This document shows positions 1 to 64,000 of a stretch of DNA of 64,000 nt, one piece after another. The translations under genes were made by a program, and so were the position numbers. The DNA lies in assembly GCA_000091205.1 (NCBI GenBank), contig AP006487.2; one strand, given 5' to 3'. The DNA comes from Cyanidioschyzon merolae (taxonomy: Eukaryota). Positions within the stretch are counted from its first letter, which is position 1. Every line of letters begins with the position of its first letter. The notes beneath the pieces are model-generated. The model worked only from the letters and a program-made list of their open reading frames with translations. It searched no databases and had not been told where the DNA came from.

Positions 1-597
1 CGGGGTCTGTAAAATCGGGACATGAACGCCATCATCAAATCATTCGAATGCTGAGAATGGAGCTTGACAGAACGGAGCGACCGGTGTATTGTATGGCAGA
101 GAAAGCGAAAGGAGGCAGTTACAGAAAATTCCGCAAGATCTGGTATTGATGCCATTTGGAAGAGACCCAAACTTTCGCAAGTACGTCCGCGTCCACCAAG
201 TCGTCCTCTTCGATTTTATGCTGACACGGGTATAAAAAGTCCAGTGATGAGATGAGCGGAACCTCTCCCAGATTCGCGGTTTCTTCGCTGGGGTACCTCT
301 GGGATGGACGGCACTCACGCATGTATACATGCATGCGCATGCTCACCCCGAGAAAAGCATACATAAAAAGGCAGCAACCTCATTCGTAGAACGAGGGCAG
401 CGGGTGATGATGCTCGTGACTGAATCAACTCATCATCGAGTCGCTCCTGGCAGGAGTATCGGGTACCGTGCCCAGTATGCCTGTAAGCAGACGCCATTTC
501 ATGGCTGTTTCGCAGCGCCGCCTAGCGGCCTCGTCACTCCACCCGGACGCATGCACGCTGCCGACGCAAAGGCGAACCGCAACCTGCTGCGCAAACC

Positions 598-2901
598 CTA
601 ATGAGAGCCGTTGGAGCCATCGAGGTCGCGGCTTGTCCGGATCGGGAGCTCAACCGGGTTGTATGGAACAAAAACGTTCTGCATATATTGCAAGAATCGT
701 CGACGATAGAAAGCTGGCGGGCAAACCGATGGCGCTGCACCGCAATAAATAAAGAGTTTCCAGCCAAACTCCAGTCTTTTGGGTACGCTGTAATCCTGCA
801 GTGCATCAATAATGCCGAGGCGAAGCTTGTATCCAACGTAGTTGCCAGCCTCTCGGCGAAACGCGATCAGATCCCGAAAAAGAAGCTTGTCTTCAGTGGC
901 ATCGGTGATTCTCTGGGCGAGAGTTGGACTTTGCGGGGCCATCCCGGGCGTCGAACCTGGCAGCTGCAGTGTAAGCTTCGCCAGCGGCGACACAGTGCTC
1001 AAGAGAAGCCCCTCCTGGTCTGTGTTTGTTGATTCCAAAATGACCGGCAGCGATTGCTTCTGCGTCTCATCGGCAAACGGGATTTCCGATCCATGCGCTC
1101 GTCCTTCGTGAGTCGCACTGTGCGTGCGTTTCCATAATGGTGCCGGGATCGGTTCCGAGAGCCCAATGAGAAGCGAGTAGTCCATAATATGGAGCTCCTC
1201 CAGGAACGCCGTGTCCCTCTCGATCATGCGCATGAGGATGGTGTAATCATTTGCGCGAATCAGAAACGGTGAGCGAATGTCATCCTCTCTGAATATCGGC
1301 ACCGCAACCAGTTGAGAGAATGCAATTCTCTCTGACCACTCATGCTCCACGAAAGACGTTTGGGGCACCTGCAAATGCAATGGAGGTCTCTCTGTTCCGG
1401 TCTCATTTGAAGCAGCTGGTGATTTGCTTGAGCGAGTGCGTGCATCCGCAAGAGACGCACTTGCCTTTTTCTTGTACCGTTGAGGAAGGCTCCGTAGCGA
1501 CCTGGGGCGCGGCTTCGATCGCCGGCTTCCTTTCAGATCGTACTTTTCATGCAAGCGAAAAGCGGACGGGAATAGGTCCGGGACGACAACGAAACGAATA
1601 TGGTGTCTTTGTCGAGTCCGGATCTGAAACAGCGCTAAGTACTGCGGGAGCAGAGTGCCCAACGGATCTGAAGAAACGTAAGCGAAGTATGCTGGTAGCA
1701 GTTGAATCAGCTTCGAGTACTCCTGTCGCGTAATGGTCTTGAGTAGAAACTGCTGATCGTGCGTCAGGAAGAAAAGTGCCTGGGAGTTACCTGGACTGGG
1801 TATCTCTACCAGTCCTGCTGGGTTGCAGAGCGACCCCAGGAACTCATCGTCAGTGTAGCCGAACACGCGACGCAGACGTGCGAAAACGCGCGGTGCCGAA
1901 AACTCCCATTTGATCGAGTCGCTAAGAGGTTCTATATACCGGTTCGGTACTTCGCGGACACGGTCTCCGGCTTCCACATGGCATACAAAGGCTGCCACAA
2001 AGTCCGCATCCTGCAGAGGGGCATTGCGCTGCTGCCGCTCCTGCTCGTGGAGGACTTGAAGGGATCGGCGCACACCGGCCTGAATATTCAGCGCAATAAA
2101 CCATGAAGGATTATCCTTGAATACAGTAATCCCGGATTTGTTCCGCCGCATCACTTTCGGTTGCAGCGGGCCCCGCAGAAAAGTCGGAAGACTTCGCCGC
2201 GAACCAATACGAAAAACTCCCAGGCGCTGGAAGGTGCGCAGAAAGTCCTCCCTCAGGTTCACTTGTTCACTGAGAGAGTACTCTCGCTCAAAAGCTTGTG
2301 TCAGTTGATCGAGGCCCAAATACTGGACTCGCCGAGCCCCAGTAGAACAGAGCCGATCTCCGCCTGTCCCAGGGCTGTTGGCGTCTGTCGGCGTTGCGTG
2401 CTCGTCGCTTCGAGGGTCATCAAAGTAGCTGTTTCGCAGGTGACCATCATCAATCAACCAAAAGCCGCCTTCGTTCCCTGTATCGATAAACCGTCCGGGT
2501 TGCGGATGCCGTTCACGAACGATCCGTTCGAGCTGTTCGCGATCCATGTCATACACTCGCTTCGCATATTCGTAACGCACTCGCGTGTTTACAGGGAGCT
2601 CAACAAGCGCCTCCCACACCGGGTATGTGCTGGGTGAGGTCTCCAGCGCCACAGCGCGCTCCGCGTCCCAACAACCAAGCGATTCACATGAACCGAGTAA
2701 GATGATGTCCTCGTTCGCGATGGTGTACGAGCGAACCCGAAATACGGCTTCGCAGGTGCTAGGACTTTGGTTTTCGTCAGCATCCACGTTCGAAACGCTC
2801 ACTGAGTTCGAACGAGTCTTCGAAGCGTGGGTTCCTCTGCCTCTCAGGAGGCCGCTCACAGCGGGAATCAGAGACCAAGGCCGTCTCCTCGGCCTCTTCA
2901 T
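598..2901 (-). CDS. Phosphatidylinositol-phosphate kinase (PIPK catalytic core) with N-terminal CBM20-like carbohydrate-binding module
   Basis: Uninterrupted 767-aa ORF starting at a true ATG (cat at 2899-2901 on + strand). PIPK-core motifs read directly: GNSQALFFLTHDQQFLLKTITRQE, HIRFVVVPDLF, MDYSLLIGL, LRLGIIDALQDYSVPKRLE. Residues ~50-125 (FRVRSYT..ILLGSCESLGCWD..YPVWEALVELP..RVRYEYAK) look like a CBM20 starch-binding fold. Confidence 0.8.
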   Translation of the reverse strand: MKRPRRRPWSLIPAVSGLLRGRGTHASKTRSNSVSVSNVDADENQSPSTCEAVFRVRSYTIANEDIILLGSCESLGCWDAERAVALETSPSTYPVWEALVELPVNTRVRYEYAKRVYDMDREQLERIVRERHPQPGRFIDTGNEGGFWLIDDGHLRNSYFDDPRSDEHATPTDANSPGTGGDRLCSTGARRVQYLGLDQLTQAFEREYSLSEQVNLREDFLRTFQRLGVFRIGSRRSLPTFLRGPLQPKVMRRNKSGITVFKDNPSWFIALNIQAGVRRSLQVLHEQERQQRNAPLQDADFVAAFVCHVEAGDRVREVPNRYIEPLSDSIKWEFSAPRVFARLRRVFGYTDDEFLGSLCNPAGLVEIPSPGNSQALFFLTHDQQFLLKTITRQEYSKLIQLLPAYFAYVSSDPLGTLLPQYLALFQIRTRQRHHIRFVVVPDLFPSAFRLHEKYDLKGSRRSKPRPRSLRSLPQRYKKKASASLADARTRSSKSPAASNETGTERPPLHLQVPQTSFVEHEWSERIAFSQLVAVPIFREDDIRSPFLIRANDYTILMRMIERDTAFLEELHIMDYSLLIGLSEPIPAPLWKRTHSATHEGRAHGSEIPFADETQKQSLPVILESTNTDQEGLLLSTVSPLAKLTLQLPGSTPGMAPQSPTLAQRITDATEDKLLFRDLIAFRREAGNYVGYKLRLGIIDALQDYSVPKRLEFGWKLFIYCGAAPSVCPPAFYRRRFLQYMQNVFVPYNPVELPIRTSRDLDGSNGSH

Positions 2902-5540
2902 TGTAAGCGTAGGGTACTCTTAGCTGTGCCAACCTCTCCCGACACCTTTACATATCCCAGAGCGTGCGAGTTCTGAACCCGAAACGCTACTCAGTGGAAA
3001 GCGCTTGTCGAGTGTCGACACGAGCGCCGCTTCCCGTTCCCCGGCAGCAGACCAGCGGCAGCAAGCGACGATTCGGGGGTTCAGGGAGGTGCCGATCCGC
3101 AGCCTGCTGGGACGGGTGCGCGCTCGCCAGCAACGCAGGCCGCCGGATACCGGGGCATGTCCACGGTGCACTCGCAGACGGCGTCGGGGTAGGCACGGAC
3201 GGCAGAGTGGGTATCCGTATGGGCGCTTGAAGGGAGCCTGATTGCCGCAGAGGTCCTCTTCGTGATTCATGGAACTTGAACGAATTTATGCGGCATGCAT
3301 CTTGCTTCGCTGGCTCTCGATAACAATCGCGCAGCCGTGGAAACCTTTGTTCGACGCATTGATGCCGCACCCGATAAGGACTAGGGAATGGAGTATGCGA
3401 GAGCCCGCTCCGTGCATCGCTGATGGTGTACGCAGCCGATAGCTCTGTTGCGCGCTTTCGCTTCAAGGAGCATCGCTGGGGACGCATTCGATGCATGCTG
3501 GTCGGTTTCATACCGAACAGAATTTGCGGTCGATCGACGATGACTCCAGAGCGTTCGACCCGAAGTTGATCGAGCACCAAATGTTGTTCAGCAGGTAGCT
3601 TCTGATGGAAGCTTTTGTTGCTGGTTCGCGGTGATGGACTCGGCGGTTGCCGATGTCTGGTGTGTTCTCGTGCGTTGCACGTTCGCGCACTGCGCCTTGG
3701 TCAGATACGAACGAAGCACGGATGTGCTCGTTTTGTTTCTGCGTTACGATCTTTTCTGCAGTTTTTGAAGATGAACTGCGCCGTCATTGGAAGTTTGCGT
3801 GTAAGAGCTTATGGACTTGCATGTAGCTCTAGGACTTTCGGTCGACTTTTTTGGAGTTGATGCTTCTCCGCTCGAATTCTGTTCTACACGGGAATCGAGA
3901 TGATTCTCGTCGCTCCTGGACCAGCATTCGTGCAAGAACTGATATCACGATACAACTCGCACGTATAGGCTTCCATTTTCCTCCTCGCCTTACGTGCAGC
4001 ATATTCAGATCACGGAAAAATCAGTTGTTCGATGTTGCTGTTTCAACGCAAGTTGCGTGCGCTGCAATTGGCGCCACTGGATGGACATGACACAAAAATT
4101 TGGTGTCGTCCATTGACGATTCGTTGAAAAGCACATGTGAAATGTTCTCGGAACATGTCACGTAAAATAACCAATTCCATTCCAAGTCCGTATTCTTGTA
4201 AGTTTTCGATCAAAGATGAGACGGTGCTCCAAAAGAGTATGGTACCTCCCAGGGGATATGCCTCCAGAATCACATGGTTTCGCTGTTTGCATGGAAAAAA
4301 GTTCTTGGGGCTCGGATTTTCCGCAAAGAAACGATCTCTCTCAAGGAGAAAAGCGTCATCGCTTTGCACGAAGCAAGCGTGGACGGATCCGAATTCGTCG
4401 AATTTTATCCATTCCGGACGCTTTTCCAGGTACTTGTTTCTTCATGGACAACAGCGTCGCGTTCCGTAAATCCTCGATCGAATGGGGCAACGAGCGTTTC
4501 TCTGTGCTGCGGTCAGAACACTCGCTGAAGAGATTTGGTAGCAGAAGCCCATTTTCGTACGGTACGGAGCTCGCGGGCAGGGTAACCGTAGACGGAATCC
4601 AATGGGACCTTCTGAGCCCGTCAAGCACATGTACCGAATGATATGGCAAGCGTTTGCACGCAACGCGGCAGCTTCACGAGCAGGAGATGTGCTTGACATT
4701 TGGGATCACTTGACGACCGTCAAGTTTCACTGCTGCAAAGCTAGCACCGAGGCAATATACAAAAGCATGAAAGCGGCAAAAAAGCCTCGATCGCATCTTG
4801 TGTCTGTGCATGAACTGCGTCACCAACAGGCGGATGCTGCGAAATCGGGAATCAAACGCCGCCACCTGCATCCTTCGGCTCTTGACAACGGAACTGGGAT
4901 CACAAGACACTCGTGCGCATTCAGAGCCGTAGACTAGAGATAGCAAAAGGAAGCTGTGCCCAAAAATTCCACAAACGCCGGTGTTGATCGTATTCAGAAT
5001 AGTCATAAACTTTGGTGTGAACGCCCGTGTTTTTCCCAGTGCACTTTTTTTCAAGCACGATTGCAATAGCAAAGCGTCTGGTGCAAGAGCGTTGCAATCG
5101 CCGTCGCTCCCAGGATACCGATCTGCCGTACGCGCCGCTGCAGGGTCCGCGGATCGCGCGCCCGTGCCAAGCAACGCATCCGCCCTTGGAGCGTTACGCG
5201 CAATGCATCGATGCGATGCATTGCGCTGCGCGCTGCAGGATACCCGCCTGCAGCCGATGCCGTGCGGTGTTCGATCTCCGCATCGACTTGCGTTCAGCGT
5301 TCCAGGGGTTTCGGTTACCGCTCAGCGGCACCTAGGAATCAGAACGCTGTGGAACAGAGCGGTTCTAGGTCTAGTGGACTGTGCCATTTAAATTCTAGGA
5401 AACTTGAACGTTTCTACGGGAGCAATACATCGTCAGGAACCCCAAAACATTAAAGTGTGGGAAGCTGTCGCCACGCGCTGCAAAGGTGCCCGCGTACGGG
5501 TGCGAGCTGCCGACTGTACCGAACAGAATTCGGTCTGAAA

Positions 5541-6302
5541 ATGTTTAAATCTAAACTATATCGACGCTCTTGGCGGAAAAGGCGACAAGATAATCAGCAG
5601 ATCCTGAGAAATCGGGTGCTCAAACGCAAGCAGCAGGGGCAGGAACAGCAGCAGGAACAGCAGCAGGAACAGCAGCAGGAACAGCAGCCCTGGCGACTAT
5701 GCGCGGACGTGCACGCCCTGTTCCATCGCCTGAGTGAGCACAACGCCCCCGGCGAGAAAGATATGGCACACGCTTCTCCTATGCAATCCATTACGAGGCC
5801 CGGTTCGTTGACATGTACCAGTCCGGCGCTTCGCAAAGTTCTTTCTGAGACCCGGGCAGAACTTTTTCGCACGCGGGATCGTCTCCGGGAGACGCAGCAG
5901 CAGGTCCGTGAACTGGAACATGATCGGACGAGCCTCGAGCAGGCGCTCATGCGTGTCCTTGAGTTGGATCAAGTCCTCCAGAATGGGCAGACGCCATTCC
6001 GTGCTTCCCACGTCTGGGAAACTCCACGAGAGGATCGATTGTTTTCACGTGTCGGGGTGGCGAGCACCCCATGGCTGGAGCGGAGCACGGTGTGGTTCTC
6101 CCCCCGAGAACCCAACTCTGCGAAACGAGCGTTGATCATTCAAGAGGCCCTCGAGAAACGATTTCCTCAGGAAAGGGCCCCTCGTGACGAATGGGACTGT
6201 TCACCTGTTCTCCAAACGAGCGATCTGACAGCGGACCACATTTCTTTACCTAGGAATGACACATCCGCAGCATATGAACACTTTGCCGATCGATCTATAT
6301 GA
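5541..6302 (+). CDS. Hypothetical coiled-coil protein with Q/E repeat
   Basis: ORF-track ORF 5457-6302 begins at GTG; the first ATG is at 5541. It has a (QQE)n tract encoded by 12-bp repeats at ~5632-5690 and a heptad-like stretch LRETQQQVRELEHDRTSLEQALMRVLELDQVL. No family recognised. Confidence 0.3.
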   Translation: MFKSKLYRRSWRKRRQDNQQILRNRVLKRKQQGQEQQQEQQQEQQQEQQPWRLCADVHALFHRLSEHNAPGEKDMAHASPMQSITRPGSLTCTSPALRKVLSETRAELFRTRDRLRETQQQVRELEHDRTSLEQALMRVLELDQVLQNGQTPFRASHVWETPREDRLFSRVGVASTPWLERSTVWFSPREPNSAKRALIIQEALEKRFPQERAPRDEWDCSPVLQTSDLTADHISLPRNDTSAAYEHFADRSI

Positions 6303-7387
6303 CTAGGGGCGCGCAGTGTTCCCTTCGATCGCTGACTATAGATCCCATGTATGATCGCGTGCGAGTATGTCGCCATCCGAAACATTGCAGCTCAGTACAG
6401 GCAGCGATTCACTTGCTCTGGCGATGAAGAAAGATCCTGAGAAACTGCATGGAATGCTCGTTAAACCGCATGGGAAGCAGTGCGCTGCTGGTGATATGCG
6501 CCTGTGGTATGCGCCGCGAGGTCCTCAGACACCGCTGCCGCTGGCGTCACCATGGCAGCGCCCTCTCGACTCGAACCGCATATGCTGTTGAAACGGCGTC
6601 GATGGATACCGAGGCCAATGCTCCACCGTCTCCCAATAGCACCTCAACTTCTGGGCTACATGGCTGTGGGTCCATCCAAGTTCCGAAGATGCTTCGCAAG
6701 TCGTCTTTGCCGGCCGCTATGTTTGCGAGGAAACAGCACTCGGCCACCTTAAAAAGCTGCAGCATCAACACGGCGTCGGGAATGGCTCGCATAACCTCCG
6801 CCTGTTCTGCAGCGCGACACGAAGCAAGCTTCGAGGCTGGTGGTAGTAGCTGGTTGCGTCCACGCTGCAGTTTGTCGGAAGCGAGGAAGCTGCAAGCGCC
6901 CCGTATCCGGCCAAGCTGGGGGTGCTGCGAGCTCTCCTCTATTCCCTTCAGGACGATATTGCTTTCGACCAGTGACTGAGCGCTGGTTGATGCGTCTGAA
7001 GTGCGAACGAGATAAATTAACAGAAAAACGTCAGCACAGGCGTCCGTTCACAGCTCCGTTGTATCGCCACCGCAAACGCAGTGAGAGTGCGTCGGACGCA
7101 TTCAGCGTTTCTGCAGTCATTGTTTCCTCCTGTTTCCCAAGTGCCAACGTATCAAGACGTGGGTGCTTCAACGCACACAAAGAGCAGCAGAGGAGGGTTC
7201 TCTCGATGATGAAATACGCCAGGTGTGCGCGCCGAGGACGCTGGTGCAGCGCTGACGAGCCCCTACGACCGTAGGCTGCGCGGCGAGCACATCTGTCGTA
7301 CCCCTAGGTTTGATTGGGTTCGTTCAAGTGAGCAACCGCAAAAACTAAAGCCGTGCGAGCTTTGGGCAGAAGACCTCTATCTCAGTG

Positions 7388-8689
7388 ATGCTCGCAAGTG
7401 CCCGCGCACTGAACCGATCGCTGACTCAGCGAACTTTTTCTTTTGCTGGATTCGGGGACTCGCGAGTAACTGGACCTCACGCGAGCTCTGTCCGGCGCCT
7501 CTGCACTGGGCGCTTGGGTGCTGGGGCAGCTCGGCTTCCCGAGAACATTGCGCCAAACATCCTGCGGGAACTGACAAGTGCATTCAGTGCAGGTAAAGAA
7601 AGCCCGGTTTCGATACGAGAACTGCGCCGGGCGCTTTTTGACACTGTGACAGGACTTTCACCTGCATATGTCGGTCACGCCAAGGCGCTGGCGCTTCTCG
7701 CCTGGAAGGCACCTGGGCACTATGCTGCACTGCGCAGCGTCTTGTTGCGTTTATCCATAATGCGACCAGCCTGGTCACCGAAGCATATCCTCGATATTGC
7801 GAGCACCTCTGGGGGAATGGGCATCGTAGCTGCTCAGGCAACATGGCCCTCTACGAAACTCGATGCCGTGCTCCTGCACTCACACCTTGAGGCGACCGCG
7901 GCGTGCCAAACGTGGCTGCGTGCGGATACGAAAACGCGTTCCTATTTGGAATCCCCTGACGACTATGACCTAATCACCGCCGTGCATTGTCGATCTGATG
8001 GCGGCGCTTACGAACGAAGCCTCGACTTCTTCGAGCAGCTTTGGATGCGCTGTCGGGGGATGCTCGTGATCATCGAGCCCGGTTGTGCTGAAGGTTTTGC
8101 CCGTATGGAAGCTGTGCGCAGCCATTTACTGCAGCGCTTCCATTCCTCCGTGAAAGTCGCGGCACCGTGCCCCCATTCCGGTCCGTGTCCGCTGAGCACG
8201 AAGCACAATACCAAGATCGCGGCGGAGCGGGGCGAACACGGCTACCGCCACAACTTTTGCCATTTTGCTCAACGCTATCATCGAGATCCATCCCTGAAAG
8301 CGTTCGGCGCTCTGGATCGCGAAGGAAAACGTATGATGCCCTCGCATCGGGGTCATGCTCTGCGCAGATACGCTTACGTTGCGCTGGAACGAGTCCAGGA
8401 GGACGACGGCGACGACGCTGCGCGCGCCGCAACGCAGTCACAGGCTCCACCAGGTCGAATTCTGCGGGAGCCGCTACGACGTGGAGGCCACGTTGTCATG
8501 CATGTCTGCCAGCGCAACGGCCAAATTGAACAGCACACATATACGCGTCGCAAGCACGCAGACGGAACCTATCAAAGAGCGCGGCATGCTGCCTGGGGCG
8601 ACGAATGGGACGCTTCTGATCGAGACGCAGCATGTGGACTCGCTGATGCAGAGACACCGCTCGACCGTGCAGGGACGAATGTGTCCTGA
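7388..8689 (+). CDS. Rsm22/METTL17-like mitochondrial small-subunit methyltransferase
   Basis: 433-aa ORF from ATG 7388 (track start 7385 is GTG). N-terminus is presequence-like (MLASARALNRSLTQRTFSF). Has a SAM-fold stretch ILDIASTSGGMG and an Rsm22-type block LVIIEPGCAEGFARM .. APCPHSGPCPL .. CHFAQRY. Confidence 0.6.
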   Translation: MLASARALNRSLTQRTFSFAGFGDSRVTGPHASSVRRLCTGRLGAGAARLPENIAPNILRELTSAFSAGKESPVSIRELRRALFDTVTGLSPAYVGHAKALALLAWKAPGHYAALRSVLLRLSIMRPAWSPKHILDIASTSGGMGIVAAQATWPSTKLDAVLLHSHLEATAACQTWLRADTKTRSYLESPDDYDLITAVHCRSDGGAYERSLDFFEQLWMRCRGMLVIIEPGCAEGFARMEAVRSHLLQRFHSSVKVAAPCPHSGPCPLSTKHNTKIAAERGEHGYRHNFCHFAQRYHRDPSLKAFGALDREGKRMMPSHRGHALRRYAYVALERVQEDDGDDAARAATQSQAPPGRILREPLRRGGHVVMHVCQRNGQIEQHTYTRRKHADGTYQRARHAAWGDEWDASDRDAACGLADAETPLDRAGTNVS

Positions 8690-8818
8690 TCAGAGCCAGA
8701 AACAATGATTGTACCAGTCGCTCATGATCGAGCGGCCCAAGCGAAGGTGGCGGACAGCCGACTGCCTCGCGAGCAGTGCCCTACGCAGCAGTAACGCGAG
8801 GAACGTTTGCTGTAGCGC

Positions 8819-8856
8819 GCTGTGCTGTGCTGTGCTGTGCTGTGCTGTGCTTTGCT
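8819..8856. repeat. (TGTGC)n pentanucleotide microsatellite, ~7 units
   Basis: Direct reading: tgtgc repeated 6 times from 8821, followed by one degenerate unit (tttgc). Confidence 0.9.
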
Positions 8857-9567
8857 GGATGGGATACATCTTGCACAGGGACGCGCGATAAGCTCCTGTC
8901 GCATGGCTTTTAGAGCTCAGTGATGAACCGGCTCCAGGTGGGCGCTTCTATCGGCACCAGGTGTGAAGGCGCGGGCTTCTCTGATGCTGCTTCTCGTCCA
9001 GAAAAGGATGTCGAAGCCCGTCCTCATCACCGGGCAATCGGTATGGGTACCTCACGGGCGCTGCGCTGGAGCACTTTATGGATCCCCACTACCGAATACG
9101 ATACGCACCACGCCGTCGGCGATGCGCCACCGGCATGCCCTCATCTAGTGCGGACACGTTGCACGACGACACGCATGCGGCCGTGCGTGTGTTCCGCGCT
9201 GCCCATCACCGCTGGACACGTGCACAGCATCAGTTCGCGAACGGTGCGTGCGCGCGTGCATGGCTTCCGAGTGAGCGGCGGCGGGATATGCGTGCACAGG
9301 ACACGTGTACAGGTCGCATGCGTGCGTGCATGCGTGATAGAAACGAAAACACGGCGGCAGCGCCCTGGAGCATCACATCGTGCTTTCTTTTCTTGCTGTC
9401 GTTCATTCACCAAAGCGCATTCTTTTTCGGGATGTTACCGCTTTCACGGATAGACCGGAATCAGTTCCGCAATGAATTACGTGTGATCGGAGTATAGCAG
9501 GTGATCTGGAGTATCGATTACGATTCGCAATTGTCGGCAAGAAACTCGTGGGTTTACTGCGTGTGCG

Positions 9568-10959
9568 TCACTGCTGTTCGTGCAGTTCACGATCGAGTGT
9601 TTCCGATAAAGCCGTCCCGATGTCTGGTGTGTATTTCGCATCGTCCGGCGCGAGGAGCTCCTCGTCGCTAGCGCGCTCCTCTGCCAGCGACACGAAGAAT
9701 CGGATGGCTAACTGTTGTGCATACGCCGGCGTAGCGTCGTCCAGGGCGTGCGCACCCGGGGCCCCCAGATGGCTCTGGAACCATGCCTGGACGCCAGCGC
9801 TTAACTGCTCGACCCGCTCCGTGGGGTACAGACGCAGAACGGCAAGCCACTGGTCCGGAGAACCTGGCAGAACGGTTTCCGATTCTCCGAGGACAAGCCG
9901 GGCCGAGTCCCCAGCAATGCACAGCGGGATACAGCCAGCGCTCATGGCCACGGCGATACGTCCCTGCCAATGCGGACTCGCCGAAACCAAGCAGAAACGA
10001 GTGCTCGACGCCAGCGACCAGAGGTCCAGAGCGTCGCTGCTGGTGAAGAAGCGAACGTCAGTCTCGGCATACCAGGACGCCACGTAGAGTGATTCGGACG
10101 GCAGCAGCTGCGTCAACACGGAAACCGTATACGGCCGCGATTCCGTTGTCTTTTGTCTGGAGCTTGGCGCGTCGAATGCATTCGGAAAAGGCGGAACGAG
10201 CCAGCGCACTTCCAAGCTTGGCACGCTAGTGTCGAAGAGCATCTCAGTGGAGGACACGATAAGCGCAGTCTCGCCTGCGAGGATGACATGGCGACAGCGG
10301 CGACAACACGACTCTGAGCCACGGTTCGCCGCCAGTGCGCGACAAAGCGCTCGTGCAGCTTCGATGGGGCCGCGCGATGCAACGCTGGGCGAAGCGCTCG
10401 CCAGTAGCGTCACCAGGATATCAGCGGCGTCCGGGTCAACAGTGCGGTACGGATAGTGCAGCGCATACTGCTGCGCCGCATTCGCTGCCAACGCAGCGTA
10501 CGCTGGTACGTACTGGGATGCACTGCCGCCCCAGAGTTGACTATACAACCACCCAGGATACACGAAAATGCGTGGGGGCGTCAGATTCTGGGCCTTCGAC
10601 GTCCAGGCCCAGGACGTCGTTGACAATGTGGCAAGTGATTCGAGCGCACTGATGCGTCCCAGCTGAGCGTTCGGCGCTGACGCGGGTTCCGCGGTAGCCG
10701 CTTTCGCCCGGAACGGCGCCGAGGGGGTGTCCCAGAACGCCGCCGACGGGCTATCGCGGCTGGCGGCTAGCGCATCCAGCCAGTCCGCGAGGTTACCTCG
10801 ATCCGGAGCCATCAGTCGCAGCGTCGAATAGACTGCCAAGCATGCAATAATAAGGTGCACAGCCCAGCGTCGTAGGTGGTAGAGACTTGCGTTGGCGGAC
10901 CAGCGCCGCAGCAGCGACGCGTACGGCGTGACGCTACCTGGAAAAGGTGTCCGCAACAT
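9568..10959 (-). CDS. Exostosin-like (GT47-type) type II membrane glycosyltransferase, putative
   Basis: Track ORF starts at GTG (11130); the first ATG gives 463 aa. Has an N-terminal signal anchor WAVHLIIACLAVYSTLRL and the block STRFCLVSASPHWQGRIAVAMSAGCIPLCIAGD. That block resembles the GT47 consensus S.FCL.P.G....S.R..EA...GCIPV. An IFVYPGW segment resembles the exostosin N-terminal motif. Confidence 0.45.
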   Translation of the reverse strand: MLRTPFPGSVTPYASLLRRWSANASLYHLRRWAVHLIIACLAVYSTLRLMAPDRGNLADWLDALAASRDSPSAAFWDTPSAPFRAKAATAEPASAPNAQLGRISALESLATLSTTSWAWTSKAQNLTPPRIFVYPGWLYSQLWGGSASQYVPAYAALAANAAQQYALHYPYRTVDPDAADILVTLLASASPSVASRGPIEAARALCRALAANRGSESCCRRCRHVILAGETALIVSSTEMLFDTSVPSLEVRWLVPPFPNAFDAPSSRQKTTESRPYTVSVLTQLLPSESLYVASWYAETDVRFFTSSDALDLWSLASSTRFCLVSASPHWQGRIAVAMSAGCIPLCIAGDSARLVLGESETVLPGSPDQWLAVLRLYPTERVEQLSAGVQAWFQSHLGAPGAHALDDATPAYAQQLAIRFFVSLAEERASDEELLAPDDAKYTPDIGTALSETLDRELHEQQ

Positions 10960-11237
10960 CGGCTCTTGCGAGGCTGCTACGTCGCAGCTGCGAAGAGCGA
11001 CGGTCGGCCTAGGTCCTTTCAGCGCACGCGCACCGTCTATAAGCGTTGCGCTTTGCCCGAGGAGCGTTCCCGGGCTGGCCGAGTGTAGCGCGCGCGTCCG
11101 GCGGAGGGCCAGGGCTTCGTGCCGGCGCACGTCGCCGCTGTCTTTCTTCTCCAGCGGTGGCGCTCGACGCTGCTGCGTTCCAGGTACACCCGCGGCCGGC
11201 GACCAGGATCCAAACTGGTGGTCCGCTTGCGCAACCT

Positions 11238-12689
11238 ATGGATGCGGATCTGCTCGAAAAAGCCCGAGCACTAGCGGATCCGGCCTACGTTACTGTCGCC
11301 GAAGCCGCCCGCCGAAGTCGCACGGCGCTATTTCGTCAACTCCTTACCCAGCGAAGACTTTTGCCTCAGGGACTCGACGAGCACACCGTTCGTCTATTGG
11401 TCGACGAGCTCGCCGGCCTGGACGCAAACCAGTTTATAGACCAAGCCAACGTCGGCGAGCGCGAAGGCCGTATTTACAGCGAACTCGTGCGGGCGCGCCA
11501 TTTCGGAATGGCGCACGGCATGGGCCGGGCCGGCGACCTGGCTGCCTCGCAGCCCAAGGCCTGCGGTGCATCCATCCTCGTGCGTTTATGCGCGGCGCTA
11601 TTGCTGGATGCGCTCCATGTTGCCGGTTTCAGGAGCTGCCGTCGGGTCGCGCTGCTGCCGATCGCCACCGGCATGGCGATGACGCTGTGCCTGCTGGCGC
11701 TTCGCTGGCAGCGACCCGCCGCAGATCGCGTCCTCTGGATCCGCATCGACCAGAAAGCATGTCTGAAATGCATCAGAGCCGCTGGCTACCAGATTGATGT
11801 TCTGGAAAACAAACTCGATGGCGACCAGGTCGTCACCGATATGGAGGCGTTGGAGAAGCGTCTGGCAGCGAGCGACCCCAGCCGCTACGCTGCCGTCATC
11901 AGCACCACATCGTGTTTTGCGCCGCGTGCCCCTGACCGTGTTGTTGCTATCGCTCAGCTTTGTGCACGTTACGGCATACCGCACCTCATTAACCATGCCT
12001 ATGGCGTGCAGAGCCGCCGCTGCAACGGGCTCGTGTGCGCAGCGTGTCGCCTAGGTCGGGTCGATGCCGTCATTTTCTCGTTCGACAAGAACTTTATGGT
12101 GCCCGTCGGCGGCGCCGGCGTTGCTGGCACCTCCCCCACGTTCATCGAGGCAGTGGAGTCGTTATATCCGGGTCGCGCCTCCGTGGCACCGGTAGTGGAT
12201 CTGTTCATTACACTGCTCCAACTCGGCCGCGACGGCTTCTCGGGACTGCTGCGCGAACGCGAGCGTCGTTTCCAGCGCTTCCAGGCGCAGCTGGCGCCAG
12301 TACTCGCCAAGCACGGCGAACGACTATTGCACACGCCCGATAACCCAATCTCATTCGCAATCAGCCTGGAACACACCATGCTCGAGGGCGGCATCGAGCC
12401 AACGGCGATCGGGAGCATGCTGTACGCGAGGCGCTGTTCAGGGCCGCGCGCCGTGCTCGGCACCGAGCGGCGTCTCGTGCAGGGGGTGCTTCTAGCCGGG
12501 TACGGTGCGCATATCGCGGATTATCCGGTGCCGTACCTCAACCTGGCAGCAGCCATTGGGATCCGGGATATCGACATCGAACGATTCTGTCGCCGCCTGG
12601 ATGAGGTGCTGGGGCAGGTGCGCGGCACTCGCCACGCCTCTGCAGCTAGCGCGGCGCTTGGGCCCCGAGCCGATCCAGGTCCGCCATGA
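11238..12689 (+). CDS. SEPSECS: O-phosphoseryl-tRNA(Sec) selenium transferase (SepSecS / SLA-LP)
   Basis: Long collinear match to the SepSecS family from memory: VGEREGRIYSELVRARHFGMAHGMGRAGD, QPKACGAS, PIATGMAMTLC, WIRIDQKAC, STTSCFAPRAPD, NHAYGVQS, SFDKNFMVPVGGA (PLP lysine context), LYPGRAS, LLHTPDNPISFA. Track start 11046 is TTG. The ATG at 11238 (MDADLLEKAR) matches the family N-terminus. Confidence 0.92.
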   Translation: MDADLLEKARALADPAYVTVAEAARRSRTALFRQLLTQRRLLPQGLDEHTVRLLVDELAGLDANQFIDQANVGEREGRIYSELVRARHFGMAHGMGRAGDLAASQPKACGASILVRLCAALLLDALHVAGFRSCRRVALLPIATGMAMTLCLLALRWQRPAADRVLWIRIDQKACLKCIRAAGYQIDVLENKLDGDQVVTDMEALEKRLAASDPSRYAAVISTTSCFAPRAPDRVVAIAQLCARYGIPHLINHAYGVQSRRCNGLVCAACRLGRVDAVIFSFDKNFMVPVGGAGVAGTSPTFIEAVESLYPGRASVAPVVDLFITLLQLGRDGFSGLLRERERRFQRFQAQLAPVLAKHGERLLHTPDNPISFAISLEHTMLEGGIEPTAIGSMLYARRCSGPRAVLGTERRLVQGVLLAGYGAHIADYPVPYLNLAAAIGIRDIDIERFCRRLDEVLGQVRGTRHASAASAALGPRADPGPP

Positions 12690-13761
12690 GGCGCGGCAGG
12701 CGCACCAGTCCGCGGATTCGTGCACCGACGCGACCGTCCCTGCGAATGACGAACGTGAGATCATCGCTCGGTTTCACATTCGATGCACGCGCACACTCTT
12801 CCCGGATCCAGGCAAGCCATTCCTGAGGATTCGCTGGGGTTGCGATCCAGAATGCATTCGCTCGTCTGCGGGCGGCATCCAGGGCAACGAGCCAAGCATC
12901 GAGCACACCTGAAGCAGACCGCGTTTCCGCGCTGGACGGCACTGTAGGCGTTTGTCGGGCCGCGTCCCAGAGGACTGGCACCCAGACAACGCTCCGCTGA
13001 ATGAGTGCATCCGAATGCGGCTCGGCCTGAGCGAGCCACTCGCGCGCTTTCTCCAGACTCGTGACAGTGATGATGACTCGATACTGCCCTCGCAGGGAAG
13101 CGAGGGGAAAGCGCCAGCGAGGTCCCGGCTCCGACTCTAGCTGTAGCGCAGCGAGGCGCGCTCCCTGTTGCATGCGCTCGAGGCGTCGCTTGGCAGCCAC
13201 ATCGTCCCAGCGGTAGAGTGCTGCACAGAGCACACCAGAGGTCACGTCGATACCGAGGTTGCGCGCAGCCTGCCACCAGCTCTCGGTGGCGGTTGCACTG
13301 CCCGTGAGGGCCACCAGGCTACTCAGCGCGATAACGCTGGCGATGGTTGCACTCGCAACGCCGCCGGCATAGAGAAACTGGCGCGCTTTGCGGAACGGTG
13401 CCTCGGCCTCCTCGCGTAGCTGCCGTCGCTGTGCGGCACTGAGCGCAGCACTTGCTGGTGGTTCCCGGATAGTGCGCGCCTCCCGGAGCTGCGGTTTCGG
13501 ATAGCGGCTCTCGGGCTCCGTTCCCTGGTGGCTGCTCACGCTCGCACAGGCAACTGGCACACGCAAGTGCTTCTTGTGTGTAGGCGAGGAGCGTGCCGAT
13601 GGCATAACTGCCGCGGTGCGCGTAGCGCATGCCGCACCATGCACCCACGCGGAGCGCGAGTACCTGCACTGCCGTGTGCACACCGCAGGTACAAAACCGA
13701 ACCACAGCGACTCCACGGTAAAAGCAAGTTGTCTCTGATGACGTGCCGGTCTCGAAACCAT
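12646..13761 (-). CDS. DUF3493 / LOW-PSII-ACCUMULATION-1-like protein with N-terminal targeting extension, putative
   Basis: 371-aa ORF from ATG (cat 13759-13761). The segment QRRQLREEAEAPFRKARQFLYAGGVASATIASVIALSSLVAL is followed by a second hydrophobic helix. This resembles the DUF3493 signature (EAEAPFR..R.F.Y) seen in cyanobacterial and plastid proteins. The function call is from memory only. Confidence 0.4.
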   Translation of the reverse strand: MVSRPARHQRQLAFTVESLWFGFVPAVCTRQCRYSRSAWVHGAACATRTAAVMPSARSSPTHKKHLRVPVACASVSSHQGTEPESRYPKPQLREARTIREPPASAALSAAQRRQLREEAEAPFRKARQFLYAGGVASATIASVIALSSLVALTGSATATESWWQAARNLGIDVTSGVLCAALYRWDDVAAKRRLERMQQGARLAALQLESEPGPRWRFPLASLRGQYRVIITVTSLEKAREWLAQAEPHSDALIQRSVVWVPVLWDAARQTPTVPSSAETRSASGVLDAWLVALDAARRRANAFWIATPANPQEWLAWIREECARASNVKPSDDLTFVIRRDGRVGARIRGLVRLPRLMADLDRLGAQAPR

Positions 13762-13971
13762 AAACTTGCAGCGGAGTTTGCTTTAAGTCAGTTCCCCGAA
13801 AGGCGTCGTGCGCTTAACCTGTTGCACAGGCGCACGTGCCAGCACAAAGTGGCAGCGTTATGGATCGGCGCACACCTGCACATAGCAGCGTTCACGTTTG
13901 TACCCGTGGCTGTGCAGCCCAGTGTTGTTGCAGAGTCTGCGTCCAGGAGAGTGCAAGGAAGCGGCATGGAA

Positions 13972-15345
13972 CCGCACACCGAATGAGGTCTCGTGATCGA
14001 GTCATCTACGAGTTTGACTCCGTTCCCGCTAAACTCTGTCTAATAGAAACATACATCGACTGAGGTCTCGTGATCGATTCATCTACAAGTTTGACTCCGT
14101 TCCCGCTAGACTCTGTCTAATAGAAACGTACATCGACTGAGGTCTCGTGATCGATTCATCCACGAGTTTGACTCCGTTCCCGCTAGACTCTGTCTAATAG
14201 AAACATACACCGACTGAGGTCTCGTGATCGATTCATCTACGAGTTTGACTCCGTTCCCGCTAGACTCTGTCTAATAGAAACATACACCGACTGAGGTCTC
14301 GTGATCGATTCATCCACGAGTTTGACTCCGTTCCCGCTAGACTCTGTTTAATAGAAACAAACATCGACTGAGGTCTCGTGATCGATTCATCCACGAGTTT
14401 GACTCCGTTCCCGCTAAACTCTGTCTAATAGAAACATACACCGACTGAGGTCTCGTGATCGATTCATCCACGAGTTTGACTCCGTTCCCGCTAGACTCTG
14501 TTTAATAGAAACATACATCGACTGAGGTCTCGTGATCGATTCATCCACGAGTTTGACTCCGTTCCCGCTAGACTCTGTCTAATAGAAACATACATCGACT
14601 GAGGTCTCGTGATCGATTCATCCACGAGTTTGACTCCGTTCCCGCTAGACTCTGTTTGATAGAAACATACATCGACTGAGGTCTCGTGATCGATTCATCC
14701 ACGAGTTTGACTCCGTTCCCGCTAGACTCTGTCTAATAGAAACATACACCGACTGAGGTCTCGTGATCGATTCATCCACGAGTTTGACTCCGTTCCCGCT
14801 AGACTCTGTTTAATAGAAACAAACATCGACTGAGGTCTCGTGATCGATTCATCCACGAGTTTGACTCCGTTCCCGCTAGACTCTGTCTAATAGAAACATA
14901 CACCGACTGAGGTCTCGTGATCGATTCATCCACGAGTTTGACTCCGTTCCCGCTAGACTCTGTTTAATAGAAACATACATCGACTGAGGTCTCGTGATCG
15001 ATTCATCCACGAGTTTGACTCCGTTCCCGCTAGACTCTGTCTAATAGAAACATACATCGACTGAGGTCTCGTGATCGATTCATCCACGAGTTTGACTCCG
15101 TTCCCGCTAGACTCTGTTTGATAGAAACATACATCGACTGAGGTCTCGTGATCGATTCATCCACGAGTTTGACTCCGTTCCCGCTAGACTCTGTCTAATA
15201 GAAACATACATCGACTGAGGTCTCGTGATCGATTCATCCACGAGTTTGACTCCGTTCCCGCTAGACTCTGTCTAATAGAAACATACACCGACTGAAGTCT
15301 CGTGATCGATTCATCTACGAGTTTGACTCCGGTCCCGCTAGACTC
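13972..15345. repeat. 77-bp tandem repeat array, ~17.7 units, with 6-unit (462-bp) higher-order periodicity
   Basis: ctgagg unit starts at 14060, 14137 and 14214 give a 77-bp period. Consensus: TGAGGTCTCGTGATCGATTCATCCACGAGTTTGACTCCGTTCCCGCTAGACTCTGTCTAATAGAAACATACATCGAC. Stops occur in all six frames, and the track shows no ORF of 60 aa or more between 14063 and 15184. Confidence 0.97.
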
Positions 15346-15985
15346 CATGTTTCGTACGAGGCGCTCGCGAGGATCACCCGCGTGATACTGGGACGCGCTC
15401 GAATGCGTTGCACTCACAGAGCCTCAGTTCTCACTGGTCCCCGTGGGGCATCGTATTTGGGACGGCTTCTGCCGATGCATCATGAATCTAATCGATATAT
15501 GTGTATCTTCAGTCAGCGTGGTGATTGCATCTGTATCGCTCTGCGAGGTGTCTGGGCTCTCCGCGAATGCGTATGGTGCCCGCATCGAAAGTTTCGACAG
15601 ACGGGGTGCCAGTGGTAAAGTGAGGCTGTAACCAGGCTCTTGGAAAGACGCGTTTATCGAACAGCGCTCTGTTCATGATGTAGAACGTGTAAACACGAAG
15701 CTGCAGTCACGACATGTGCTCTGTGAAAAACAACGAGGGCCCAGGTATGCTCTGGGCCATCGCTTGGAGACAGGCTCCCTCATCCTCCATCTGTTTTGCA
15801 CAGGAGAGAGGCCGCATAGTCAAGAGATCAGCGGCCTGACATGTGTACGATGCAAAGGTAGCAGTCAGAGCCTTCTGATCCACCGGGTGTTTCCAGGACG
15901 CCCGGCGCTGCACCTACGGAGCTCGCGCTTGCGCTGGACTCTAGGGTTCAACACCCGTAGCGCTTGTCTGTTTGCGGTCGGTACT

Positions 15986-16600
15986 ATGCTGCGTCTGGCC
16001 GAATGGAAAGACGCACAAACCACAGACGATGCAGACAAAAGTGACGAAGTTCGCAGCACCTCGCAACTGGCGAGCACCCCGCCGCAACCGAGTTCCCAGG
16101 TAGCTGGAGTGCCAACACCCGCGTCGCTACGCTGGCTGAGTCAACAGCGTCTCCAGCAGGACTTGACGGAGCTCGGCGTGACTGCACCGGAACTCGAGCT
16201 GCAGTTTCCGGACCTTTCGGATATCTCCCGGTTTATCGTAACGCTGTCTCCAGCAGAGGGCTGGTACAAGGGTCTGTGCTTTCGCTTTGCGTTTACGGTG
16301 CTGGAGACGTATCCTTTCGAGCCGCCACTGGTTCGCTGCCTCGACGCTGTCTGGCACCCTAACCTGGACGAACACGGTGCGGTCTGTCTGAGTATTTTAC
16401 GTGAGGACTGGCGACCCGTGTATACGCTCGTATCGCTAGTTCAAGGGCTTTTGCACTTGTTACTGGAGCCGAACCCGAACGATGCTCTAAACGCTGCAGC
16501 CGCCGAGATGCTGGTGCAAGACCCCGCCGCCTTTCAGGCTCGTGTTCACCAGCAGGTTCGGGAGCGCCAATACCATTTCGAGAACGCTGCACCTCCATGA
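15986..16600 (+). CDS. UBC12: NEDD8-conjugating E2 enzyme (UBC12/UBE2M type)
   Basis: UBC fold motifs YPFEPPLVRCLDAVWHPNLDEHGAVCLSILREDWRPV (catalytic Cys) and LLEPNPNDALNAAAAEML are typical of UBC12. The track ORF (15716) has an implausible N-terminal extension, so I use ATG 15986 (MLRLAEWKD). Confidence 0.85.
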   Translation: MLRLAEWKDAQTTDDADKSDEVRSTSQLASTPPQPSSQVAGVPTPASLRWLSQQRLQQDLTELGVTAPELELQFPDLSDISRFIVTLSPAEGWYKGLCFRFAFTVLETYPFEPPLVRCLDAVWHPNLDEHGAVCLSILREDWRPVYTLVSLVQGLLHLLLEPNPNDALNAAAAEMLVQDPAAFQARVHQQVRERQYHFENAAPP

Positions 16601-16808
16601 GACATGCAGACCGGAAACGGCTTCCTGCGTCGCTTATGCATATCTGCAGTGTCGCTGGGGCGCAGCTCGCCGGTGTCTGAAGTCTGCGCACTTTAGACGC
16701 TGCCGCCGAAAGCATTTCCAGTCTGGAAGGGTGGCTCGTTCACAAGCTATGGCCAGCGTACACCAATGCAGGATCCGCTCACGATACCGTGCGAGTGTCA
16801 GCGCGCAA

Positions 16809-18395
16809 CTAGCCGTACTGTGTGCTTCCCAGCAGGACGTCGCTTCGCGCTGCAGATGTGGATGCTCCGAGGTCAACGAATTGTGTGTCCAGAAAAGTTT
16901 CGAGCGGCAGCTGCTGTTCCGTTGCCGCTAAAAGCCAATCTATTCGATATGCTCGCGCATATCGACACCGAAACCACGCCGTCACCGGAGGTGTCAGCGC
17001 TTCCTTCATGCCGATCAGGCTGCCGATTTCGAGACGACCATGCGTTTCATTCAGATTCTCTTGTCCTGGAGCGGATCGCATTTCTACGAGGAACCACGGC
17101 AACGCTGGCCCATTCATCTGGGCATCCGTCGCACCAGCGGTATCGCCAGGAGCATCTGATGTATCCCACGGTTCGAGCGCATTTCGCTCAAAGCGAGGAC
17201 ATCCGCGACCTTTCCACACCATCCATCGATGTTCTTCGTCTTGGCAAATATGTCGAAGTACATGGAGAGAACGAGGACTCGTTAGGTGTTCCAGTCGCTG
17301 CCATATCATTTTCCGCAATGAAACCCATGAAGGATGGTCAACGCGCAGGCTAAACATCCAAATCCGTAACAAAAGCAAGAGCTGGAAACAGTCATCCGTG
17401 CGAAGTTGCTCCAGAAGGCTGGCGTCGAGAGCGCCCACCGCACAGGCCTCGACCCAGTTGTAGGTTTGGATGAGCGATCGCTGAACACCAGCGAAATGAA
17501 TCGATCGATGCCAACTCGATATGTCGGAGCTCTTGTCTTCAACGCCATCGCCAGGTGCAGGGAGAAAATCAGTCAGAACGCGGCTGGCGTCAGTTGCGTC
17601 CACAGGAACGTTACCTCCGAGCATCCGCAACAGAGCTGCAAGTGCAGTCGGACTCGGTGCCATGCTCGGCTGCTGCTCCGGGCGAGTAGATTCCGTGCTC
17701 ATTCCCTGCGTAGAAGCATGCGTTCGCTTCTGCTGATCATCAGAGTGATTCGTTGTGTCTGCGTGGGACTGCTCGGGACCAGACATCGTTATCGTCGTCG
17801 TTTTGGTAATATCCGCCTTTGTATCTGTTTCATTGGTCGAGCGCGATGATCTGGATATAAATGCTGACGCGTGGAGCGCCGCTCCCTCTTTTTCAACGTT
17901 CGGGATCTGCCGAGGCCAGTGCGAACCCGGTGCCAGAGAAGCATACGCATTCCGCAAGTTCACGTGCGAGCGATCGTCAACTGGTAGCGCTGCACTCAAC
18001 AGTCGCATAGCTCGAGCACGCAACTGCCAGTCCCGCATTCCAGAAGTGCGAGCCATGAGTCCACGCCAGAGCGCTCGAATGAGCGTCAGACCCTCCCGCG
18101 GTGTCAACGGTTCCCCGCGGCGTGCTGCGACGTACCCCTCTAGCGCTTCGAGGACCGACTCAACCTGGGACGCTCGACTGATCGTGACAGGGACCGCTTC
18201 CAACCATTCTTCAATAGTTTTCCAGTCGCCTTGGGCAAGTTGATCACGCAAAAAATCGACCGGGGAGCTCGTAGCGCCATCAGAGGCCGCAGCCGGCGCT
18301 GCCACGAAAACGCTTGCCACTTCGGTCGTCTCCGACCCGGAGGCACGAGACGCTGCGGTTGCTTTTCCTGTGCGTTGCCGTTTGGTCCCGGGCAT
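16809..18395 (-). CDS. Hypothetical protein, 528 aa
   Basis: Long uninterrupted ORF from ATG (cat 18393-18395) with non-repetitive composition. No domain recognised. Confidence 0.45.
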   Translation of the reverse strand: MPGTKRQRTGKATAASRASGSETTEVASVFVAAPAAASDGATSSPVDFLRDQLAQGDWKTIEEWLEAVPVTISRASQVESVLEALEGYVAARRGEPLTPREGLTLIRALWRGLMARTSGMRDWQLRARAMRLLSAALPVDDRSHVNLRNAYASLAPGSHWPRQIPNVEKEGAALHASAFISRSSRSTNETDTKADITKTTTITMSGPEQSHADTTNHSDDQQKRTHASTQGMSTESTRPEQQPSMAPSPTALAALLRMLGGNVPVDATDASRVLTDFLPAPGDGVEDKSSDISSWHRSIHFAGVQRSLIQTYNWVEACAVGALDASLLEQLRTDDCFQLLLLLRIWMFSLRVDHPSWVSLRKMIWQRLEHLTSPRSLHVLRHICQDEEHRWMVWKGRGCPRFERNALEPWDTSDAPGDTAGATDAQMNGPALPWFLVEMRSAPGQENLNETHGRLEIGSLIGMKEALTPPVTAWFRCRYARAYRIDWLLAATEQQLPLETFLDTQFVDLGASTSAARSDVLLGSTQYG

Positions 18396-18984
18396 GCTCC
18401 AGACCTCACTGAAAGCACGTCCGTAACAGTCGCACTGATGGACTTGGCCCTGAAGCGCTCACCGAGACGCAGCGACAGTACGGCTAGGCGCAAGCGCTGC
18501 GCCCTGGCGATGGAGGCGCCCTCACAGAGCCGCTGTGCCAAACTGCCGAGCGACTCTCCCTCTACAAGCAAGATCGAAGCGCCGAACTAGAATTCGGTCT
18601 GACTTGGGGAGTTGCAGACTGTGGTCAGGGAAGAGAGCTTCATCTCTCGGAAGGTGACTGAACACGCCGCAACTGCTCGACCCCGTCTTCTCGCCGGGCA
18701 CGATCACAAGGTGAGAGCCGCGCAACGCTACGGGTATCCAGCCTTGCCCAGAAGGTCGTAGCGACACCTGCAACCTCAATGGTGTGAGATGCATGAGTCT
18801 GAACAGGTTCGCATTGGGTGCTAAAGTGGTTTCGGGGAATACGAAAGGGATCCAGGTTCCTGCAGGTACACTGCTGCTTACGACAACAGTCTGAGTACAA
18901 TTGCTCCGTGGAAGTGAGGCCGCGTCCGTGTCAGCATTATTTGGAACGGGTCGTGCGTCTCTGGCGTATACGCTAAACTTTGAC

Positions 18985-20270
18985 GCTGTTTGCAGTGGCT
19001 TGAACACTGGTCGAGCTGTCTATATCTGCTTCTACTTCCTATTCCTCTCTGTTCCCTCGGATGGAAACGCGCAGGTCTGTCGATTACGTCTAGCTCCGTT
19101 GCCAGCAGTCGAAACATGTTGGTGGCAGCCTTGCAGTCCTGATTTCGCCGCATTCGGCTCTTGTCAACACATCGCAGAGAAAGACAGTAGTTGCGGTCTA
19201 GATTTCGCTTTCCATGTTCATCTTCTTTGGACACAGCGAGGCGCTTCGCAAAAGGTGAAATTCGGCGACGCTCAGGTGCTCCAAGATGTCAAGCACACCG
19301 CTTTTGCCTACGAGGATCATCCCGTGGCGCGTGAACGCTTACTTCATCGCACGCTACATGCCCTTGACGGGAACTAGAGGCTCTACTCGATGCCTTGCTC
19401 CATTTCGGCGCCTGGTACCGCACCTTGGCATCACGGGCTTTTCCTGGGCGATCCCCTTGACGAGTACTCGGTTCGCTGCAGAAGGGATACGCCACTCTAC
19501 TCGATAGAGGATTTGTGGAACGCACTCATGTCTGTCAGAGCACAAGTACTGGAAGGAGAATCTAGGCTGCAGATCGCGTCGAGAAATTTCGATCGGTCTA
19601 TGCTGGCTTGTACACTGCGAGGACGCACGCTCTGCTGGAAGTGATCGCGGCAGTGATTGGATTCCAAATGCAAGACTCTTTGCCACGCAAACGGGCAAGA
19701 TGATAGCCGCTGTGAGCATATTCCGTGAGAGCTATCAAGCTGCAATGGAATCCCGTTTCGTTTACAGGCACGAACATGCAAGTATTCGTATTTCGAATGG
19801 AAACGATTACTGGATGTGACAAGTTCAAAGAACTTTCGGCATGCGCTTGTGAAGAATCCGTCAACGAACGTCGTCAGTTGCGTTACCTAGTCCATCCAGC
19901 GCTGCACATTGCTGCACCTTCGATTCGACTTGGAATCGAAAAATCGAATTCTTGGAGAATGCATGATTTGAGCTTGCTAAACGTCAGGAAAGGAGAACAT
20001 CGGAGGCCTGCACCCATATATTGGATCACGATATCGGTTAGGTAACGAACGCTAGTTCGAGGGCGTCGCCAATGGTCTTGACGCCGGTAACGTCACGAAC
20101 TCCAGTGGGAAAGCGTCGCAGGAGCCACTCCAATGAGACGACCGAAAATCCTCGTTCTACCCATGAATCCAGCATAGCTCTGCCATGCATTTCAATGTCG
20201 TAGCCGTGCAACTAAGAAAAGTTCCGGAAGAAAATCGAAAGGTAAAAATAGATGGACCCGTGCTGTTTTC
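18985..20270 (-). pseudogene. TnpB/Fanzor-like RuvC nuclease relic, family II copy 1 (TnpB-sized, ~1.2 kb, frameshifted)
   Basis: Minus-strand fragments in order: SLEWLLRRFPTGVRDVTGVKTIGDALELAFV; VNETGF; CALTDMSAFHKSSIE (RuvC-I-like, D codon 19532-19530); TEYS; HVACDEVS; LRCVDKSRMRRNQDCKAATNMF (RuvC-III-like, D codon 19138-19136). It aligns by eye with copies at 22.2-23.5 kb and 59.1-60.4 kb. Multiple stops and frame changes. Confidence 0.55.
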
Positions 20271-20506
20271 CATTGTCATCGAACATAGGTATGGCATAGC
20301 GTGGACTCCTGCATGTAGCGACGTCGCCGCCGCCGCCGCCGGCGGTGCGCTTTAGAGACACGCCGAACAACCCCAACGACAAGGCTGCTTCTGTCTGTAG
20401 CGTTTCCGCGTTCTGGTAGCCGTCAACACGTTTCGCTTCGTTCGATGTACAAAGCTTTCGACGGTGCAGCGAACGCTTTCCCGTGTCCATGAAGAAGCGC
20501 TTTTAG

Positions 20507-21592
<1,086 letters not shown>

Positions 21593-22229
21593 AAGCCGGG
21601 TTTTGGCTCAACGGGGTACGAGCGGTGCGCTCTGGAAGAATGATGCGCAGGCGTTGTGCGCGTTCGGCGGCAATCGCTGAAAGTGAAATGTGCAGATAAT
21701 GCAAAGTGTCCAGTCGTCCGATTAGGCTCCATGGATGAATGAGGAAGCGGAAGGCGTCCCTGCCATGGTTTTCCCCAGCGTCTACCAGCTGAGTCTATTT
21801 TGGGCGGCACTACTCGAACGCGTCGGGGGAAAAGACGACCCCAGACTCCGGAAAGGCGCCACAGTGTACACCATTTTGGCTATGTTGTGGCGAATCTCGT
21901 GTATCTGTTCGTGTGGATCCACTTCGGGCTGCAGGCAAAAATGGGTACGTCGCACTAACGCGCTATCCTTCATCCGTGGGTCTGAAACACCACTGCGCGG
22001 GAGATCTTTTCGCCCCGTGGAGCATGCCTCCGATAACTTAAGCTTGTCAAAGACGGAGAGAACCATAGCTTACCTATGTGCGCGTAGGAACGCGTATCTG
22101 CCATCAGCACTAGTCGGGAGAACCTGCATGGACTATGAGTAGCCTTGTGCACGGAGCAAGTTCCCTGAAAAACTACCCACCCATGCCCCCGTGTCAGATT
22201 CAAATGGAACACGAAACCGCTTGCTCTGT

Positions 22230-23465
22230 CGCAGCCTTTCTATTTTGGCAAAAATTGGTTTAGATATACAGCCCCGGCATTCGAAGTTTATCAGTATGGG
22301 CTAGCGGATCTACGGGTGGTATTCGGATTCTCGGTCACCTTTACGATGTGGCTCTTTCGACGCTTTGCCGCTGGAATTCGTATATTACCGGAACCGAAAT
22401 GATTCGCAATGGCATCGAATCATGATTCGAAAAATAATCGATGTCGTTCCCCAATTCCTATGTACAAGTCTCTGCACTTGTCTTTTGCTATGTGAAGCGT
22501 GCTCTTGTCACGCATTATGCCAAGTTTTCGAGCTTTCTGTTCCAAGGCGACTCGAGGGCACAGCAGTTTGCGCACCTGAATTCACGACGGAAAGAGAAAA
22601 CGACGTCGTCTCTCGACGGCTCTTTCGCAAGGCTCCTCGCGAACATTCACCCCACTGCTGACGTGAAATTATCGATTCCATGCGAACAACATATGCGTCT
22701 CTCTTGTGGCCGTCGACTAGACGAGATTCCACAACAGCTGGAGACCGCTCACGGGATATGCTTGCAGAGGCGCCCATCTCTTTTTTTTTTGCGTGGAGAA
22801 AGACCCCGGACTCCGACTTGAGACATTCCAGAGATCAGTACCAGTGGGGCGTGCGTCGCTGCTTTGCTTGAAGCAAGTGCAGACGAAGCGAAAGCTCTCG
22901 TCCTGGTCTCGAGCCTGCATTCGCTTTTTCATAATTGTTTCATCATGGTCAACATCGGATTCCACAACTCGTCTACAGAATGGAACAGCGTACGCTTGTT
23001 TGTACCGCGGACAGAGTACTCGCCAATGGTATCGCTCAGAAAAAGTTCATGATCGTTGTGCATTGCACTGGGCAGGAAACCGAGAAGAGCAGCGAGGCGA
23101 AACCTCTGCTCTCTGACCTGGATGTATCGGACGGTAAAGCAAGCATTTTCGCGCCACAATGCAGCACTCGTAGGGGAAAGCGTAGCGGACATGCGGGAAC
23201 ACCCGACCACAACCTCCGGTCACTGCGACGAACGGAGTACCAGGACTATTTCCAGAAGTGATGAACGCAGATGGCGACGCATCGTTCACAGATGCTTTGG
23301 GGTCATGAAATGCGTCAATCACAGCCGCAAGTGTCGAAATCGGTACTCGAACGCTGCCACCAAAATGCTTGGATCGCTGACAACGGACCTGGAAGCGCAG
23401 CAGAGAACCTACTAATCAATGCCGGATATGAAAGATGGGAAAAGCAAGCAGGCATAGAAAACGTT
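22230..23465 (+). pseudogene. TnpB/Fanzor-like RuvC nuclease relic, family II copy 2
   Basis: One frame from 22864 to 23415 is broken by a single stop (~23050). It reads CFIMVNIGFHN (RuvC-I position, N codon 22951-22953), TEYS, NAALVGES, GHCDERSTRT, then KCVNHSRKCRNRYSNAATKML (zinc-ribbon remnant plus RuvC-III position, Y codon 23344-23346). Upstream blocks (ggattctcgg.. at ~22325; RLDEIP) align with copies 1 and 3. Confidence 0.55.
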
Positions 23466-23659
23466 CGCAAAGGCCAATAAGGATGGTATGGAGAAGACAA
23501 CAGCATTTGAATATGTATGCCCGAGTTATAGGGCCCGTTCTGTTTTCTAGTCTTCCAACTCAATTGTGTTTCCCCTCAGATGCGGTGAATAGCAGGAGGT
23601 CGAAATCACGATGGCATGTGTTGTATAGCTTGCAGACGAGGTGACTGTAGGATATATTC

Positions 23660-24500
23660 GTTACTGAATAGTTCAGGGAGAACTGCATTCCTGCTTCGGG
23701 TGAATCATAACACTGTGCTCAGATATCTGAGGAACACTGAAAGAAACAGGTACATGCGTTCCGCGCCAAAACTGGCTCAGTGAAAAACTGCCCGCAATCA
23801 ATCGTATGAAACGGCTCTTTAATCGCCTTACGGAGAACAAAAGCGACGACAGTAGCTGCCAAGAGCGTCTACGTATCTGAATACCTCGTTGGTGCGGTCC
23901 TGAAAATACTTGGGTACAGTCGCATATAAAGTCCAATGTCATTCACGGCCATCTTCAACCGAAATGTCCATTACAGCATTCCAGGGAAGTCGCCATCCGT
24001 ATGAAGCACAGGGATGTGGGTTTGTTTTTCCAGTCGATGAAACTTCCTTCGAACAGAACGGTCAGAGCATGTATAGGTACCCGTGGAGACGGAGCCCGTT
24101 GTATGTGCGATCGAAATCGAAGCGAACTGAGACATCATCACCTGTTCTCGCTACAGTAGATACATTTGGCGGCCTTCGTTTCTCTCCTAGAGAAGGCTCA
24201 TGCAACAGCACCATGCATTTTGTCAAATCACTGAGGACTTTTCTCAGACGCCTGGCGACATCTTTCTATTGGACAACGAGGTATTTCATCTTTCCTCCTC
24301 CGTTCGAGATTTTGCCGATTCTATAGGGATAGGCTTGCTTCTCGTTCCGCCGTACGCTCCGTGATTCAAACCAATCGAACGGGTGTTTCCTATCGTGAAA
24401 CGTAATGATCGCTTCACAGAGCGACTCACTGAAGCGTTCAGCACACGGTGATTCCAGGGCAAATGCCGTCTTGCTTCCGCAAATCCTTCTCGCTCCGAGG
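23660..24500 (+). mobile_element. Tc1/mariner-superfamily (DD34E) transposase relic
   Basis: HTH-like VNHNTVLRYLRN (~23700-23740). First D in VFPVDETSF (gat 24036-24038). Second D in LLDNEVFH (gac 24272-24274). E in LLLVPPYAP*FKPIERVFPIVKR (gaa 24377-24379), 35 codons after D2. In-frame stop and frameshifts present. Confidence 0.6.
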
Positions 24501-24559
24501 GGGGTCCTCTGGCGAGAGCATAAAGGAGTAAGCTCATTTTAAAGAAATTAAGGGATGAG

Positions 24560-25215
24560 CCGGGATGTAAACTCCTGAAGGCCGAAATGGAGGAACGTCA
24601 GCGAAGCACTTCGGATATAGAAAAGCCCGGAGCGCTGTTCGAGCAGCAAATGGCACAGAGGGCACGAGTTCGAGGACTCCGTGCACTGGTGCGTTCAACG
24701 AGCTCCAACAAACGCATGGAGTTCGTGAACAGGGACGAAAACGCTGCTATCAATATCAGACGATTTGCGGTGCCAAAAACGGGACCCGATGAGCAGACCC
24801 GATCCAACGTTGTGGGGTCAGCGTCTCAAACTCGAATTGCATATGGATAAACAGAAACAGGTAGCAGCCGGCAGGCAGGCAGGCAGGCCGTGCAACACTG
24901 GAAGGCGGCAGCACGTCGGTATACATTGAGCGTAACGACGCGAAGCGTTTTCGCTCTGATAACCACATAGCCCAGTCGTCGTATGCTTTTTCTGAGAACC
25001 GTTTCTCGTGATAGTGAAACGCATCGCAGTGGTACTGGTTGCGAATACTTCGCCAGGAAGGGTTTAAAAATCTAGTGACAAGCTGGGGCGTCTCTCCACA
25101 CTCTTGAACGGACACCGGGGACGCCTCCAGTTGCAGCGCACAGTCGTATGAGCTGCTGCCGCGTCGCACTGTACTCTTAAACGGACACGTGGGACACCCT
25201 AAGTTGCAGATCGCG
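24560..25215 (+). pseudogene. TnpB/Fanzor-like relic, family I copy A (3' module plus non-coding tail)
   Basis: AQRARVRGLRALVRSTSSNKRMEFVNRDENAAINIRRFAV (D codon 24734-24736). It aligns at nucleotide level with the copies at 42.2, 48.7 and 54.8 kb. Downstream, ~24900-25215 shares diverged blocks with the tail of copy B (cgctct..catagcc; acggacacgtgg). Confidence 0.55.
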
Positions 25216-25276
25216 TACCGCTTGTGGCTCTTCGGTGCACCAGCTGAACGCCAGGCTCTCAGGCAGAGGGCGAGCG

Positions 25277-27349
25277 ATGCGACAGCAAACGAACGCAACG
25301 GAGCTACCAGCATGGAAGCACCGAGACGAAATCATCCACGCCGTCAAGAACCACGTTGTTGTGCTTCTACTAGGCACCACTGGTTGCGGCAAGACAACAC
25401 TCGTGCCCCGCTTCCTCGATGAACAGGGCTTCGGTCCCGTCGCGATAGCGCAGCCACGTCGCTTGGCAGCCATCAGCGTCGCCAGACGCGTCAGTCAGGA
25501 GCTATCCTGTCGACTCGGAACATACGTGGGGTATGCAGTCCGCTTCGACGACTGCTCCGATCCCGAGAAAACTCGTTTGCGGTACGCCACAAGTGGTGTA
25601 CTCTTGCGCGAGGCCATCAGCGATCCGCTTTTTCGTCGCTATGGGTCTCTGGTCATCGATGAAGTACACGAACGTCTCATACAGACGGACATTTTAATGG
25701 CGGTTGCACGTCGAGCGCTTATCGAACGCCGCAAGCAGCCGACCTGTGCGACGGACGCTTTCCGGGTGGTGCTCATGTCAGCAGCAGTGGACGTGACGAC
25801 GCTATTGCGCTACTTTCAAAGCGCAGCGATCGGGCCGGTCAGCGTGTGTTCGATACCAGGGAACCTCCATCCGGTCGATATTCTCTACACAGCGGACTAC
25901 TGCGCAGAGCATCTGGATGCGGCGTTGAACCTGGTCCTTCAACTTCATCTCCATCTGGAAAACGTGCCTGGGGATATTCTAGTATTTCTAACTGGCCAAG
26001 AGGAGATCGAACTCGCCGTCAAGCTACTCCCAGAAAGGCTCCGGCGACGGGGTCCGGGAAGCGCGCCGCTCTTTGCGGTACCCTTGTACGCTACGTTGCC
26101 TCCAGCGCAGCAGCTAGCTGCGATCAATCAGAGCCGTCCGCAGACGCTTGGATCCGTTGCTGCTCGCAAGGTCATTTTCGCGACCAATGTTGCCGAGACA
26201 TCGCTGACGATTCCCGGAGTGCGTTTTGTTATCGATACAGGCTTGAGCAAACAACGCATCCTGGATCCATCCCTGGATGCGGATGTTTTGCAGGTTCGTC
26301 CCATTAGTCGAGCACAAGCCTTGCAACGGGCGGGGCGCGCTGGACGCGAAGCCGGCGGTGGCATCTGCATTCGGCTCTATCCAGAGACGCTGTGGCCAAA
26401 GCTCAGCGCGTATCCAGTCCCCGAACTATGCCGTTGCGATCTGGCGAGCACACTCTTGCAACTGTATGCCATGGGTATGGATCAGCCCTGGAAACTGCCG
26501 CTTGTGAATCCACCACCGCGATCCAGCATGGAACGCGCACTTGTTCACTTGCACGAGCTTGAAGCCCTGGACGATCAACTTCAACTGGACCCGCTGCTCG
26601 GTCGACAGATGGCTGGCCTGCCGTTGGAGCCGATGGAAGCGCGTATGGTGTTGGCCGCCAAGGCGCTGCACGAGCCTATGGTGCTCTCCCAGGTAGTGGA
26701 GATTGCAGCGATGCTCAGTGTGGATGCATGGAGCAGTGGACTCTTGGTTGTGCTGCCCGGGGAGCGCCGGATCGATGTTCAGAGGCACTGGCAGCAGCTC
26801 TTTGTCGAGGAGCGTGCTGGCGACCTCGTTACCGCTGGGCGCATACTGCACCAGTATCTGCAGCAGGCACCGCCGCTGCGAAAGCGCTGGTGCATCCAGC
26901 ATCATCTCAATGAACGTTTGCTGTCCGCTGCTGCAGATGCTTTCACTCAACTCATGCAGCTGCTGGAGTGCACCCCGCTATACGCAGCGAATGCGCCGCA
27001 GCTGGACGCGTTGGCAGCGCAGGTCTCTGCGAGCATACCTGCGGAAGTCTCAACGAGAGAACGATTGTTGGAGCTCGTTCAAAGATGTATCTGTGTGGGT
27101 TTCTTCCGGCATGCAGCGCGTCGGGAAGGTCAGCGATCCTATCGGATCATCCGTACAGGGTATCATCCTGTCGCTCTACATCCGTCATCGCTGTACGCCA
27201 GCGGTGCATATCCCGAGTGGATTGTTTATCGAGATTTCATCTACACAAATAAGCCCTATTTACGAGGCATCACTGCGTGTGAGCCCATGTGGATCCAGAG
27301 TAGTCGCTGCTCGACAGCGACGTTTGCATCTCGCGAAGCCTGCAGGTGA
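25277..27349 (+). CDS. DEAH-box RNA helicase (DHX family)
   Basis: GTTGCGKTT (motif I), IDEVHER (DEAH), FLTGQEEIE, TNVAETSLTIPGVRFVIDTG, QRAGRAGRE, plus an HA2/OB-like C-terminal region. Track start 25235 is GTG; the first ATG is 25277. Confidence 0.9.
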   Translation: MRQQTNATELPAWKHRDEIIHAVKNHVVVLLLGTTGCGKTTLVPRFLDEQGFGPVAIAQPRRLAAISVARRVSQELSCRLGTYVGYAVRFDDCSDPEKTRLRYATSGVLLREAISDPLFRRYGSLVIDEVHERLIQTDILMAVARRALIERRKQPTCATDAFRVVLMSAAVDVTTLLRYFQSAAIGPVSVCSIPGNLHPVDILYTADYCAEHLDAALNLVLQLHLHLENVPGDILVFLTGQEEIELAVKLLPERLRRRGPGSAPLFAVPLYATLPPAQQLAAINQSRPQTLGSVAARKVIFATNVAETSLTIPGVRFVIDTGLSKQRILDPSLDADVLQVRPISRAQALQRAGRAGREAGGGICIRLYPETLWPKLSAYPVPELCRCDLASTLLQLYAMGMDQPWKLPLVNPPPRSSMERALVHLHELEALDDQLQLDPLLGRQMAGLPLEPMEARMVLAAKALHEPMVLSQVVEIAAMLSVDAWSSGLLVVLPGERRIDVQRHWQQLFVEERAGDLVTAGRILHQYLQQAPPLRKRWCIQHHLNERLLSAAADAFTQLMQLLECTPLYAANAPQLDALAAQVSASIPAEVSTRERLLELVQRCICVGFFRHAARREGQRSYRIIRTGYHPVALHPSSLYASGAYPEWIVYRDFIYTNKPYLRGITACEPMWIQSSRCSTATFASREACR

Positions 27350-27414
27350 CGCGGAGAGCCGCATGCGTCTTCCGAGGCCAACGATGGGTGTCATCGAGGG
27401 TATTCTAGTTCATG

Positions 27415-28170
27415 CTAAATGCATGGAACACTGACGTCTTCTTTCCAGATAGGTACATAGCGCTTGAGAGCCTCAAGCGCCAGACGTACGCTCTCCACTG
27501 AGGGGCCAGTCACCAGCACGGAGACGGAACCCACGGGCACGCTTCCTGCAACAGTATGGACAAACATGTGGAGGTTTTGTTCTGCAGCGATGCGATGTAT
27601 GTAGAGCATTGCCATTTCTCTGTAACTTTCGTAAACAAGTGCCGACACGACCCTATCGCTGGAAAGTCGATCCTTGCGTACCAGACCACAAAAGCTCACT
27701 GCTGCGTTTTCAGCTTTCTTCAAGTACGCTGGGGGCACAGGCTCTTCGAGCAAAGCGACCTGCGGTATCTGCAAACTCTCTGTCCCGGTTTGAGAGGGCG
27801 CTTGTGCACCATAACCGGACAAGAGGCATTCTTTCTCGAAAACGGGATCATCTTGACTCGACTTCTGAAACTCCAGACCGCGCCCATGGTCGCTTCGTTC
27901 CATTGGAGTGCGTCCGTTCGCAGGAAGGCGATCCCAGTACTGTGGCTTTTCGAGACCAAGACTTGGCTCCTCTTCCCTTGCTTCCATCGGAACGCATCTG
28001 TTGATCAAAAAACTCTTCAACACGGTCCATGCCTCTTGACGGTGACTCGTCGCAACCACGAGCTGCTCTTCACCGACCGCGCACCGGACGACTGCCCCAA
28101 CGTTTTCTCGTGAGACTCGCTGAATCACTTCGTCGAAACTGATTGAAGCAGGCAGCCTGTAGACAGTCAT
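27415..28170 (-). CDS. Molybdopterin synthase catalytic subunit (MoaE/MOCS2B-like) with large internal insertion
   Basis: N-terminal ISFDEVIQRVSRENVGAVVRCAVG matches MOCS2B LSVDEVSQLV..GAISLFVG. C-terminal LVYESYREMA .. GSVPVGSVSVLV .. LEALKRYVPIWKED matches LEYEAY..MA .. VPVSEASIII .. LKAKVPIWKKE. About 110 residues between the two parts have no counterpart. Confidence 0.65.
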   Translation of the reverse strand: MTVYRLPASISFDEVIQRVSRENVGAVVRCAVGEEQLVVATSHRQEAWTVLKSFLINRCVPMEAREEEPSLGLEKPQYWDRLPANGRTPMERSDHGRGLEFQKSSQDDPVFEKECLLSGYGAQAPSQTGTESLQIPQVALLEEPVPPAYLKKAENAAVSFCGLVRKDRLSSDRVVSALVYESYREMAMLYIHRIAAEQNLHMFVHTVAGSVPVGSVSVLVTGPSVESVRLALEALKRYVPIWKEDVSVPCI

Positions 28171-28334
28171 AGAGAGCGTTCCCCAACGTAGGTCAACGCA
28201 CCGCTCAGTGACGGTCTTTAGAACAGCGGGTCTACGGTCTGCAGTGCTCCGTTCCTGTAACGTTGCTCTGCAGCCGCATTCGTACTGACGCTAGAGAGTA
28301 TCGCGGTTCGCTGGGACTCGGGCCAAGCCGACCT

Positions 28335-29444
28335 ATGACCGCGGGGCACGACCCAGAACAAACTAAACGCTCTGGGGGCCTGACGGTGCTCTGGTTGACG
28401 GGCTCTGCAATAGCACTGCGACTGATAACCCTTCCACTGGAGGCCTACCAGGCCCGTCAGTGGCTACGCTTGCGTGAGGCGCAACGACTCGCTTCCGCTG
28501 CCTACCAACTGCTGACCCGTTCGAGCCAAGTACAACTGAATCATCGGACCAGTGCCTCGAACGATGACCTTCTTTCGAGTTTGACGTGCTTGCAACGAAA
28601 AGCGTTACAACGGTACGGCACAAGTCGCTGGAGAGCGCTTGTACCTTGGGGACGCGTTGTCGGCTTGCCAGCTTTTGTCTTCGCTGCACTGCGAGTTCGA
28701 CAGCTCGCTTTGGCAGGTGACCTTGGCGGGACGCTGCCGGGTCTTTGGTTGAAAGATCTCTCCGAACCGGATCCCTTTTACTTGCTGCCGTTATGCAATA
28801 TGGTGCTCATGTTGCGGAACTTGGAGTACAGCTTCCCCTTGATGCCTTTCAGTAAGGCCGGAAATACCTCTGCTGAAACGCGATCGCCTCCTACACAGCA
28901 GTACTGGCTACAGAGCCAGTCGCTGAAAGTGTTGCTCCAAGGTGCGGTGCTCGTGATAACGCCGGGGGTCGTGAACCTGCCCTCGGCGGTGTTGCTCTTC
29001 TGGTTGACAAACTCGTGCATTCAGACGGCACTGACGAGCGCATGGTGGCGCCAACGATGGCACCGATGGATACAGCAGACCGCGCTACCTGATAAGCAAC
29101 GCGAACTAGACAAGTTCAGCGATTCAAAGGAGGAGCCTGCAAACCGTCTTGAGGCGCAGCTCGATCAGGCACTGGATCAGGCTAGCAGAGAGATACGCTG
29201 GGTCAACCGAGCAATTGCTGATGTTGTTCGACATCGACCAGTCACGCCATCCTTGCTGAAACAGGTAGAGTTTGAGCTGCAGCGCTGGCGAGCACGAAGG
29301 CTTATTCAGCTGCCATGGCGCGCAACTGTTCGTGACGCCCCGTCCGGGAGGCCGATGTTGGCCCTGTATCTTGAGAGCTCGGGTTCAGAGGGCGAGCACG
29401 CTGCGGCTTCCGAAACCCCGAGCAGTGCCTCTGTAAAGCACTGA
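28335..29444 (+). CDS. Oxa1/YidC/Alb3-family membrane insertase, putative
   Basis: LWLTGSAIALRLITLPLEAYQ (the family's ..iR..t.Pl.. helix) and GLWLKDLSEPDPFYLLPLCNMVLMLRNLE (G..W..DL...DP.y.LP). C-terminal coiled-coil tail. Track start is TTG; the first ATG is 28335. Confidence 0.55.
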   Translation: MTAGHDPEQTKRSGGLTVLWLTGSAIALRLITLPLEAYQARQWLRLREAQRLASAAYQLLTRSSQVQLNHRTSASNDDLLSSLTCLQRKALQRYGTSRWRALVPWGRVVGLPAFVFAALRVRQLALAGDLGGTLPGLWLKDLSEPDPFYLLPLCNMVLMLRNLEYSFPLMPFSKAGNTSAETRSPPTQQYWLQSQSLKVLLQGAVLVITPGVVNLPSAVLLFWLTNSCIQTALTSAWWRQRWHRWIQQTALPDKQRELDKFSDSKEEPANRLEAQLDQALDQASREIRWVNRAIADVVRHRPVTPSLLKQVEFELQRWRARRLIQLPWRATVRDAPSGRPMLALYLESSGSEGEHAAASETPSSASVKH

Positions 29445-32400
29445 CGCCACAGGCAGTACAACCGAGCATTTTGCCAGCAGCACCGCGCATGAGACGCAAA
29501 TCTACAGTTGTTGTGGCTGCATTCCTGTGCAATGACGACGGTTCCTCAGTGTATCGATCTGGACCTGGAATGTACTACGAAATGCTGCAAGCATCGAAGC
29601 GATGCTGTGTCGATATGCACCGGTTCCCCGCTGTATTCATATGCTCGATTCGTGCGGGACACGTGGAGGCTTCGACTCTCTGCGCCACCCTGAACAGAGA
29701 GCGTGCCCGCTACCTATCGCTTGTTACTTGCTACCGGTCTGGTTGGAGCGCTTTCATTGATCTCCTGGGGAACGCAGGAAAAAAGACCAGTTCGAGTCTG
29801 GCAATTGGAAAAGCGTGCCCCAAGTTTGACGCCCGTCTGAAGCATGCCATCACATCCTACGTCGCTGCTAAGGTCGTTTTCCGAATAATTAATTTCAGTT
29901 GGGGCTGCGTCGCCAAGCCGCGGACCCCGGATTTTTACTACTGTATCCATAGCGAACAGCGTAGTGCACTCCACTATAGGAAAACGACGAGTTGAGAGTC
30001 TCCTTTGGCACCTTGCTGACTATGATTTGGATTGCGAACTCCATGTGGAGTCGGTGCTGATCCGTTTTGCGCCAAGGAACAGCAAGTGTTCCATCCTTTT
30101 CCATAAGTGCTGTGGTGCAACGAACCACTTCAGCGAGCTCGAGTTGTAGAATCTCTTCGACAGTCCCTGTATACAGAGCAACTGCCTCTACTGCGCCAGC
30201 AAATGCGCTGATTGCGACTACGCAAGCGGTTCCCTGCTGACCGCAACACTGTGCAAGCGATGCTCAAGATACCGAGCGGTGCTCGGTACGTCCAAGATTC
30301 ACAGCTCCCAAGCTGTCGATTTCGCTTCAGAAAGCTGATCAAGTGGATGCTCCGTACAGCTGCGATTCGTAATGCAAACAAAGCACCAGGATACGCCTCG
30401 AGCGACATTGACCACAGACAGCTTGTAAATATGTCGCGATCGAGTCTATACATCGACTTTAGGGCAATTTGGGTTGAACGTGGGCATATTGCGCCACCCT
30501 CTTGCGCATCTGAGAGCACACCAGCACCCCAAGCATTCGACGCATAGAGGAATAGATCGCAGGCGTCGGGATCAAGCCGTGCCGCTTCCGCATGTCCGGA
30601 ATTTTTGCCGGCGATTGGCCAGATGCACGCTGCTACTACTGGAGCCAGCGCCTGCAGTATCTTGAGTAATCGTCAATTCCTGAGATGTTTTTGGTTGCAA
30701 TCAGAGCAGCGAATGTCCGATTACCCGTACCAGCACGCTCTTTTGGTTATTGTTTGGTTTTCTTGCAGGTATTCGATAAAAAGAATGCATCGTGTCGATC
30801 CGATTACAGTCGCTGGATGAATTGGTATTGTCTGTGGTAGCTCGCGAAAAGAACGGCCCCACCTGTGCCTGTCCTTCTATAATGAACTGGGGCATGAACC
30901 GCTTTTCTCATCGCTCTGATCCGACACGTCAGTCTCCCGCAGTAGAACCCTCCAGAACCTCTCTTCGACTGTTTCCTTGCCGATTGATTGTGTAGCGTAC
31001 TTGGATGAAGAAATACTACCAAAGTCACCGCTGGATTTTGACGCCTCCGTACCGCTAATGACAACGGTGATGAAGAGACCCAGAAATACGAATCGAAAAG
31101 CACGCCTGTATGCTAGATAGTCACGCGTCGAAGAGCGCAAGACTGATCTCGTCGTGAAACGCGAGCGCTTATCACAGGACGAACGAGAGTTCATCTCGTG
31201 CAACGAAATGTCCTTCGGGGGAAATGGTACACCTGCACTTGGCTACGCAAACCGGAGCAAACCACTGTTCTGAAAGACGAGCGAAACGGGACGGACGACA
31301 ACACCAGCCCTAGCAGCGATTTAATCCCTTGATCACCGAATCGTCGCCGAACGGACAAGATCGTTCAACAACTCGTGCTTGGTCGACGTATTCTGTGGCT
31401 TCTTTTTTCCCATTTTGTTCCGTCCGGCTCGTAGGTATCATCGGATTGCGTCAATCAGGAGCGGTCAAGGACACCGCAGCTGGCATCGCAGTTGAGCTGG
31501 TCTCTGTGCTGGCTTGTTTTCTCTGGCTCAATCGAAACGAATTCGTTTTTCCAAGACATCCCAGAGCATTTCTATGTTCATCGATGATTAAACGAATCTT
31601 TCGCGTTCGCGACACCAAAATATGCTGCGTACTTTTACGGATCGCAACCCCCCTTCACCGCGCTCGTCTTGCCTGGCTTTTCTGTTTCCTGCCTCGACGC
31701 GTCTCCTCAACCGATTGTTCATACAAGTTTCGGAAGCGAGATCGCCAGTTGTCTACACTCCACTCGATTTTTCGATCAAACCTTCGCGCGACAACACGAC
31801 ACAAATGTTCAGAGCAGATGATGCGATTCGACGTGAGCGAGGCATCAGCGTTTTGCGCATATGCGTACCAGCATATCTTGCCGCGTCGCCGCGCCATCTC
31901 GACGATCGAAGTATGTGAGGTGCCGGTCCTAAAACGTACCAGGCAAACCTCAGAAAGCAACATCATGTCCGGGTTCAGTTCGGGCGCTTTATGAGGCGCG
32001 CATTGTCGACGTTTTCCAGTCATGGTACTGGCCCAGAAAAGTGGGCACTGTTTGAAGGTATGCTACCGTTCAGAGAGAACACGAGCGATCAAGCGGCGCA
32101 CGCGGACGATCGTTACGGGGCGTTCATACGAGCGCGCGGAGGTCACCAACAGTTTCGGTTGTACAGAAGCAAGAAGCGTACATGCACTCACTTCGACTAA
32201 GAGTTGTAAACGAAAATCTCCGATATGTCGTGTGGTTGGGTGCCAGGCAATGGCGCTGGAAGCACTGGAGCGCGCGATGACTGCACCCTTGCGGACTTGT
32301 GGACGGCGTCCAACGAGTGCGGGAATCGATTCCATACGACTCCCGTAGATGCATTCAGGACGATGCCCTCGCATCAATAGCATGGGTGCTCAATGAAACA

Positions 32401-33700
32401 GGCAGAGAAAAAGCACCTGAAACAGAGCCGGATACACGAGACGGTGTACGTCAGGCCGAGCGAACATCAGCTGGCGAGAATATTGACGACCAGAGGATTG
32501 CAAAAGCGAGATTTCAGGAGCAAAATACCTCGATGTACATCCGGGAATGTCCGGTGTTCGCACAGCGCCCAACAGCTTGGTGATCAACGAACCTTTGAGG
32601 GAATCGCGCAGTACTTCGTGTAAACACGGATCTGAAACGCTGAAGACTTGCGATGGAAAACAACAGTGACCATGACAGCGTGTATTTCATCCATGTTTGA
32701 AGCAAGACACTTGTATGAGACGGTTCAGCAGTCCAGAATGGCTGCCATGCCCCATATATACACATGGAACGGTTTTCCTAGAAATTCATGAACGAATATC
32801 CTGCTCCGTAATTCGACTTGACGATGTACCGACATGCAAAGCGGCGTCCTAGGTGCTCTAGCCTAGACGCCCGCCCCCGAAGACCTGCACGGTGTCGCCC
32901 TGCGAGCCTTATTTACCGCACCATACATCCCTGGGATATTTATGATGGCTCCGGCCTTGAAGATCACGCGTTTGTGTGTACGTCAGCAGCGTCGATGCGT
33001 CGCTCTAAAATCCATCTACACAGGTGTTCACGGAATGCTCGGCATTTAAAAGCGAGCCCGCTCAACTTCGTATACAATGTGTCATGCATGTAGACTTGCA
33101 TTTTCGAACGAGATCCGTCATTGGGGCACCAGCTCGAGACTGATCAAGCATCAAGCTTCGTGCACGGTAGACAGGCTGTGCTATGAACGGTTCGGCATTC
33201 GACGCCAGGCGCTGAACCCAGACTTGCGTCACCGTACAGTGCGTTTAGGGTTCCATCAGCAGTGCCTCGTTCTTTGCGTTCGTCCTGCAATTCTCCAGGT
33301 CATAGAAGCGTATCCGCAGCATGAAACTGTTCAGTGTGAGCCGAAGTAGCAACATCCAGCATAGGCATTGAAGCGCGTGTCCTATAGATTCCAAGTGCCT
33401 GTGAGCGCTCCCGCACCGGCGATGCACCTTCGTACGAGGACGCGCTCCATACCAAGTCAGCCGAAACATTTCCTATGAATCAAGTGAGGCAGAACTCGCG
33501 ATTTGTGCACTAATCCAGAAGCACGCTTTCGGGAAAGCTTAGCAACAGAATTCGGGCGATTATGTTTTGGTCTATGGTCGAGTCTTGGCTGGGAATCCCA
33601 GCTACGCAATGGATACCGACGTCAGGGAAAGCGCTAACGCATACTCGGCACTCTACGGATTATATGAACGAGCCGTTGCCTCCAACAGGGAATATGGATG

Positions 33701-34087
33701 TATCCGGCGAGATATAGAGACCTGGTGCGGAATGACTAGTGATTTCATAGGCACCGTTGAGGTAGTCGTCTGCAGGGAACTCCTGCTCGTGTCGCAGAAG
33801 CTGCGTTACCGCCACACCAGCATCGAGTGGTATCCGGCGAGATATAGAGACTTGGTGCGGAATGACTAGTGATTTCATAGGTACCGTTGAGGTAGTCGTC
33901 TGCAGGGAGCTCCTGCTCGTGTCGCAGAAGCTGCGTTACCGCCACACCAGCATCGAGTGGTATCCGGCGAGATATAGAGACTTGGTGCGGAATGACTAGT
34001 GATTTCATAGGTACCGTTGAGGTAGTCGTCTGCAGGGAACTCCTGCTCGTGTCGCAGAAGCTGCGTTACCGCCACACCAGCATCGAG
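33701..34087. repeat. 130-bp tandem repeat, ~3 units
   Basis: tatccggcgagatatagagac starts at 33701, 33831 and 33961. Units are >95% identical by eye. 130 is not a multiple of 3, so the repeated peptide in minus-strand ORFs (MKSLVIPHQVSISRRIPLDAGVAVTQLL..) shifts frame between units. Confidence 0.95.
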
Positions 34088-36087
34088 CAGGCAAGGCCCT
34101 CCCGGGCGATTCCCGGCGCTGTGCGCGAGCCCCGATCGTATGCACGCTGCCGCTGGCTAGCGTCTGAGCCCTGGTACGTTCTCTCCTCCGTCTTGTGCAG
34201 ACGATGCAGCGAGCCGTGCCTAGGATGCTTCAATCAAGTACTGGCCAACTTCGGACCGGGCGCGGGTGCTCGTCAGGGACGACTTTGTGGAAAGCTGGGT
34301 CTCGGCGTTGCAGTGCGTTCCACAGCTGTCAATCGTTGAGTGCTGAGAACCTTTATCAGCCCGCATCTCTGGCGCTGAGAACAGAGAATCGCCAAATCCG
34401 TCGTCTGGTAACGGTGGAGCCAGCGGGCGCGTCTCTTGGACGCACCGTGACAGGGCGCTTCCGCCCGGTTTTGGCGTTGGAACGCGTCGCTGCTGAGGCG
34501 GTCGGTCGGCTGGAAACGCGCAGCTTCACTTACCGCCGAGCTGGATGTACTTCAGGCCTGCTCCAGCTTCTTCTGGATGGAAAAAAAGCTCTAGATGATA
34601 CATAGATTCACCGGTTGGCTCCAGTTCTGCAGAGCGTGTGATGGAAGGCTCTCGCAGAGCTGAGCTGGCCGACATGCTGGCTTGCTGAAACAACTACTGT
34701 ACGCACCAGTGCGGTGTGTTGGTACACTGGCGGAAAAACGTGTGACGATTCGAGATGAAACCAGCAGTGGATAGTTCAGGCTCTCGTGATTAGAATATAC
34801 GCCGTGGGACTTGAAAGTATTTGAGCTCGTCTCCCTCAGGACATGTGCGGCTTCCTGGGTCTGAGGTTTGGAAACGAAGGACCGCAACGATGGGGCATTG
34901 CGCTCTCGAGAAACAAAGCACATTTCATTCGCTACGTTTCCATCATCACGCAGAAACCAGGACGGTAATCAGTACCGAATATCGGGCACTGCGCTTTGGA
35001 AACGACGCAGATTTCGTTGGTTATGTTTCCATTAACACCAAGAAACCATACTGGTCTTTGGTACTGCGGTCGAGGCTATGACACTGCCTGTGGCCCGACA
35101 ATGCCACCATGTTGTCGCCTGGCGGAGCACTTTCCCCTGTGATGCCAATGGATATTTTGTTCTTTTGTGCTGGGCGATCGATGAGCGTACCCAGAGTTCC
35201 CCGCATGCGCAATGATTACCAGCAACTGCAGGAGAGATCTTAGGCATGGTCGGGACGCTTCGGTGTACCTCAACATTCAGAGCAGCTTCTATTTTCGTGC
35301 ATTCGAGCTGAATCGATCCAGCGTACCTTCGGGCGTTGAGTCTCGTGTAGGACGCATGCTGCACCGGTGGACGTGCAGTCGCAGTCGCTTCGATGGCATC
35401 GGCTCGATACTCCGGTGTCTGGTGGAACCTGCGCCGGCGTTCTTCGCAAGCGTGGCCCGAATCAACAGCGAATCCCAAAGAGTCCAGCAAGGACGCGTCC
35501 ACAAATCTAAAGCGTAGCATCCAGTGTTCTACCAAAAAGTGCCAACCTTTGCCTGGTACACGGCGCTGGATCCCAGGAGCAGGCATGAACAGCACCGGCC
35601 TGTTTAAGAGTCCTCGAGTTCTGGCTCCGTGTTCAACCTCATAATGCGCAGCACTAGCGCAACTTTTTTGCCTGCAGCAATGCGAAGGAAAAGCGATAGT
35701 CGCAAATGTGGTATTCTTGAAAGGCCATAATTTTTACCGCATACGCAGATACCGTGAAAGCGTGCTGAGAAGCTATCTCAGGAAATGCACCGGAACACCC
35801 GGAACTCAACTGCAATATTCCCCAGCATATTCTAGTGGAACGTGCATACCAACCAAAATTCGATATCCAAGCAACGACAGGTTGCAGAGCGCAGACGCAC
35901 CAAGTTCCGCGCTTGCCGCACGAGTCTGAATTTGAATGCCACTGATCCGCCCAGCTGGACAACGCATTCGCGCTGCAAACGCTGAGCGAGCTGGTACCGG
36001 TGCCCGCAACGTTTAAACTGTGCTGAGCAGCGCGATACCATATAAATCCACAGCACGCGCGTTGAGCCACTGTCGGTGTCGGCGGTA

Positions 36088-36939
36088 TCAAAACAACAGT
36101 AAGCACATAATGACGAACATGCCAAGCATGAGCAGCATGCGGCTCACCATCGCTTGCGTTGCATCTTCAGTCTGTACAGAAACTGGGACTCCTCCGTAAG
36201 CGCCTGAGTCACCAGGATTCACCCGAGCTGCGGTCGAAGATGTAGCGCTCGGCGCTCCCGTGGGCGGCTGCGGCGGGAAGGTGAACTGAACGCCGAATAT
36301 AGAGGGAAACAGTCCGAACGGAGTGAAAGATATACCGCCCGCCGTGCCGTACGGCATGAAGCTGCCCGCACCGACGCCGACGTTCCAGTCGCTGAGGTGC
36401 TCTGCTCCCGGCCGCAGCGGCGGAAGCGCTCCGTTGGCAGTCTGGGGTGGAGGTTCGACCCGCCTCGCGGCAGGCCGCGGTGGAATCGCTTCATTTGGCC
36501 TGGCGACCTTCGTCTGCTGCTTCGGGGCATCGCTGACGTCCTCGCGTGTGCGCCCGCGTCCGTAAAGCGGAATGACTCGTTCCCGATCCACCAGCGACTT
36601 GCAAACCGGACACGTCGCGTGTTGCGCCATCCAGCGGTGCAGGCACGACCAGCAGAACAAGTGCCCACACATGGTGACCACAGGATCCTCCAGCGGCACC
36701 TCAAAACAGATGGAGCAGTCAAACGGTTGCTCACTGCTTGACGCTACTGAGGATGCCGCCGCTGGTCGCTTGGCTGCGGCGTCTGTCGCCTCCGCATCCA
36801 GAGACTTGGACAGTTCAGACGTGCCGTGTGCGCTCGCCTCGAACCCTGTGTCGTCTGGGGAGTGCACAGGTGCACGTGTGTCCCCTGTCAAAGGTACCGC
36901 GTCGGTAGGCGACCGGTTGACCTGGCCGCTCTCCGCCAT
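36088..36939 (-). CDS. RING-type E3 ubiquitin ligase, RNF5/RNF185 (RMA1) type, C-terminal membrane anchor
   Basis: FDCSICFEVPLEDPVVTMCGHLFCWSCLHRWMAQHATCPVCKSLVDRERVIPLYGRG is the RNF5-type C3HC4 RING plus flanking motif. The C-terminal hydrophobic tail is MVSRMLLMLGMFVIMCLLLF. Confidence 0.85.
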   Translation of the reverse strand: MAESGQVNRSPTDAVPLTGDTRAPVHSPDDTGFEASAHGTSELSKSLDAEATDAAAKRPAAASSVASSSEQPFDCSICFEVPLEDPVVTMCGHLFCWSCLHRWMAQHATCPVCKSLVDRERVIPLYGRGRTREDVSDAPKQQTKVARPNEAIPPRPAARRVEPPPQTANGALPPLRPGAEHLSDWNVGVGAGSFMPYGTAGGISFTPFGLFPSIFGVQFTFPPQPPTGAPSATSSTAARVNPGDSGAYGGVPVSVQTEDATQAMVSRMLLMLGMFVIMCLLLF

Positions 36940-38762
36940 CGCTTACAACTCACGTCGTTTCGGTGCCGCTCAAGCGCAACACTGGATACCGTTTGCACCA
37001 CGCTGCGCCTCCGCTGCGTCACGTTTCGGGAAGCGCGTGCGACGCTCCAGCGGCGGGGCATCTCGCGAGGCGCCGGCGGCGGCAGCCGCAGTGCACGCAT
37101 CCGTTGACGGTTCATCTGTTCGGGAGCGCGCCTGCCAGCTGTTCACTTCAATTGCGTTCCACGTTCGAGTGCGTGTCGCATCGAATGCCTTGACGCGGTG
37201 TACCGTAGACACGCTCGACGTGCGCTCGTTCAACCATCGAGTCCATAAACGGCAGTCACAGCGTTGCGATGTCGTTTCCGCTGATACCGGTTACTGGGAA
37301 AGCACCGCTGCATCACGGTCCGCGCGATAGCCTCTGTGGCGTAGCGAGACTGTGACAATGAATGAGGGCTATGCGCGGCAGGCGTCGGACGCAAGCATGG
37401 CACTCGGCACGCACCAGTGTCGTTGCGTATACCTGCGAGCGAGCTGCAGACTGGCACCTAGGCTGTGCACGGTGAATCAGCAACAGCTTCACACTGCGTC
37501 GGGACATTGGACAAGGCTCGTCGAGCAGGATCGGCATCACCATTCTACTTGGCGTAAGCTGTGGGGCGTCTCATATTCGCAGCTCCATTGCTCTGCTCGT
37601 TATGGGCGTACGCTGGATCCATCTCCCGCTTCTGACAGATCTATGCATTGGGTGTGCGCAAGTCAGCGCAGAGGGATATCGCAGGCAACACGCTCTGGCG
37701 TGGATAGAAGGTTTACACAGGAAGCGGAGCGTACGAGCTACCTATAATTTTCCAGGACCTGCAGTCCGAGTGTGCATGATGCATGCGTCGCGCAAGAAGA
37801 TATCTCTGGTCATCGGCAGCTTGCACTTTTGGACATCGCTGTTTCTCGCCGTCGGCATGCACGAGCGCACTTGGTTTCCTCGGTGACTCGAATGTCGGAG
37901 CTGCCCGGCAGACTCGCGTCGACGCAAACTTCAACGTTTCCGCGACGCTTTGCCTGCAGAGAGGGCCGAATCGCTCAACAGGGTGCCTGGAGCCGGAGCC
38001 CGGGGCGGGCGCCCAGAACCTCGGCAAGACTGAAGCGCTCCCTGATGGAGCCAGATGCGCTGTGGTCGGCTGATATCGCATTCGGAGCTCCGAAACGCGA
38101 GTTACGCAACCACCGCATCTACCGTCGCCCGTTTTCGAAACGGCTACCTCCAAGCTGTGACCCTGCCGTCCGTAGATGTATCAGGAAATCAGACTTGTGA
38201 TTCACTCTAAAAATCCAATAGGTTCAATGACTGAACCCGCTGCTGTTCATGGAGCAGAGTTCATGGACTTTATCAGAATCCTCCGGAATGTGTATGCGTT
38301 CCCGGTCAGACGGCGTACTGGGCACAGAGGTTGCCGCTCCAGCGGACGCGACAAATGCGTACAACGCATTTGCTCTTGGTGGCGAGCGGCATTCGCTGCT
38401 CACTCGTAACGACGACAGCGCATCCAGCGCCTGTGATTCATGCGTTCATTTTCGATTCCCGGCGAATGCCGGCTTCATCGAGACTTCGCGGCAGGGTGTC
38501 TTCCGGTGAGCGGCCGACACGCGAACCCCGAAACGAAACCACCGCATGAACTACTCTATGCGATTTTACCGCTGTTGCTTAACACCCAGAGTCCGAGGAC
38601 GTATACGAGCATCGAATGCATCGTTTCGTGGTCTTCCACACAGAGCAGCGCGAATGCAGGCAAGCGATGCGCGTTCCAGCGTCAGAGTTGCACAGGGCCG
38701 GTAAACGAGGACCCCACGAGCTCTCAGACCATCCGATCCTGTTGTTTATGAACTTGAGTCGT

Positions 38763-40277
38763 CTACGCAATTGCACGTTTACGGCGTACGTATCTTTGCA
38801 CGAGCTCCGCAAACTGCGTCGCTGGACAAGCCCTCTGAATGAACGGATGCGTCAGGAGCCGATCTACGCTCCAACGATCCATGGGTTGCATCGCGAGGCA
38901 GGAGTGTAAAAAGTGGTGAAATTCTGGGCTCCAGCGGGCAGCTTCCGCCAGCTTGGGCGGCCCTCGGGTCGTGATCAGGAACATGGCCCGGAGCGGTGTC
39001 TCTTTGATCCATGGAGGCTCGCCCTCGGCGCATTCTATGGCGAGAATCCCGAGGCTCCAGACGTCAACTTTGTAGTCGTACTCCATGCTTCTGATGAGTT
39101 CGGGCGCCATCCAAAACGGAGTGCCAACGCATGTCGTTCGCTTGTCGCGCTCTGGTGTCAACTGGGCACAATATCCAAAGTCAGCGAGCTTGATGGCCCC
39201 CGACGATTGACCAAGCAGACAGTTATCAGACTTGATATCACGATGGATGCGACGTAGGCGGTGCAGCTGACCGAGCGCAATCAGAACCTCTCGGCAGACA
39301 TAGGCGATCTCTGGCTCCGTCATTCGTTCACCATGCTCTGCCAGATCATAAAGCAAGTCTGTGAGACTGCCCCCGTCCATGTATTCGAGAACAATCCACA
39401 TCGTGTTGCGATGGAGAAACGCCTCGTGAACCTGCACGATGTTCGCGTGGCGAGTGCTATGCATCATGAAGATCTCCTGCTCGAGCGCGCTCATGACCTT
39501 TTCGGACCGAACTTCGACCCTTTTCATCGCAACAATTTTGGTTGGATCGGTTCGAGAGGCTGCCACATAGACAACGCCCATTGCACCCTCGCCCACTTTA
39601 CGCAGGCGCACGTAGACGTCGCTGGGGTCTCGTTCCTGAATGGCGGGAAAGCGTCCCGAGGCCCTCAGTACAGGCTCGCCCCCGGTTTGGCGTGCATCTT
39701 CGGGGCTCGTCTCAGTGAGCAGCTTCGCAGCCGAGTCATCCTGGTGGAGCGCGGTCCGTTCGTTGCGCTCTTTTAAGGCTGCGACTTGGCTGGGATGGTG
39801 CGTTGGCGACGCCGCCCCAGATCGACGCAAATGAAAGTCCATGATATCGCGTACGACTTGCGGATTCGTCAAGACCTCTGTGCGACTGATACCGTTGCCA
39901 ACGAGTAGGTGCTCCCACTCGCGTGGGAGGCCAGAAAATCCCGTCTCAGAGGTGAGGTCGCGGCGCACAGTCACTTTCTTGCGAACCTTGATCGGTGTCC
40001 CTATCTGGGGTGTTTCCTCAGTACTGTCGGATACATCGTTTTGTTTCGGTGCTGTGGGCTTCATATTCGGCTTTCTGGTGCTGGCCGTCCCCGGATCCGT
40101 CGCGTTGTCTGGCGCGTGGCGTGCACAAGACGGCTTGCGCTTCACTCCAGTCGAGGCGTGCGTCGGGGTTCTCGTCAACGCGCTTAAGGCAGCGAGACCC
40201 GCTAACGCGCGCAGTGCGCCTTCAGGTTCAGCAGAGGTCTCCGGGCTCTTGGAGCTGCGCTTCACTCGTGTCTTCAT
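38763..40277 (-). CDS. STE20/PAK-family serine/threonine protein kinase
   Basis: GEGAMGVVYVA, VAMKRV, HRDIKSDNCLL, ADFGYCAQL, GTPFWMAPE, DVWSLGI. The upstream PAK-type box is GLPREWEHLLVGNGISRTEVLTNPQVVRDIMDF. I found no clear CRIB motif. Confidence 0.88.
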   Translation of the reverse strand: MKTRVKRSSKSPETSAEPEGALRALAGLAALSALTRTPTHASTGVKRKPSCARHAPDNATDPGTASTRKPNMKPTAPKQNDVSDSTEETPQIGTPIKVRKKVTVRRDLTSETGFSGLPREWEHLLVGNGISRTEVLTNPQVVRDIMDFHLRRSGAASPTHHPSQVAALKERNERTALHQDDSAAKLLTETSPEDARQTGGEPVLRASGRFPAIQERDPSDVYVRLRKVGEGAMGVVYVAASRTDPTKIVAMKRVEVRSEKVMSALEQEIFMMHSTRHANIVQVHEAFLHRNTMWIVLEYMDGGSLTDLLYDLAEHGERMTEPEIAYVCREVLIALGQLHRLRRIHRDIKSDNCLLGQSSGAIKLADFGYCAQLTPERDKRTTCVGTPFWMAPELIRSMEYDYKVDVWSLGILAIECAEGEPPWIKETPLRAMFLITTRGPPKLAEAARWSPEFHHFLHSCLAMQPMDRWSVDRLLTHPFIQRACPATQFAELVQRYVRRKRAIA

Positions 40278-42009
40278 CCGCAGTCACCGAAAGCCTTCAC
40301 AAACGCAAGCACAATGCGGGCGCTGGAACGCACCACCGGAGGTGCTCAGCTTCCGGAGGATCCCGATACACGTCGCGATGGCGGACACGCGGGCATTCGA
40401 ACAGCGGCCGCCGTCGGCATCGCGCACACCCAGCGCACACACTGCAACGGCCGGGGTGCGGCGGCGCTCATCAGGGACGGATCAGCGCCGGCGTGCTGTC
40501 CTCCGGCGCGGGGCTGTCGACAGCCGTAGAGCGCCCGCCGTTCCCGCGGCTGGAGAGGCGGCGGCGCTCGCAGTTCCCGCTGCACCCTGGTGCGAGTCCG
40601 GGAGCCTGCACCTTCAGGTTGCAGCACTGAGGGCGGTGGGGATCGGCGTGGGCGCGCCCAGCTCCACAGCATGGCAGGTCTCTGCATGGAGTGCATTTGC
40701 ACAAGAAAGTCGCATCGAGGACTCTGCGTATCTGGACTGCATGTGCGCTTTGCCGATACACGTATACCAGAATAAGACGGAACAGGTCCACGCAGCGAAC
40801 ACGGGCGTGCCTAATAAAGTTTTGATCGCTTCCCGTAAGAGTCAACACAAGATTTTGTGCGTATTTTTGTGACTTGTTATTTTTATTGCTCTTTTTTTGC
40901 TGAATTTCAATGTGCTGGTCTCTAATGTGTCTGCAGCTCCGTTTGTCAGCAGTCGAAGAATGCTGATGGCAGCGTTCTCCTCCCGAGTTCGCAGCATTCG
41001 ATTCTCATTCACGCATTTCGAACAGGCAGGCTGAAGTTGCGATCTCGGCTGCGCTTGTCATGATCATATCCTTTGTAGACAGCCTCAGTGCGCCCTTTGC
41101 AGCATGAACCTTGGCCACGGTCAGTGATTACCGTACGTGCACGACACGACACCTCTTCCGAAAAATGCCCTGTGCCGCACCAAGGAATGCTTCGCTGATC
41201 GGTGTGCGCGTTTGACTGGTACAGAGGGCCCGATGTGTTCCCTGTATTCGTTTTCGCGCCCGGTGCCGTGTTCTCCGATCATGGGCTTGCTCATGGCGAT
41301 CCTTCCAGGGTGTACGCTATCCCCTGCACGCACACGCTGTAACATTGGATGGGCGATTTTTTTGGAACGCGATCTTGTTCATGATGGAGCGGTTGGCGGA
41401 AGGGAATTCCAGGATGGTGAGCAATAGAAAAAATTTAGAGTCGTTTATGTTCAGTTCCTAGAACGCAGTGACATACTCTCTACTCTGAGTAATCGCCGCA
41501 ATGACTGGTGTGCAGCACGAGTCGTTGCTTCCGCTGTGAGCGGCGAGGCTGGATATCGGCGTCATGGCTGGTGCCTGCTCGCAGACGGGTGCTGCGATGG
41601 TCACCTGGCACCGCTTATGGCACCCAGAGAACCGCTTCTGCTGCACGTTCGAACAGACGACGGAGCCAGCGGACCTCTGTGACGACCTCGAAAGCTAGCC
41701 AGGTATTCCAGCTCCTTTGGCGGTGTTCCGCGACGGTTTCATCTCGGCAATGATGCAGCGGATGCACCTCGAGGACAATGGAAACCTACGCTTATCGAAG
41801 TCTGAGCGCGTCTTGTCGCAACGAACTCCAGAGACTGGCATGTTTCGCGTCTCGCATGATACGCTGGCCTCGTTTTAATGTTGCACCTCATTTGTGTTCC
41901 GCTTGCAGGTGCGTGTCATCAAGTGCTTCCTCGCGGGTTATAGCGGACGTGTTCAAAGAGCGTCCATTTTCAAAAATAAACTATCCTAGGGAGATGTGTA
42001 TGTATGAAA

Positions 42010-42690
42010 ATCGGGGATCCTGATGTGCTAGTGTCGCCGGTTTCAACAGAAAAAACGAAAAATTCTCTTCTCACCGACCATCGAGCGAAGGAGAGCAAGT
42101 TTTATGAAAAAGTAGAAAAAGAGAGGAACGGCGGGTGAAAAGTTTTTGTATGCCTGATGTGACGATTACGAGACTGTAACGGGACAGAGGGCACACTGAC
42201 GAAGGCGCCTTGCATTGATGAGTCCCATCAGAGGCAGCAAACGCATGGAATTCGTGAACAGAGACTTGAACTCCGCCATCAAAATCAGACCATTTGTGTT
42301 ACAAAAGGCGAGGCGCGCGGAACTTACGTTAGCGAAAGGTTTGGGACAGCCTCTCAGGTTCGAAGTGTACACGGGACAAATTGAAACCGATATCTGGTTG
42401 CTGGTCAGAAAAAGGCTTCGAGGCGCCTGTGAGTGCGTATCATTTTCCCCTGTCGAGCCGACGCTCTCTGTGGTGCGGCATAGCCGTTCTGTCTCCGTGC
42501 AAGGACCGCATCGGCCCTGTAGACGCTATCGCCGACGCTCTGGGCATGCACTCGGCGCACGATAGAACGTACGGAACGACCATTATATCCGAGAGAAAGT
42601 ATGGGTTACGGAACGTGGAAGTAAGGCGTGGAATGAGGGATACCTTACAGCGCGCTGATGACGAGCGCAGAATCCGAGAACGCTCGCCAC
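42010..42690 (+). pseudogene. TnpB/Fanzor-like relic, family I copy B (5'-truncated, plus tail forming the left palindrome arm)
   Basis: SKRMEFVNRDLNSAIKIR (D codon 42263-42265). Upstream, ..ccatcgagcgaagg.. aligns with copies C and D. Downstream conserved block LVRKRLRGACECV. The tail from ~42452 is the left arm of the palindrome. Confidence 0.5.
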
Positions 42691-42987
42691 AGCAACCACT
42701 TTGGCATTTTTTCACTGACAAAACGTTTACTTAGGCCAGCGTTCTCCGATTATGCGCTTTTTTCTTTTCTTTCTTTTTTTTCAGTGCGAGGTGAGGTATC
42801 CATCAACCCCCTACCTCCATGTTACATTACCTATACTTCGTCTCGGATATTCTGGTCGTTTCATACGTCCTATCGTGTGTGCCTAGTACCTGCCGTTCCG
42901 TATTCGCGTCTGCGCTTGAACCGCTGGAGCAGATAGCTCATAGGGCTAAAACAGCTTTTCTATACCACAGAGGGCGTCGGCTCGAGG
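42452..42987. repeat. Large imperfect palindrome (inverted duplication): arms ~42452-42688 and ~42734-42987, 45-bp centre
   Basis: The reverse complement of 42795-42878 matches 42558-42644 (cacgatag.acgta..gaacgacca..atatccgaga..aagtat.ggt...gggatacc). It extends inward (gcgcagaatccgagaacgctcgcc 42665-42688 vs revcomp of 42734-42757) and outward (ctgtcgagccgacgctctctgtggt ~42450-42474 vs revcomp of 42961-42987). It also shows as YFLSDIMVVPYVLSC / YFVSDILVVSYVLSC in opposite-strand ORFs. Confidence 0.85.
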
Positions 42988-42989
42988 TG

Positions 42990-45900
42990 TGCTTCATCCG
43001 ACGTAGAATCGGGTCTCGTCGTCAGTTTGTGCTCGTACAGTCTGCGGATGCAGGCTTGCCTTCGCTGCACGACACGCTGGAGAAACTTGGTTGTTAGGAT
43101 GAATTCTGGGAGCTGCCTCTCTCCTTCGTGATCATGCATGGAATGCATTGTTGTCGGTTGGCTATGCGGATTTGTGCTTGACACCCACTACAGAAGGAAG
43201 GCGTAGAGAGCACTAAACCCGTGTGCGCATCCGATCCGCTGGACCTTCCGCCTAGAAGGTAGCACGTGAGTTTGTTGGCCACTAATGAGCACTGAGGATC
43301 TGTTAGCGAACCATCAGTTGCCAGTGCTGCACTCAGAGTGAGTGTCCGGCCTTCGACTATCACGGTGTTGCCGAGCTGCTGCTGTCCTTCGAGGAGCTCG
43401 CTGCGCTCCTGCTTCTAGCGCGGCCACTGTAGGCCTAAATATGTCAGCGTCTCGGGGATTTCGTCTCGATAGCAGGTACAGTGTGACTCCCAGTGCGATT
43501 CCAGGGTTCCTATCCGGCTTAGAGCCGGTGCTGGTAGCCAGGAGCCACCAACGCTGATTTTGGCGAGCCACTGGGTACCTCGAGCAAGTCCCGGGAATTC
43601 CAGCGCCTCCCACCAGTAATTGCATGTGTATGCTAGGTTGTAGTTCCGGTATAGAGTCAAGCCGGCGTTACTCGCGCGACTGGTACTGTATCTACGTTCC
43701 CATATTGTTGTTCGGACCGTTCGCTTGAGGCGACGGGAGAATTCTATATTCCTGGGGAATGATTGGGTAGCGTGTTTTCGCCTAAGAGGCGCTTCAGCCA
43801 AATCTGCGCTGATTTCATCCAAGTGATCTTGCGGTGCGTTGGGGTCTGCATGGATATCCGACTGAACCAGGTGTTCATGGTTGGCCCTTTGCCCCATATG
43901 CGTGCCCGGCAGCCTGCTGCTATCGCCTCTGTCGAGGGTATTTGGAGTTCAAGTCCGAGTGCCAGCAGGTTGGTTGCTCTGCTCTGCATTGAGCATCCAA
44001 CTACAACGAGTCGCATTGCCCTGTTGGCGGCTGTCTGCAGACGCGAGGCATTTGTGTGCTTCATGCCGCACCATTCAGCACCACAGGTCGCAGGCTGGAT
44101 GATACATATCCTTAGTGCGCTGGTACGGATTGCTAAGGGGATAGAGGGGTCGGATAAGAATGGGCATGCGATCGCTGTACGTCTATGCATCTTGGCGATC
44201 ATCTCGTTAACGTGTGCCTTTTCGTCGAGCGTCGGCGTGAGACAGACCCTAGGTAGCGATATTTTTCCACGATTGGAATTTCCTGATTCTGCAACCGCCA
44301 CGAGCGATTGCGAATGCTCTGCGAGTCTCCATGGATGGCCATGACGCCGCACTTCGATGCTCCTATGCTCATCTCCCAGCGATCGGCCCAGGCGCTGACT
44401 TGTTCCATGCTAGCCGCAAGCGTTTCCGGGGCGGGTGCCAACAGCACGACATCGTCCGCAAATAGAAGGCCTGCGAGGCGGTTCCCATATGGGCGCTCCC
44501 CATCGGGCATCTCCACAGTCTATCCACGGCACCTCAAGCCCGTATTGTCTGTAGTTGTTAAGCAGATCGTTGATGAAGATGTTGAAAAGGAGCGGGGATG
44601 CAGGATCGCCCTGTCGCAGTCCACGGCGGATTCTTATCGAAGGGGTTCTTGAGCCGTCGCCTAGTCGGATGCGCATCCACGAGTCTGCATAGAGCGCACG
44701 GAAGAACGCTAAGCACTTTGCGGAGACTCCGGCTCGTTCCATCTTCATAAATGGAGCCTCATGCGGGAACGTGTCAAAGGCCTTTTGGAAGTCGACGAAG
44801 CATACGTAAGTTGGTTGTTGGTCGCTAATGAAGCGACGTTGCACCACTTCAATGAGGGTCAGGGCATGGTTCATGCACTCCTCGTGGCTCCGGAATCCAG
44901 CCTGTTCTGGGGCGAAGAACTTGCGTTCCTGGAGGCCGCTGTGGATACGGTTCGTGAGCATGGCGCGAAGTAGCTTCATGATTGACGGGATGAGGCGCAT
45001 AGTCCGGTAGATGTTCATGTCTGTGTGTGTGTGGGAGTCCTTTTTGAGGATCGGTACGACCTCGACAGCCCTCCGTACATCTGGGATGTACGCTTCTTCA
45101 AACATGCGTTGAATGAGCTCCAGAAGGCGTTTGCCTAAGATTGTGTCAGGTTCATCTGGTATCGATGGTGTCCCTGTTGTCCCGTCTTTTGGGGTCGCCA
45201 GTTTCATCCACTCCGCAGGGATACCGTCGATGCCAGGTGTTTTGCGATTGCTTGAGCATAGCAGAGTCCGAACAGATTCAGGCCAGAAAATTGGGTCGTT
45301 CCATTCCGGTACCGGGTCGAGGCGCGGTAGTTCTGCAGCATATCGGTGCCAATAGATTCGGTCTTAGCAGTGCCCAGTTGCGTCTTCATGTAATTCTGTG
45401 CCGTGGTCCGTCCAGGCCTCATTCACTGAGGCACGCTCCGTCCTCAGCGCTTCCTTTTAACAGTTGGTGTGAGCCCCAAGCACTTTCTTGGTGGGTCCAG
45501 TCTCGATCGGATGTAGCCTGGGGTTTCATCTTCGTTGGTGCTCTTCAGCATAGATTCCGCCAGGGAGGCCATTTTGCGGTTTCGATCCTCTCGTTTGTCT
45601 TCTCTGGAAAGTTTCTTCGTTCTTTTGATAGCTTCCTCATGTTGCGCCTGTAGCGCCGGTAGCGCTGCCTTCGCTTCCTTGTCTCCGGCGTTGGCGCGTA
45701 TGGCGGTGCGGTTGACAATCTTGTTGAGTCGGTGGCATTCATGAATCCGAGTTTTGGTACGTCGTTTGAGGTACTGCGGCTTGCTACTGTTGTGTTCAGG
45801 TGCAAGCAGTCCCAATTTTCTGGCAATCTTCTGATTCCCATCTACAAACTCGCGTGCCAATTGGTCTGAAGATTTGTATTCACGGCTTTTCGGATCTTCA

Positions 45901-46950
45901 GCGCTGTGAGCAGGTGCCTGGGATTGGCGACGGCTTTCTTGAGTTCCAGCTGGGGTGCCCTTTCGGGGGATACCTTGTGATGGGCTCGTTTGGGAGTTCT
46001 TCTTTCTATTCTTCTGTTTTTTCTTGCTGGTCTACTTCTTCTTCGGGCTCTTTCCTGAGCTGCTTTCTCTGGTTATTTTGCATTTAAGGGGATCATGAGG
46101 TTTCTGTGTCTCTTTCTCCGTACCTCGTTGGGTCTCTTTTCCAATTGTAGAGTCCTCGACTTGTATCAGTTCTTCATTACTGTACTGGTAATTCGATATC
46201 TCGTGGTTAAATACCGAGGCGATCCCGCTAATATTCCATGATGCGAAACCTATCGAGTCGTAGCGCATAAGGGAATAGGAGTAACGCTGCGGTACTCCAG
46301 AGATACGTTGTCGATTTAGACGCAGCTTCCACAGGGTGTGTGAGAGCACATGCCACCATTGCCTCCTGCATTCCAGTCGTTCACTGAGTGTCTGCCGCAG
46401 CGCTAGCGTAGAATCAGATGTACATTAGTCAAGGTCGATTCGAATGCGAACTTTGTCTTTCCGGACGCGTGAAGCTACCCTCAACCATTGGGAAAAGTCT
46501 GCAAACCACCATTTCAGCGGCTTTGTATCCGCTCCCCAAACACATAGGCGGGCAAGTCGCTTATTCCACTTTCGACAGTGAGCATACTGCCAGCTGTCTT
46601 CCAAAGTATCCGCCGAGATTGTTTCCAAAGTTGAGGTAGGTACTCAAGGTAGAAGGTGAAACTGAGCCCGAATTCAGGGATGGATCCAGTATTTGTGCCC
46701 GAACCTGCAGCGTTGTTTCGGGAGCAGCGGATGACTGCGCTCAGAATTATCGTCATCATTCTCTGCTACTGCCTACGCCCCTCCGTTCGTTGCGGTCAAG
46801 GCCCCTGGCGTGGACTTCCTTCGCAGTCGCTCAAGCACCCCGCGTTAACCCACTTTCAGAGGTTCTCCGGAAAGACTAGACCCCTTAGGCGGACGTGGTT
46901 TGTGGGGCTTTTAAGATAGTGGTTCCTTGATAAATAGTTTGCGACTAGTT
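42990..46950 (-). mobile_element. Non-LTR (LINE-type) retrotransposon relic: APE-like endonuclease plus reverse transcriptase, multiply frameshifted
   Basis: RT blocks on the minus strand: PGIDGIPAEWMKL, NIYR.., FDTFPHE, RRGLRQGDPASPLLFNIFINDL, GLLFADDVVLLA (D codon 44456-44454), YLG, PATCGAEWCG. C-terminal Cys motif: CTCYRDEIPETLTYLGLQWPR. Endonuclease-like fragments at 46.0-46.9 kb (FYLEYLPQLWKQSRRILW, VWGADTKP, NHEISNYQ). The 3' limit is uncertain. Confidence 0.8.
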
Positions 46951-47159
46951 TGCATCGCGCTCGGTGAGCGCACCTCGGAGATCGGGCAGGCATGAGACGC
47001 TACGCGCATGCCACTGTTGAAGGGAAACACGTGACCTTGATCAATAGCGTGTTGTTCTGCTGTAAAAGTCGGATTCCCGTTGAGGGCGTAGCAAAGTATA
47101 GTTTTCAGTTCATTTCTGTTTCAACCCTCAAGTAAAAATACTCGAGTGTTTTTTCGCAG

Positions 47160-47167
47160 TATATAAG
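47160..47167 (+). promoter_or_regulatory. TATA-like box (TATATAAG) ~210 bp upstream of the family I copy C start codon
   Basis: Direct reading, inside an A/T-rich block (47100-47340) that is unusual for this window. No functional evidence. Confidence 0.2.
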
Positions 47168-47376
47168 AGAAGCGTTCAAAGAGCATTCTTTTTAAAAAAA
47201 CTAAAAAAAGGAAAAGTATGTAGGAGCAAGTCCACGATCCTGGAGGCCCACTGTCGCAGGCTGCCAGAAAGAAAACAAAAAACAGTGCCGAGTCCAGAAG
47301 AACAGGGAGAGAGAAGAAGAACCGAAGAGGGGAGGCCCTACGTCGAAGGTGGCAAGAAAGACGACTGTACAACGAG

Positions 47377-48980
47377 ATGGTGGTGAAAGCCTTTCTTCTT
47401 GGACATATCAAGGATCCCTACAGGGAAAAGTTGCGAGACGCTATCGAAAAACGTGTCGACTCGTATTCCGAGAGTATTATCAAGGCGTCGTCAGGGCTGA
47501 TGCATTTGGCGAGGGAGATGTATCGCGACATGGCGCACATGGAAACAGTCGAGATTCCGGACGAGTTTCTCGACATGACCTTTATTTGTCAGCTAATGCT
47601 TGGTACAGCGGAAACGCGGAAGGAAAATGTGCTAGTGCACGCCCTCCACGAAGAACATACCTTTTACAGCTTCAATGGTACTCGATACAAGGTGACGGAG
47701 ATATTTACATCTATGGGGCGATGAAGTACCTCACGAATCTGAAGAACCATTTGACAATGAACCTCGAACGTTTCACGGTACGCGCCGTGTGTGCACTCTA
47801 CCCGGGCCTATCTCGCAAAGGAAAATGGGCGATTATCAATGGCATCACGAAAGATCGTAAGCATGAAGATGAGACGGATTTCGTTGACAAGAAGGCGTCA
47901 AACGAGAGCACGAATGAAGCTTCTGTAATCCGTGCTGCTATTCAAGAGCACCGTGCAATCCTGGGACTGGATTATCCAGCAGAAAAGATATCAGAGTTGA
48001 AAAAAGATAAGGAAACATACGATCGCCTCATTCTACGGTATTTCGTGTTTCTGGACCAAGAACTCGAACGCGAGGCGGAGATGAAGGTGAATAGGGGAAA
48101 AATGAAGAGTGGGAGAGACGGAAGGCTGTCCTAACGGGGAAGCGCTTCAACGTGGTTCCATTGTGCAACATCAAGTCAGATTTTGTGACCATCGGCTCCG
48201 GCGTCCTTTACGGCATCATGAAGCAGATCAGTCCGGAGTTCAGTGTCAGCAGGGAGGACTTCACCGGCGAAAACCGGGAGACGTACTGCAAGAGTATCTT
48301 CGATTTCAAACGTCTGAGAGTGAGCAAGCAAAAGTTGTTTACTGGGATGATCGTAACCGATGGAGTAGAATTGTGTGCAAACTATCGGCGGTTGAAGAGA
48401 GATCGGCCAGTCCCTCCCTCGGCTGCGCCCGTGACGAAGGATCAAGAAAACAAAGAGGTGTATCCTGCGACGCAGGAGGTGGAGGATAGAGACCTTGTCG
48501 TTGACGTGACCAAGGATGAAGAAAGGGAGGAGGCGGATCTTGCGACGCAGGAGGTGCAGGATTACGACCTTGTCGTAGGCGTGGACCCTGGGAATACGAA
48601 TGTCCTAACCATCGCAGCACCGAAGCGTGCGGAAGATGGAAAAGTGCCAGCGGAATCCTGAAGATATACAAAAGTACGGACCGCTGACGGAAGGGCGAAT
48701 GGAAAGGAGAGCGAAAGTTCGAGGATTGCTTGCATCAGTAAGTACAACCAGTGATGGCAAGAAACGGATGGAGTTTGTGAAGCGAGGTTTTAATGCCGCA
48801 ATCAATCTACGGAGATGTGCGGTGCTAGAGAATAAACCTCCAGACTGGACAAGAAGGAACCTTGTTGGACAATCTCTCAAAGGTGAACTATATGAGAGAA
48901 AGCTGGAAGCAGTAGTGGGTAGCCAGTCCAAAAAGACGGGGGGGGGGCGTCTGCACGTCAGCTGGAGACGATTTGTCTAA
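47377..48980 (+). pseudogene. TnpB/Fanzor-like gene, family I copy C: longest copy, N-terminal ~400 codons retained, three frame changes and an internal deletion of the RuvC-II/zinc-finger segment
   Basis: Four consecutive ORFs in frames 1,0,2,0: 47377-47724, ~47700-48134, 48152-48661, 48627-48980. RuvC-I-like [17 protein letters not shown] (gac 48584-48586). RuvC-III position KRMEFVKRGFNAAINLRR (G instead of D, ~48786) lies only ~67 codons later. A 60-bp internal duplication gives [14 protein letters not shown] / [15 protein letters not shown]10 homopolymer at 48938-48947. Confidence 0.6.
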
Positions 48981-49117
48981 GGCGCGTTCGCCGCCATTGC
49001 TGCGTACTGCCGGCGTCGTTCGACTTCGAACGGCGTTCGTGACCGAAGCTCATCCGCGGATCCAGCTGCACGCCGCTGCTTCATTCAGGACGCGTTGTAT
49101 AACAACGTCAGGGAACC

Positions 49118-49438
49118 ATGACGAAAGGAACATCTTCCAAGGGTCGCCGTCACGGCAAATCACATACACTCTGTATCCGTTGTGGACGACGATCGTACCA
49201 TATCCAGAAAAGTACCTGTGCGAGCTGCGGGTACCCGTCGCCGCGAAAGCGGACTTACAACTGGAGTTTGAAGAGCAAGCGGCGACGCACTACAGGAACT
49301 GGGCGCATGCGGTACTTGAAGACGGTTGCTAGACGGTTTCGAAACGGGTTCCGCGAAGAGAACACTCGTAAGGCGATAAAGAGGACAGTGGCTGCCGCTC
49401 CCGCACAGGAGAGCGGCCAGGAAGCAGCGAGCTCTTGA
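49118..49438 (+). CDS. RPL37: 60S ribosomal protein L37 (eL37)
   Basis: [68 protein letters not shown] is the canonical eL37 sequence with its C4 zinc ribbon. Confidence 0.95.
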
Positions 49439-50717
49439 TTCGGAGTAGACGCGGCGCTACCCGTGTAGCACCGTATGCAGCGCAGCCTCTCGTCGGAGAG
49501 CAGCGATTGAGGTTGCTAATGGGGTCTTTATGTGGTGAATCGAACTGGTGTAAAACTTCTTCCGAGTGTCCCCTAGCGCTCATACCAACACCCATGGACG
49601 TTACGTCGCTCGTATCGCGTACGCGGTGCGCGCTTGTCGCAGCACGTATTGCCGTGGCCCTTTGCGGGTCCGTCGAGCAACTTTGTACCACAGCTGCATG
49701 GCTTGCGCTCTTGTTTATGAGCCTGGTACGACGCGAGCCGATACGTTCCAGTCCCGACTGGAGCGCATCGGGTACCCGTTCCCGCTTGGAAGCTTGGGCA
49801 CCCATCGCACTGCGTCGGCAGCGTTCCTAAATCGCGCATATCACCAACGATGGCCCGACACGAAATGGTTTCCGCGCGTCGATTCTCTTCCTTCTGTCCT
49901 GAATAGGCGGAGAACATCATGGCTTGTCCATGCCTACCGGTGCATGAGCACCCATCCAGGAGTCGGTCGTGAGCGTTCTCGATCAGTGCTCTGGAGGCCG
50001 CCAAGTTCATTTGAGGAAGCCCGACTTGCATGCGATGCGGCATGCAGCGGCGGGAAATGGCCTGCCGCTTCACACTGGGCGTAAAGTTGGGAGCAGTTGG
50101 CGTTGCTGACTCGCCGTTGTCGTTGTCGATGGCGAGTCGTGTACTTCGCTCGTGCTGAACTCGATGCAAAAATTGCTCGCTCGCATAGAAAACATGATAT
50201 TCGAATCATGCGCATATGACGGACGGCGAATACGCGCTACAGCACATGGGCAAAGCTAGTCCACGCTGCGACTCGTATTCTTCCATCAAGCCCGAGGTTT
50301 CCCGATGGATAGGCCGAAGGTTTTCGCAGGTTTGCGATCAGCGCTAGCGCGGGCGCTGGGCATTCATTCGTGCTCCTGGCTTGTGCTTCGTCATCGAACT
50401 TGAGCTACTCCGCACCGCAATCATTCCCGGAAACGGCACTGGTTACTCTTCAACTGGCATGCATTTCGGTATTTCGCGGCATCGACGACGGCGTACACTC
50501 CTGATGCACCACAGCGTAGAACTCTTGCTCCCGGGAGATGCCACTATTATCTTGCTTGCTGAACGTGTAAGCAGTTACGAAACTAGGGCGCGCTGCTCCT
50601 CCATGCAAGTCGACAAATATCGTGTTCTGGAATCTGCTCTGATACATCCGTTCTACATCATAAATGAACGTATCATCTATGCTGGCGTCGTAGCTCGTTG
50701 TCCAGTACTGCGCGGCG

Positions 50718-52019
50718 ATGGTATTGCGGGTATCGTCCCGAGCGCGTCAGGCAGCGCTGCTGGTCCGCATCGACAAGGGCATTGTAACCGGGACTCGCTT
50801 TGCGAGCTGGGGCGCTTTACACCAGGACTTGTTTGCTGGGTGGAAGGGCATGGAGTGGCCTGTCCGTTTTCATCGACTGCCTGGCGCTTTGCGGTTGACG
50901 GATACCGTTCTTCAGTTCCTGCCTCTGGATCGCGATGCAACCGTTCGCATCATACCGCTGAGTCGGGTGAAGCAGGTTCTGGTATCGGCCCCGGGAAGCC
51001 GCGTACACCTTCTAAAACTACAACTGGAGGATGCAACCTCCGCAGTTTTCGAGTTTGGCGGGGACCAGCGGTCCCGTGACCAGGCACGTGAGGCGATCGC
51101 TCGTGGGCTTCGGCGTCGTGGGGAGGTGGTGGCGGCGGCGGCGGCTGCAAGGCCCGTGGACGACCACGATCCGCTCTATCGGGAGCTGGTCGAGTCCGGT
51201 CTTGTTCCTGAGGATGTTTATCGCCTGTATGCGCCGTATCGGGAGGCAGCAAGCTGGCAGGCGAGGCTTTTCCAGGGTGGCACGCTTGTTGAGGCACCCG
51301 CGCAACGTGCCGGTCTACCGTCGGCACTCTTATCGGAACTTCGACCCGCCGAGGAGAGCGGGCGCCGTGTCAAGTATCGCTTTGATCCGGCAACTATTCA
51401 TCAGATCTTTGTAGAGGAACCTGCGGTTCAGCGCGCCTACGAGGATACAGTGGCTCGTGGCGTCCTTGATGAGAAAAGCTTCTGGAAAAAGTATGTTGAA
51501 ATGCGGACGGCGTTGTCGGCATCTGCAAATGGAGTCAGGCCCAGTGATGCCCACGCTGCCGCACGTGCCTTTTTTGCCAAATACGAACAGCATACTCGAG
51601 ATCATTCAAGCCGGAGCGATCATGAGAACGAGGCTGCGGGAGCTTCGCAGAGCGCGCTCCCTCTCGACGTGGACCTTCGCCGCAACGAATACGCCTCGCA
51701 GGAGCATCGTGAGGAGCACCTCGCTGATGCCCTCGAGCTCCTCCATCGTTTCAACCGTCATGGTCAACTGGTAATGGATGCGAGCCACTTTCGACCGGAA
51801 GAGCAGGAGTGGTTGAAACGTTCTTCCCTGATTCTCGAAGAGCTGGTGGAATCGCCTGCCTCCGATTCCAGCGATGACAACGTTGAGCTCGACGGCCGCG
51901 CCTGCGACGCAACAGTGCTCGCCGCTGGCCTGCTTCCCGCTCCATTTCAAATAGAGCGGGTCGCTGGTGAAGCCTATCGTGCAGCACTTTGTGCGCTCTC
52001 CGATGCAAATCTGTGCTAG
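50718..52019 (+). CDS. TFB1: TFIIH core subunit p62/Tfb1 (PH-like N-terminus plus BSD domains), short C-terminus
   Basis: Collinear with human p62 from memory: DPLYRELVESGLV (DPVLFQLYKDLVV); GLPSALLSELRP..VKYRFDPATIHQIFVEEPAVQRAYEDTV..EKSFWKKY ([48 protein letters not shown]); LLHRFNRHGQLVM (IIKRFNHHSAMVL). The start is uncertain; a later Met at GMEW is possible. It lacks about the last 150 aa of p62. Confidence 0.8.
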   Translation: MVLRVSSRARQAALLVRIDKGIVTGTRFASWGALHQDLFAGWKGMEWPVRFHRLPGALRLTDTVLQFLPLDRDATVRIIPLSRVKQVLVSAPGSRVHLLKLQLEDATSAVFEFGGDQRSRDQAREAIARGLRRRGEVVAAAAAARPVDDHDPLYRELVESGLVPEDVYRLYAPYREAASWQARLFQGGTLVEAPAQRAGLPSALLSELRPAEESGRRVKYRFDPATIHQIFVEEPAVQRAYEDTVARGVLDEKSFWKKYVEMRTALSASANGVRPSDAHAAARAFFAKYEQHTRDHSSRSDHENEAAGASQSALPLDVDLRRNEYASQEHREEHLADALELLHRFNRHGQLVMDASHFRPEEQEWLKRSSLILEELVESPASDSSDDNVELDGRACDATVLAAGLLPAPFQIERVAGEAYRAALCALSDANLC

Positions 52020-53116
52020 GGTTCCTGCTGCAGCACACAATATGCACAGCGCGAGGATCCATGCCCCCGCAGATGCCACTGTATGTTACCTGTTGGCAGA
52101 CAGGGCACATACAAGAGGCAGGGCGCCTTGGTATCCCGCGAACACGCAACAGCCTGTGCGGATGCGAGACGGACTGTTGCACTATTGGCCAGTATCCGAA
52201 TCGAATGGAGCGTGCATCACCCGTGACCAGCTCGAGCTGTGCTATTTTTTCAGCGACTGACCTGTAATCGCGAACGCCCATGCATAGCCAGGACGGCGTC
52301 GATCCGTTCCCTGGTTTCAATAGCACAGGCGATGTCGAGAACGGCGCAAATAGGCTTGCGTTCACATCATGAAACCTCGATGACAGCTCATGAGGGTCAT
52401 CGCACAGTCGCGAAAAGGCATATTGTCCAAGGCGCGTGTCGACATCGACCGGAACCCGTCGGCCTGGTGAACGCACCATGGCGTGCCGTCTTCAGGCATA
52501 ACCTCTCCGCGATGCGCGTTCGCGTTCGAGCGTGATCAAAAAGCTGTACCTTGTTTTGCCGAAGACTGCAAGCACCCAATTTAGGGATGACGTAAACGCC
52601 CCTGTACGTTACGGTGTGCCTGGTTCCCGAGTCGCGCTCGTTCGAACCGACAAGTCGCCTACCCGCGAAGAAACCAAGCACTGGAGGCGTTTTTCAACAA
52701 GCTACTGCTTCGGGTCCAACGGGATGCGCTTTTCGCCGTCGCTGCGCCTTAGCAGTGCCTCCTGCTGATCCTGAAGCCCGGTTACGCGTGATCGCAGGAA
52801 CGAGAGAGAGTCATCCCTGGAAAACACATTATCAAAGCGATTTGCGCGCCACTTCACTGGTCCCGAATCACACGGGTAAGCATCTTGTCCAGGAGGGGAA
52901 TCGTCCGTCCATTCGTACACGGCGCGTCCATGTTCCCGGGAATCCGTATGCATCTTAAATGCCGCTTTCGACGCCGACACCCTGTTGCCCCAGTGAACAA
53001 GGAGGTGTCCCTCTGCTCGACAAATTGCCTTGCGAGGCGGAACGCAGGTGTGCGTGGATCGCTGCGAGCTTCCGGTACGCTGTCGATTGCCAGCGGTACG
53101 CCCGCACTCGGGTTCC

Positions 53117-54289
53117 TCAGCTTGTCGATCGAACGATTCGCCCTACGACAACAGTCACATCATCCGCTTTGCCGCCATAATACCAGAAGCCAGCACTACG
53201 AGCGTTCACTGCAAATGGCGACATTCGGTTTTCGTCTGCTGCGAGCGTCACCGCCATCTGTGCCAAGCGCGTTGCCAGGTCTTGCAGCACAGGCGCGCCG
53301 TCCACAATCATCGCTGGTGCGGGTGCACAAGTGTTTGGCTCAGTGGCGATGTGCATTTCCCGACGTGCGTGGCCATCCGGCTCGCTTTTCAGCGTGGATT
53401 TGATCACAGCATTCGCTCGGGATCGCTCCGCCGGCGGCACGTCTGTTGCCGCCGCTTTCTTCTCAGTACGCTCCCGGTACCAGTCCTGAATGCAATCAAC
53501 AATTTCTTTATCGTACACATTGTCGAAAAGGCCGTCTGTGCCCAGAACGAACCAGTCGCCCGCCTGCACTTCGAAACGGTCCACGAACGCATCGTACGCG
53601 GTATCTTTGCTCTGAGATCCGAGCTGATACGGGCAGTTGAAGTAGTGCTGTTGTTCTTTCGAACGAAAGATAACATCGCCCTTGCGCATGACCAGGAGCC
53701 CAGAATCCCCCAAGTTCACACACGTGAGCGTACCACGTCGCGACACGACCTCCGCGCTCTCCAACGGAGTACTGAGCGCCACGAGGCACGCAGTGCAACT
53801 ACCGACCACATCATTGGACGCGGCCGCTTGATCCAGGACACTAACCAGGCTACCAGAAGCGTCCATACTTTCTGTGCCTGCACGCACGAGCTCGGCAAGC
53901 CGCCTTGAATAGAGGCCCGGATCGACGCCTAGCGCCGACCAGCCACCGACACCGTCGAAAACACCGGCTGCTCGTTTTGTGAGGAAGAACGCGTCCTCGC
54001 CACCACGTTGGCGCTTGTTCGGATGCGGGATCATTGCGACACCCGCTTGGAAGTGAAGTCGTCGGCTGCAAACTATCCACCAGGCAGCGTGGCTAGGCAC
54101 CCGCGGGGCATACCAGGCGGCTCGACGGCGCTCGGCAACGTTCCGTAGACCAGCTTCCGTTCGATTGGAAGCGAGCGAGCTCCACGGTCGAAAACTGCAC
54201 GAAGCAGCACTCGCTCCCTGAGCGAACACCCAGCCGGTCAAGCGATAGTTAGCTGCCGCCTCTGCTGCCCAGAAAAACGCCCTCGTCAT
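53117..54289 (-). CDS. PTC7-type PP2C/SpoIIE-like protein phosphatase with N-terminal presequence
   Basis: HPNKRQRGGEDAFF, GVFDGVGGW, GSCTACLV, NLGDSGLLV, GDWFVLGTDGLFDNV, GGKADDVTVVV. The track ORF extends to 54712 through a (GAAC)n tract. I use the first Met after the repeat (cat 54287-54289, MTRAFFWAAEAA). Confidence 0.8.
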   Translation of the reverse strand: MTRAFFWAAEAAANYRLTGWVFAQGASAASCSFRPWSSLASNRTEAGLRNVAERRRAAWYAPRVPSHAAWWIVCSRRLHFQAGVAMIPHPNKRQRGGEDAFFLTKRAAGVFDGVGGWSALGVDPGLYSRRLAELVRAGTESMDASGSLVSVLDQAAASNDVVGSCTACLVALSTPLESAEVVSRRGTLTCVNLGDSGLLVMRKGDVIFRSKEQQHYFNCPYQLGSQSKDTAYDAFVDRFEVQAGDWFVLGTDGLFDNVYDKEIVDCIQDWYRERTEKKAAATDVPPAERSRANAVIKSTLKSEPDGHARREMHIATEPNTCAPAPAMIVDGAPVLQDLATRLAQMAVTLAADENRMSPFAVNARSAGFWYYGGKADDVTVVVGRIVRSTS

Positions 54290-54303
54290 CGCAACCGTTG
54301 CAA

Positions 54304-54350
54304 GACGAACGAACGAACGAACGAACGAACGAACGAACGAACGAACGAAC
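54304..54350. repeat. (GAAC)n tetranucleotide microsatellite, ~11.5 units
   Basis: Direct reading. It lies 15 bp upstream of the proposed PP2C ATG on the minus strand and is translated as FVRSFVRSFVRS in the extended ORF. Confidence 0.95.
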
Positions 54351-54569
54351 AGGTAGTGCAAAGAACACACCGTACCGGTAAGTCGCGCGTGCCGTGGAGG
54401 CGAACGCTGTCGTTCATTCGGCAGCGCTCGAGGCTGGCACCGACTTGCCCGACTAGATGCACTACTTTTTGCTCTTTGACCACAGTGAGATTGATTAGTC
54501 AGGTGTGTGTCATCAAATGCCTTATTCGGTTTATAGCAGATGGGCTGCAAAGTGCGTTCATTTAGAGAA

Positions 54570-55060
54570 ATAGAGAATATAAGATATAGGTATGGAGATT
54601 GAAGTCGAGGATCCTGGATTGCCTCTGTCCACGGGTGTCGGAAAAGAACGGGAATTTTCTCATCTTTTCGACGATCGAGCGAAGAAGACCAAGAAGAGGG
54701 GAGATGGACCACAAAAATGTGTTTGCCCGACGGGGCGATGACGAGAATCTAATCGCACAGAGGGCACGAGTTCTGGCAATCCCTGCATTGATGCGTTGCA
54801 CCAGATGAACTGCATAGAACGGCTCGTGAACGGAGACTTCGACGTCACAAGCAATATCAGGAGATGTGCGGTGCTGAAAACGAGACTCGCGGAGCTGACG
54901 CGAACTAAATTCGAGTGGCAGCCTCTAATACCCCCAGTGTGCCTGGATAAAAACCGCAACCGATGGCAGTCGGCGGATAGAAAAAGACTGGGCGGTGTCT
55001 GCGCGTGGGCAGCTATATGTACTCTCGATGGTGGTAAAACATTGCACGTTTTATAAATCA
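54570..55060 (+). pseudogene. TnpB/Fanzor-like relic, family I copy D (most degraded)
   Basis: ILDCLCPRVSEKNGNFLIFSTIERRR aligns with [21 protein letters not shown] of copy C. AQRARVLAIPALMRCT then CIERLVNGDFDVTSNIRRCAVLK (gac 54835-54837) aligns with KRMEFVNRDENAAINIRRCAVL. The tail block is RKRLGGVCAW. Confidence 0.45.
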
Positions 55061-56596
55061 TATGCCGAAGAGCAAGTTCGATTTGCAGCGTATGGAACCT
55101 AGTAGCGTTTCTTAAGCAAGTCTGGTCGTTTTCTACGTAATCAGAAGCATTTGCTCCGCCATCGCTACCTGAATGGAATCATTGATCCTGCATCATCAAC
55201 ACTGATTCCGTTGCACAGGACGTACGTAGAGCGCAATGATCACCGTGTGACGCCATGGCTCGCCAAAGCTCCAGGATCCGAGCACTGTGCAGGGACCAGC
55301 GAAGCTGCCGACTTTGTGGTTCCTCAAATGATAACACCTCGATTCGCGTCGAACGGTCTTCTGATCCACCAAAAAAATTTGGTGGGTCGTGATTTTGCGT
55401 TCTCCAAGCACGCCTCCATACACTGCTGCATCAGAGAACCCACTCGAAATGATGCCGTGTCCGTTATTGAATGACGCTTCCGAGCACTGGGCCTGCATGA
55501 AGCCGGTAGTCGATCCCTGAACGCTTCATGCGCGGACACGTACTATGCATAAGACTCGGAAACTCCGGGCTGCACAGGTCCATTGTCTGATGCTTCCAGC
55601 ATCAAAGTCGATCCCCGCTGACTGCCTAGATGACAAGCGAGATCCGCGTACAAGCCCGAGATCCCGTGCATCCAGCATCAAACGCGATTTCGCTCTACTG
55701 CCCAGAAGCGCAAGCATGAAAGCGTCTTGCTCCCGTATTCGACTGTTCCCGACAATGGTCTCGGGCATATGTTTGCTCCCGAATGAATACACCTTCGTGG
55801 AGCGCGCAGCATAGTGCTTTCTTTCCATCGCGCAAGATCAGAAAAGTCTAACCAGTTCTACCACGGATGCGTGTCGCGCGCTGGGCGTCGTACACGACCA
55901 CGATGCCGTGCATCCACCGATTCTCATGATGCAGACACGGTGTATCGAAGGAGTCGATTCTGAGTAGCCGAACGGTGTCGATACCAGCGCCTGGACCTCA
56001 CCATTTCCGCGCACGCTTCTTCCTTCTTCTATGCCAGCAGCAGCGTTCCTACATAAAAAACCCGCGCCATGAGACCTCTATCCGTCTACTGGGATAGCAT
56101 AGGCCGGCCGCACTTGCTTGGCCGGGCACATGCGCTCGATTCGAAATCCTGTCAAAGCACAGTGCCATCCACGTAACCTGCAAAAGAGCGGAGCTTCTCA
56201 GTAAAGCCTGTGTTTGCCGCCTGCCCGAACGAGGTATCAGAAACGTGCTCACCGACGCGCTGCGCACCGGCGCCTTCCAGCGCTGGAAGCAGTGCGCCTC
56301 GAGTGCACGGGTGCGGCGCCTGCCTGCCTGCCTGCCGGCTCCTCTCTATTCCGCTAGCGAACCAAGCACCCTGCTCTTTCCCCAGACACCTTGTCCACTG
56401 TGGAGGCCGCTCAGCTACAACTCCGACGTGCAGCGTCTGTCCACGATCAACACGAGTACGCACCTTGTGAAGGGTACAGTCGCGAGATACGTATGCTGGG
56501 CGCCAGCGCTGGCAGGTAGGCGGCGCCCCGCGCATTCTCTGCACACCCGAGGCGCGTTTTCGCGACTTTCCGTTACGTGAAGTTGGTGTCGGGTTC

Positions 56597-57661
56597 ATGG
56601 CGTTTCTTTCAAGTTGTCCGGGTGGATCGTGCCTGACACGAGATCATCATAAGCATCGGTTGGCGATCCGTTCTCGTCTGCAACGGTCTCTGTGTTGCAC
56701 GACGGCTCGCACCGAGCAGCAGGTCCAGGCCCAAGAGGTGGAGCGCCCCAAGCACTTTTTCGGACGCGTTATTACCGCTCTGGTGACGCCATTCAAATTG
56801 ACTGGCGTTGAGGTGGACTATGGTGTTGCTGAATCTTTAGCTGCTCACCTTGCTGAGAACGGTTCGGATGCGATAATTGTTGCAGGCACCACGGGAGAGT
56901 CGGCAACGCTGACCTGGTCGGAAGAGTACGAACTCTTTCGGGTGGTCAAGTCGGCCGTTGCAGGGACAAAGTGTCGGGTGATAGCGGGTGCTGGCTCGAA
57001 CTCGACGGAAGAGGCGATTGAGGCGACCAAAAAGTCGGCAAAGTTGGGTCTCGATGGAACCCTACAAGTTGTCCCGTACTACAACAAACCCCCACAACAG
57101 GGTATTATGGCACATTTTCGGGCGATAGCCAACGCAGCACCTGATCTGCCTATGATGCTCTATAACATCCCCGGACGCACGGGCATCAATATGACAGCGG
57201 AAACGTCGATCAAGCTGGCGGAGATGTGTCCGAATATCGTGGCGCTGAAGGAAGCATCAGGCAACCTGGAGCAGTTTGCTCGAATTCGGCGAGCAACGTC
57301 ACCCGACTTCGCCCTGTACTCTGGAGACGATGCGCTGACGCTTCCGCTTCTATCGCTCGGAGGCAATGGTGTGGTGAGCGTTGCCTCTCATTTCATCGGT
57401 CCCGAGATCCAGCGGATGATTGAGCACTTCGTGGACCTGGGGAATCCAGAAGAGGCGTTTCGAATTCACTGCCGATATATGGACCTGTTCGAGGCACTCT
57501 TCGTGATGGCGAATCCAATACCGGCAAAAGCAGCGCTGCGTTTGCTTGGCTGGCCGGTGGGCCCCACGAGACTTCCGCTCACGGATATCACAGCATCCGC
57601 AGAGCAGCAGTTGCGGCAGGCCATGATTGCGGCAGGCCTGCTTTCCAATGGAAGCGGATAG
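56597..57661 (+). CDS. DAPA: 4-hydroxy-tetrahydrodipicolinate synthase (DHDPS/DapA) with ~55-aa N-terminal targeting extension
   Basis: ALVTPF, GSDAIIVAGTTGESATLTWSE, RVIAGAGSNSTEEAI, GLDGTLQVVPYYNKP (active-site Tyr region), MLYNIPGRTG, ALKEASGN (Schiff-base Lys), GVVSVASH. The N-terminus MAFLSSCPGGSCLTRDHHKHRLAIRSRLQRS precedes the conserved core. Confidence 0.93.
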   Translation: MAFLSSCPGGSCLTRDHHKHRLAIRSRLQRSLCCTTARTEQQVQAQEVERPKHFFGRVITALVTPFKLTGVEVDYGVAESLAAHLAENGSDAIIVAGTTGESATLTWSEEYELFRVVKSAVAGTKCRVIAGAGSNSTEEAIEATKKSAKLGLDGTLQVVPYYNKPPQQGIMAHFRAIANAAPDLPMMLYNIPGRTGINMTAETSIKLAEMCPNIVALKEASGNLEQFARIRRATSPDFALYSGDDALTLPLLSLGGNGVVSVASHFIGPEIQRMIEHFVDLGNPEEAFRIHCRYMDLFEALFVMANPIPAKAALRLLGWPVGPTRLPLTDITASAEQQLRQAMIAAGLLSNGSG

Positions 57662-59139
57662 TGCTTCCTGGCAAGGCTAGCGCAGGTCTCGTGCCTGTGG
57701 CTGCGTTATCCACATGGGGGCCAGTGCCTTTCGCCCGCGTCTCGCTCTATGTGCGGCGACTTTGGGATCGCGCTCGCCTTTCACGCCAGTGTGTGTGTAT
57801 CTATGTGTGGGTTGCCCTGTCTTTCATGCAGGGCTTGCGTACCATGCGGGCGTTTGTTGCCCTGCCCTTCGTAGTTCGCATCAAGTTGGAAAGACGCGAG
57901 TTTCAAAAAGCTCCGGACTGGATCAAAGCACATGGCCAGGAGTTCCCGAACGAGCACGTAAAGTTTGAAGCTGCGCGTTGTTGTCTCTCGGAGGTCGAGA
58001 CGGACAGAAACGGATTTGTTTGGAAAGCCGACCAGGGCGCATTGGTCACGCAGGGCGCCTCGAGCGGAGTCCTGTTGCACACGAGAACGCTGTCGAAGCC
58101 GAAAGGAGCATTTTCGAGCCAGAGCGCCATCGGGGCTGTTGCGCGTAAAACGGATCTTGCGACTTTATGCAGCCGCTGCTTGCATTAAAAATAAGCCTAC
58201 TATGATCGTCTGCATGTCCTCGGTCGTGCGAAGATGCACGGCAGCTAGCTGGGTCTCAGCGGCGACAGTTTACGCTGGCCTGGTGGCATCGGCCTGTAAC
58301 CGCAGGGCACCCGAAGGGATGGGCATTTCGGCCGCGCTCCGGGGACATGGTGATAAGTCCCCGCATTCATGCGTGCCGAGCTTCCCTGAACGTCGGTAAT
58401 GATCGCGCACGTGAGCATTCCGGAGGACAGACTCAACAATCCAGCACCGTGAAAAATGGACGCGTATCGCCGGGACTCGAGCCCCGTGGACACCACGGCC
58501 AGCTGCGGTTGCCGTGGCAGAGCGCGAGCGGTGAGCGCCGGCTCCTTTTTGACGAATGCTTGACCCTGAGCCTGTCGATTTGCGTTCGAGAACCGCGAAC
58601 ACTCGCCGATGCTCTGGTTACGGATGCATCATCACAGCGCCACACGGCGCTGAACCGAAGGCACTGCAACACTGGGGGAGTGCATTGGCGTGCGGACGAT
58701 TCGCTGGGGGTTTCGCAAGACGTTCGGATTTGCTCGTCATGAAGCAGGTTGGGATCTGGGTCTCTCATATGCAATCGCCACTGGGCATCGAATGGATTTG
58801 TTGACCTCGAATGGGGTTCGGATCCCGCTGGCTGGGTAGCTCGGCTACGCGCGCACTGGGCGCGCTTGTGCTGCTCCGGAGCACGGACTACCGAAGCAAC
58901 ACAGCTGGACGCAGGGCTTGGATCCCGTCAGGCCAGAGAGGGCCGGCTTACTCAAGCGCGTTTTGAACACGTTGCAGGCGGTGAGCTCGAGGCACAATGT
59001 CTTCACATGCTGATCCTGAAGAAACTAAATTCACGCGCGGGGATTTTGTGTGCTGCAGACGAGGCTGGACACCGCAGCGACGACCTCCACCAATGGGAGA
59101 TTAAAATGGAGCACTGGGCTGCTCGCTATGTACGTGGAT

Positions 59140-60375
59140 AGGTTCTTCTCGACTTGTCTTTTCAGATGTAGAGCTGTGACTTTTCGAGAGCAGCAACAAG
59201 GGCTTGAGCACTCGTGTGTCGGTTTAGGATTCTCGGCCATAGTTTCAGAGTGGTTTTTTCGACGCTCTTCCACTAGGACTCGTTACATCACCGAAATCAA
59301 GACCATTCCCGATGTTCCGGAACTAGGGTTCGTAAACGAACCAATATTCGTCTCCAATGTGTACGTAAAGGTTTCCAATCTTCTCAATATCTTACTTTTG
59401 TAGCGTGCTCAAGCCACGTATGCTTGTAGTTTTGTCTCTTTCTTTCTCAAGGCAACTCATTGATATCGCAATGCTCGCCATTGCTTCGACGAGGGAAAAT
59501 GCTGGACGTCGTCCCTCGGAGACTTGTTCACGAGTTCATACCGACAATACGCGCAACATGCCACTTCGAATCATGCATTGCTTTCAAGCGGTACACTCAA
59601 TGCTCTCTGCGGCGGTCAACGAAACAGGATTCGCTATCTGCCTCGTACGTCTCACAGGACATACTTCCGGAGGCTGCAGTCTGTCTCTATTTTGCCTGGA
59701 ACGTTGTCTAGATTTCGGAATTGAGTCATCCGGGTGTCCGTGTCGAGTGCTACGTACGTCACTGTTTTGCACGAAGGAAGCGTCAAGGGATCGAATACCT
59801 TCGACTTGTTATCCAATCTGGATTTACCCCCCGATGTTTGTTTCATCACGAACAACATCGTGTTCCACCAATACGTTATCGAACGGAACAGGGCGCGGTT
59901 GGACTTGCAGCCATCAGCGCCGTCGCCGAGTACATCGCTCAGATCAAGCACGTGATCGCAGAGCACGGCGCCGGGTGCGGAAACTGCAATGGATATCAAG
60001 GGGAATCTTCTCTTCTCCGAAATGGCAAGTAGCCTGCGATGAAGCACGGGATCGCGCGCTGTAGGACGGCGCTCGGAGGACGAGGAGATATGGTCGATGC
60101 ATAGGCACACTTGGCAGCGGTCAAATGTCACCGCTGTGAAGCGCGGACCCCAGCTGTACACAAAAACAGATGAAAACAGCAAGCGAAGCGCGGATCGCGA
60201 TTTTCACCTGTGCATGGTTTGCGTGACCAGCAGCCGGACGCAACGGAATCGGAACTCGAATGCCGCCATCAACAACCCGCGAATGCTGAGAACGGAACCG
60301 AAGACTCACGAGAGACCAGCATATGTAGATCAGCAGATAATCGAGAAGGAAAGAAAGTAGTCTCAGAAAATGCAC
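59140..60375 (+). pseudogene. TnpB/Fanzor-like RuvC nuclease relic, family II copy 3
   Basis: In order: VSEWFFRRSSTRTRYITEIKTIPDVPELGFV; VNETGF; CFITNNIVFHQ (RuvC-I position, N codon 59854-59856); AEYIAQIKHVIAEHGAG; NVTAVKRGPQLYTKTDENSKRS (resembles the v.v.E.yTSKtC..C block); HLCMVCVTSSRTQRNRNSNAAINN (C-x2-C plus RuvC-III position, N codon 60253-60255). Several frame changes. Confidence 0.55.
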
Positions 60376-60557
60376 TCAGAATCTGGTATTGGTGATACGA
60401 GCACGTGATCAAAACGCTTGCGTTCTCGCCCGCGTCAGCAAAGTGATCGCGCGCATCGTTCCCCCACGCTGACACGCGTGTCCAGCGAGCTGCCTGCCAG
60501 GCACGCAGACGCGCACGCATGGCGGCGGATCGCGAAGGCGCCACCGCCGCGCTTCGG

Positions 60558-60618
60558 CGGCGATGCGCAGGAGCGCGCGGCGATGCGCAGGAGCGCGCGG
60601 CGATGCGCAGGAGCGCAG
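60558..60618. repeat. 20-bp tandem repeat x3 (CGATGCGCAGGAGCGCGCGG)
   Basis: Units start at 60561, 60581 and 60601, in the spacer between family II copy 3 and the DCC-family gene. Confidence 0.9.
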
Positions 60619-60723
60619 CGCCAATTCAACGCAAACAATTTCCGTTGTATACGATCATCTTCGGATTTTGGTTGAATTCGTTTGTTTCGTGCCTTTGAGG
60701 GCACCAGAGCAAGTGTTTGTGCA

Positions 60724-61461
60724 ATGAATTCGAGTTTTATAGTTTCCCCTGTGTACAAGAGTTGTAATTTGCGGTGTCGGGCTCTTTTGCTACGAAATCA
60801 CTGCGCTTTTGGGTCGAACGTGAGCGGGAGCGTGAACCGCCAGTGCACCCAGTTCTGGCGTGCACCGCAGCGACGTGTCTTGCGATGCGGCCTGACAGCT
60901 ACGGATTCTGGTCGGTCAACGCTTCCATCGCCCAAAGTTCGAGAAGAATCTAGCCGGAGGTTCTCAGATCAGGAGATCGCGTCTGAAACCCCGCTGGTCA
61001 CCTTGCTCTACGACGGTGAATGCCCGATCTGCATGAAGGAAGTACGCTTCCTACAGTCGCGGGACGCGGGCCGTGGCCGTATTGCATTCGTTGACATTAC
61101 GTCGCCAGACTACGACCCCGCGAAATATGCCGGTATCACGTTTGAGCAGGCAATGGGCCGCATTCACGGTATTCTCCCCGACGGCACGGTTGTGAAGAAG
61201 GTGGACGTCTTCCGAGCGTGCTACGAAGCAGTTGGCCTCGGCTGGCTTTGGGCAGTGACTAGCGTTCCCCTGGTGAAGAAGTTGGCGAATGCCGTGTATG
61301 ACTTTTGGGCGGATCGGCGTCTGCAGTGGACCGGGCGCGGCACGCTCGAAAGCGTACTTGCAGCACGCCGCGGTGCAGCACCGGCCGCCGATGGGGACGA
61401 CTGTTCCGAACGCTGCGTGATCGACTGGGGTGAAGATGAAGAGCCGGAGGAAAAGAAATAG
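60724..61461 (+). CDS. Thiol-disulfide oxidoreductase DCC family (DUF393) protein with N-terminal extension
   Basis: LLYDGECPICMKEVRFLQSRD (D-C-x2-C signature), IAFVDITS, GILPDGTVVKKVDVFRACYEAVGLGWLWAV, AVYDFWADRR. Track start is TTG; the first ATG is 60724. Confidence 0.75.
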   Translation: MNSSFIVSPVYKSCNLRCRALLLRNHCAFGSNVSGSVNRQCTQFWRAPQRRVLRCGLTATDSGRSTLPSPKVREESSRRFSDQEIASETPLVTLLYDGECPICMKEVRFLQSRDAGRGRIAFVDITSPDYDPAKYAGITFEQAMGRIHGILPDGTVVKKVDVFRACYEAVGLGWLWAVTSVPLVKKLANAVYDFWADRRLQWTGRGTLESVLAARRGAAPAADGDDCSERCVIDWGEDEEPEEKK

Positions 61462-61835
61462 TTTTCTTTTCAAAGGATCTGCGAACCATTGAGGTCATGC
61501 ATGACGTGAAGCTGCGTTCGTTGCGCGCTGCGAGCACACCGAGCGACGGCGTTGGCGTCGCTTAACGCATTTGCGGACTCGCGATGCGCGGTTGGTGCCC
61601 ACATCGAGTGCGTGCCCCAGCGGCGATTTGACCGCACATGTGCCAAGGCTGGTCGAGTAGGGAAGAAGGTTGAAATATTTGGAACAAATAGATTATTATG
61701 GACAAATGTGCATGCATATGCCCAGATTGACGCTGGTTCCTGTTCCCCCATGCTATGTAAAGTTGTCAACACTCGTACGTTTCTCTTTCCAACAAGGTGC
61801 CGCTGTTTCGCAGCGCTTTGTGAGCGTGAGCTCCA

Positions 61836-63569
61836 ATGCACGCGGGGGCTTTTTTGTCGGCACAACCAAGTGGTACGCTGGGTTACACGGCTAACCTTTG
61901 CCAGAGTTCTTTCGGCAAGCACTTGGATGCTCACTCTACGGCGCTCGGAAGCGCTGTACCCGCTTTCCGACGTTCACGTCACCGGCGGGGCGCAGGCGCC
62001 TTGCTCCTGCGACGCCGGTCGCTCCTCGCCGAGTGCGAGCAGCGTGGCAGACTGCTCAGGTCCGCAGCTACGAAAGGACAGAGGGACGTCGAAAGGCACA
62101 CCGCTACAAAGACGCTGGTGCTCACTCGACCGGTCTTTTACTCGAGGTGTCCTCAGCACCACAAGGCGTTCGAGAGACCAATAGCACGCTGGATGCAGGC
62201 AGCTTCGCTGTCGAGAACAGGCGGAACAGCGCGTGCCTCGGTGCCAAGCTTCCCGACGGCGCTGCGCCACATTGCGAACACTCTCCAGGAACCGCTTCAG
62301 TACACAGACTTTGTTGCAGTGGAGCGCGCGCGTCGGCATGTCGAGGCGCTGCTGCGGGGCGGGCCCCAGAACCTACCGGCTTTTGAGTTTCTGGCACCTG
62401 TCTCCGAGGAAGCGCCGCAAAATGCTCGCGGGCCGCGGAACCGCGCAGCGCCGTCGCGCTATCCCTCGCGAAGCCCGGGCGGTGTTGCACCACCCCATCG
62501 CTACTATGAGTTACGCTTGCGGCCACCGGGTGAAGAGATCGTTCTGCGGTCTAGCGATTATAAGGAGCGATGCTGTGGGCGCATGGGCGAGGAATGCCTC
62601 GCTAGCCAAGACTCGAATGGTGTCCAGTCATCGAGCGGCTCTTGCGAGCGCGAAGGGACTGCGTTTATTCGAGTTCCAGGGGTTGTAGATTGGACGGCGA
62701 AAGGCGCTCTCGAGAAATGGTTTGCACGAGCATCTCGTTGGCAACTGTTTGACGACGGCACCTTTGCTACCACCCAACGGCCGGTGATTGAGCTTTCCCA
62801 TCGCGAGGAGTCGGCAGCAGCCGCACCGTTCGCTGAGCCAGTCGTTGGATTCCGGATACATGATCGCCAATGGAGCCGCTACCTCTGCAACCATCCACGC
62901 GTCATCGCGATCGGTGACGTACATGGCTGTATCACAGAGCTGCAGGACCTACTCCGCGTCTGCGACTATCGACCTGGCGACGAGTTGATTCTGCTCGGAG
63001 ACCTGGTAGCAAAGGGCCCCGATTCGCAAGCCGTCGTGCAAATGGCCCGTGAAATCGGTGCTCGGGCCGTGAGAGGCAACCACGACCACGAGGTCATTCG
63101 TTGTCGGGAAGCAATGATGCGAGGCCACGATCCCAGCTACGCCTCCGTCGATCATCAGCGTATCGCGCGGCAACTGAGCCAACAGGAGCACGAATGGTTG
63201 CGGAGCTGCCCCTGGTACATCCGCTCAGAGGATCTGGAAACGGTCTTTGTTCACGCCGGATTCCAGCCGGATGTGCCTTTCGAGGAACAGCTGCCTCGCC
63301 ACATGATGAATCTGCGTTCTGTGCTCGAAAACGGTGCTCCAAGCGCTCGCCACTCGAATGGCATGGCTTGGGCGCGCCTCTGGAAAGGTCCGCTTCGTGT
63401 TGTATTTGGACATGACGCATACATGGGCCTCCAGCTCTGGGACAAGTGCATCGGCCTGGATACCGGATGCGTGTATGGTGGTAGACTCACAGCGCTGCTT
63501 TTGCCCGAAAATCGCCTGATATCTGTCCCTGCACGAAAGATGTACGTTGCTCCACGCAAACGAGGATGA
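61836..63569 (+). CDS. ApaH-like / PPP-superfamily metallophosphatase with ~340-aa uncharacterised N-terminal region
   Basis: VIAIGDVHGC (GDxHG), ILLGDLVAKGPDS (GDxVxxGP), VRGNHDHE (GNHD/E), VFVHAG, VVFGHD. Start codon uncertain: ATG 61836 is the first in frame, and internal Mets exist. Confidence 0.75.
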   Translation: MHAGAFLSAQPSGTLGYTANLCQSSFGKHLDAHSTALGSAVPAFRRSRHRRGAGALLLRRRSLLAECEQRGRLLRSAATKGQRDVERHTATKTLVLTRPVFYSRCPQHHKAFERPIARWMQAASLSRTGGTARASVPSFPTALRHIANTLQEPLQYTDFVAVERARRHVEALLRGGPQNLPAFEFLAPVSEEAPQNARGPRNRAAPSRYPSRSPGGVAPPHRYYELRLRPPGEEIVLRSSDYKERCCGRMGEECLASQDSNGVQSSSGSCEREGTAFIRVPGVVDWTAKGALEKWFARASRWQLFDDGTFATTQRPVIELSHREESAAAAPFAEPVVGFRIHDRQWSRYLCNHPRVIAIGDVHGCITELQDLLRVCDYRPGDELILLGDLVAKGPDSQAVVQMAREIGARAVRGNHDHEVIRCREAMMRGHDPSYASVDHQRIARQLSQQEHEWLRSCPWYIRSEDLETVFVHAGFQPDVPFEEQLPRHMMNLRSVLENGAPSARHSNGMAWARLWKGPLRVVFGHDAYMGLQLWDKCIGLDTGCVYGGRLTALLLPENRLISVPARKMYVAPRKRG

Positions 63570-64000
63570 TCATTGCGCACCAGAACGGACAAGGGATCGA
63601 GCGAGACGCGCCTGTGCAGTGCGCTGCTGATCTTGGGTCTGCGAAAAGATGCCAATGCGACTTGGCGTTGGCGAGATATGTATCGAGCATTCGCCACACG
63701 AAGCTTGCGCATGTATCCCGGGTATTCGATCTGGAGATTGAATCCATGCAGAGAACTGATAAGTGCTCGCACATCGAGGCTGTGGATCGCACGAAAGCGC
63801 CCTTCCACGAAGGACATCACGAGCGCTTTCCGTTGTATATCGACGGACTCGGTCTAGATCCAGAGACGTTGCATTGACCCCATTCTGCTCATGAAATTCA
63901 TGGAGAGCAATGATGTTACGCGCGCGCCTCGACGTGGACGGCAACGATGCAAGCATTGCTCCAGCGGCGACAGCGCACTGGTCTCTCGCTCGTGTCCGTC

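What the first reader, a model, noticed from the sequence alone, without database searches (positions are those of the whole stretch)
13972..15345. 77-bp minisatellite with a hairpin in every unit and a 462-bp higher-order repeat
About 17.7 contiguous units fill most of the spacer between the DUF3493-like gene (5' end at 13761) and the UBC12 gene. Each unit contains the inverted hexamers CTCGTG/CACGAG around an 11-nt loop (ATCGATTCATC) that includes the palindrome ATCGAT. Variant positions recur every 6 units. TGTTTAATAGAAACAAACATCG occurs at 14345 and 14807, and TGTTTGATAG occurs at 14653 and 15115. Both pairs are 462 bp (6 x 77) apart, so a 6-unit block has been duplicated. Stops occur in all six frames. 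There are no unique spacers, so it is not CRISPR-like. Possible roles include a protein-binding array, a boundary or origin element, or a satellite shared with other chromosomal sites.
Basis: seen in the sequence. Interest (0 to 1): 0.55.

Follow-up and report, generated by a model that had tools for sequence, protein, structure and literature searches.

The report
Single-locus 77-bp minisatellite in red alga

Summary
Tandem Repeats Finder gives one array at 13976-15345, with period 77, 17.8 copies, 96% matches and no indels. Two adjacent 462-bp (6-unit) blocks differ at 1 base, and there is also a 154-bp (2-unit) periodicity. The window is C. merolae 10D chromosome 5. The array lies between a DUF3493 gene (minus strand) and the Rub1/NEDD8-conjugating E2 gene (plus strand).

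The hairpin is present (perfect in 14 of 18 units) but is no more stable than in shuffled sequence. No Rfam family and no tRNA matches. No ORF spans the array.

A 22-mer of the unit occurs in JGI metagenome contigs only at this same locus, in strains 99% identical to the window, and in no viral contig. The sister clade (Cyanidiococcus and a relative) keeps the gene order but lacks the 77-mer. Its spacer is 0.5-0.6 kb and holds unrelated two-copy repeats.

Best reading: a young, lineage-specific minisatellite built by tandem duplication and unequal exchange, neutral or nearly so. A regulatory or chromatin role is not excluded and was not tested. Interest is low.

The parts
13976..15345 (.). 77-bp minisatellite: 17 full units plus a 61-bp partial unit, 46.8% G+C against 55.6% for the window
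   Evidence: TRF; unit table; composition
14284..14745 (.). First copy of the 6-unit (462-bp) higher-order block
   Evidence: Differs from 14746-15207 at 1 of 462 positions; unit variant pattern a-b-c-d-e-f
14746..15207 (.). Second copy of the 6-unit (462-bp) higher-order block
13976..14129 (.). Degenerate left-edge units 1 and 2, with 5 and 3 differences from the consensus. Unit 1 differs between 10D and the metagenome strains.
   Evidence: window unit 1 has C4 A8 G26 T32 A57, whereas unit 1 in L001, L003 and L006 has only C4
15285..15345 (.). Degenerate right-edge partial unit (4 differences in 61 nt). The junction with unique sequence is the same in all strains.
   Evidence: the same junction ...GACTC|CATGTTTCGTACGAGG in the window, L001, L002 and L003
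12646..13761 (-). DUF3493-family gene. The maximal ORF is 371 aa; the JGI/ENA contig gene calls give 319 aa, starting at 13605. It is transcribed away from the array.
   Evidence: ORF list; PF11998 on the orthologous gene calls
15986..16600 (+). Rub1/NEDD8-conjugating enzyme E2 (UBC12), 204 aa, identical to BAM79373.1 of C. merolae 10D. It is transcribed away from the array, and its ATG is 641 bp from the array end.
   Evidence: exact-sequence look-up; PF00179

Best explanation
This is a young, lineage-specific minisatellite in the divergent intergenic spacer between the DUF3493 gene and the Rub1-conjugating E2 gene on C. merolae chromosome 5. Inferred history: a 77-bp stretch of spacer was duplicated in tandem, by replication slippage or unequal exchange. 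It was then amplified and homogenised by further unequal sister-chromatid or homologue exchange and gene conversion. The most recent large event was duplication of a 6-unit (462-bp) block. I judge the array to be neutral or nearly neutral. Its only likely effect is to lengthen the shared promoter region by about 1.4 kb. What is shown: the structure, the higher-order blocks, the degenerate edges, the single-locus occurrence in the data searched, and the absence from the sister clade. What is inferred: the mechanism of expansion and the lack of function.
For: - Indel-free head-to-tail units at 96% identity.
- Higher-order structure typical of unequal exchange: two 462-bp blocks 461/462 identical, and mismatch minima at lags 2, 4 and 6.
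- Edge units are the most diverged, as expected when homogenisation acts mainly on the interior.
- Unit composition differs between strains whose flanks are 99.1-99.4% identical. Examples are a C4-T65-G67 unit in L001 that 10D lacks, and a different first unit.
- The unit's 22-mer occurs in only 3 JGI metagenome contigs, all at this locus, and in no viral contig.
- There are no other copies in the window, and the longest shared k-mers elsewhere in the window are 10-mers.
- The sister clade keeps the order SepSecS-DUF3493-UBC12 but has a 0.5-0.6 kb spacer with no significant match to the unit.
- No RNA family, no tRNA, no excess folding stability and no ORF.
- Other minisatellites occur in the same 64 kb (130 bp x3, 75 bp x2), so such arrays are not exceptional in this genome.
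Against: - Neutrality is an argument from absence. No expression, chromatin or binding data could be consulted.
- The orthologous spacers of both sister-clade genomes also carry a tandem two-copy repeat (periods 94 and 76 bp). In each case it is the strongest short-range direct repeat in the locus fetched. This could hint at a locus-specific constraint or propensity.
- The complete 10D assembly was not searched, so uniqueness rests on metagenome contigs and on this window.
- Copy number in other strains is unknown, because short-read assemblies collapse the array or break at it.
Confidence: 0.7

Rival explanations
1. Cis-regulatory or chromatin element. The array would present about 18 phased copies of one or more transcription-factor sites. 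Candidates are the inverted CACGAG half-sites 17 bp apart centre to centre, the ATCGAT palindrome, and an E2F-like TTCCCGC. Alternatively it could position nucleosomes (2 units = 154 bp) and so tune or insulate the two divergent promoters.
For: - It lies in a divergent promoter spacer.
- Both sister-clade genomes also have a tandem two-copy repeat in the same spacer, 50-280 bp upstream of the UBC12 ATG.
- There is a 154-bp dimer periodicity.
- The unit carries GTTCCCGC. By my own knowledge, not tested here, this resembles the E2F consensus TTTSSCGC, and a neddylation enzyme is a plausible cell-cycle target.
Against: - The unit is absent from the sister clade, and the three repeat units share no significant similarity (p = 0.04-0.14 against shuffles).
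- The array ends 641 bp from the UBC12 ATG, further away than the repeats in the relatives.
- No k-mer of the unit is convincingly enriched elsewhere in the window. The best case is CGTTCCCGC, 3 observed against about 0.5 expected, among 77 k-mers tested.
- The motif matches were found by eye among many possible motifs.
Confidence: 0.17
2. Tandem array of small non-coding RNA genes, such as snoRNA-like or hairpin RNAs, with one RNA per 77-bp unit.
For: - The unit length is in the range of C/D snoRNAs and tRNAs.
- A 13-bp imperfect hairpin with G-U pairs forms on the minus strand (33-nt segment, z = -3.45).
- There is a CTGA on the plus strand.
Against: - No Rfam match even at E <= 10 over 13700-15700, and none at gathering score in the window.
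- The whole unit folds no better than shuffles on either strand. The z = -3.45 segment was picked after seeing the fold.
- There is no canonical C box (GTGATCG on +, GGATGAA on -), no terminal stem, and no spacer between units for processing (read from the sequence).
- Within-array variants are compatible partly with the plus-strand helix and partly with the minus-strand helix, so there is no consistent compensation.
- C. merolae is reported to lack RNAi machinery (my recollection of Cerutti and Casas-Mollano 2006, not checked here).
Confidence: 0.04
3. Centromere or replication-origin DNA of chromosome 5.
For: - C. merolae centromeres are described as 2-3 kb regions of relatively low G+C (48.4% against 55%) with no other pattern (as cited in bioRxiv 10.1101/096016).
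- The array is 46.8% G+C and is among the three lowest-G+C 1-kb windows here.
Against: - Published descriptions report no repeat pattern at the centromeres.
- At the 2.5-kb scale this region is 51.3% G+C. Two other places in the window are lower: 45701-48200 at 48.8% and 22101-24600 at 49.4%.
- A centromere is not expected to be absent from the syntenic spacer of the sister genus.
- The prior is about 8-12% that any given 64-kb window of this chromosome holds the centromere.
Confidence: 0.03
4. A relic of a tRNA gene or SINE, or the internal repeat of a mobile element. This would be relevant because C. merolae has circularly permuted tRNA genes, thought to arise through tandem duplication.
For: - The unit length of 77 bp is tRNA-sized.
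- AGTTTGACTCC resembles a B box / T loop (GGTTCGANNCC) at 7 of 9 specified positions (read from the sequence).
- The tandem-duplication model for permuted tRNAs is stated in PMC3728597.
Against: - ARAGORN finds no tRNA in the window. It finds none in a synthetic 4-unit array even at 80% thresholds or with introns allowed.
- The Rfam tRNA model finds nothing at E <= 10, although a tandem array presents every circular permutation.
- A 7-of-9 B-box match is expected by chance about 0.2 times per unit (my calculation).
- No terminal inverted repeats or target-site duplication were recognised at the array edges; this was not searched for systematically.
- The unit is not dispersed.
Confidence: 0.03

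Closest known systems
Minisatellites / VNTRs with higher-order repeat structure (the class of human minisatellites and, at larger scale, alpha-satellite higher-order repeats)
   Same: Head-to-tail units of tens of bp; high inter-unit identity; multi-unit blocks duplicated as a whole (2-unit and 6-unit periodicity); degenerate edge units; unit composition that differs between close strains.
   Different: It is a single small array (1.4 kb) at one euchromatic intergenic site in a very compact, repeat-poor 16.5-Mb genome. It is neither subtelomeric nor centromeric as far as can be told. Copy-number polymorphism is not demonstrated.
Unstable tandem repeats in yeast promoters (Vinces et al. 2009, recalled from memory, not checked here)
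   Same: A tandem repeat inside a promoter or intergenic region of a compact unicellular eukaryote. Such repeats could change promoter spacing and nucleosome arrangement.
   Different: The yeast promoter repeats are mostly short-unit and AT-rich, with a demonstrated effect on expression. Here the unit is 77 bp and no effect on expression is known.
Tandem two-copy repeats in the orthologous DUF3493-UBC12 spacer of Cyanidiococcus yangmingshanensis (L008 9513-9654, period 94) and a related metagenomic species (L009 914-1063, period 76)
   Same: The same syntenic spacer, on the UBC12-proximal side; a similar period (76 against 77) in one of them; each is the strongest short-range direct repeat in the locus fetched.
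   Different: Only 2 copies; no significant sequence similarity to the 77-mer or to each other; and they lie closer to the UBC12 ATG.
CRISPR arrays
   Same: Regularly spaced short inverted repeats.
   Different: No unique spacers; the whole 77 bp repeats; the genome is eukaryotic and nuclear; no cas genes were noticed among the called genes. Not a member.
Circularly permuted or disrupted tRNA genes of C. merolae (Soma et al. 2007; PMC3728597)
   Same: The same organism; a tRNA-sized unit; tandem duplication is the proposed route to permuted tRNA genes.
   Different: No cloverleaf, no tRNA-model score and no BHB motif were detected. Not a member.

Membership tests
Minisatellite (tandem repeat, unit about 10-100 bp) | Contiguous head-to-tail copies of one unit with no intervening unique sequence | tested here: met
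   TRF: period 77, 17.8 copies, 0% indels; unit table
Minisatellite (tandem repeat, unit about 10-100 bp) | Far more copies than chance gives | tested here: met
   18 matches against 0 in 100 shuffles
Minisatellite (tandem repeat, unit about 10-100 bp) | Copy number varies between individuals or strains (the VNTR property) | tested here: inconclusive
   Metagenome contigs show 1.8-4.8 copies against 17.8. They are short-read assemblies that collapse the array or break at it. Unit composition does differ between strains.
Higher-order repeat organisation | Units n apart are more alike than adjacent units | tested here: met
   Mean mismatches are 0.89 at lag 6 and 1.38 at lag 2, against 2.29 at lag 1; the 462-bp blocks are 461/462 identical
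Dispersed satellite family / interspersed repeat | The same unit at several genomic sites | tested here: not met
   There is no other copy in the window. The 22-mer occurs in 3 JGI metagenome contigs, all at this locus. The complete 10D assembly was not searched.
Structured RNA gene (any Rfam family, including tRNA and snoRNA) | A significant covariance-model match, or folding beyond the composition-matched expectation | tested here: not met
   Rfam gives 0 hits at gathering score and 0 at E <= 10. ARAGORN gives 0. Folding z-scores are +0.27 and -0.50.
C/D box snoRNA | C box RUGAUGA near the 5' end, D box CUGA near the 3' end, and a terminal stem | tested here: not met
   By inspection of the unit, the plus strand has CTGA but only GTGATCG as a C-like box and no terminal complementarity, and the minus strand has no CTGA.
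CRISPR array | Conserved repeats separated by unique spacers of similar length | tested here: not met
   All 77 bp repeat; there are no unique spacers
C. merolae centromere | The single CENH3-enriched, 2-3 kb, low-G+C region of the chromosome | not testable with these tools
   Composition only: the array is 46.8% G+C, but its 2.5-kb context is 51.3%, and other parts of the window are lower.
Transcription-factor binding array / promoter element | Factor occupancy, or conservation of the site in orthologous promoters | tested here: inconclusive
   The unit is not conserved in the orthologous spacers, although those spacers have their own tandem repeats. Occupancy cannot be tested here.

The most novel reading that the evidence does not exclude
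The DUF3493-UBC12 divergent spacer is under selection to carry a tandemly repeated element of about 75-95 bp period whose sequence turns over quickly. It has 18 copies in C. merolae and 2 copies in each of two sister-clade species. On this reading the element acts as a phased protein-binding or nucleosome-positioning module that sets the output or insulation of the two promoters. More broadly, minisatellite periods cluster at 73-77 bp in these genomes: 77, 75, 73 and 76 in the window, and 74 and 76 in L013. That could reflect a chromatin-linked, roughly half-nucleosome duplication mechanism in Cyanidiophyceae.
Probability: 0.1. Interest if true: 0.5.

Novelty: new member of a known kind. Interest (0 to 1): 0.2.

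Why it matters
Mostly it does not. This is a plain minisatellite in a finished, public genome. It has three modest uses:
- It is one of the few sizeable tandem arrays in a genome known for having almost no repeats, so it could serve as a strain-typing (VNTR) marker for Cyanidioschyzon populations in Italy and Yellowstone.
- C. merolae allows precise homologous recombination, so the array is an easy test case for whether a promoter-embedded minisatellite affects two divergent genes.
- The recurrence of tandem repeats of about 75 bp period, including in the orthologous spacer of sister species, is a small unexplained pattern that a genome-wide survey could settle.

Tried and rejected
- tRNA or permuted-tRNA origin: ARAGORN found nothing with default settings, at 80% thresholds, or with introns allowed. 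Only the meaningless relaxed mitochondrial mode gave calls. Rfam at E <= 10 found nothing. Rejected.
- snoRNA or other structured RNA: there are no canonical boxes and no excess stability, and Rfam also found nothing real in the sister-clade spacers. The only hit there was RsmV at 23 bits against a gathering score of 100, which is chance. Rejected.
- Homology between the 77-mer and the repeats in the orthologous spacers: rotation- and strand-aware local alignment against 300 shuffles gave p = 0.14 (L009), 0.04 (L008) and 0.14 (L008 against L009). Not demonstrated. Shared 7-8-mers such as ACGAGACC are at chance level.
- Looking for more Cyanidiophyceae orthologues (Galdieria, Cyanidium) to test the recurrent-repeat idea: two protein searches returned only C. 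merolae-like sequences, Cyanidiococcus and one related species. The next-best candidate looked up turned out to be a marine picoalga from TARA. Dead end.
- Literature: I searched for C. merolae with 'tandem repeat' and with 'minisatellite', for the gene ids CME160C-163C, and for CENH3/centromere and H3K27me3 work, including the supplements. Nothing mentions this array. Kanesaki 2015 is not held.
- Chromosome coordinates of the window could not be obtained.
- Enrichment of unit k-mers elsewhere in the window was not significant. Positions beyond 13960 in that output are shifted by -1380 because the array was cut out before counting.
- The bacterial promoter/terminator scan was not run, because it does not apply to a eukaryote.

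Full report
**What is there.** Tandem Repeats Finder reports one dominant array in the window: 13976-15345, period 77, 17.8 copies, 96% matches, no indels, score 2537. A 50-nt core of the unit matches 18 times with at most 3 mismatches, against none in 100 shuffles, and nowhere else in the 64 kb. In register, the array is 17 full units plus a 61-nt partial unit.

Variation between units sits at a handful of positions (4, 32, 57, 65, 67, 76/77) and is mostly transitions. Units 5-10 (14284-14745) and 11-16 (14746-15207) carry the same ordered variant pattern and differ at 1 of 462 positions. Mean mismatches by lag are 2.29, 1.38, 2.08, 1.45, 2.20 and 0.89 for lags 1-6. So there is also a 2-unit (154-bp) periodicity beneath the 6-unit block. 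Edge units are the most diverged, with 5, 3 and 4 differences.

**The hairpin.** CTCGTG-N11-CACGAG is perfect in 14 of 18 units, and ATCGAT is present in 17 of 18. It is not more than chance. The whole unit folds with z = +0.27 (+ strand RNA), -0.50 (- strand RNA), and +0.19 and +0.39 as DNA. The hairpin segment alone gives z = +0.06.

A second hairpin, rich in G-U pairs, forms on the minus strand (33 nt, z = -3.45). That segment was chosen after seeing the fold. Within-array variants at its paired positions are compatible partly with the plus-strand helix and partly with the minus-strand helix, so there is no consistent compensation.

**Not an RNA gene, not coding, not CRISPR.**
- Rfam finds nothing at gathering score in the window and nothing at E <= 10 in 13700-15700.
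- ARAGORN finds no tRNA in the window. It also finds none in a synthetic 4-unit array at 80% thresholds or with introns allowed. A tandem array presents every circular permutation, so this also covers permuted tRNA genes, which C. merolae is known for.
- All six frames have 16-36 stops, and the longest open stretch is 67 aa.
- There are no unique spacers.

**Where it is.** Exact-sequence look-ups identify the window as Cyanidioschyzon merolae strain 10D, on a 528,682-bp record. The locus tags have the CME prefix, which by the naming convention means chromosome 5. The identified proteins are:
- 15986-16600 (+): Rub1-conjugating enzyme E2, BAM79373.1.
- 16809-18395 (-): CME163C.
- 20519-21592 (+): the 18S rRNA dimethyladenosine transferase, BAM79375.1.
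- 27415-28170 (-): CME167C.

On the other side of the array lies a DUF3493 (PF11998) gene on the minus strand (12646-13605/13761). Its 3' end overlaps SepSecS. The array therefore occupies 1370 bp of a roughly 2.4-kb divergent, promoter-containing spacer. It ends 641 bp upstream of the E2 ATG.

**Distribution.** Metagenome contigs L001-L004, L006 and L024-L027 (JGI samples 3300005861, 3300005573 and 3300009503; ENA ERZ27247228 and ERZ27247235; Logan) come from strains closely related to the window; the contigs aligned to it (L001-L004, L006) are 99.1-99.4% identical. Where they reach the spacer, they carry the same array with the same junctions to unique DNA.

Their 1.8-4.8 copies are not trustworthy. 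These are short-read assemblies, several contigs start or stop inside the array, and all the Logan contigs examined (5 of 8) begin in its last unit. Unit composition does differ between strains.

A scan of all JGI metagenome contigs for a 22-mer that is invariant across all but the final partial unit found three contigs, all at this locus. Viral contigs gave none. In the data I could search, the unit is therefore locus-specific. The complete 10D assembly itself could not be searched.

**Relatives.** Two sister-clade genomes keep the order SepSecS-DUF3493-UBC12. One is Cyanidiococcus yangmingshanensis (L008; DUF3493 protein 69% identical). The other is a related metagenomic species (L009/L013; 67% identical to C. 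merolae and 77% to Cyanidiococcus).

Their spacers are about 0.5-0.6 kb and hold nothing significantly similar to the 77-mer. So the array arose in the C. merolae lineage after that split. It also predates the divergence of the 10D strain from the metagenome strains.

**An oddity.** Each relative has its own tandem two-copy repeat in the same spacer, on the UBC12 side. L008 has 48 nt at 83% identity with period 94. L009 has 74 nt at 88% identity with period 76. In each case this is the strongest short-range direct repeat in the locus fetched.

The three units are not significantly alike (p = 0.04-0.14). Roughly 10-30% of intergenic regions in these loci hold some such repeat, and the two relatives may share one ancestral event. 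The coincidence is therefore only suggestive.

Minisatellite periods also cluster in these loci. The window has periods of 77 and 75, plus weak two-copy repeats spaced 73 and 76 bp apart. L013 has 74 and 76. The one clear exception is the 130-bp repeat in the window.

**Interpretation.** The features all fit a young minisatellite generated and homogenised by slippage and unequal exchange. These features are indel-free units, nested higher-order blocks, degenerate edges, differences between strains, single-locus occurrence and absence from the sister clade. I take that as the best explanation (0.7), with neutrality inferred rather than shown.

The main rival (about 0.17) is a regulatory or chromatin role in the divergent promoter. 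Candidate sites in the unit are the inverted CACGAG half-sites, ATCGAT and an E2F-like TTCCCGC. These were found by eye, no unit k-mer is convincingly enriched elsewhere in the window, and the unit is not conserved.

A centromere or origin role is unlikely. C. merolae centromeres are reported as 2-3 kb regions at 48.4% G+C with no repeat pattern. The array's 2.5-kb context is 51.3% G+C, and two other places in the window are lower.

**Literature.** Nothing I could search mentions this array. That includes the 100%-complete genome paper, the 2024 dispersed-repeat study, resequencing work, H3K27me3 work with its supplements, and searches for the neighbouring gene ids.

**Verdict.** This is a new member of a known kind, and interest is low (0.2).

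Noticed in passing
L008 9513-9654 and L009 914-1063 (= L013 5795-5944): The orthologous DUF3493-UBC12 spacers of Cyanidiococcus yangmingshanensis and a related metagenomic species each hold a tandem two-copy repeat (periods 94 and 76 bp). It lies 50-280 bp upstream of the UBC12 ATG and is unrelated in sequence to the 77-mer. In each case it is the strongest short-range direct repeat in the locus fetched.
   Followed up: partly
window 25082-25209, 48430-48583 and 55591-55706; L013 967-1221: Minisatellite and direct-repeat periods cluster at 73-77 bp. The window has a 75-bp x2.1 repeat and weak two-copy repeats spaced 73 and 76 bp apart in intergenic DNA. The related species has a 74-bp x3.4 array. 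Together with the 77- and 76-bp repeats, this may be coincidence or a preferred duplication length.
   Followed up: partly
window 33700-34087: A second clean minisatellite: 130-bp unit, 3.0 copies, 98% identity. It lies inside a roughly 4-kb stretch (about 32.0-36.0 kb) with no ORF of 200 aa or more. It is unrelated to the 77-mer.
   Followed up: partly
window 45701-48200: This is the lowest-G+C 2.5-kb stretch of the window (48.8% against 55.6% overall), it is partly ORF-poor (about 45.2-47.3 kb), and AT skew is strong just upstream (44-46 kb). The composition resembles the 48.4% reported for C. merolae centromeres. Whether this is the chromosome 5 centromere was not checked.
   Followed up: no
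window 12646-12689: The convergent genes SepSecS (+, ends 12689) and DUF3493 (-, ends 12646) overlap by 44 bp at their 3' ends. The overlap is also called in the metagenome strains, and the Cyanidiococcus gene calls overlap by 104 bp (L008 10785-10888).
   Followed up: no
window 15716-15985: The ORF holding the Rub1-conjugating E2 is open for 90 codons upstream of the annotated ATG, starting from a GTG. JGI gene callers report 294 aa and NCBI reports 204 aa. The conserved N-terminus MLRLA(E/A)WK in the two relatives supports the 204-aa start.
   Followed up: partly
window 5629-5688, 54305-54350 and 60557-60616: Short perfect microsatellite or short-unit repeats: a 12-mer x4.2, ACGA x11.5 and a 20-mer x3.0. 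At least the first and the last lie inside ORFs.
   Followed up: no

What the first reader, a model, noticed from the sequence alone, without database searches (positions are those of the whole stretch)
22230..25215. Head-to-tail transposon nest: family II relic, then Tc1-like DD34E transposase, then family I 3' module, all on the + strand
Within 3 kb, in one orientation, lie three elements:
- a family II nuclease relic (22230-23465);
- a Tc1/mariner-type transposase relic (HTH VNHNTVLRYLRN, D 24036, D 24272, E 24377, spacing DD34E);
- the family I module, starting only ~60 bp after the transposase relic.
In the family I module, the degenerate RuvC-I equivalent (EPGCKLLKAEMEE vs [13 protein letters not shown]) starts almost directly after the transposase C-terminus. 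Fanzor-type genes are known to ride inside DNA transposons of several superfamilies, including Tc1/mariner. This could therefore be the remnant of a composite element (transposase plus nuclease cargo) rather than three independent insertions.
Basis: partly seen in the sequence, partly recalled or inferred. Interest (0 to 1): 0.6.

Follow-up and report, generated by a model that had tools for sequence, protein, structure and literature searches.

The report
Decayed transposase-plus-Fanzor composite transposon relics
This stretch of the red alga Cyanidioschyzon merolae holds two dead, side-by-side transposon copies, each descended from an element with a cut-and-paste transposase gene followed by a Fanzor (RNA-guided nuclease) gene; that design is known from other organisms, but here it supplies a likely transposase partner for the alga's abundant Fanzor element.

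Summary
The window is Cyanidioschyzon merolae 10D. All three features exist, and the composite idea is right for two of them.

"Family I" is CMe-1A, the published Fanzor1 element (Bao & Jurka 2013). Only its last ~435 bp is here (CMe-1A 2737-3161 = window 24555-24990).

The Tc1/IS630-type DD34E transposase relic is real (23616-24523; Pfam DDE_3 E=8.5e-13).

The two are one unit:
- Eight of eight distinct Cyanidioschyzon loci carrying this transposase relic have the CMe-1 3' module right after it. Five share the same junction (Fanzor ATG fused to CMe-1A 2737).
- All five intact relatives whose contigs were examined are followed, same strand, 31-188 nt on, by a full-length CMe-1-like Fanzor1 gene. 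One unit has 28-nt inverted repeats flanked by TA.

So 23546-24995 is an internally deleted, dead copy of a transposase-plus-Fanzor1 transposon.

"Family II" (22193-23527) is a separate neighbouring insertion of a second, more diverged family of the same design: a transposase relic fused to a Fanzor C-terminus.

This is a known kind (Mariner/Tc1-Fanzor1 composites) with a new member. It gives CMe-1, previously unclassified, a candidate transposase.

The parts
22193..23527 (+). Family II element: a separate, neighbouring insertion. It is a dead internal-deletion derivative of a diverged transposase-plus-Fanzor1 composite. The transposase relic (HTH, NETGF-, DNIAFHKS- and EYSP-type motifs in the family consensus) runs to about 23050. 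The Fanzor-like C-terminal part is at about 23053-23412 (...CVNHSRKCRNRYSNAATKML).
   Evidence: Five copies in the window align over ~1340 bp. The consensus conceptual protein matches intact Fanzor-linked transposases at E=3.7e-20, residues 8-275 against 10-266. It hits Pfam DDE_3 at 4.7e-5 and Cas12f1-like_TNB at 0.018. A Fanzor1 C-terminal HMM hits the family II copies at E=5.6e-4, 7.9e-3, 0.053, 0.23 and 5.8; this copy is the weakest.
23528..23545 (.). 18-bp spacer between the family II 3' end and the start of the composite unit.
   Evidence: Homology among family II copies stops at ...GCCCGAGTT. Homology among composite copies starts at about TCTAGTC.
23546..23615 (+). 5' leader of the composite unit, homologous to CMe-1A positions ~788-862 (the region just upstream of the Fanzor1 5'UTR in CMe-1A).
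   Evidence: This is where homology begins in the six-copy alignment A3. The local alignment of consensus 26-55 against CMe-1A 788-819 scores 29, against 16.0 +/- 2.5 for shuffles (one of 500 reached 30), with a second colinear block at 846-862.
23616..24523 (+). Pseudogene of an IS630/Tc1-mariner-type DD34E transposase (about 300 aa when intact). Landmarks: ATG 23616, HTH ~23690-23725, D 24036-38, D 24272-74, E 24377-79, stop TAA 24521-23. It has at least one frameshift (~24210-24240) and at least five in-frame stops.
   Evidence: Pfam DDE_3 at 3.5e-8 and 8.5e-13; IS630 NF033545 at 2.1e-15. Intact transposases align by tblastn from residue 1 to ~285 at E=1e-28. The ancestral sequence reconstructed from six copies hits ~295-aa DDE_3 proteins at E=3.4e-68.
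24524..24554 (+). Intergenic spacer between the transposase stop and the Fanzor1 start, homologous to CMe-1A 869-905.
   Evidence: Composite consensus 1008-1033 matches CMe-1A 869-894 at 88.5%, E=3e-4. The spacer is aligned in all six copies.
24555..24904 (+). Stub of the Fanzor1 (CMe-1) gene. The start codon ATG (24555-57) is fused to CMe-1A 2737, deleting CMe-1A ~906-2736, which includes RuvC-I. It encodes the equivalent of CMe-1 residues 612-731, with a remnant of the RuvC-II region (RDE) and the RuvC-III motif NRDENAAINI at 24728-24757 (D codon 24734-36).
   Evidence: blastn at 73.3% against CMe-1A 2737-3020, E=9e-43. tblastn at 52.5% over 120 aa, E=1.3e-25. Fanzor HMM at 1.4e-22. The same ATG|AGCTGGG junction occurs in L012, L013, L017 and L032.
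24905..24995 (+). 3' untranslated end (right end) of the element, equal to CMe-1A ~3085-3161. It contains a (GGCA)n run at 24870-24888 just upstream. Nothing beyond about 25001 belongs to the element.
   Evidence: The local alignment to CMe-1A runs to 3161 at window 24990. Homology among copies ends here. TRF found the (GGCA)n run.

Best explanation
Window 23546-24995 is one dead, internally deleted copy of a two-gene DNA transposon. The ancestral element carried an IS630/Tc1-mariner-type DD34E transposase gene, then about 40 nt later on the same strand the CMe-1 Fanzor1 gene (a TnpB-like RNA-guided nuclease) and its 3' end.

In this lineage the Fanzor1 ORF was deleted from its ATG to codon ~611, between two ATG-containing sites. 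What remains is leader, transposase, spacer and the last ~435 bp. That deleted form then spread to several genomic sites and decayed neutrally.

The adjacent family II element (22193-23527) is an independent insertion of a second, more diverged family of the same design. Its deletion fuses the transposase ORF (to about residue 266) directly to the last ~150 codons of a Fanzor1.

Shown here:
- homology of each part;
- the repeated junction;
- the two-gene architecture of intact relatives.

Inferred from known families:
- The ancestor moved by cut-and-paste with TA targets.
- Fanzor1 with a 3'-encoded guide RNA helped retain or home the element, as TnpB does.
- The ~435-bp 3' stub is kept in every deletion variant because it holds the right end and/or the guide-RNA gene.
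For: - Source and family I: the source is C. merolae 10D. Family I is the published CMe-1A.
- Repeated unit: a metagenome scan with the relic's translation found five paralogous loci besides the orthologues. Two more came from protein look-ups. All eight loci have different flanks. All eight have the CMe-1 module starting ~100 nt after the transposase match. Five have the ATG|2737 junction. Three keep CMe-1A 869-~1000 and then jump to ~2770-2850.
- Age: pairwise identity is similar in the two halves (68-70% and 60-73%) and star-like, as expected for one burst of a single unit.
- No nested transposon: the transposase segment is almost exactly an ORF sitting between sequences that are contiguous in CMe-1A (862|869), with no repeats of its own.
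- Intact relatives: the reconstructed transposase hits 147 proteins, best E=3.4e-68. In all five contexts examined the gene is followed, same strand, 31-188 nt on, by a 619-705-aa ORF that is a full-length CMe-1 homologue at 29-42% identity, E=1e-73 to 0.
- Termini in a relative: L021 has 28-nt inverted repeats (82% complementary) just outside both genes, each flanked by TA.
- Family II has the same two halves.
- A third transposase-plus-Fanzor relic lies at 31022-32365.
Against: - No terminal inverted repeats above chance and no definable target duplication exist in this copy or in the six-copy consensus.
- No Cyanidioschyzon copy was seen with both genes intact.
- CMe-1A itself lacks the transposase. 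Its leader is contiguous across the site, and it extends at least 140 bp further 5' than the composite, so the two forms do not share a left end.
- Deletion variants with and without the transposase share the same Fanzor deletion (window 41720-42504 and 54384-55031 versus L011, L015 and L022). This needs either recombination between elements or repeated precise loss.
- The paralogues come from hot-spring metagenome contigs, not from the 10D assembly.
- Evidence for a structured RNA in the 3' stub is weak: z=-2.4 and no Rfam match.
Confidence: 0.85

Rival explanations
1. Passenger capture. A transposase ORF was acquired once by a CMe-1 Fanzor element (by recombination or template switching) at position 862/869 of its leader. 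It was then carried along by whatever unknown mechanism moves CMe-1 elements. On this view the transposase is cargo of the Fanzor element, not the reverse.
For: The leader and spacer flanking the transposase ORF are contiguous in CMe-1A. Variants with and without the transposase share the same internal Fanzor deletion. Neither the composite nor CMe-1A has terminal inverted repeats (PMC3627910).
Against: All five related intact transposases whose contigs were examined, from hosts with very different G+C content, sit in the same position and orientation ahead of a full-length Fanzor1. The pair is therefore ancestral, not a one-off capture in this alga. One of these units has outer inverted repeats with TA flanks enclosing both genes. 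Family II and the relic at 31022-32365 are independent, diverged examples of the same pairing in this genome.
Confidence: 0.11
2. Chance adjacency. Three unrelated old insertions piled up in one intergenic region of a compact genome, all happening to face the same way.
For: The region is a 3.7-kb intergenic gap between two host genes. 5'-truncated or deleted CMe-1A pieces are common: four sit in this window. Three elements sharing one orientation has a chance of 1 in 4. Family II is indeed a separate insertion.
Against: For the transposase relic and the CMe-1 module, eight of eight independent loci show the same order and orientation, and the junction falls into only two classes.
Confidence: 0.02
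3. The unit or its 3' stub is still functional, for example as a domesticated gene or an expressed guide RNA.
For: The reading frame 24524-24850 is open. The 3' 277 nt of CMe-1A folds somewhat better than shuffles, z=-2.4. Every deletion variant keeps this stub.
Against: The transposase has at least five stops and a frameshift. RuvC-I is deleted. Copies differ by ~30-40% in a star-like pattern typical of neutral decay. There is no Rfam match.
Confidence: 0.02

Closest known systems
CMe-1A, the Fanzor1 element of Cyanidioschyzon merolae (Bao & Jurka 2013, Mob DNA 4:12; PMC3627910)
   Same: Window 24555-24990 is a 73%-identical copy of its last ~435 bp. The leader and spacer of the unit match CMe-1A 788-862 and 869-905. 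The level of decay is the same (copies ~80% identical to the consensus in the paper).
   Different: CMe-1A as published has no transposase, no terminal repeats and 'unknown' classification. The unit here carries a DDE_3 transposase ORF inserted between CMe-1A positions 862 and 869, and lacks CMe-1A 1-787 and 906-2736.
Mariner/Tc1-Fanzor1 composite transposons: PUl-1, PUl-2 (Pythium ultimum) and PGv-1 (Phaeocystis globosa virus); also the 'autonomous Mariner/Tc1' Fanzor associations of Jiang et al. 2023 (PMC10530073)
   Same: A transposase gene comes first and a Fanzor1 gene second, on the same strand within one element. Intact relatives found here have the same layout, and one has 28-nt inverted repeats with TA flanks, as PUl-1 has (24 bp, TA).
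   Different: The PUl-1 transposase is only distantly similar (tblastn E=8.6e-4 over 73 aa). The algal copies are deletion derivatives with no detectable terminal repeats. Reciprocal derivatives (transposase-only stub and Fanzor-only CMe-1A) both multiplied.
IS630/Tc1/mariner superfamily transposases (Pfam DDE_3 PF13358; NCBIfam NF033545)
   Same: N-terminal HTH region, DD34E triad, about 300 aa, and a PPY[AS]PxxNPIE motif.
   Different: It is a pseudogene here, with no terminal repeats or TA duplication recognisable. It scores below NCBIfam's IS630 equivalog cut-off (57 versus 100 bits).
Bacterial IS200/IS605 and IS607 elements (TnpA plus TnpB with a 3' guide RNA)
   Same: A transposase gene is followed by a TnpB-family nuclease gene whose 3' end and downstream sequence are the part retained. 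The likely logic is a nuclease that helps the element persist.
   Different: The transposase is a DDE enzyme, not a Y1 or serine recombinase. The host is a eukaryote. The guide RNA has not been shown here.

Membership tests
IS630/Tc1/mariner (DDE_3) transposase | RNase-H-fold catalytic domain with a DDE triad, 34 residues between the second D and E | tested here: met
   D 24036, D 24272, E 24377. Pfam DDE_3 at 8.5e-13, 48.8 bits against a 28.6-bit cut-off.
IS630/Tc1/mariner (DDE_3) transposase | N-terminal helix-turn-helix DNA-binding region | tested here: met
   Window 23616-23780 aligns to residues 1-50 of the transposase HMM at E=1.2e-9. Several homologues carry Pfam HTH_Tnp_Tc3_2.
IS630/Tc1/mariner (DDE_3) transposase | Terminal inverted repeats at the element ends | tested here: not met
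   No inverted repeat above shuffled controls was found in this copy or in the six-copy consensus. They are present in the related intact unit L021.
IS630/Tc1/mariner (DDE_3) transposase | TA target-site duplication | tested here: inconclusive
   The termini cannot be placed to the nucleotide in the decayed copies. TA flanks both repeats of L021.
IS630/Tc1/mariner (DDE_3) transposase | Intact open reading frame | tested here: not met
   There are at least five stops and at least one frameshift. The longest related ORFs in Cyanidioschyzon contigs are 234-255 aa.
Fanzor1 (eukaryotic TnpB homologue) | RuvC-I aspartate (GxDPG motif) | tested here: not met
   It is deleted. The relic starts at CMe-1 residue 612, whereas the motif GADPGNTN lies at about residue 430.
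Fanzor1 (eukaryotic TnpB homologue) | RuvC-II glutamate in the DE[FY]xTS motif | tested here: inconclusive
   Only 'RDE' remains at 24549-24557, and FRTSYTHHE is missing at the deletion junction.
Fanzor1 (eukaryotic TnpB homologue) | RuvC-III RDxNAAxNI motif | tested here: met
   NRDENAAINI at 24728-24757. The Fanzor C-terminal HMM scores E=1.4e-22.
Fanzor1 (eukaryotic TnpB homologue) | Guide (omega) RNA encoded at the 3' end | tested here: inconclusive
   The 3' 277 nt of CMe-1A folds with z=-2.4. There is no Rfam match. Expression cannot be tested with these tools.
CMe-1A family | Nucleotide similarity to the published consensus at the level of other copies (~80%) | tested here: met
   73% over CMe-1A 2737-3161. 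This is somewhat lower than typical and belongs to a separate 3'-module cluster.
Mariner/Tc1-Fanzor1 composite transposon | Transposase and Fanzor1 in one unit, same strand, transposase first, recurring at several loci | tested here: met
   Eight of eight Cyanidioschyzon loci and all five intact relatives examined.

The most novel reading that the evidence does not exclude
The ancestral two-gene transposon split into reciprocal deletion derivatives that both multiplied. One is a transposase-bearing form that kept only the last ~435 bp of Fanzor1. The other is the Fanzor1-only CMe-1A (~150 copies). On this reading the two complemented each other in trans. The ~435-bp stub retained by every variant (breakpoints cluster at CMe-1A 2737-2770 in three different deletions) would be the minimal cis element: right end plus guide-RNA gene. 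That would make C. merolae, which is easy to transform by homologous recombination, a natural system to test what Fanzor does for a DDE transposon.
Probability: 0.25. Interest if true: 0.6.

Novelty: new member of a known kind. Interest (0 to 1): 0.4.

Why it matters
Fanzor1 nucleases riding in Mariner/Tc1 transposons have been documented since 2013. The abundant C. merolae family CMe-1A, however, was published without a transposase, without terminal repeats and with 'unknown' classification.

The relic here, its seven paralogues and the intact two-gene relatives give that family a specific candidate partner: an IS630/Tc1-type DD34E transposase. They also show how the element broke down into transposase-only and Fanzor-only derivatives.

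Every derivative keeps the last ~435 bp. This marks where the cis-acting end and probably the guide RNA lie, which helps anyone trying to reconstitute this Fanzor. For genome annotation, several 'unknown' repeats in this compact genome can now be filed as decayed Tc1/mariner-Fanzor1 composites.

Tried and rejected
- A protein search with the relic's own frame-corrected translation found nothing at E<=0.001. Only the ancestral sequence reconstructed from six copies reached intact homologues.
- Pfam on single ORF fragments of families I and II gave nothing. Fanzor1 is poorly covered by Pfam: CMe-1 itself scores only E=0.51 on the TNB domain.
- Searches for terminal inverted repeats around 23440-23720 against 24400-24620 or 24850-25260, and between the ends of the six-copy consensus, scored at the level of shuffles. 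A 12-nt inverted pair bracketing family II (22195/23504) is not conserved in other copies.
- A short match between the composite's 5' end (GTCTTTCAA) and the reverse complement of the CMe-1A 3' end (GCCTTTCAA) is suggestive, but too short to count.
- The correlation of pairwise distances between the two halves of the unit was uninformative, because the copies form a star.
- I first thought the sequence just upstream of 24555 continued CMe-1A near position 2680. The multi-copy alignment shows it is CMe-1A 869-905.
- A possible 10-nt remnant of the transposase C-terminus inside CMe-1A (853-868) was considered as evidence that CMe-1A lost the transposase. The match is not significant (E=2).
- The Rfam scan gave one sub-threshold snoRNA hit, taken as chance.
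Full report
**Source and setting.** The rRNA dimethyltransferase encoded at 20519-21592 is identical to BAM79375.1 of Cyanidioschyzon merolae 10D. Nearly identical contigs occur in hot-spring metagenomes. The finding lies in the 3.7-kb gap between that gene and a DEAH helicase gene starting near 25277.

**Family I is a published element.** Family I has four copies in the window and family II has five.

Bao & Jurka 2013 (PMC3627910) describe one Fanzor1 family in this alga, CMe-1A:
- 3169 bp, about 150 copies, each ~80% identical to the consensus;
- no terminal repeats, classification unknown.

I took the consensus from their Additional file 2. It matches window 46956-49015 at 85%, with CMe-1A 2252-2766 missing. 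It matches the finding at 24555-24836 (73%, E=9e-43), extended by local alignment to CMe-1A 2737-3161 = 24555-24990. At protein level CMe-1 residues 612-731 align at 52.5% identity, E=1.3e-25.

**The transposase relic is real.**
- Pfam DDE_3 gives 3.5e-8 on one fragment and 8.5e-13 (above the curated cut-off) on the frame-corrected translation. NCBIfam IS630 gives 2.1e-15.
- Intact homologues align from the ATG at 23616 to about 24445, with a frameshift and at least five stops. The original stop is TAA 24521-23.

A scan of metagenome contigs with the relic's translation returned the orthologous locus three times and five paralogous loci: L011, L012, L013=L014, L015 and L016=L017. Two further loci came from proteins found later: L022-L031 (one locus in ten samples) and L032. 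The flanks of all eight are unrelated.

In every one the transposase relic is followed ~100 nt later by the CMe-1 C-terminal module. The multiple alignment shows one unit of about 1.45 kb:
- a ~70-nt leader homologous to CMe-1A 788-862;
- the transposase ORF;
- a ~30-40-nt spacer homologous to CMe-1A 869-905;
- the Fanzor1 ATG.

In five copies (window, L012, L013, L017, L032) the ATG is fused straight to CMe-1A 2737. In three (L011, L015, L022) the first ~35 Fanzor codons remain before a jump to ~2770-2850. The shared junctions mean the deletions happened before the copies spread.

Pairwise identity is 68-70% in the transposase part and 60-73% in the 3' module, and star-like. That fits one old burst of a single unit.

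**Intact relatives.** A transposase sequence reconstructed from the six-copy consensus hits 147 proteins, the best at E=3.4e-68 and 48% identity, nearly all ~295-aa DDE_3 proteins. I looked up five of them. Each is followed on the same strand, 31-188 nt later, by a 619-705-aa ORF. These ORFs are full-length CMe-1 homologues:
- 29-42% identity, E from 1e-73 to 0;
- GxDPG, DEFRTS and NRDxNAAxNIRR motifs present.

The contigs range from 29% to 48% G+C. Two have gene content that looks like giant viruses (my inference from neighbouring Pfam hits).

L021 has 28-nt inverted repeats (82% complementary) 15 nt before the transposase ATG and 176 nt after the Fanzor stop, each flanked by TA. This is the Mariner/Tc1-Fanzor1 design already described for PUl-1 and PGv-1 (PMC3627910) and listed among the associations in PMC10530073.

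**Family II.**
- The five copies align over ~1340 bp; here that is 22193-23527.
- A frame-corrected consensus translation aligns to the Fanzor-linked transposases over residues 8-275 at E=3.7e-20, and hits DDE_3 at 4.7e-5.
- Its last ~120 residues (...VVDIWEHLTAAKFHCC...CLCMKCVNNSRMRRNRDSNAATNML) hit a Fanzor1 C-terminal HMM in all five copies: E=5.6e-4 for the best and 5.8 for the copy in the finding. They also hit the Pfam Cas12f1-like TNB domain at 0.018.

Family II is therefore a second, more diverged deletion derivative of the same kind of composite, with the deletion inside both ORFs. It ends 18 bp before the other unit starts and is a separate insertion. The paralogues of the composite unit do not have family II in that upstream position, although one (L015) has a reverse-strand family II fragment ~25 bp upstream.

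**What is not explained.**
- No terminal repeats or target duplications could be found in the algal copies.
- CMe-1A lacks the transposase precisely between positions 862 and 869, and reaches further 5' than the composite.
- Two window copies (41720-42504 and 54384-55031) share the Fanzor deletion of L011, L015 and L022 but have no transposase.

Either the transposase ORF was lost cleanly more than once, or the elements exchanged modules. The alternative that the transposase was captured by a Fanzor element cannot be fully excluded. It is unlikely, given the conserved pairing in distant hosts.

**Mechanism.** By analogy with Tc1/mariner and with TnpB, the ancestor probably moved by DDE cut-and-paste and used Fanzor1 with a 3'-encoded RNA to persist. 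None of this is shown here, and all copies seen are dead.

Three different deletions have breakpoints at CMe-1A 2737-2770, so the last ~435 bp is always kept. That region folds slightly better than shuffles, z=-2.4, which is weak support for a cis element or guide RNA there.

**Verdict.** What is new is the link to C. merolae's CMe-1 family.

Noticed in passing
window 31022-32365 (+): A third, different transposase-plus-Fanzor relic. The transposase HMM hits 31022-31270 (E=2.5e-9). Fanzor1 pieces follow at 31925-32056 and 32069-32365. CMe-1 residues 509-652 match by tblastn at 30% identity, E=6e-11.
   Followed up: partly
window 46956-49015 (+): Best-preserved CMe-1A copy in the window (85% to the consensus, starting at CMe-1A 648). 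It has a 515-bp internal deletion (2252-2766) that removes the region between RuvC-I and the C-terminal module.
   Followed up: yes
window 41720-42504 (+) and 54384-55031 (+): Two CMe-1A internal-deletion derivatives (about 650-1000 joined to about 2755-3167) with no transposase. They share their deletion with the transposase-bearing copies L011, L015 and L022, and their 3' modules cluster with those of L011 and L015 (L022 was not in the tree).
   Followed up: partly
CMe-1A positions 2737-2770 (window 24555, 48634, 42104, 54667): Three structurally different deletion variants all have their 3' breakpoint within ~35 bp of each other, so the last ~400-435 bp is always retained. This could mark the start of a cis-required end or guide-RNA gene.
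   Followed up: partly
window 42453-42623 (-), 42810-43013 (+): Fragments matching CMe-1A 84-282, which is the separate ~635-bp element TE-N2_CMe of Bao & Jurka, in both orientations just downstream of a CMe-1A derivative.
   Followed up: no
window 23527/23546; window 40800-42000 (-) next to 41720-42504 (+); L015 3160-3814 next to 3839; L022 5330-5386 next to ~5290: Family II copies repeatedly lie within a few tens of bp of CMe-1-type elements. This could be a target preference for each other's ends, or simply the few tolerated intergenic sites in a compact genome.
   Followed up: no
window 25082-25136 and 25155-25209 (+): Two 55-nt direct repeats (75% identical, 73 nt apart) just upstream of the helicase gene. 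They lie outside the transposon relic and are not shared with other copies.
   Followed up: no
window 24870-24888 and 56318-56343: A short (GGCA)n / (CAGG)n run inside the Fanzor stub, with a 26-nt near-identical reverse-strand match elsewhere in the window. It is absent from the other composite copies.
   Followed up: no
L033 (25-kb contig) and L035 (53-kb contig): Intact transposase-plus-Fanzor1 units sit among genes typical of giant viruses: NAD-dependent DNA ligase, eIF4E, GIY-YIG, RNase III, ERCC4 and DNA methylases. This echoes the virus-borne Mariner-Fanzor elements of the 2013 paper.
   Followed up: no
L005 10001-12259: A 752-aa apparently intact CMe-1 Fanzor1 gene (71% identical to the consensus protein) in a Cyanidioschyzon metagenome contig, with no transposase gene beside it.
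   Followed up: partly

What the first reader, a model, noticed from the sequence alone, without database searches (positions are those of the whole stretch)
24560..25215. Family I copies share a conserved 3' module plus ~300-bp non-coding tail: candidate guide-RNA (omega/fRNA) scaffold region
Copies A (24560-25215), B (42010-42690), C (48560-48980) and D (54570-55060) align at nucleotide level. The alignment runs from just upstream of the QRARVRGL block, through the RuvC-III motif, to a conserved basic block: LVRKRLRGAC, RKRLGGVCAW or SKKTGGGRLH. In A, B and partly D, homology continues past the ORF. Shared blocks there are cgctct(c)tg..catagcc, gatag..gaacg and acgga(a/c)(a)cgtgg. In characterised TnpB and Fanzor systems the guide RNA scaffold is transcribed from the 3' end of the gene and the adjacent transposon end. 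Preferential survival of exactly this part in four copies is therefore worth testing. Copy C lacks the tail and ends 138 bp before the RPL37 ATG.
Basis: inference. Interest (0 to 1): 0.7.

Follow-up and report, generated by a model that had tools for sequence, protein, structure and literature searches.

The report
Decayed Fanzor copies; shared tail not real
The four segments are broken copies of a known red-alga Fanzor transposon family that share only the end of the nuclease gene. The proposed common 300-bp guide-RNA tail does not exist, although the family's true 100-nt right end, kept only in copy C, does look like a guide-RNA scaffold.

Summary
The window is Cyanidioschyzon merolae 10D, chromosome 5. 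Copies A-D are pseudogenised, internally deleted relics of the Fanzor1 family CMe-1. This family is already described (Nozaki 2007; Bao & Jurka 2013).

Confirmed: all four align at nucleotide level over the last ~280-400 bp of the Fanzor gene, from RuvC-III to the C-terminal basic block.

Not confirmed: the shared ~300-bp tail.
- Tail-versus-tail alignments score no better than shuffles.
- The A and D tails are unique flank.

Thirty-six paralogous loci place the family's right end 57-65 nt past the stop codon. In the A-type subfamily it lies about 30 nt past the stop.

The last 104 nt form three stems. The terminal hairpin shows compensatory changes and a 4:1 excess of G.U over A.C, so folding is specific to the sense strand. 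This is a plausible omega-RNA scaffold, like the 75-nt SpuFz1 one. In the window only copy C (48942-49044) keeps it.

B and D share one deletion junction, so they descend from a short non-autonomous derivative.

Side observation: LINE pieces are fused exactly at Fanzor element ends.

Verdict: a new member of a known kind, of modest interest.

The parts
24555..24958 (+). Copy A: the 3' remnant of a Fanzor1 (CMe-1 family) gene. It is frameshifted and keeps RuvC-III (NRDENAAINI). It ends with the A-type right end ...ACGTCGGTA..GCGAAGCGTTTTCGCTCTG.
   Evidence: nhmmer E 1.4e-48, profile positions 2087-2442. 3'-end profile positions 5-288. Homology with L025 and L027 ends at about 24956-24960.
23551..24482 (+). 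Degenerate Tc1/mariner/IS630-like DDE transposase pseudogene directly upstream of copy A. Paralogues L017 and L025 have the same arrangement.
   Evidence: blastn: 23592-24482 = L017 1069-1962 (69.5% over 906 bp, E 8e-95); 23551-24186 = L025 1507-2140. The translation shows ...IFLLDNEVFHLSSSVRDFADSIGIGLLLVPPYAP.FKPIERVF.... The family assignment rests on motif resemblance recalled from knowledge; no Pfam hit was obtained.
24959..25215 (+). The 'tail' of A. It is unique spacer upstream of the PRP43-like helicase gene (ATG 25277) and is not part of the element. It contains a local 55-nt imperfect direct repeat (25082-25136 / 25155-25209).
   Evidence: No hit in B, D or 36 paralogous loci. RNA fold z = -0.73. 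Direct repeat. The motif TTRAACGGACAC occurs only at these two places.
41905..42452 (+). Copy B: a short internally deleted derivative, made of the 5' UTR piece (41905-42099) plus the 3' gene end (42147-42452). It lacks the last part of the right end.
   Evidence: nhmmer profile positions 142-326 and 2182-2466. Collinear with D across the deletion junction.
42453..42711 (+). The 'tail' of B: a 5'-truncated fragment of the LINE / TE-N2_CMe 3' end. It lies tail-to-tail with the LINE on the minus strand.
   Evidence: nhmmer with the LINE 3'UTR profile, E 3e-31, and with the TE-N2-like profile, E 6e-38. Inverted repeat 42543-42894.
42703..46951 (-). Degenerate non-LTR retrotransposon (LINE) of about 4.2 kb. 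Its 5' side abuts the left end of copy C.
   Evidence: RT motifs (FVDFQKAFD, RGLRQGDPASPLLF, FADD) in ORF 44410-45207(-) and 44199-44516(-). C-terminal Cys/His motif in ORF 43415-43897(-). 42707-43965 = L002 4402-5667 at 89.5%.
46952..49044 (+). Copy C: the longest CMe-1 Fanzor copy. It has three frameshifts and an internal deletion (profile ~1601 to 2117, i.e. P0001 residues ~502-675) that removes RuvC-II and the Zn-finger region. The RuvC-III Asp is replaced (KRGFNAAINL).
   Evidence: nhmmer 46957-48509 plus 48634-49045. tblastn with P0001. ORFs.
48942..49044 (+). Right-end structured module of copy C (stems S1, S2, linker, terminal hairpin S3). This is the candidate omega-RNA scaffold and the only intact one in the window.
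   Evidence: Covariance model R1: 93.9 bits, E about 1e-20, and the only significant hit in the window. Family covariation. The homology boundary at 49034-49048 agrees across more than 20 loci.
49045..49064 (+). Predicted guide segment if copy C's module is transcribed as an omega-RNA. It is the first ~15-20 nt of flank, GAAGCTCATCCGCGGATCCA, and lies 54-73 nt upstream of the RPL37 ATG.
   Evidence: Inference only, by analogy with SpuFz1, whose guide is the 14-15 nt beyond the conserved scaffold (PMC10432273).
54500..55026 (+). Copy D: a short internally deleted derivative of the same type as B (5' UTR piece 54500-54693 plus 3' gene end 54720-55026). It is followed by unique sequence.
   Evidence: nhmmer profile positions 168-359 and 2164-2440. 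B-D alignment with shared junction; homology ends at 55026. Tail comparison at chance level.

Best explanation
A, B, C and D are dead relics of the Cyanidioschyzon merolae Fanzor1 transposon family CMe-1/CMe-1A.

What the copies are:
- Each lost most of the gene by internal deletion and kept the 3' end.
- B, C and D also kept the 5' UTR part.
- B and D descend from a single ~550-bp deletion derivative that was itself copied.

What they share is gene sequence: from upstream of RuvC-III to the C-terminal basic tail, read in different frames because of indels.

The sequences after that are unrelated:
- A is followed by the spacer in front of the PRP43-like helicase gene.
- B is followed by a LINE 3'-end fragment.
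- D is followed by unique DNA.

In intact family members the element ends 57-65 nt after the stop codon. The last ~104 nt fold on the sense strand into two short stems, a conserved linker (CCACTACTGTACAC) and a 10-19-bp terminal hairpin that stops at the boundary.

Most likely mechanism (inferred): this module is the scaffold of the family's omega-RNA. A transcript running through it into the flank would supply a 15-20-nt guide. The guide would direct Fanzor protein made by intact copies elsewhere in the genome.

In this window only copy C still has the scaffold. No copy can make the nuclease.
For: Shown by tool results or papers:
- Organism and family. Exact protein matches to C. merolae 10D on a 528,682-bp contig, which is chromosome 5 (PMC1955436). 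The family is described as 253 copies of ~3.2 kb with a WSV486-like ORF that are transcribed, and as CMe-1A, ~3 kb, no TIR or TSD, with the 5' 635 bp equal to TE-N2_CMe (PMC3627910).
- Fanzor1 membership. A profile of 31 diverse homologues hits solved Fanzor1 structures: PpFz1 E 3e-16, SpuFz1 E 4e-10, GtFz1 E 5e-4. The D-E-D residues of RuvC I, II and III are invariant.
- Copy anatomy. Shared B/D junction.
- No tail homology. B's tail is LINE.
- Right-end position.
- Structure. The covariance model hits every canonical right end. 85% of cells are paired against 76% in shuffles. 17 pairs carry double changes. 0 of 500 shuffles reach the observed values. Covariation score is 0.266 against at most 0.142 for slid partners. 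15 of 19 pairs in the terminal hairpin are compensatory.
- Strand specificity: G.U 97 against A.C 22.
- Folding stability: mean z = -2.8 for the hairpin region against about +0.4 for three of four coding control windows.

Against: - No RNA data were available, so transcription, processing and the guide are unproven.
- The alignment used for pair counts was fitted to the model. Four of its 20 rows (L010, L011, L021, L023) are forced onto alternative small hairpins, which inflates some counts.
- Paralogues share ancestry, so the shuffle control is not a probability.
- RNAalifold on plain MAFFT alignments did not recover the terminal hairpin and gave almost no covariation term.
- Single-sequence folding of copy C's module is not unusually stable (z = -0.01).
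- Third-codon positions in the last 300 nt of the ORF are not clearly more conserved than elsewhere, so a long scaffold overlapping the gene is not supported.
- A-type copies (A, L025, L027) end differently, with only one small hairpin.
Confidence: 0.7

Rival explanations
1. A ~300-bp non-coding tail shared by A, B and partly D, together with the 3' gene module, is the omega/guide-RNA scaffold, and selection for it explains why these parts survive.
For: Short matching words occur in the A and B tails. The 3' module is present in all four copies. Three independent deletions (A; C; B/D) have their 3' break points within about 100 bp of each other, at profile positions 2087-2182.
Against: Tail alignments are at chance level and blastn finds no tail hits. 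B's tail is LINE 3' end. None of 36 paralogous loci carries the A or D tail. Family homology stops at most 65 nt after the stop codon. The A tail does not fold unusually. The right-end covariance model finds nothing in A, B or D.
Confidence: 0.03
2. The conserved terminal hairpin is a DNA-level cis element for transposition, not an RNA. It would be a single-strand hairpin recognised by the still unknown transposase or replicase, as in IS200/IS605 ends or the Helitron 3' hairpin.
For: The hairpin sits at the very end of the element and the family has no TIRs or TSDs (PMC3627910). Compensatory changes and strand-specific G.T pairs would also be expected for a top-strand ssDNA hairpin. Bao & Jurka describe terminal hairpins with compensatory changes in Fanzor-carrying Helitron2 elements.
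Against: By inspection, no matching hairpin or asymmetric inverted repeat was seen at the left end, and the ends are not 5'-TC / CTRR-3'. No Rep/Hel or Y1 transposase is associated with the family in the loci examined. Stems S1 and S2 and the conserved linker upstream of the hairpin look more like an RNA scaffold. The two roles are not mutually exclusive: in IS200/IS605 the same right end serves both (established knowledge).
Confidence: 0.2
3. The 3' modules carry no current function. Their presence in all four copies is neutral decay of an abundant old family plus small-sample chance. The right-end stems are a 3' UTR or mRNA-end element of the Fanzor gene.
For: All four copies are pseudogenes. 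There are only three independent deletion events. Codon-position periodicity persists through the 3' module, so protein constraint explains most of the sequence conservation. The family is about 80% identical to its consensus, so it is old.
Against: The B/D derivative was copied after the deletion, so the retained ends were sufficient for propagation. Covariation and the G.U bias in the tail argue for selection on pairing. Conservation stops exactly at the hairpin's 3' arm.
Confidence: 0.15

Closest known systems
CMe-1 / CMe-1A Fanzor1 elements of Cyanidioschyzon merolae (Bao & Jurka 2013, PMC3627910). [quoted passage not shown] 2007 (PMC1955436).
   Same: Same organism. Same size, about 3 kb, with a ~650-bp 5' block (TE-N2_CMe). 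No TIRs or TSDs. Copies are about 80% identical. The ORF is Fanzor1-like.
   Different: Nothing contradicts membership; A-D are degraded members. Three things are not in those papers: the exact right end with its three-stem module, the identification of TE-N2-like sequence as a LINE 3' end, and the sub-type preceded by a mariner-like transposase.
SpuFz1 omega-RNA and 'ghost' loci of Spizellomyces punctatus (Saito et al. 2023, PMC10432273); Fanzor1 omega-RNA structures (Xu et al. 2024, PMC11423790).
   Same: [quoted passage not shown] Short non-autonomous derivatives that keep the ends are comparable to B and D.
   Different: SpuFz1 elements have 30-nt inverted repeats, whereas CMe-1 has none. 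Here the first stem overlaps the last codons. B and D have lost the terminal part of the module, whereas ghost loci keep the omega-RNA. No RNA-seq or biochemistry exists for the C. merolae family.
TnpB right-end (omega/re) RNA of IS200/IS605 elements (established knowledge: Altae-Tran 2021; Karvelis 2021).
   Same: The guide RNA is encoded at the 3' end of the nuclease gene plus the transposon right end. There are no TIRs, and there is a subterminal or terminal hairpin.
   Different: In bacterial elements the scaffold overlaps 100-150 nt of the ORF. Here there is no clear excess synonymous constraint in the ORF. No TnpA-type transposase is present.
[quoted passage not shown] 2023, PMC10530073).
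   Same: In these loci the Fanzor left end is fused to LINE sequence. The A-type copies are preceded by a Tc1/mariner-like transposase.
   Different: Clade assignment was not tested here. The paper reports a statistical association, not the nucleotide-exact junctions seen here.

Membership tests
Fanzor1 (eukaryotic TnpB-like RNA-guided nuclease) | Sequence homology to characterised Fanzor1 proteins | tested here: met
   A profile of 31 homologues hits PDB PpFz1 (9cf0, E 2.7e-16), SpuFz1 (8gkh, E 4e-10) and GtFz1 (9cer, E 4.5e-4). The narrow family profile alone gave no hit. Pfam gave only a weak precomputed DUF8286 hit.
Fanzor1 (eukaryotic TnpB-like RNA-guided nuclease) | Split RuvC catalytic triad D-E-D (GxDPG, DEFRT, NRDxNAAxNI) | tested here: met
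   Met in the full-length paralogues: D484, E656 and D725 are invariant in alignment A11. Not met in the window copies: A, B and D keep only RuvC-III. C keeps RuvC-I, lacks RuvC-II and has Gly in place of the RuvC-III Asp.
Fanzor1 (eukaryotic TnpB-like RNA-guided nuclease) | TnpB/Cas12-like fold | tested here: inconclusive
   The AlphaFold2 model from a shallow alignment had mean pLDDT 31.5 and was unusable. No fold search was run.
Fanzor1 (eukaryotic TnpB-like RNA-guided nuclease) | RNA-guided DNA cleavage | not testable with these tools
   Needs biochemistry.
omega-RNA (OMEGA guide RNA) | Encoded at the 3' end of the nuclease gene and the adjacent transposon right end, ending at the element boundary | tested here: met
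   Met for the family and for copy C: the 104-nt module ends at the homology boundary. Not met for the claimed tails of A, B and D.
omega-RNA (OMEGA guide RNA) | Conserved secondary structure supported by covariation | tested here: met
   17 of 33 pairs have double changes. 0 of 500 shuffles reach the observed values and slid controls are lower. G.U to A.C ratio is 97:22. Caveats: the alignment was fitted to the model, the sequences are related, and RNAalifold on MAFFT alignments was negative.
omega-RNA (OMEGA guide RNA) | Discrete transcript whose variable 3' part (the guide) comes from the flank | not testable with these tools
   No RNA-seq was available. Nozaki 2007 states only that the repeat family is transcribed.
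Non-LTR retrotransposon (LINE) 3' end, for the tail of B | Homology to the 3' UTR or 3' end of an RT-encoding element, also present away from the nuclease module | tested here: met
   42453-42711 matches the LINE 3'UTR profile (E 3e-31) and the TE-N2-like profile (E 6e-38). The source LINE has RT motifs. Copies also occur apart from Fanzor 3' ends, e.g. L016 4303-4593 and L015 4616-4889. TE-N2_CMe has ~70 genomic copies.
Non-autonomous 'ghost'-type derivative, for B and D | Short element that keeps both ends of the autonomous element and has been copied | tested here: met
   B and D are collinear over about 550 bp, including the same deletion junction, and have unrelated flanks. However, both lack the first ~140-170 bp and the last ~60-80 bp of the canonical element, so 'both ends' is only partly true.

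The most novel reading that the evidence does not exclude
CMe-1 Fanzor elements may be physically and mechanistically coupled to the C. merolae LINE.

Every left end examined is fused at the same nucleotide to LINE sequence. There are 10 distinct loci. The fused pieces are a shared ~650-bp piece, a 1.27-kb piece, a 4.2-kb piece, and a LINE 3' end in the opposite orientation. Copy B's right end is fused to a LINE fragment as well.

Two readings remain open:
- The element ends are recurrent break sites, from excision or from Fanzor cleavage, that capture LINE cDNA. This would be a footprint of in-vivo nuclease activity.
- The Fanzor unit is propagated by LINE reverse transcription through the TE-N2 tail. 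This would be an OMEGA nuclease hitch-hiking on a retrotransposon.
Probability: 0.15. Interest if true: 0.75.

Novelty: new member of a known kind. Interest (0 to 1): 0.3.

Why it matters
C. merolae is a genetically tractable model alga with a complete 16.5-Mb genome. This one Fanzor family makes up about 5% of that genome and is reported to be transcribed.

A defined right end and a 104-nt candidate scaffold make it possible to test directly, with small-RNA sequencing and one intact copy, whether this abundant family is an active RNA-guided system.

For the scan itself, the main result is corrective. The proposed 300-bp guide-RNA tail is a mixture of frameshifted coding sequence, unique flank and a LINE 3' end.

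Tried and rejected
- Pfam scan of the window ORFs and of full-length homologues gave no family.
- PDB search with the narrow family profile gave no hit. It succeeded only after the profile was broadened with distant representatives.
- AlphaFold2 on the shallow alignment gave pLDDT 31.5, so it was unusable and no fold search was run.
- RNAalifold on MAFFT alignments of the last 395 or 111 nt gave little covariation, and indels hid the terminal hairpin. It was replaced by a hand-specified structure and a covariance model.
- tRNA and Rfam searches of the window, and a permissive Rfam search of copy C's end, found nothing.
- Search for TIRs between the left and right ends of A-type elements found only 7-10-nt chance words.
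- Search for TSDs around composite elements found none.
- Search for an empty site upstream of the helicase gene in related strains failed: ten metagenome loci were retrieved, the six compared are ~99% identical to the window and all contain copy A, and the other four have the same gene layout.
- Test for excess synonymous-site conservation in the 3' ORF gave no clear signal.
- The idea that the A tail is a diverged LINE 3' UTR was rejected: the profiles do not hit it.
- The idea that the A tail's repeated TTRAACGGACAC motif is a common promoter element was rejected: it occurs only at those two sites in the window.

Full report
**Source and context.** Three intronless ORFs of the window are identical to Cyanidioschyzon merolae 10D proteins: RPL37 BAM79382.1, PAK kinase BAM79380.1 and PRP43-like helicase BAM79376.1. 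They lie on a 528,682-bp contig, which is the length of chromosome 5 (PMC1955436). Nozaki et al. 2007 report 253 copies of a ~3.2-kb interspersed repeat in this genome. It has a truncated ORF related to WSSV WSV486, makes up ~5% of the genome and is transcribed. The same genome has only 26 non-LTR retrotransposons and 8 class II elements. Bao & Jurka 2013 classified the repeat as the Fanzor1 family CMe-1/CMe-1A. They describe it as ~3 kb, ~80% identical to consensus, with no TIRs or TSDs, and with a 5' 635 bp equal to another repeat, TE-N2_CMe.

**Check of the observation.**
- blastn confirms that A, B, C and D are homologous, but only inside the coding 3' module (A 24614-24872 and its partners).
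- A stitched translation of copy C finds 100 homologues, including full-length proteins of 550-750 aa.
- A metagenome scan plus two look-ups gave 36 loci. Because near-identical C. merolae contigs occur in the same samples, these loci are probably genomic paralogues of the same or closely related strains (inference).
- An nhmmer profile of the full-length element maps the window copies as follows:
  - A = 24555-24920 (profile 2087-2442).
  - B = 41877-42067 (profile 142-326) plus 42179-42457.
  - C = 46957-48509 plus 48634-49045, with profile ~1601-2117 deleted.
  - D = 54496-54696 (profile 168-359) plus 54735-55008.
- The tails beyond these limits do not resemble each other. All twelve pairwise comparisons among the A, B and D tails and the sequence flanking C, in both orientations, fall within the shuffle distribution.

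**What the tails are.**
- B's tail (42453-42711) is a 5'-truncated LINE 3' end (E 3e-31 and 6e-38). It lies tail-to-tail with a ~4.2-kb degenerate LINE on the minus strand (42703-46951), which has RT motifs. The three 'shared blocks' in B lie inside this fragment.
- The LINE profiles do not hit the tails of A or D.
- A's tail is the spacer in front of the helicase gene. It has a local 55-nt direct repeat, no unusual folding (z = -0.73) and no counterpart in any paralogous locus.
- Sequence past the degraded ORF stops in A, B and D is frameshifted coding sequence. The three 'basic block' peptides are one nucleotide block read in three frames.

**Where the element really ends.**
- Paralogues lose similarity to each other, and to copy C, at window 49034-49048. 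That is 57-65 nt after the stop codon (C: stop 48978-48980).
- A sub-type comprising A, L025 and L027 diverges after GCACGTCGGT. It ends about 40 nt later with the hairpin GCGAA(A/G)CGTTTTCGC (A at about 24958).
- B and D are collinear over ~550 bp, including the same deletion junction, with unrelated flanks. Their homology ends at B 42452 and D 55026. They therefore descend from one short derivative that was copied after the deletion.
- A is preceded by a degenerate Tc1/mariner/IS630-like transposase ORF (23551-24482). L017 and L025 have the same ORF directly upstream of their Fanzor genes.

**Test of the guide-RNA idea at the true right end.**
- Every paralogue folds its last 45-55 nt into a hairpin whose arms differ in sequence between copies.
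- I specified three stems on a seven-sequence alignment: S1 over the last codons, S2, a conserved linker CCACTACTGTACAC, and the terminal hairpin S3. From this I built covariance model R1.
- R1 finds all canonical right ends in the loci (E 1e-8 to 1e-27). In the window it finds only copy C (48942-49044, E about 1e-20). Nothing appears at A, B or D, even with filters off.
- On the 20-sequence alignment:
  - 85% of cells pair, against 76% in shuffles.
  - 17 of 33 pairs show double substitutions.
  - No shuffle out of 500 reaches the observed values.
  - Sliding the partners gives a covariation score of at most 0.142, against 0.266 observed.
  - 15 of the 19 S3 pairs show compensatory changes.
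- G.U pairs outnumber A.C mismatches 97 to 22. The pairing is therefore specific to the Fanzor sense strand.
- Mean folding z-score of the S3 region is -2.8, against about +0.4 in three of four coding control windows. The fourth control window, in the RuvC-III coding region, also folds stably (mean z -2.5) but hardly varies, so it gives no covariation information.
- Caveats:
  - The alignment was fitted to the model, and four of its rows are forced.
  - The paralogues are related, so the shuffle control overstates significance.
  - Plain RNAalifold was negative.
  - Copy C's own module is not unusually stable.
  - Synonymous sites in the 3' ORF are not clearly over-conserved.

**Comparison with known systems.**
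- A broadened protein profile hits the solved Fanzor1 structures of Parasitella, Spizellomyces and Guillardia. The RuvC D-E-D residues are invariant in 31 diverse homologues. Family membership is therefore met for the intact paralogues.
- None of the window copies can encode an active nuclease.
[quoted passage not shown] The 14-15-nt guide comes from the flank, and non-autonomous 'ghost' loci retain the scaffold (PMC10432273).
- Other Fanzor1 omega-RNAs have one to three stem-loops between SL1 and the guide (PMC11423790).
- The CMe-1 right-end module has the same position, size and general build. No omega-RNA for this family was found in the paper library or in Rfam.

**Mechanism and verdict.**
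- Shown:
  - The identity of the copies and their deletion anatomy.
  - The absence of a shared tail, and the LINE nature of B's tail.
  - The exact right end.
  - A conserved, sense-strand-specific three-stem module that only copy C retains.
- Inferred: the module is the omega-RNA scaffold, with the guide read from the flank (49045 onward for C) and used in trans by Fanzor protein from intact copies.
- Main rival: a single-strand DNA hairpin used in transposition. The two roles could coexist.
Its general premise survives at a different place.

**Side observation.** LINE sequence is joined to the Fanzor left end at the same nucleotide (CGCGGTCGATAAGCGCACC...) in all 10 distinct loci where that end is visible. 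The break points on the LINE side vary, and both orientations occur. The shared ~650-bp piece, which is TE-N2_CMe, is homologous to the LINE's last ~540 bp. At B, the LINE fragment starts exactly where B-D homology ends. Jiang et al. 2023 note that clade Fanzor1c associates with LINE and Mariner/Tc1 elements. I could not explain the exact junctions.

Noticed in passing
window 42453-46956; loci L001 4338-4998, L002 4402-5675, L012 985-1431, L006 1277-1723, L020 743-1390, L030 1240-1927, L034 1339-1990, L023 2779-3438, L010 224-858: LINE sequence is fused to the Fanzor left end at the same nucleotide in every locus where that end is visible. The break points on the LINE side vary (0.65, 1.27 and 4.2 kb) and both orientations occur. 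At copy B, a LINE fragment starts exactly at the right end (42452|42453). Only two LINE pieces, lying tail-to-tail, separate B from C.
   Followed up: partly
loci L001 4338-4997, L020 743-1389 and others; window 42714-43262: The ~650-bp 5' block of CMe-1A (TE-N2_CMe of Bao & Jurka, class unknown) is homologous to the last ~540 bp of the C. merolae LINE. It lies antisense to Fanzor and ends in the LINE terminus ...AAACGTTTTGTC followed by an A-rich run. It therefore looks like a 5'-truncated or SINE-like LINE derivative.
   Followed up: partly
window 23551-24482 (+); L017 1069-1962; L025 1507-2140: A degenerate Tc1/mariner/IS630-like DDE transposase ORF lies directly upstream of the Fanzor part in copy A and in two paralogues. 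This points to a mariner-associated sub-type of the family. No TIRs were found.
   Followed up: partly
window copies A (from 24555), C (from 48634), B (from ~42147), D (from ~54720): Three independent internal deletions (A; C; B/D) have their 3' break points within about 100 bp of each other on the consensus (profile 2087-2182). This may mark a minimal retained 3' region or a deletion hot spot. The sample is too small to tell.
   Followed up: partly
window 48794-48842 (copy C); columns 122-170 of alignment A2: Two stable hairpins (GCCGC..GCGGTG and CTGGAG..CTCCAG) lie inside the RuvC-III coding region. They are conserved in the canonical paralogues analysed (mean z -2.5). They vary almost not at all, so covariation cannot be judged. 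They could belong to a longer scaffold.
   Followed up: partly
window 48430-48583; L002 7146-7450; L012 2902-3427: A 75-bp tandem repeat lies inside the Fanzor ORF (peptide unit ..QEVxDNDLVVDAxKHEExK..). Its copy number differs between paralogues.
   Followed up: no
window 25082-25136 and 25155-25209: An imperfect 55-nt direct repeat (75% identical, core TTRAACGGACAC..GTTGCAG) lies 70-190 bp upstream of the PRP43-like helicase ATG. It is unique to this spot in the window and may be a promoter element.
   Followed up: partly
window 31868-32604 (+): A fifth, much more diverged Fanzor-like remnant is present (tblastn with P0001, about 28% identity, E 1e-8 to 1e-10).
   Followed up: no
window 19089-19655 vs 22824-23393; also 40819-41083, 60258-60415, 4809-4897: A long inverted repeat (arms of about 570 bp, 73-76% complementary, about 3.2 kb apart) has related short pieces elsewhere in the window. 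This is another repeat family, possibly the ends of the mariner-like element.
   Followed up: no
window 13966-15352 and 33700-34087: Two tandem repeat arrays are present, with a period of about 77 bp (about 18 copies, 96-97% identical) and about 130 bp (3 copies, 98% identical).
   Followed up: no

What the first reader, a model, noticed from the sequence alone, without database searches (positions are those of the whole stretch)
42452..42987. ~540-bp palindrome formed by the family I tail and an inverted copy of itself
The left arm (42452-42688) is the non-coding tail of family I copy B. The right arm (42734-42987) is its reverse complement at roughly 80-85% identity by eye. A 45-bp non-palindromic centre (acagcaaccactttggcattttttcactgacaaaacgtttactta) separates them. 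The only large difference is a 24-nt T/C-rich run in the right arm (42758-42781), where the left arm has ATGACGA. Transcribed, this would fold into a hairpin of more than 200 bp. As DNA it is a potential cruciform or fragile site. It lies exactly between the nuclease relic and the 3' side of the LINE relic.
Basis: seen in the sequence. Interest (0 to 1): 0.55.

Follow-up and report, generated by a model that had tools for sequence, protein, structure and literature searches.

The report
Two retroposon tails joined tail-to-tail
The ~540-bp "palindrome" is real, but it is two decayed copies of related mobile elements of the red alga Cyanidioschyzon merolae (the 3' end of a LINE and a short LINE-tail element) lying end to end in opposite orientation, and nothing points to a function.

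Summary
The window is Cyanidioschyzon merolae 10D chromosome 5. The inverted repeat exists: the arms are 76-79% identical and far above shuffles, and the same structure sits in 7 independent metagenome assemblies, so it is not an assembly error.

It is not a self-copied "tail of family I". The right arm (42707-42987, minus strand) is the last 281 nt of a ~4.25-kb non-LTR retrotransposon relic (46953->42707). About 20 other LINE copies lose homology to the window at 42703-42707. The left arm (42447-42706, plus strand) is a separate copy of a ~285-nt non-autonomous retroposon. That family (23 clusters by BLAST start) has an A-rich 3' end, 8-23-nt target-site duplications and 5'-truncated copies.

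The two arms belong to different subfamilies (left 81% to its consensus, right 94% to the LINE consensus). They are therefore independent insertions, not an in-situ inversion. The "45-bp centre" is mostly palindromic. The true spacer is 9 nt, which is the LINE's terminal GTG plus A6.

"Family I" is a relic of the published Fanzor1 element CMe-1A. The longest perfect arm match is 12 nt, and Cyanidiophyceae lack Dicer and Argonaute, so siRNA or cruciform roles are unlikely. This is an ordinary transposon graveyard feature.

The parts
41820..42445 (+). 'Family I copy B': a degenerate 3' part of a Fanzor1 (CMe-1A-type) element. It is context only and not part of the palindrome.
   Evidence: tblastn of 41000-42700 finds relatives at 54359-55002, 24583-24859, 47114-47326 and 48705-48908. 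Fanzor-family proteins P0068/P0092 match 42188-42385 (E = 3e-10). The motif SKRMEFVNRDLNSAIKIR is visible. The family is identified with CMe-1A through PMC3627910.
42447..42706 (+). Left arm: one copy of a ~285-nt non-autonomous retroposon ('class B'). It is full-length at its 5' end (consensus start CCTCGAGCCGACGCC). It lacks the internal A/G-rich linker and the last ~10 nt (ATG plus poly(A)).
   Evidence: Aligned with 18 class B loci. Its head matches the class B consensus at 82/99 (score 65) against score 25 for the LINE consensus; overall it is 81% identical to the class B consensus.
42707..42715 (.). Junction and true spacer TTTTTTCAC. This is the reverse complement of the LINE's terminal GTG plus A6 tail, and it directly abuts the last base of the left element.
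   Evidence: the repeat finder block I2. Homology of L001 and about 20 other LINE copies to the window ends at 42703-42707.
42707..42987 (-). Right arm: the last 281 nt (3' tail) of the LINE. It comprises the core, the A/G-rich linker (42758-42781 on the + strand), module Y (42713-42757) and A6.
   Evidence: L001 1-2879 equals window 45568-42707 at 94% in a different genomic context. 94% to the LINE-tail consensus; head 95/105 to the LINE consensus against score 33 to class B.
42707..46953 (-). Non-LTR retrotransposon relic (~4.25 kb), frameshifted. The RT ORF at 44410-45207 is annotated 'retroelement' BAM79381.1.
   Evidence: Pfam RVT_1 E = 3e-19. Exact match to BAM79381.1. FADD motif in a shifted frame. 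Colinear with L101 and L002 to 46945.
46954..49040 (+). Fanzor1 element 'Z' (CMe-1A body, internally deleted), head-to-head with the LINE 5' end. Context only.
   Evidence: At least 20 copies at 73-85% with sharp ends. tblastn with P0092/P0068 at 47832-48959. ORFs of relatives carry [17 protein letters not shown] and KKRMEFVNRDFHAAINIR.

Best explanation
The palindrome is a by-product of two separate retrotransposition events. It is not a unit with its own origin or function.

A ~285-nt non-autonomous retroposon (class B) sits on the plus strand. It shares its 3' ~190 nt and first ~25 nt with the 3' tail of the C. merolae LINE. A ~4.25-kb LINE of the same broad family sits on the minus strand. 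Their 3' ends meet tail to tail, so their shared tail sequence reads as an inverted repeat.

Shown:
- Both arms are ordinary members of dispersed families.
- They belong to different subfamilies with different divergence.
- The LINE's 3' end, with its A6, is complete at the junction, while the short element lacks its last ~10 nt.

Inferred:
- The older short element was resident, and the LINE integrated later by target-primed reverse transcription. The priming nick would lie on the plus strand at the resident element's 3' terminus, where the family's terminal ...GTC(A/C)ATG-A(n) offers a CA|T core like the family's target consensus (CA|TCG).
- The ~10 nt at the centre were lost at integration or by a later central deletion.
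- The locus is a transposon graveyard (Fanzor1 relic - short retroposon - LINE - Fanzor1 element) in a very compact genome.
- No function is implied.
For: Organism and annotation: exact protein look-ups.

The right arm is the LINE tail:
- L001 carries a 94% identical LINE copy in another genomic context whose homology ends at window 42707.
- About 20 further LINE copies lose homology at window 42703-42707.

The left arm belongs to the class B family:
- 23 of 68 clusters start at tail coordinate 92-94 by BLAST and share their own ~93-nt head.
- The alignment of 19 loci shows a common start, an A-rich end and flanking duplications.

TPRT hallmarks of the family:
- 21 loci have TSDs of 8-23 nt and a target consensus of CA|TCG.
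- A6-9 tails are present.
- 5'-truncated copies occur.

Independence of the arms: left 81% to class B and 73% to the LINE consensus; right 94% to the LINE and 87% to class B; the heads discriminate clearly.

Recurrence of the arrangement:
- L038 has another retroposon with a complete poly(A) end abutting an inverted class B copy that lacks its last ~25 nt. The junction again falls at a CA|T site if the resident copy carried the family-consensus base there.
- L120 has a tail-to-tail pair 45 nt apart.

The structure is real and stable: 7 assemblies at 99.0-99.6% with no gaps.
Against: - Neither arm has a confidently identifiable target-site duplication in the window. The only candidates (CATTTTCC/CATTTTTTC; TTTGGCA/TTTGCA) are at noise level.
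- The expected remainder of the left element's 3' end and flank is not found beyond the LINE's 5' end, where a Fanzor1 left end lies instead. At least one extra deletion or rearrangement is needed.
- The order of insertion rests only on divergence from consensus (81% against 94%) and on which 3' end is complete.
- L101 shares the LINE-5'/Fanzor junction but has a different 3' end, which I cannot explain.
- Metagenome contigs mix LINE paralogs inside the repeat.
- The LINE's endonuclease domain could not be identified.
Confidence: 0.85

Rival explanations
1. Same two elements, opposite order. The LINE was resident, and the short class B element later integrated at or in the LINE's poly(A) end.
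For: A weak candidate duplication, CATTTTCC (42441-42448) against CATTTTTTC (42705-42713), would flank the short element (my reading). Both orders give the same initial A(n)/T(n) centre.
Against: The short element has no poly(A) and lacks its last ~10 nt, whereas every other class B copy ends in A6-9. TPRT starts at the RNA 3' end, so the later arrival should be the complete one, and the LINE is the complete one. The left arm is more diverged from its consensus (81%) than the LINE is from its own (94%).
Confidence: 0.1
2. In-situ inverted duplication: a fold-back or replication template switch copied the tail next to itself, and the arms have since diverged.
For: The arms abut with a spacer of only 9 nt. 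The flanks are unrelated.
Against: The arms belong to different subfamilies. In the ~70-nt variable head segment, the left arm matches the class B consensus and the right arm matches the LINE consensus. The right arm is continuous with 4 kb of LINE body, as in other LINE copies. The A/G-rich linker is present in both family consensuses and is simply deleted in the left arm.
Confidence: 0.02
3. A MITE or foldback DNA transposon: a 536-bp element made almost wholly of long terminal inverted repeats, inserted between the Fanzor relic and the LINE.
For: The best conserved stretch lies at the outer ends (TCGAGCCGACGC, 12/12).
Against: The unit as a whole occurs at one locus only, which all 8 contigs share. 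Each arm occurs alone at dozens of loci, with an A-rich 3' end, variable TSDs and 5' truncation. The conserved outer end is simply the common 5' start of the tail module. No TSD flanks 42447/42992.
Confidence: 0.02
4. A functional hairpin RNA locus (a source of small RNAs or a structured regulatory RNA).
For: Strong in-silico hairpin, z = -14.3.
Against: The hairpin energy follows trivially from any inverted repeat. The longest perfect duplex is 12 bp. Cyanidiophyceae lack Dicer and Argonaute (PMC12770821). There is no Rfam match at gathering score and only one chance-level hit at E = 0.15. The arms evolve as neutral transposon copies, and the A-linker was lost on one side only.
Confidence: 0.02
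5. Assembly artefact (a false inversion in the reference).
For: None found.
Against: Seven independent short-read metagenome assemblies reproduce 42300-43100 without a gap at 99.0-99.6%. The reference is a finished genome (PMC1955436).
Confidence: 0.01

Closest known systems
LINE/SINE partners that share a 3' tail, and LINE-derived non-autonomous elements without a pol III head (for example ingi/RIME and L1Tc/NARTc of trypanosomes); from my own knowledge of the field
   Same: A short element carries the partner LINE's 3' tail. It has an A-rich end, variable TSDs and 5' truncations, and it shares the same target-site consensus as the LINE copies.
   Different: No tRNA-, 5S- or 7SL-like head was found, so it is not a canonical SINE. 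Apart from a ~70-nt replaced segment, it corresponds to the LINE's last 281 nt. Mobilisation by the LINE is inferred, not shown.
Closely spaced inverted retroposon pairs, such as inverted Alu pairs in human DNA (my own knowledge: such pairs are unstable when the arms are nearly identical and close together)
   Same: Two retroposon copies in opposite orientation with almost no spacer form a long potential hairpin.
   Different: The arms are only 76-79% identical with indels, and the longest perfect run is 12 nt. The structure is identical in 7 assemblies, so no instability is visible.
C. merolae non-LTR retrotransposons (26 class I elements; Nozaki et al. 2007, PMC1955436)
   Same: The right arm is the 3' end of one of these. 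Its RT ORF is the annotated 'retroelement' BAM79381.1.
   Different: The papers I could read do not describe the 3' tail module, the target consensus or the short derivative families.
Fanzor1 element CMe-1A and TE-N2_CMe (Bao & Jurka 2013, PMC3627910)
   Same: 'Family I' and element Z are this Fanzor1 family: about 80% identity among many copies, no TIRs, and a TnpB-like RuvC motif. A ~610-640-nt 'group C' element directly in front of Z fits the description of TE-N2_CMe (635 bp, equal to the 5' end of CMe-1A).
   Different: The palindrome arms are not part of the Fanzor element.
MITEs and foldback transposons
   Same: A short non-coding unit dominated by inverted repeats.
   Different: There is no TSD around the unit, no other copies of the unit, and the arms are separately mobile retroposons.

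Membership tests
Non-LTR retrotransposon (LINE) 3' end: right arm | Reverse transcriptase of non-LTR type upstream on the same strand, continuous with the arm | tested here: met
   RVT_1 E = 3e-19 at 44410-45207(-). There is 94% colinearity of 45568-42707 with another LINE copy.
Non-LTR retrotransposon (LINE) 3' end: right arm | Defined 3' terminus with an A-rich tail, shared by independent copies | tested here: met
   About 20 copies end at window 42703-42707 with ...GTCARTG-A(n).
Non-LTR retrotransposon (LINE) 3' end: right arm | Variable-length target-site duplications and 5'-truncated copies in the family | tested here: met
   TSDs of 8-23 nt at 21 loci and a truncation series. For the window copy itself no TSD was found.
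Non-LTR retrotransposon (LINE) 3' end: right arm | Endonuclease domain (APE or REL type) | tested here: inconclusive
   Only RT fragments were recovered and no endonuclease domain appeared in any homolog. An APE-like N-terminal motif seen by eye (SWNISGI...LIQVEDST) is not evidence.
SINE / LINE-tail non-autonomous retroposon: left arm | 3' tail homologous to a partner LINE | tested here: met
   The class B consensus is 89% identical to the LINE-tail consensus and differs in a ~70-nt head segment.
SINE / LINE-tail non-autonomous retroposon: left arm | Discrete short unit, many dispersed copies, A-rich end, TSDs | tested here: met
   23 clusters start at tail coordinate 92-94. The window copy lacks the A-tail and a TSD.
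SINE / LINE-tail non-autonomous retroposon: left arm | Pol III-type head (tRNA, 5S or 7SL derived), which defines a canonical SINE | tested here: not met
   ARAGORN found nothing. Rfam at gathering score and at E <= 1 found nothing relevant. I therefore file it as a LINE-tail-derived non-autonomous retroposon, not as a SINE.
MITE / foldback transposon | The whole TIR-bounded unit is repeated in the genome and flanked by TSDs | tested here: not met
   The two-armed unit occurs at one locus only, and there is no TSD at 42447/42992.
Cruciform-prone perfect palindrome | Near-identical arms with a very short spacer | tested here: not met
   The spacer is short (9 nt), but the arms are 76-79% identical with a 24-nt indel, and the longest perfect run is 12 nt.
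Hairpin-RNA / endo-siRNA locus | Dicer/Argonaute machinery in the organism, and small RNAs mapping to both arms | not testable with these tools
   The literature states that Cyanidiophyceae lost Dicer and Argonaute (PMC12770821). No expression data were available here.
Fanzor1 / TnpB-like element (family I, Z) | RuvC-I, RuvC-II and RuvC-III motifs with a zinc-finger region in the encoded protein | tested here: inconclusive
   The motifs [18 protein letters not shown] and NRDxNAAINI are visible in ORFs of relatives. Pfam and PDB sequence searches gave no hit. Membership rests on Bao & Jurka 2013, who list one Fanzor1 family (CMe-1A, ~150 copies) in C. merolae, and on Nozaki 2007's 253-copy repeat.

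The most novel reading that the evidence does not exclude
Tail-to-tail palindromes may form recurrently in this genome because the LINE's endonuclease prefers CA|TCG-like sites, and the family's own 3' terminus (...GTC(A/C)ATG-A(n)) offers such a site on the opposite strand.

The same preference would make the left end of the Fanzor1 element (..CA|TCGCGCTCGG) a hot spot for insertion. In that reading, the unclassified repeat TE-N2_CMe, and hence the 5' 635 bp of 'CMe-1A', is a LINE-dependent retroposon. The roughly 150-250-copy Fanzor1 family, which has no known transposase, TIR or TSD, would then have spread as a composite with a retroposon.
Probability: 0.15. Interest if true: 0.5.

Novelty: new member of a known kind. 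Interest (0 to 1): 0.2.

Why it matters
For the palindrome itself, little: it removes a candidate "structured" or "fragile" locus and shows it to be two neutral transposon remnants.

The by-products are of modest use to people who work on C. merolae repeats and on Fanzor:
- a defined 3' tail module of the C. merolae LINE;
- a ~285-nt derivative family and a ~610-640-nt derivative family;
- a CA|TCG target consensus;
- sharp left and right ends for the Fanzor1 body, whose boundaries and mobility were left open in 2013.

Tried and rejected
- Homology of the flanks beyond the arms, at DNA and six-frame protein level: none.
- Other arm copies in the window by profile search: none.
- My first idea, that the left arm is a randomly 5'-truncated LINE fragment, was replaced by "discrete class B element" once the shared head and common 5' start were seen.
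- The idea that element Z is the 5' part of the LINE was rejected. Z has its own sharp ends and no poly(A), and the LINE homology stops at 46945-46953.
- The idea that the left arm is the Fanzor omega-RNA or right end was rejected. Other Fanzor copies do not carry it, and copy B lacks the last ~28 nt of the Fanzor right end.
- Twin priming was rejected on geometry, since it puts the tails outside, not at the centre.
- TSD search for both window elements: nothing convincing.
- A conserved RNA structure in the tail core: RNAalifold found none on 49 copies. These copies were fished with a pattern lying inside that core, so its conservation is partly by construction.
- Rfam and tRNA scans: nothing.
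- Pfam and PDB sequence searches for the Fanzor-like ORFs: no hits.
- LINE endonuclease identification: only RT fragments.
- Using L002 and L101 to reconstruct the right-hand junction was abandoned. Contig identity drops to ~90% inside the LINE, which indicates paralog mixing.

Full report
**Where we are.** Six long ORFs of the window are exact matches to proteins of Cyanidioschyzon merolae strain 10D on a 528,682-bp record, which is the length of chromosome 5 in PMC1955436. They include the PAK kinase at 38763-40277(-) (BAM79380.1) and a 265-aa ORF at 44410-45207(-) annotated 'retroelement' (BAM79381.1). That ORF is a reverse transcriptase (RVT_1, E = 3e-19). The genome is a finished telomere-to-telomere sequence with 26 non-LTR retrotransposons and a 253-copy, ~3.2-kb interspersed repeat (PMC1955436).

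**The observation.** The inverted repeat is real.
The score is 79.5, against -7.8 +/- 5.6 for shuffles.
- The repeat finder reports three inverted blocks. One of them (42664-42706 / 42716-42758, 77%) shows that most of the supposed 45-bp non-palindromic centre is itself palindromic. The spacer is the 9 nt TTTTTTCAC.
- No third copy of the arm exists in the window, and homology stops sharply at the outer ends.
- As RNA the region folds in silico into one long imperfect hairpin (z = -14.3). However, the longest perfect complementary run is only 12 nt.

**Not an artefact.** Contigs from seven independent metagenome assemblies of Cyanidioschyzon-containing hot-spring samples carry 42300-43100 colinearly, without a single gap, at 99.0-99.6% identity.

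**What the right arm is.**
- A metagenome contig (L001) holds a 94% identical copy of the LINE in a different gene neighbourhood. Its homology to the window runs from 45568 down to 42707 and then stops.
- A scan of metagenome contigs with a 26-nt tail pattern brought 120 loci.
- About 20 further LINE copies in those loci also lose homology to the window at 42703-42707.
- The right arm together with 27 nt of the 'centre' is therefore the last 281 nt of the LINE. It ends ...CGTTTTGTCAGTG followed by A6 (window 42712->42707).
- The T/C-rich run at 42758-42781 is an internal A/G-rich linker present in the consensus of the family. In an older lineage and in L101 the element ends there.
- Upstream, the LINE is colinear with other copies to 46945-46953, giving a relic of ~4.25 kb.

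**What the left arm is.**
- Clustering the tail copies by flanks gives 68 clusters, which is about 60 distinct insertion sites.
- 23 clusters show BLAST homology to the LINE tail only from tail coordinate ~93. They are nevertheless preceded by a ~93-nt head shared among themselves at 90-96%.
- Aligned, they form a discrete ~285-nt element. It starts (C)CTCGAGCCGACGCC, contains the A/G-rich linker, and ends ...CGTTTTGTCAATG-A6-9.
- 21 loci across the tail-bearing classes (12 of them class B by BLAST start) have target-site duplications of 8-23 nt, and several copies are 5'-truncated. The target reads ..CA|TCG.. on the element's sense strand.
- These are the hallmarks of target-primed reverse transcription.
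- The window's left arm aligns with this family from its first base. It has lost the linker (ATGACGA in its place) and lacks the last ~10 nt, ATG plus poly(A).

**Independent origin of the arms.** This is the decisive test against an in-situ inversion.

| Comparison | Result |
|---|---|
| Left arm head (first ~100 nt) vs class B consensus | 82/99, score 65 |
| Left arm head vs LINE-tail consensus | score 25 over 43 nt |
| Right arm head vs LINE consensus | 95/105, score 85 |
| Right arm head vs class B consensus | score 33 |
| Left arm overall vs its own consensus | 81% |
| Right arm overall vs its own consensus | 94% |
| Left arm vs right arm | 76% |

**The junction and the likely mechanism.**
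- On the plus strand the sequence reads ...CCACTTTGGCA|TTTTTTCACTGACAAAACG.... The LINE's 3' end is complete with its A6, and the short element is the truncated one.
- Reverse transcription starts at the RNA 3' end, and the LINE copy is the less diverged. I therefore infer that the LINE integrated second.
- It would have been primed from a plus-strand nick at the resident element's terminus. The LINE's 3' flank (TGCCAAAG... on its sense strand) fits the TSD-start consensus (T, then C/G).
- The family terminus ...GTC(A/C)ATG-A(n) provides the CA|T core on the opposite strand.
- This step is inference. The match is short, and no TSD can be identified for either element in the window.
- Either order of insertion would first create a zero-spacer A(n)/T(n) centre. 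The missing ~10 nt may be a target-site deletion or a later central deletion.

**Recurrence.**
- Among the fetched loci, L038 shows the same configuration at an unrelated site. A retroposon with a complete poly(A) end abuts an inverted class B copy that lacks its last ~25 nt. The break falls at a CA|T site if that copy carried the family-consensus base there.
- L120 has a tail-to-tail pair 45 nt apart.
- For some 60-100 copies in 16.5 Mb, my rough estimate is that about 0.02 pairs within 50 bp would be expected by chance. This suggests either target preference or confinement of surviving insertions to transposon-rich safe havens.
- The sample is pooled from several assemblies, so this estimate is only indicative.

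**What 'family I' is.**
- Copy B (41820-42445) and its relatives in the window resemble a ~2.1-kb repeat at 46954-49040 (Z).
- The better-preserved copies of Z encode a protein with [17 protein letters not shown]...C and KKRMEFVNRDFHAAINIR motifs.
- This matches the published Fanzor1 family CMe-1A (~150 copies, ~80% to consensus, no TIRs or TSDs found; PMC3627910). It also matches Nozaki's 253-copy repeat.
- Pfam and PDB sequence searches were negative, so membership rests on motifs and the literature.
- Copy B's coding homology ends near 42436, and it lacks the last ~28 nt of the Fanzor right end. The left arm is an insertion next to or into it, not its tail.

**Function.** None is indicated.
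- The arms decay as neutral transposon copies.
- No Rfam family or tRNA is present.
- No conserved structure was found in the tail core.
- The RNAi machinery that would process a hairpin is absent from Cyanidiophyceae (PMC12770821).
- Cruciform extrusion is unlikely at 76-79% identity.

**Unresolved.**
- The LINE's 5' end abuts the Fanzor left end (...TAGTTTGCA|TCGCGCTCGG) in both the window and L101, yet L101 has a different 3' end and flank.
- L002 joins the LINE 5' end to a Fanzor right end. However, contig identity falls from 98-100% to ~90% inside the LINE, so these contigs probably mix paralogs.
- The remainder of the left element's 3' end and its flank was not found.

**Verdict.** This is a confirmed but ordinary structure: two retroposon 3' ends tail to tail in a transposon graveyard.

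Noticed in passing
window 46954-49040 (+); also L126 4607-7139, L127 4913-7427, L109, L020, L051: The Fanzor1 (CMe-1A-type) body has sharp ends. The left end is TCGCGCTCGGTGAGCGCACC.... The right end is ...GTCGTTCGACTTAGAACGGCGTTTGG, followed by unique DNA, with no poly(A). Bao & Jurka 2013 could not define TSDs or termini for this family.
   Followed up: partly
L051 ~1049/1055, L020 ~347/354, L078 ~4650/4659, L117 ~5290/5298, L045 ~1700/1708, L126 ~4603/4607, L127 ~4901/4913: In at least 6 distinct loci, a retroposon tail ending in poly(A) lies directly in front of the Fanzor left end (..GTCAATGAAAAAAA(GA)A|TCGCGCTCGG). Two of these loci were fetched through the Fanzor protein rather than the tail pattern. 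The site A|TCG matches the LINE family's target consensus CA|TCG. It could be an insertion hot spot or an amplified composite.
   Followed up: partly
L126 3966-4603; L038 469-1106; L001 7556-8132; L007 101-708; L017 2160-2734: A discrete ~610-640-nt 'group C' element occurs at 12 or more loci at 67-80% identity. Its 3' ~280 nt are homologous to the LINE tail, and it ends in a short A-run. It is found both alone and in front of the Fanzor body. Its length and position fit TE-N2_CMe (635 bp, equal to the 5' end of CMe-1A, class unknown in PMC3627910). If so, TE-N2_CMe is a LINE-dependent retroposon.
   Followed up: partly
window 24557-24883, 32000-32500, 42188-42385, 47832-48959, 54823-54927 (all +): There are five Fanzor1 relics in 64 kb, all on the plus strand. 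The one at 24.5 kb is preceded at ~24323-24400 by a weak DDE_3-like (Tc1/mariner-type) fragment, LLLVPPYAPxFKPIERVF (Pfam E = 0.026, below threshold).
   Followed up: no
window 13966-15352: A tandem array with a period of about 77 bp, roughly 18 copies, 94-98% identical. GC drops to 0.50 there.
   Followed up: no
window 33700-34087: Three tandem copies of a 130-bp unit at 98%. Alignments of the orthologous metagenome contigs break at 33827/33830/33957/33960, which suggests copy-number differences between strains.
   Followed up: no
window 48430-48640 (inside Z); L129 395-820; L130 1715-2222: A ~76-bp unit is tandemly repeated inside the Fanzor ORF region (acidic/lysine-rich repeats such as ...KHEEKKEAGPA.QEV.DND..V). 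Copy number varies between Fanzor copies, from 2 in the window to 6 or more elsewhere.
   Followed up: no
L002, L005, L059, L098 against window 43250-46950: Metagenome contigs are 98-100% identical to the reference in unique DNA. Inside the LINE body identity is only ~88-93% or mosaic. This is probably collapse or mixing of paralogous LINE copies during assembly, and it is a caution for using such contigs to study repeats.
   Followed up: partly
window 46946-46953 and L101 equivalent: The 8 nt TAGTTTGC between the LINE 5' end and the Fanzor left end are a copy of LINE positions 4-11 (GCAAACTA on the LINE strand). This looks like a 5'-junction microduplication, and it is shared by the window and the 90%-identical copy in L101.
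   Followed up: no
L113 (Ga0126383) and L122 (Ga0081455): Two of the 120 pattern hits come from other metagenomes and show no homology to the LINE or tail in BLAST. They are presumably chance matches to the 26-nt pattern.
   Followed up: no

What the first reader, a model, noticed from the sequence alone, without database searches (positions are those of the whole stretch)
42990..46950. Near full-length but multiply frameshifted LINE-type retrotransposon, and a 7-kb TE island
The minus strand carries endonuclease-like fragments (46.0-46.9 kb) and a complete set of RT blocks, including GLLFADDVVLLA and the C-terminal CxC..ET..H..C motif. These are spread over at least 7 frame-shifted ORFs. Together with family I copies B and C and the palindrome, this forms a continuous TE island from ~42.0 to 49.0 kb. 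Neighbouring host genes in this genome are separated by only 0.1-1 kb. Family I copies are 5'-truncated to different extents (A < B ~ D < C) while sharing one 3' end. That pattern is typical of LINE-mediated, target-primed reverse-transcription copies. It raises the possibility that the nuclease module was propagated in trans by such an RT. I see no poly(A) tails to support this.
Basis: partly seen in the sequence, partly recalled or inferred. Interest (0 to 1): 0.4.

Follow-up and report, generated by a model that had tools for sequence, protein, structure and literature searches.

The report
Dead LINE beside Fanzor transposons
This is an old, broken copy of the red alga Cyanidioschyzon merolae's known LINE retrotransposon, wedged between copies of its known Fanzor repeat, and the idea that the LINE copied those Fanzor repeats does not hold up.

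Summary
The window is C. merolae 10D chromosome 5. The minus strand at 42,707-46,951 holds one near-full-length non-LTR retrotransposon (4.25 kb). It has RT with FADD, a degenerate C-terminal CCHC motif and a short oligo(A) end. Four frameshifts and three stops break it. It belongs to the single LINE family already catalogued in this genome.

The "endonuclease fragments" are not supported. Only about 40 N-terminal residues look APE-like, and about 175 residues of the domain are missing in every copy examined.

"Family I" is the known Fanzor1 repeat CMe-1A. In 79 related loci it has sharp hairpin termini at both ends, no poly(A), no target-site duplications and no LINE-like 3' end. Copies B, C and D are internal-deletion derivatives, not 5' truncations.

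The element that does share the LINE's 3' end is a ~655-nt unit that fits Repbase TE-N2_CMe by size and position. A fragment of it forms the "palindrome".

One unexpected result emerged. LINE-type ends abut the Fanzor left terminus in 22 of 29 cases, against 3 of 66 at the right terminus. This is unexplained.

The 41.88-49.04 kb TE island is real. Overall the finding is ordinary and mostly already known.

The parts
42707..46951 (-). Non-LTR (LINE) retrotransposon, near full-length, dead copy (4,245 nt)
   Evidence: The ends were defined by comparison with independent copies in metagenome loci L001-L004, L014, L017, L023/L033, L063 and L078. Flanks diverge before AAACTAGTCGC and after ...GTCAGTGAAAAAA. 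Other copies carry about 25-45 nt more A-rich 5' leader.
43094..46268 (-). Remains of the single long ORF (1,055 codons in the reconstructed family ORF, starting MRYDSIGFASWN)
   Evidence: Consensus of 5 copies with two indel corrections is open for 1,055 codons. The window copy has 4 frameshifts (45,459; 44,509; 44,250; 43,768), stops at 46,034, 45,366 and 43,417, and one 6-nt in-frame insertion at 45,033.
46143..46241 (-). Vestige of the APE endonuclease N-terminus (SWNISGI ... 26 aa ... VEDS), followed by K/S-rich low-complexity sequence
   Evidence: Read from the sequence. No Pfam APE hit and no PDB hit. Relative L085 has a genuine Exo_endo_phos ORF upstream of its RT (E=8e-8). Collinear comparison shows about 175 residues missing here. 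tblastn with APE domains gives only noise.
44247..45045 (-). Reverse transcriptase domain; FADD catalytic box at 44,462-44,451
   Evidence: Pfam RVT_1. The best solved relatives are human L1 ORF2p (E=1e-18) and R2 proteins (E about 4e-16).
44509..44509 (-). +1-nt frameshift just before the FADD box, shared with other family members
   Evidence: The same insertion is in L001 and L004. The C. merolae 'retroelement, alive' proteins P0005/P0006 end at the same residues (WIDCGDAR). It is absent in L002/L003 and P0001-P0004.
43418..43483 (-). Degenerate C-terminal CCHC zinc-knuckle motif (HCTCYRDEIPETLTYLGLQWPR)
   Evidence: Translation. The family consensus is CPCCRDETPETLTHLGLQCPRW. The distant relative in L005 has CPLCDHHVSETVEHLLIDCPRW.
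42707..42730 (-). Conserved 3'-terminal motif GTAAACGTTTTGTCAGTG plus oligo(A)6, the true 3' end of the LINE
   Evidence: Conserved at the end of all LINE copies and of the TE-N2-like units, and followed by unrelated flanks.
42766..42792 (-). Internal A-rich tract in the 3' UTR (not the terminus)
   Evidence: Alignment of copies continues about 60 nt past it in the window, L002, L004, L017 and L078.
42453..42706 (+). 5'-truncated LINE-tail / TE-N2-like fragment, joined tail-to-tail to the LINE: the 'palindrome' partner
   Evidence: nhmmer with the TE-N2-like HMM matches positions 461-655, E=1e-40. Inverted repeats I1-I4. 76% identity to the LINE 3' UTR over about 243 aligned nt. It lacks the last 9 nt (GTGAAAAAA), so the LINE sits at its very tail.
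41876..42430 (+). Fanzor1/CMe-1A copy B: internal-deletion derivative (HMM 133-361 at 41,876-42,122 plus HMM 2328-2581 at 42,178-42,430)
   Evidence: nhmmer with a 28-copy full-length element HMM, E=3e-22 and 5e-22.
46952..49039 (+). Fanzor1/CMe-1A copy C: both termini present, 515-nt internal deletion (removes the RuvC-II/zinc-finger region), frameshifted
   Evidence: nhmmer matches HMM 2-1748 and 2264-2667. tblastn with P0165 shows residues 503-674 missing. The left-end hairpin TCGCGCTCGGTGAGCGC starts at 46,955 and the right-end hairpin ...CGTCGTTCGACTTCGAACGGCGTT ends at 49,037 by direct reading (the HMM alignment ends at 49,039).

Best explanation
The feature is an ancient, inactivated, essentially full-length copy of the one non-LTR retrotransposon family of Cyanidioschyzon merolae. 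It was made by target-primed reverse transcription and has since decayed neutrally.

It lies in a nest of other repeats. On its 3' side it is joined tail-to-tail to an older, 5'-truncated LINE-tail (TE-N2-like) fragment and to a deletion derivative of the Fanzor1 repeat CMe-1A (copy B). On its 5' side it directly abuts the left terminus of a second CMe-1A element (copy C).

The Fanzor elements are not retrocopies made by this LINE. They behave as DNA-type elements with fixed hairpin-bearing ends and internal-deletion derivatives.

The LINE family has lost almost all of its APE endonuclease domain, yet it spread after that loss. Its non-autonomous partner is the ~655-nt TE-N2-like unit, which carries the same 3' end.

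Shown here: identity, boundaries, mutations, family relationships, termini of both families, and the 3'-end sharing. Inferred: the order of insertions, TPRT as the mechanism, and dependence of the TE-N2-like unit on the LINE RT.
For: - Organism: five window ORFs are identical to C. merolae 10D proteins on the 528,682-bp chromosome.
- RT identity and relatives. The closest proteins are C. merolae 'retroelement, alive' at 85-87% identity.
- Relatives carry an APE ORF upstream of RT, so the lineage is of the APE type.
- LINE hallmarks: a conserved 3'-terminal motif plus oligo(A) followed by unrelated flanks; 5'-truncated copies sharing the 3' end (LINE at q142 and q2990; TE-N2-like from HMM 342, 352, 441, 461, 486, 524); no LTR-like direct repeats around the element.
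- Disabling mutations.
- Fanzor elements: sharp boundaries at both ends in depth profiles over 79 loci; a 3' hairpin terminus without A-tail; a 5' hairpin terminus; internal-deletion structure of copies B, C and D; no TSDs.
- Literature: 26 non-LTR elements and 253 copies of a 3.2-kb WSV486-like repeat (PMC1955436). CMe-1A is described as a Fanzor1 family of ~150 copies, ~3 kb, without TIRs, whose 5' 635 bp equals TE-N2_CMe (PMC3627910).
Against: - The RT clade could not be assigned. No Repbase or Dfam references were available, and PDB scores for L1 (70 bits) and R2 (61 bits) are too close to discriminate.
- No TSD flanks the LINE in the window; only a 3-nt TGC overlap is present.
- The APE vestige is a motif-level resemblance without statistical support.
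- Fanzor identity of family I could not be shown by Pfam (PF07282, E=0.23), by a PDB profile search or by structure prediction (pLDDT 32). It rests on motifs (GADPGNTN; DEFRTSYTHHELGC...EKCQ; NRDFNAAINI) and on the literature.
- The related loci come from hot-spring metagenomes of relatives, not from the C. merolae genome itself. They were also selected for intact Fanzor C-termini.
Confidence: 0.85

Rival explanations
1. One reading: family I (the Fanzor repeat) copies are 5'-truncated retrocopies made in trans by the LINE reverse transcriptase.
For: - Copy A (24,555-24,920) is 3'-only.
- LINE-tail-like sequence lies 23 nt downstream of copy B in the window and 12 nt downstream of the Fanzor copy in L001.
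Against: - The Fanzor element's 3' end is a conserved hairpin terminus with no A-tail and no LINE similarity in about 66 independent right ends.
- Only 3 of 66 right ends have any LINE-type sequence nearby.
- The 5' end is equally sharp.
- Copies B, C and D are internal deletions.
- No TSDs were found.
Confidence: 0.03
2. The LINE/Fanzor adjacency is mechanistic. The endonuclease-poor LINE and its TE-N2-like partner integrate preferentially at the left-end boundary of Fanzor elements, using a nick or break made there as primer for reverse transcription. One candidate is a free 3'-OH on the flank left by the element's own transposition machinery.
For: - LINE-type sequence directly abuts the Fanzor left terminus in 22 of 29 junction-deduplicated cases, against 3 of 66 right termini (Fisher p=1e-12). 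Counting distinct junction types gives 7 of 14 against 3 of 66, p=1e-4.
- Different LINE 5'-truncation points (q1, about 45 nt upstream of q1, q142, q2990) all meet the same terminus. That is expected if separate insertions occurred at one point.
- Both orientations occur, with a bias to head-to-head (18 against 4).
- In L017 a truncated LINE sits between two left ends.
- The whole family lacks most of APE.
Against: - Loci were chosen for containing Fanzor elements, and many junctions are inherited rather than independent. The long form with the TE-N2-like unit is one homologous junction in more than 10 loci.
- No transposase that would nick the left end is known in this genome.
- Fanzor/TnpB nucleases are thought to cut empty donor sites, not occupied ones (general knowledge of TnpB biology).
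- The independence of the L017 and L063 junctions is doubtful.
- The genome itself was not surveyed.
Confidence: 0.2
3. The adjacency is passive. In a compact genome only insertions into other repeats survive, and a few chance LINE/Fanzor composites were then copied as units. Copying could occur by segmental duplication, or because Fanzor-element mobilisation can start upstream of its usual left end, as in Helitron-like families with a fixed 3' end and variable 5' ends.
For: - The same LINE/left-end junction occurs with different right-hand flanks (window vs L057; L014 vs L076).
- Left ends come with at least three alternative upstream modules: the TE-N2-like unit, the LINE, and a shared GGGTGTCGGACACGTGTCC... 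extension.
- The right end is the most uniform boundary.
- Host genes in the window are packed. The island fills most of the 8.8 kb between the kinase gene at 38,763-40,277 and L37 at 49,118.
Against: - It does not explain why several different LINE truncation points meet exactly the same terminus.
- It does not explain why the right end is spared.
- The outer boundary of the long form coincides exactly with the 3' end of the TE-N2-like unit in every locus. Variable upstream initiation would not produce that.
Confidence: 0.4

Closest known systems
C. merolae class I elements ('retroelement, alive/dead'; Matsuzaki 2004, Nozaki 2007, PMC1955436)
   Same: Same family. The window's RT is 85-87% identical to proteins annotated 'retroelement, alive' in strain 10D and shares their frameshift position. 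The paper reports 26 copies, all closest to non-LTR elements.
   Different: This copy has no annotated protein. The 'alive' ORFs (348 aa) stop before the FADD box, so they are not intact RTs either.
APE-type LINEs such as human L1 ORF2p (PDB 8SXT, 8C8J)
   Same: RT core with FADD. The linker upstream of RT aligns with L1 ORF2p residues 307-737 (E=1e-18). There is a C-terminal cysteine-histidine motif, an A-run at the 3' end and 5'-truncated copies. Relatives keep an APE domain.
   Different: About 175 residues of APE are missing in all copies. No ORF1 was detected. The tail is only 5-9 A's after a conserved 3' motif, which is 'stringent'-type 3'-end recognition rather than poly(A) recognition (my inference). 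The clade is not assigned.
Fanzor1 family CMe-1A and TE-N2_CMe (Bao & Jurka 2013, PMC3627910)
   Same: Family I matches CMe-1A in organism, size (2.7-3.3 kb), abundance, lack of TIRs and TSDs, and the D...[TS][TS]..Zn..RD motif. A ~650-nt unit at the 5' end of the long form matches the description of TE-N2_CMe.
   Different: The paper left both elements unclassified. Here the TE-N2-like unit lies in reverse orientation to Fanzor and shares its last ~545 nt with the LINE. The Fanzor element shows subterminal hairpins at both ends. Identity with the Repbase consensus could not be checked.
LINE/SINE pairs with shared 3' tails (stringent-type recognition; Ohshima & Okada, from my own knowledge)
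   Same: The TE-N2-like unit and the LINE share the 3' region and the terminal 20-nt motif. The short unit shows variable 5' truncation with a common 3' end.
   Different: No tRNA, 5S or 7SL head was identified. The first ~110 nt have no detectable source. It may simply be a LINE deletion derivative.
Reported association of Fanzor1c with LINEs (Jiang et al. 2023, PMC10530073)
   Same: [quoted passage not shown]
   Different: That was a neighbourhood statistic. Here the association is at nucleotide resolution, with the left terminus only. Whether the C. merolae family is Fanzor1c is unknown.

Membership tests
Non-LTR retrotransposon (LINE) | LINE-type reverse transcriptase with the catalytic F/YADD box | tested here: met
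   Pfam RVT_1 E=2e-28 on the stitched ORF. The best PDB matches are L1 ORF2p and R2. FADD lies at 44,462-44,451.
Non-LTR retrotransposon (LINE) | Endonuclease domain (APE at the N-terminus, or restriction-like after the CCHC motif) | tested here: not met
   No Pfam or PDB match and tblastn with relatives' APE gives noise. Only a ~40-residue N-terminal vestige remains. Relatives L085 and L086 do have APE, so this is a loss within an APE lineage.
Non-LTR retrotransposon (LINE) | Defined 3' end with A-rich tail, variable 5' truncation among copies, no LTRs | tested here: met
Non-LTR retrotransposon (LINE) | Target-site duplication flanking the insertion | tested here: inconclusive
   Only a 3-nt TGC overlap is present in the window. 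The copies are old and nested.
L1 clade specifically | RT phylogenetic placement, ORF1 and the CX3CX7HX4C motif | not testable with these tools
   No clade reference set was available. PDB bit scores for L1 (70) and R2 (61) do not discriminate. The motif here is CxCC-x7-ET-x2-H-x4-C.
R2-like (restriction-like endonuclease) LINEs | PD-(D/E)xK nuclease domain downstream of the CCHC motif, and N-terminal zinc-finger/Myb | tested here: not met
   No such domain by Pfam on the 1,107-residue reconstruction. Relatives carry APE instead.
LINE-mobilised retrocopies (claimed for family I) | Common 3' end with A-tail or LINE-derived tail, TSDs, and 5' truncation | tested here: not met
   Hairpin terminus without A-tail. 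3 of 66 right ends lie near LINE-type sequence. No TSDs. The copies are internal deletions, not truncations.
Fanzor1 / TnpB-like (family I) | RuvC triad with D ... E ... [TS][TS]-x-x-zinc finger ... RD motif | tested here: inconclusive
   The motifs are visible in family proteins. Pfam PF07282 reaches only E=0.23, PDB gives nothing and the model has pLDDT 32. Identification rests on PMC3627910 and PMC1955436.
Non-autonomous LINE partner (TE-N2-like unit) | 3' region and terminus shared with the autonomous LINE; 5'-truncated copies | tested here: met
   nhmmer HMM positions 182-725 match window 43,261-42,704, E=3e-65. Shared terminal motif. Truncated copies.

The most novel reading that the evidence does not exclude
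A LINE family that has lost its own endonuclease, together with its short TE-N2-like partner, integrates specifically at the left-end boundary of Fanzor (TnpB-like) transposons. It would use a nick or break created there as the primer for reverse transcription. A retrotransposon would then depend on DNA ends made by an RNA-guided-nuclease-carrying DNA transposon. That dependence would explain the 22/29 against 3/66 asymmetry and the origin of the 'long form' of CMe-1A.
Probability: 0.15. Interest if true: 0.65.

Novelty: already known. Interest (0 to 1): 0.3.

Why it matters
As a finding it adds little. The C. merolae genome papers already count this LINE family and the Fanzor repeat, and Repbase-based work already names CMe-1A and TE-N2_CMe.

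Four points are useful.
1. The attractive idea that a LINE spread a Fanzor nuclease gene can be set aside.
2. The unclassified TE-N2_CMe-like unit can probably be filed as a LINE-tail-bearing non-autonomous retroposon.
3. The 'alive' retroelement annotations in strain 10D appear to lack the catalytic box.
4. The LINE family spread with only a vestigial endonuclease, and its ends are found against one specific terminus of Fanzor elements. If that association is mechanistic, it would be a new kind of dependence between a retrotransposon and a DNA transposon. It would also bear on how Fanzor elements, whose mobility mechanism is unknown, are cut.

Tried and rejected
- Pfam on each minus-strand ORF fragment at 46.0-46.9 kb gave nothing.
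- A PDB search with the N-terminal 257 residues gave only noise.
- Exact look-ups of C. merolae proteins in the contig index failed. The organism was identified through cluster look-up instead.
- RT clade assignment was not possible. Literature searches gave no clade name for the C. merolae LINE and no reference set was available.
- A codon-phase test for an ORF1 in the 5' 680 nt gave no signal anywhere, not even in the RT. This fits neutral decay.
- I first thought the Fanzor copies carried a LINE tail at their 3' end. The 79-locus survey showed this to be separate TE-N2-like fragments, and rare.
- I thought the TE-N2-like unit also had the LINE's 5' end. Local alignment scores no better than shuffles, so this was rejected.
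- I thought stand-alone TE-N2-like units include the Fanzor left-end 70 nt. They do not.
- I tested whether the long form (TE-N2-like unit plus Fanzor) is a retroposon flanked by TSDs. None were found.
- Orthology of L002 and L057 with the window locus was tested. No host genes are shared.
- Fanzor identity was tested with a PDB profile, NCBIfam, Pfam at E<=10, AlphaFold and a second profile search. All were uninformative.
- Rfam gave no hit over the whole window.
- No telomere repeats are present in the window.
Full report
**Where the window comes from.** Five ORFs in the window are identical, residue for residue, to Cyanidioschyzon merolae 10D proteins on a 528,682-bp contig. They include L37 (BAM79382, at 49,118-49,438), a BSD-domain protein, DapA, a phosphatase and a dimethyladenosine transferase. 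The genome paper lists chromosome 5 at exactly 528,682 bp (PMC1955436). This is a fully sequenced and well-annotated genome. Its authors reported 26 class I elements, all closest to non-LTR retrotransposons. They also reported 253 copies of a 3.2-kb repeat whose truncated ORF weakly resembles WSV486 of white spot syndrome virus.

**The LINE.**
- *RT evidence.* The minus strand carries a reverse transcriptase. Pfam RVT_1 gives E=3e-19 and 3e-6 on two adjoining ORFs and 2e-28 on the stitched protein.
- *Closest proteins.* The closest database proteins are C. merolae 'retroelement, alive' entries at 85-87% identity, plus many hot-spring metagenome proteins.
- *Boundaries.* I fetched four metagenome contigs with related copies and later found more inside 79 Fanzor-bearing loci. 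Aligning them fixes the boundaries of the window copy.
  - The 5' end is AAACTAGTCGCAAAC at 46,951. Other copies have 25-45 nt more A-rich leader.
  - The 3' end is ...GTAAACGTTTTGTCAGTGAAAAAA at 42,707. Beyond it the flanks of the window, L004, L017 and L078 are unrelated.
  - The A-rich tract at 42,792-42,766 is internal to the 3' UTR.
- *The ORF.* A consensus of five copies, corrected at two indels using the copies that are open there, gives a single 1,055-codon ORF starting MRYDSIGFASWN.
- *Damage in this copy.* Against that ORF the window copy is 94.6% identical. It carries four frameshifting indels (45,459; 44,509; 44,250; 43,768), three premature stops (46,034; 45,366; 43,417) and one in-frame 6-nt insertion.
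- *Catalytic and C-terminal motifs.* The FADD box is intact at 44,462-44,451. The C-terminal zinc-knuckle is degenerate in this copy (CTCYRDEIPETLTYLGLQW). The family consensus is CPCCRDETPETLTHLGLQCPRW.

**The endonuclease claim.**
- Nothing in 46.0-46.9 kb matches an endonuclease by Pfam, even at E<=10, or by PDB search.
- More distant relatives (29-38% identity) do have a genuine APE ORF directly upstream of their RT. L085 gives Exo_endo_phos E=8e-8, and L086 gives Exo_endo_phos_2 E=3e-8. The lineage is therefore of the APE type.
- Using those APE sequences as tblastn queries against the 5' 1.8 kb of four copies gives only non-collinear noise.
- What remains is an N-terminal stretch, SWNISGI followed 26 residues later by VEDS. 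It has the spacing of APE motifs I and II and is followed by lysine/serine-rich low complexity.
- The collinear linker match to L085 implies that about 175 residues are missing.
- Every copy I could align has this same structure. The family therefore multiplied after losing most of its endonuclease.
- Region 46,951-46,269 is 5' UTR. No ORF1 signal was found.

**A shared frameshift.** The +1 insertion at 44,509 is also in L001 and L004. The two C. merolae 'alive' proteins end at exactly the same residues, WIDCGDAR, before the FADD box. Other metagenome copies (L002, L003, P0001-P0004) read through. The 'intact RT ORFs' of strain 10D therefore lack the catalytic motif.

**What family I is.**
- Its translation has GVDPGNTN, and in fuller relatives DEFRTSYTHHELGC...EKCQ and NRDFNAAINI. 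This is the D...[TS][TS]-x-x-Zn...RD pattern by which Bao & Jurka defined Fanzor.
- They list one Fanzor1 family in C. merolae, CMe-1A. It has ~150 copies, is ~3 kb, and has no TIRs and no determinable TSDs. Its 5' 635 bp equals another repeat, TE-N2_CMe.
- My attempts to prove Fanzor membership independently failed. Pfam PF07282 reached only E=0.23, PDB gave nothing, and the AlphaFold model had pLDDT 32. That identification therefore rests on motifs and literature.

**Testing the LINE-in-trans idea.** I collected 79 metagenome loci containing the Fanzor C-terminus.
- Depth-of-homology profiles show sharp boundaries on both sides of the element.
- The 3' terminus is ...GCCACTACTGTACAC..GGCGTCGTTCGACTTTCGAACGGCGTT, a hairpin followed by unrelated flanks with no A-run.
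- The 5' terminus is TCGCGCTCGGTGAGCGCACC..., also a hairpin.
- An HMM built from 28 full-length copies shows the following in the window.
  - Copy C (46,952-49,039) has both termini and a 515-nt internal deletion.
  - Copies B (41,876-42,122 plus 42,178-42,430) and D (54,498-54,732 plus 54,730-55,008) keep 5' and 3' parts around nearly identical internal deletions.
  - Only copy A (24,555-24,920) is 3'-only.
- No target-site duplications flank short or long forms.

Both conditions hold.

**The palindrome and the LINE's real partner.**
- Window 42,453-42,706 on the plus strand is 76% identical to the reverse complement of the LINE's 3' UTR. It meets the LINE tail-to-tail with a 9-nt spacer.
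- It is a fragment of a ~655-nt unit that recurs in the metagenome loci. Its last ~545 nt are homologous to the LINE's 3' end (nhmmer E=3e-65).
- That unit ends in the same GTAAACGTTTTGTCAnnG(A)5-9 and occurs with many different 5' truncation points.
- Its first ~110 nt have no detectable relation to the LINE.
- In size and position it fits TE-N2_CMe. It forms the 5' extension of the 'long form' of the Fanzor element, in reverse orientation.
- I read it as the LINE's non-autonomous partner. So something is plausibly propagated in trans by this RT, but it is not the nuclease gene.

**The island.** From 41,876 to 49,039 the sequence is continuous repeat:
- Fanzor copy B
- a 22-nt gap
- the LINE-tail fragment
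- the LINE
- Fanzor copy C

It fills most of the 8.8 kb between a PAK-type kinase gene (38,763-40,277) and L37.

**An unexpected pattern.**
- In the window the LINE's 5' end touches the Fanzor left terminus directly (...CTAGTTTGCA|TCGCGCTCGG).
- Across all loci, LINE-type sequence lies against the left terminus in 22 of 29 junction-deduplicated cases, but against the right terminus in only 3 of 66 (Fisher p=1e-12).
- Eighteen are head-to-head, including LINEs truncated at q142 and q2990. Four have the LINE-type A-tail against the terminus.
- Many of these junctions are inherited. The long form is one homologous junction, and the loci were selected for Fanzor content.
- A cautious count is about seven junction types at the left end (p=1e-4).
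- The same junction also occurs with different right-hand flanks, so composites are copied as units.
- I could not decide between three explanations: targeted integration of an endonuclease-poor LINE at a nick or break at the Fanzor left end, hitch-hiking of upstream sequence when the Fanzor element moves, and survival bias plus duplication.
- A published survey already notes a Fanzor1c-LINE association at the neighbourhood level (PMC10530073).

**Verdict.** The mechanistic suggestion about family I is refuted. The left-end association and the vestigial endonuclease are worth a genome-wide check, and I rate the mechanistic reading as unlikely to moderately likely.

Noticed in passing
window 44509; proteins P0005/P0006 (C. 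merolae 10D): The proteins annotated 'retroelement, alive' (348 aa) end at WIDCGDAR, the same +1 frameshift as the window copy and before the FADD catalytic box. The 'intact RT ORFs' reported for strain 10D therefore appear to be catalytically incomplete.
   Followed up: partly
loci L006-L084 and window 46,951/46,955: LINE-type ends abut the left (5') terminus of Fanzor elements in 22 of 29 cases, against 3 of 66 at the right terminus. In L017 a 1.2-kb truncated LINE sits between two Fanzor left ends.
   Followed up: partly
window 41,876-42,430 and 54,498-55,008: Fanzor copies B and D share almost identical internal-deletion breakpoints (HMM 361/2328 and 374/2306). This suggests a ~0.5-kb MITE-like derivative subfamily that keeps both end regions.
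   Followed up: no
   Followed up: no
window 13,889-15,420: Tandem array of about 20 copies of a 77-nt unit at 94-95% identity, in a region of lower G+C (0.50).
   Followed up: no
window 33,700-34,089: Three tandem copies of a 130-nt unit at 97-98% identity.
   Followed up: no
window 48,430-48,579: A 75-nt in-frame tandem duplication inside the Fanzor ORF. The number of these acidic repeat units varies among family members (about five in P0165).
   Followed up: no
loci L008, L011, L034, L043, L049, L050: A third kind of shared sequence (GGGTGTCGGACACGTGTCC...GCGTCTCGCGCGGTGCACGCA) lies directly upstream of the Fanzor left terminus in several loci. The left end therefore comes with at least three alternative upstream modules.
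   Followed up: no
loci L023 and L033: A full-length LINE 5' end begins about 45-60 nt after a Fanzor right terminus, in the same orientation. This is one of only three right-end associations.
   Followed up: no
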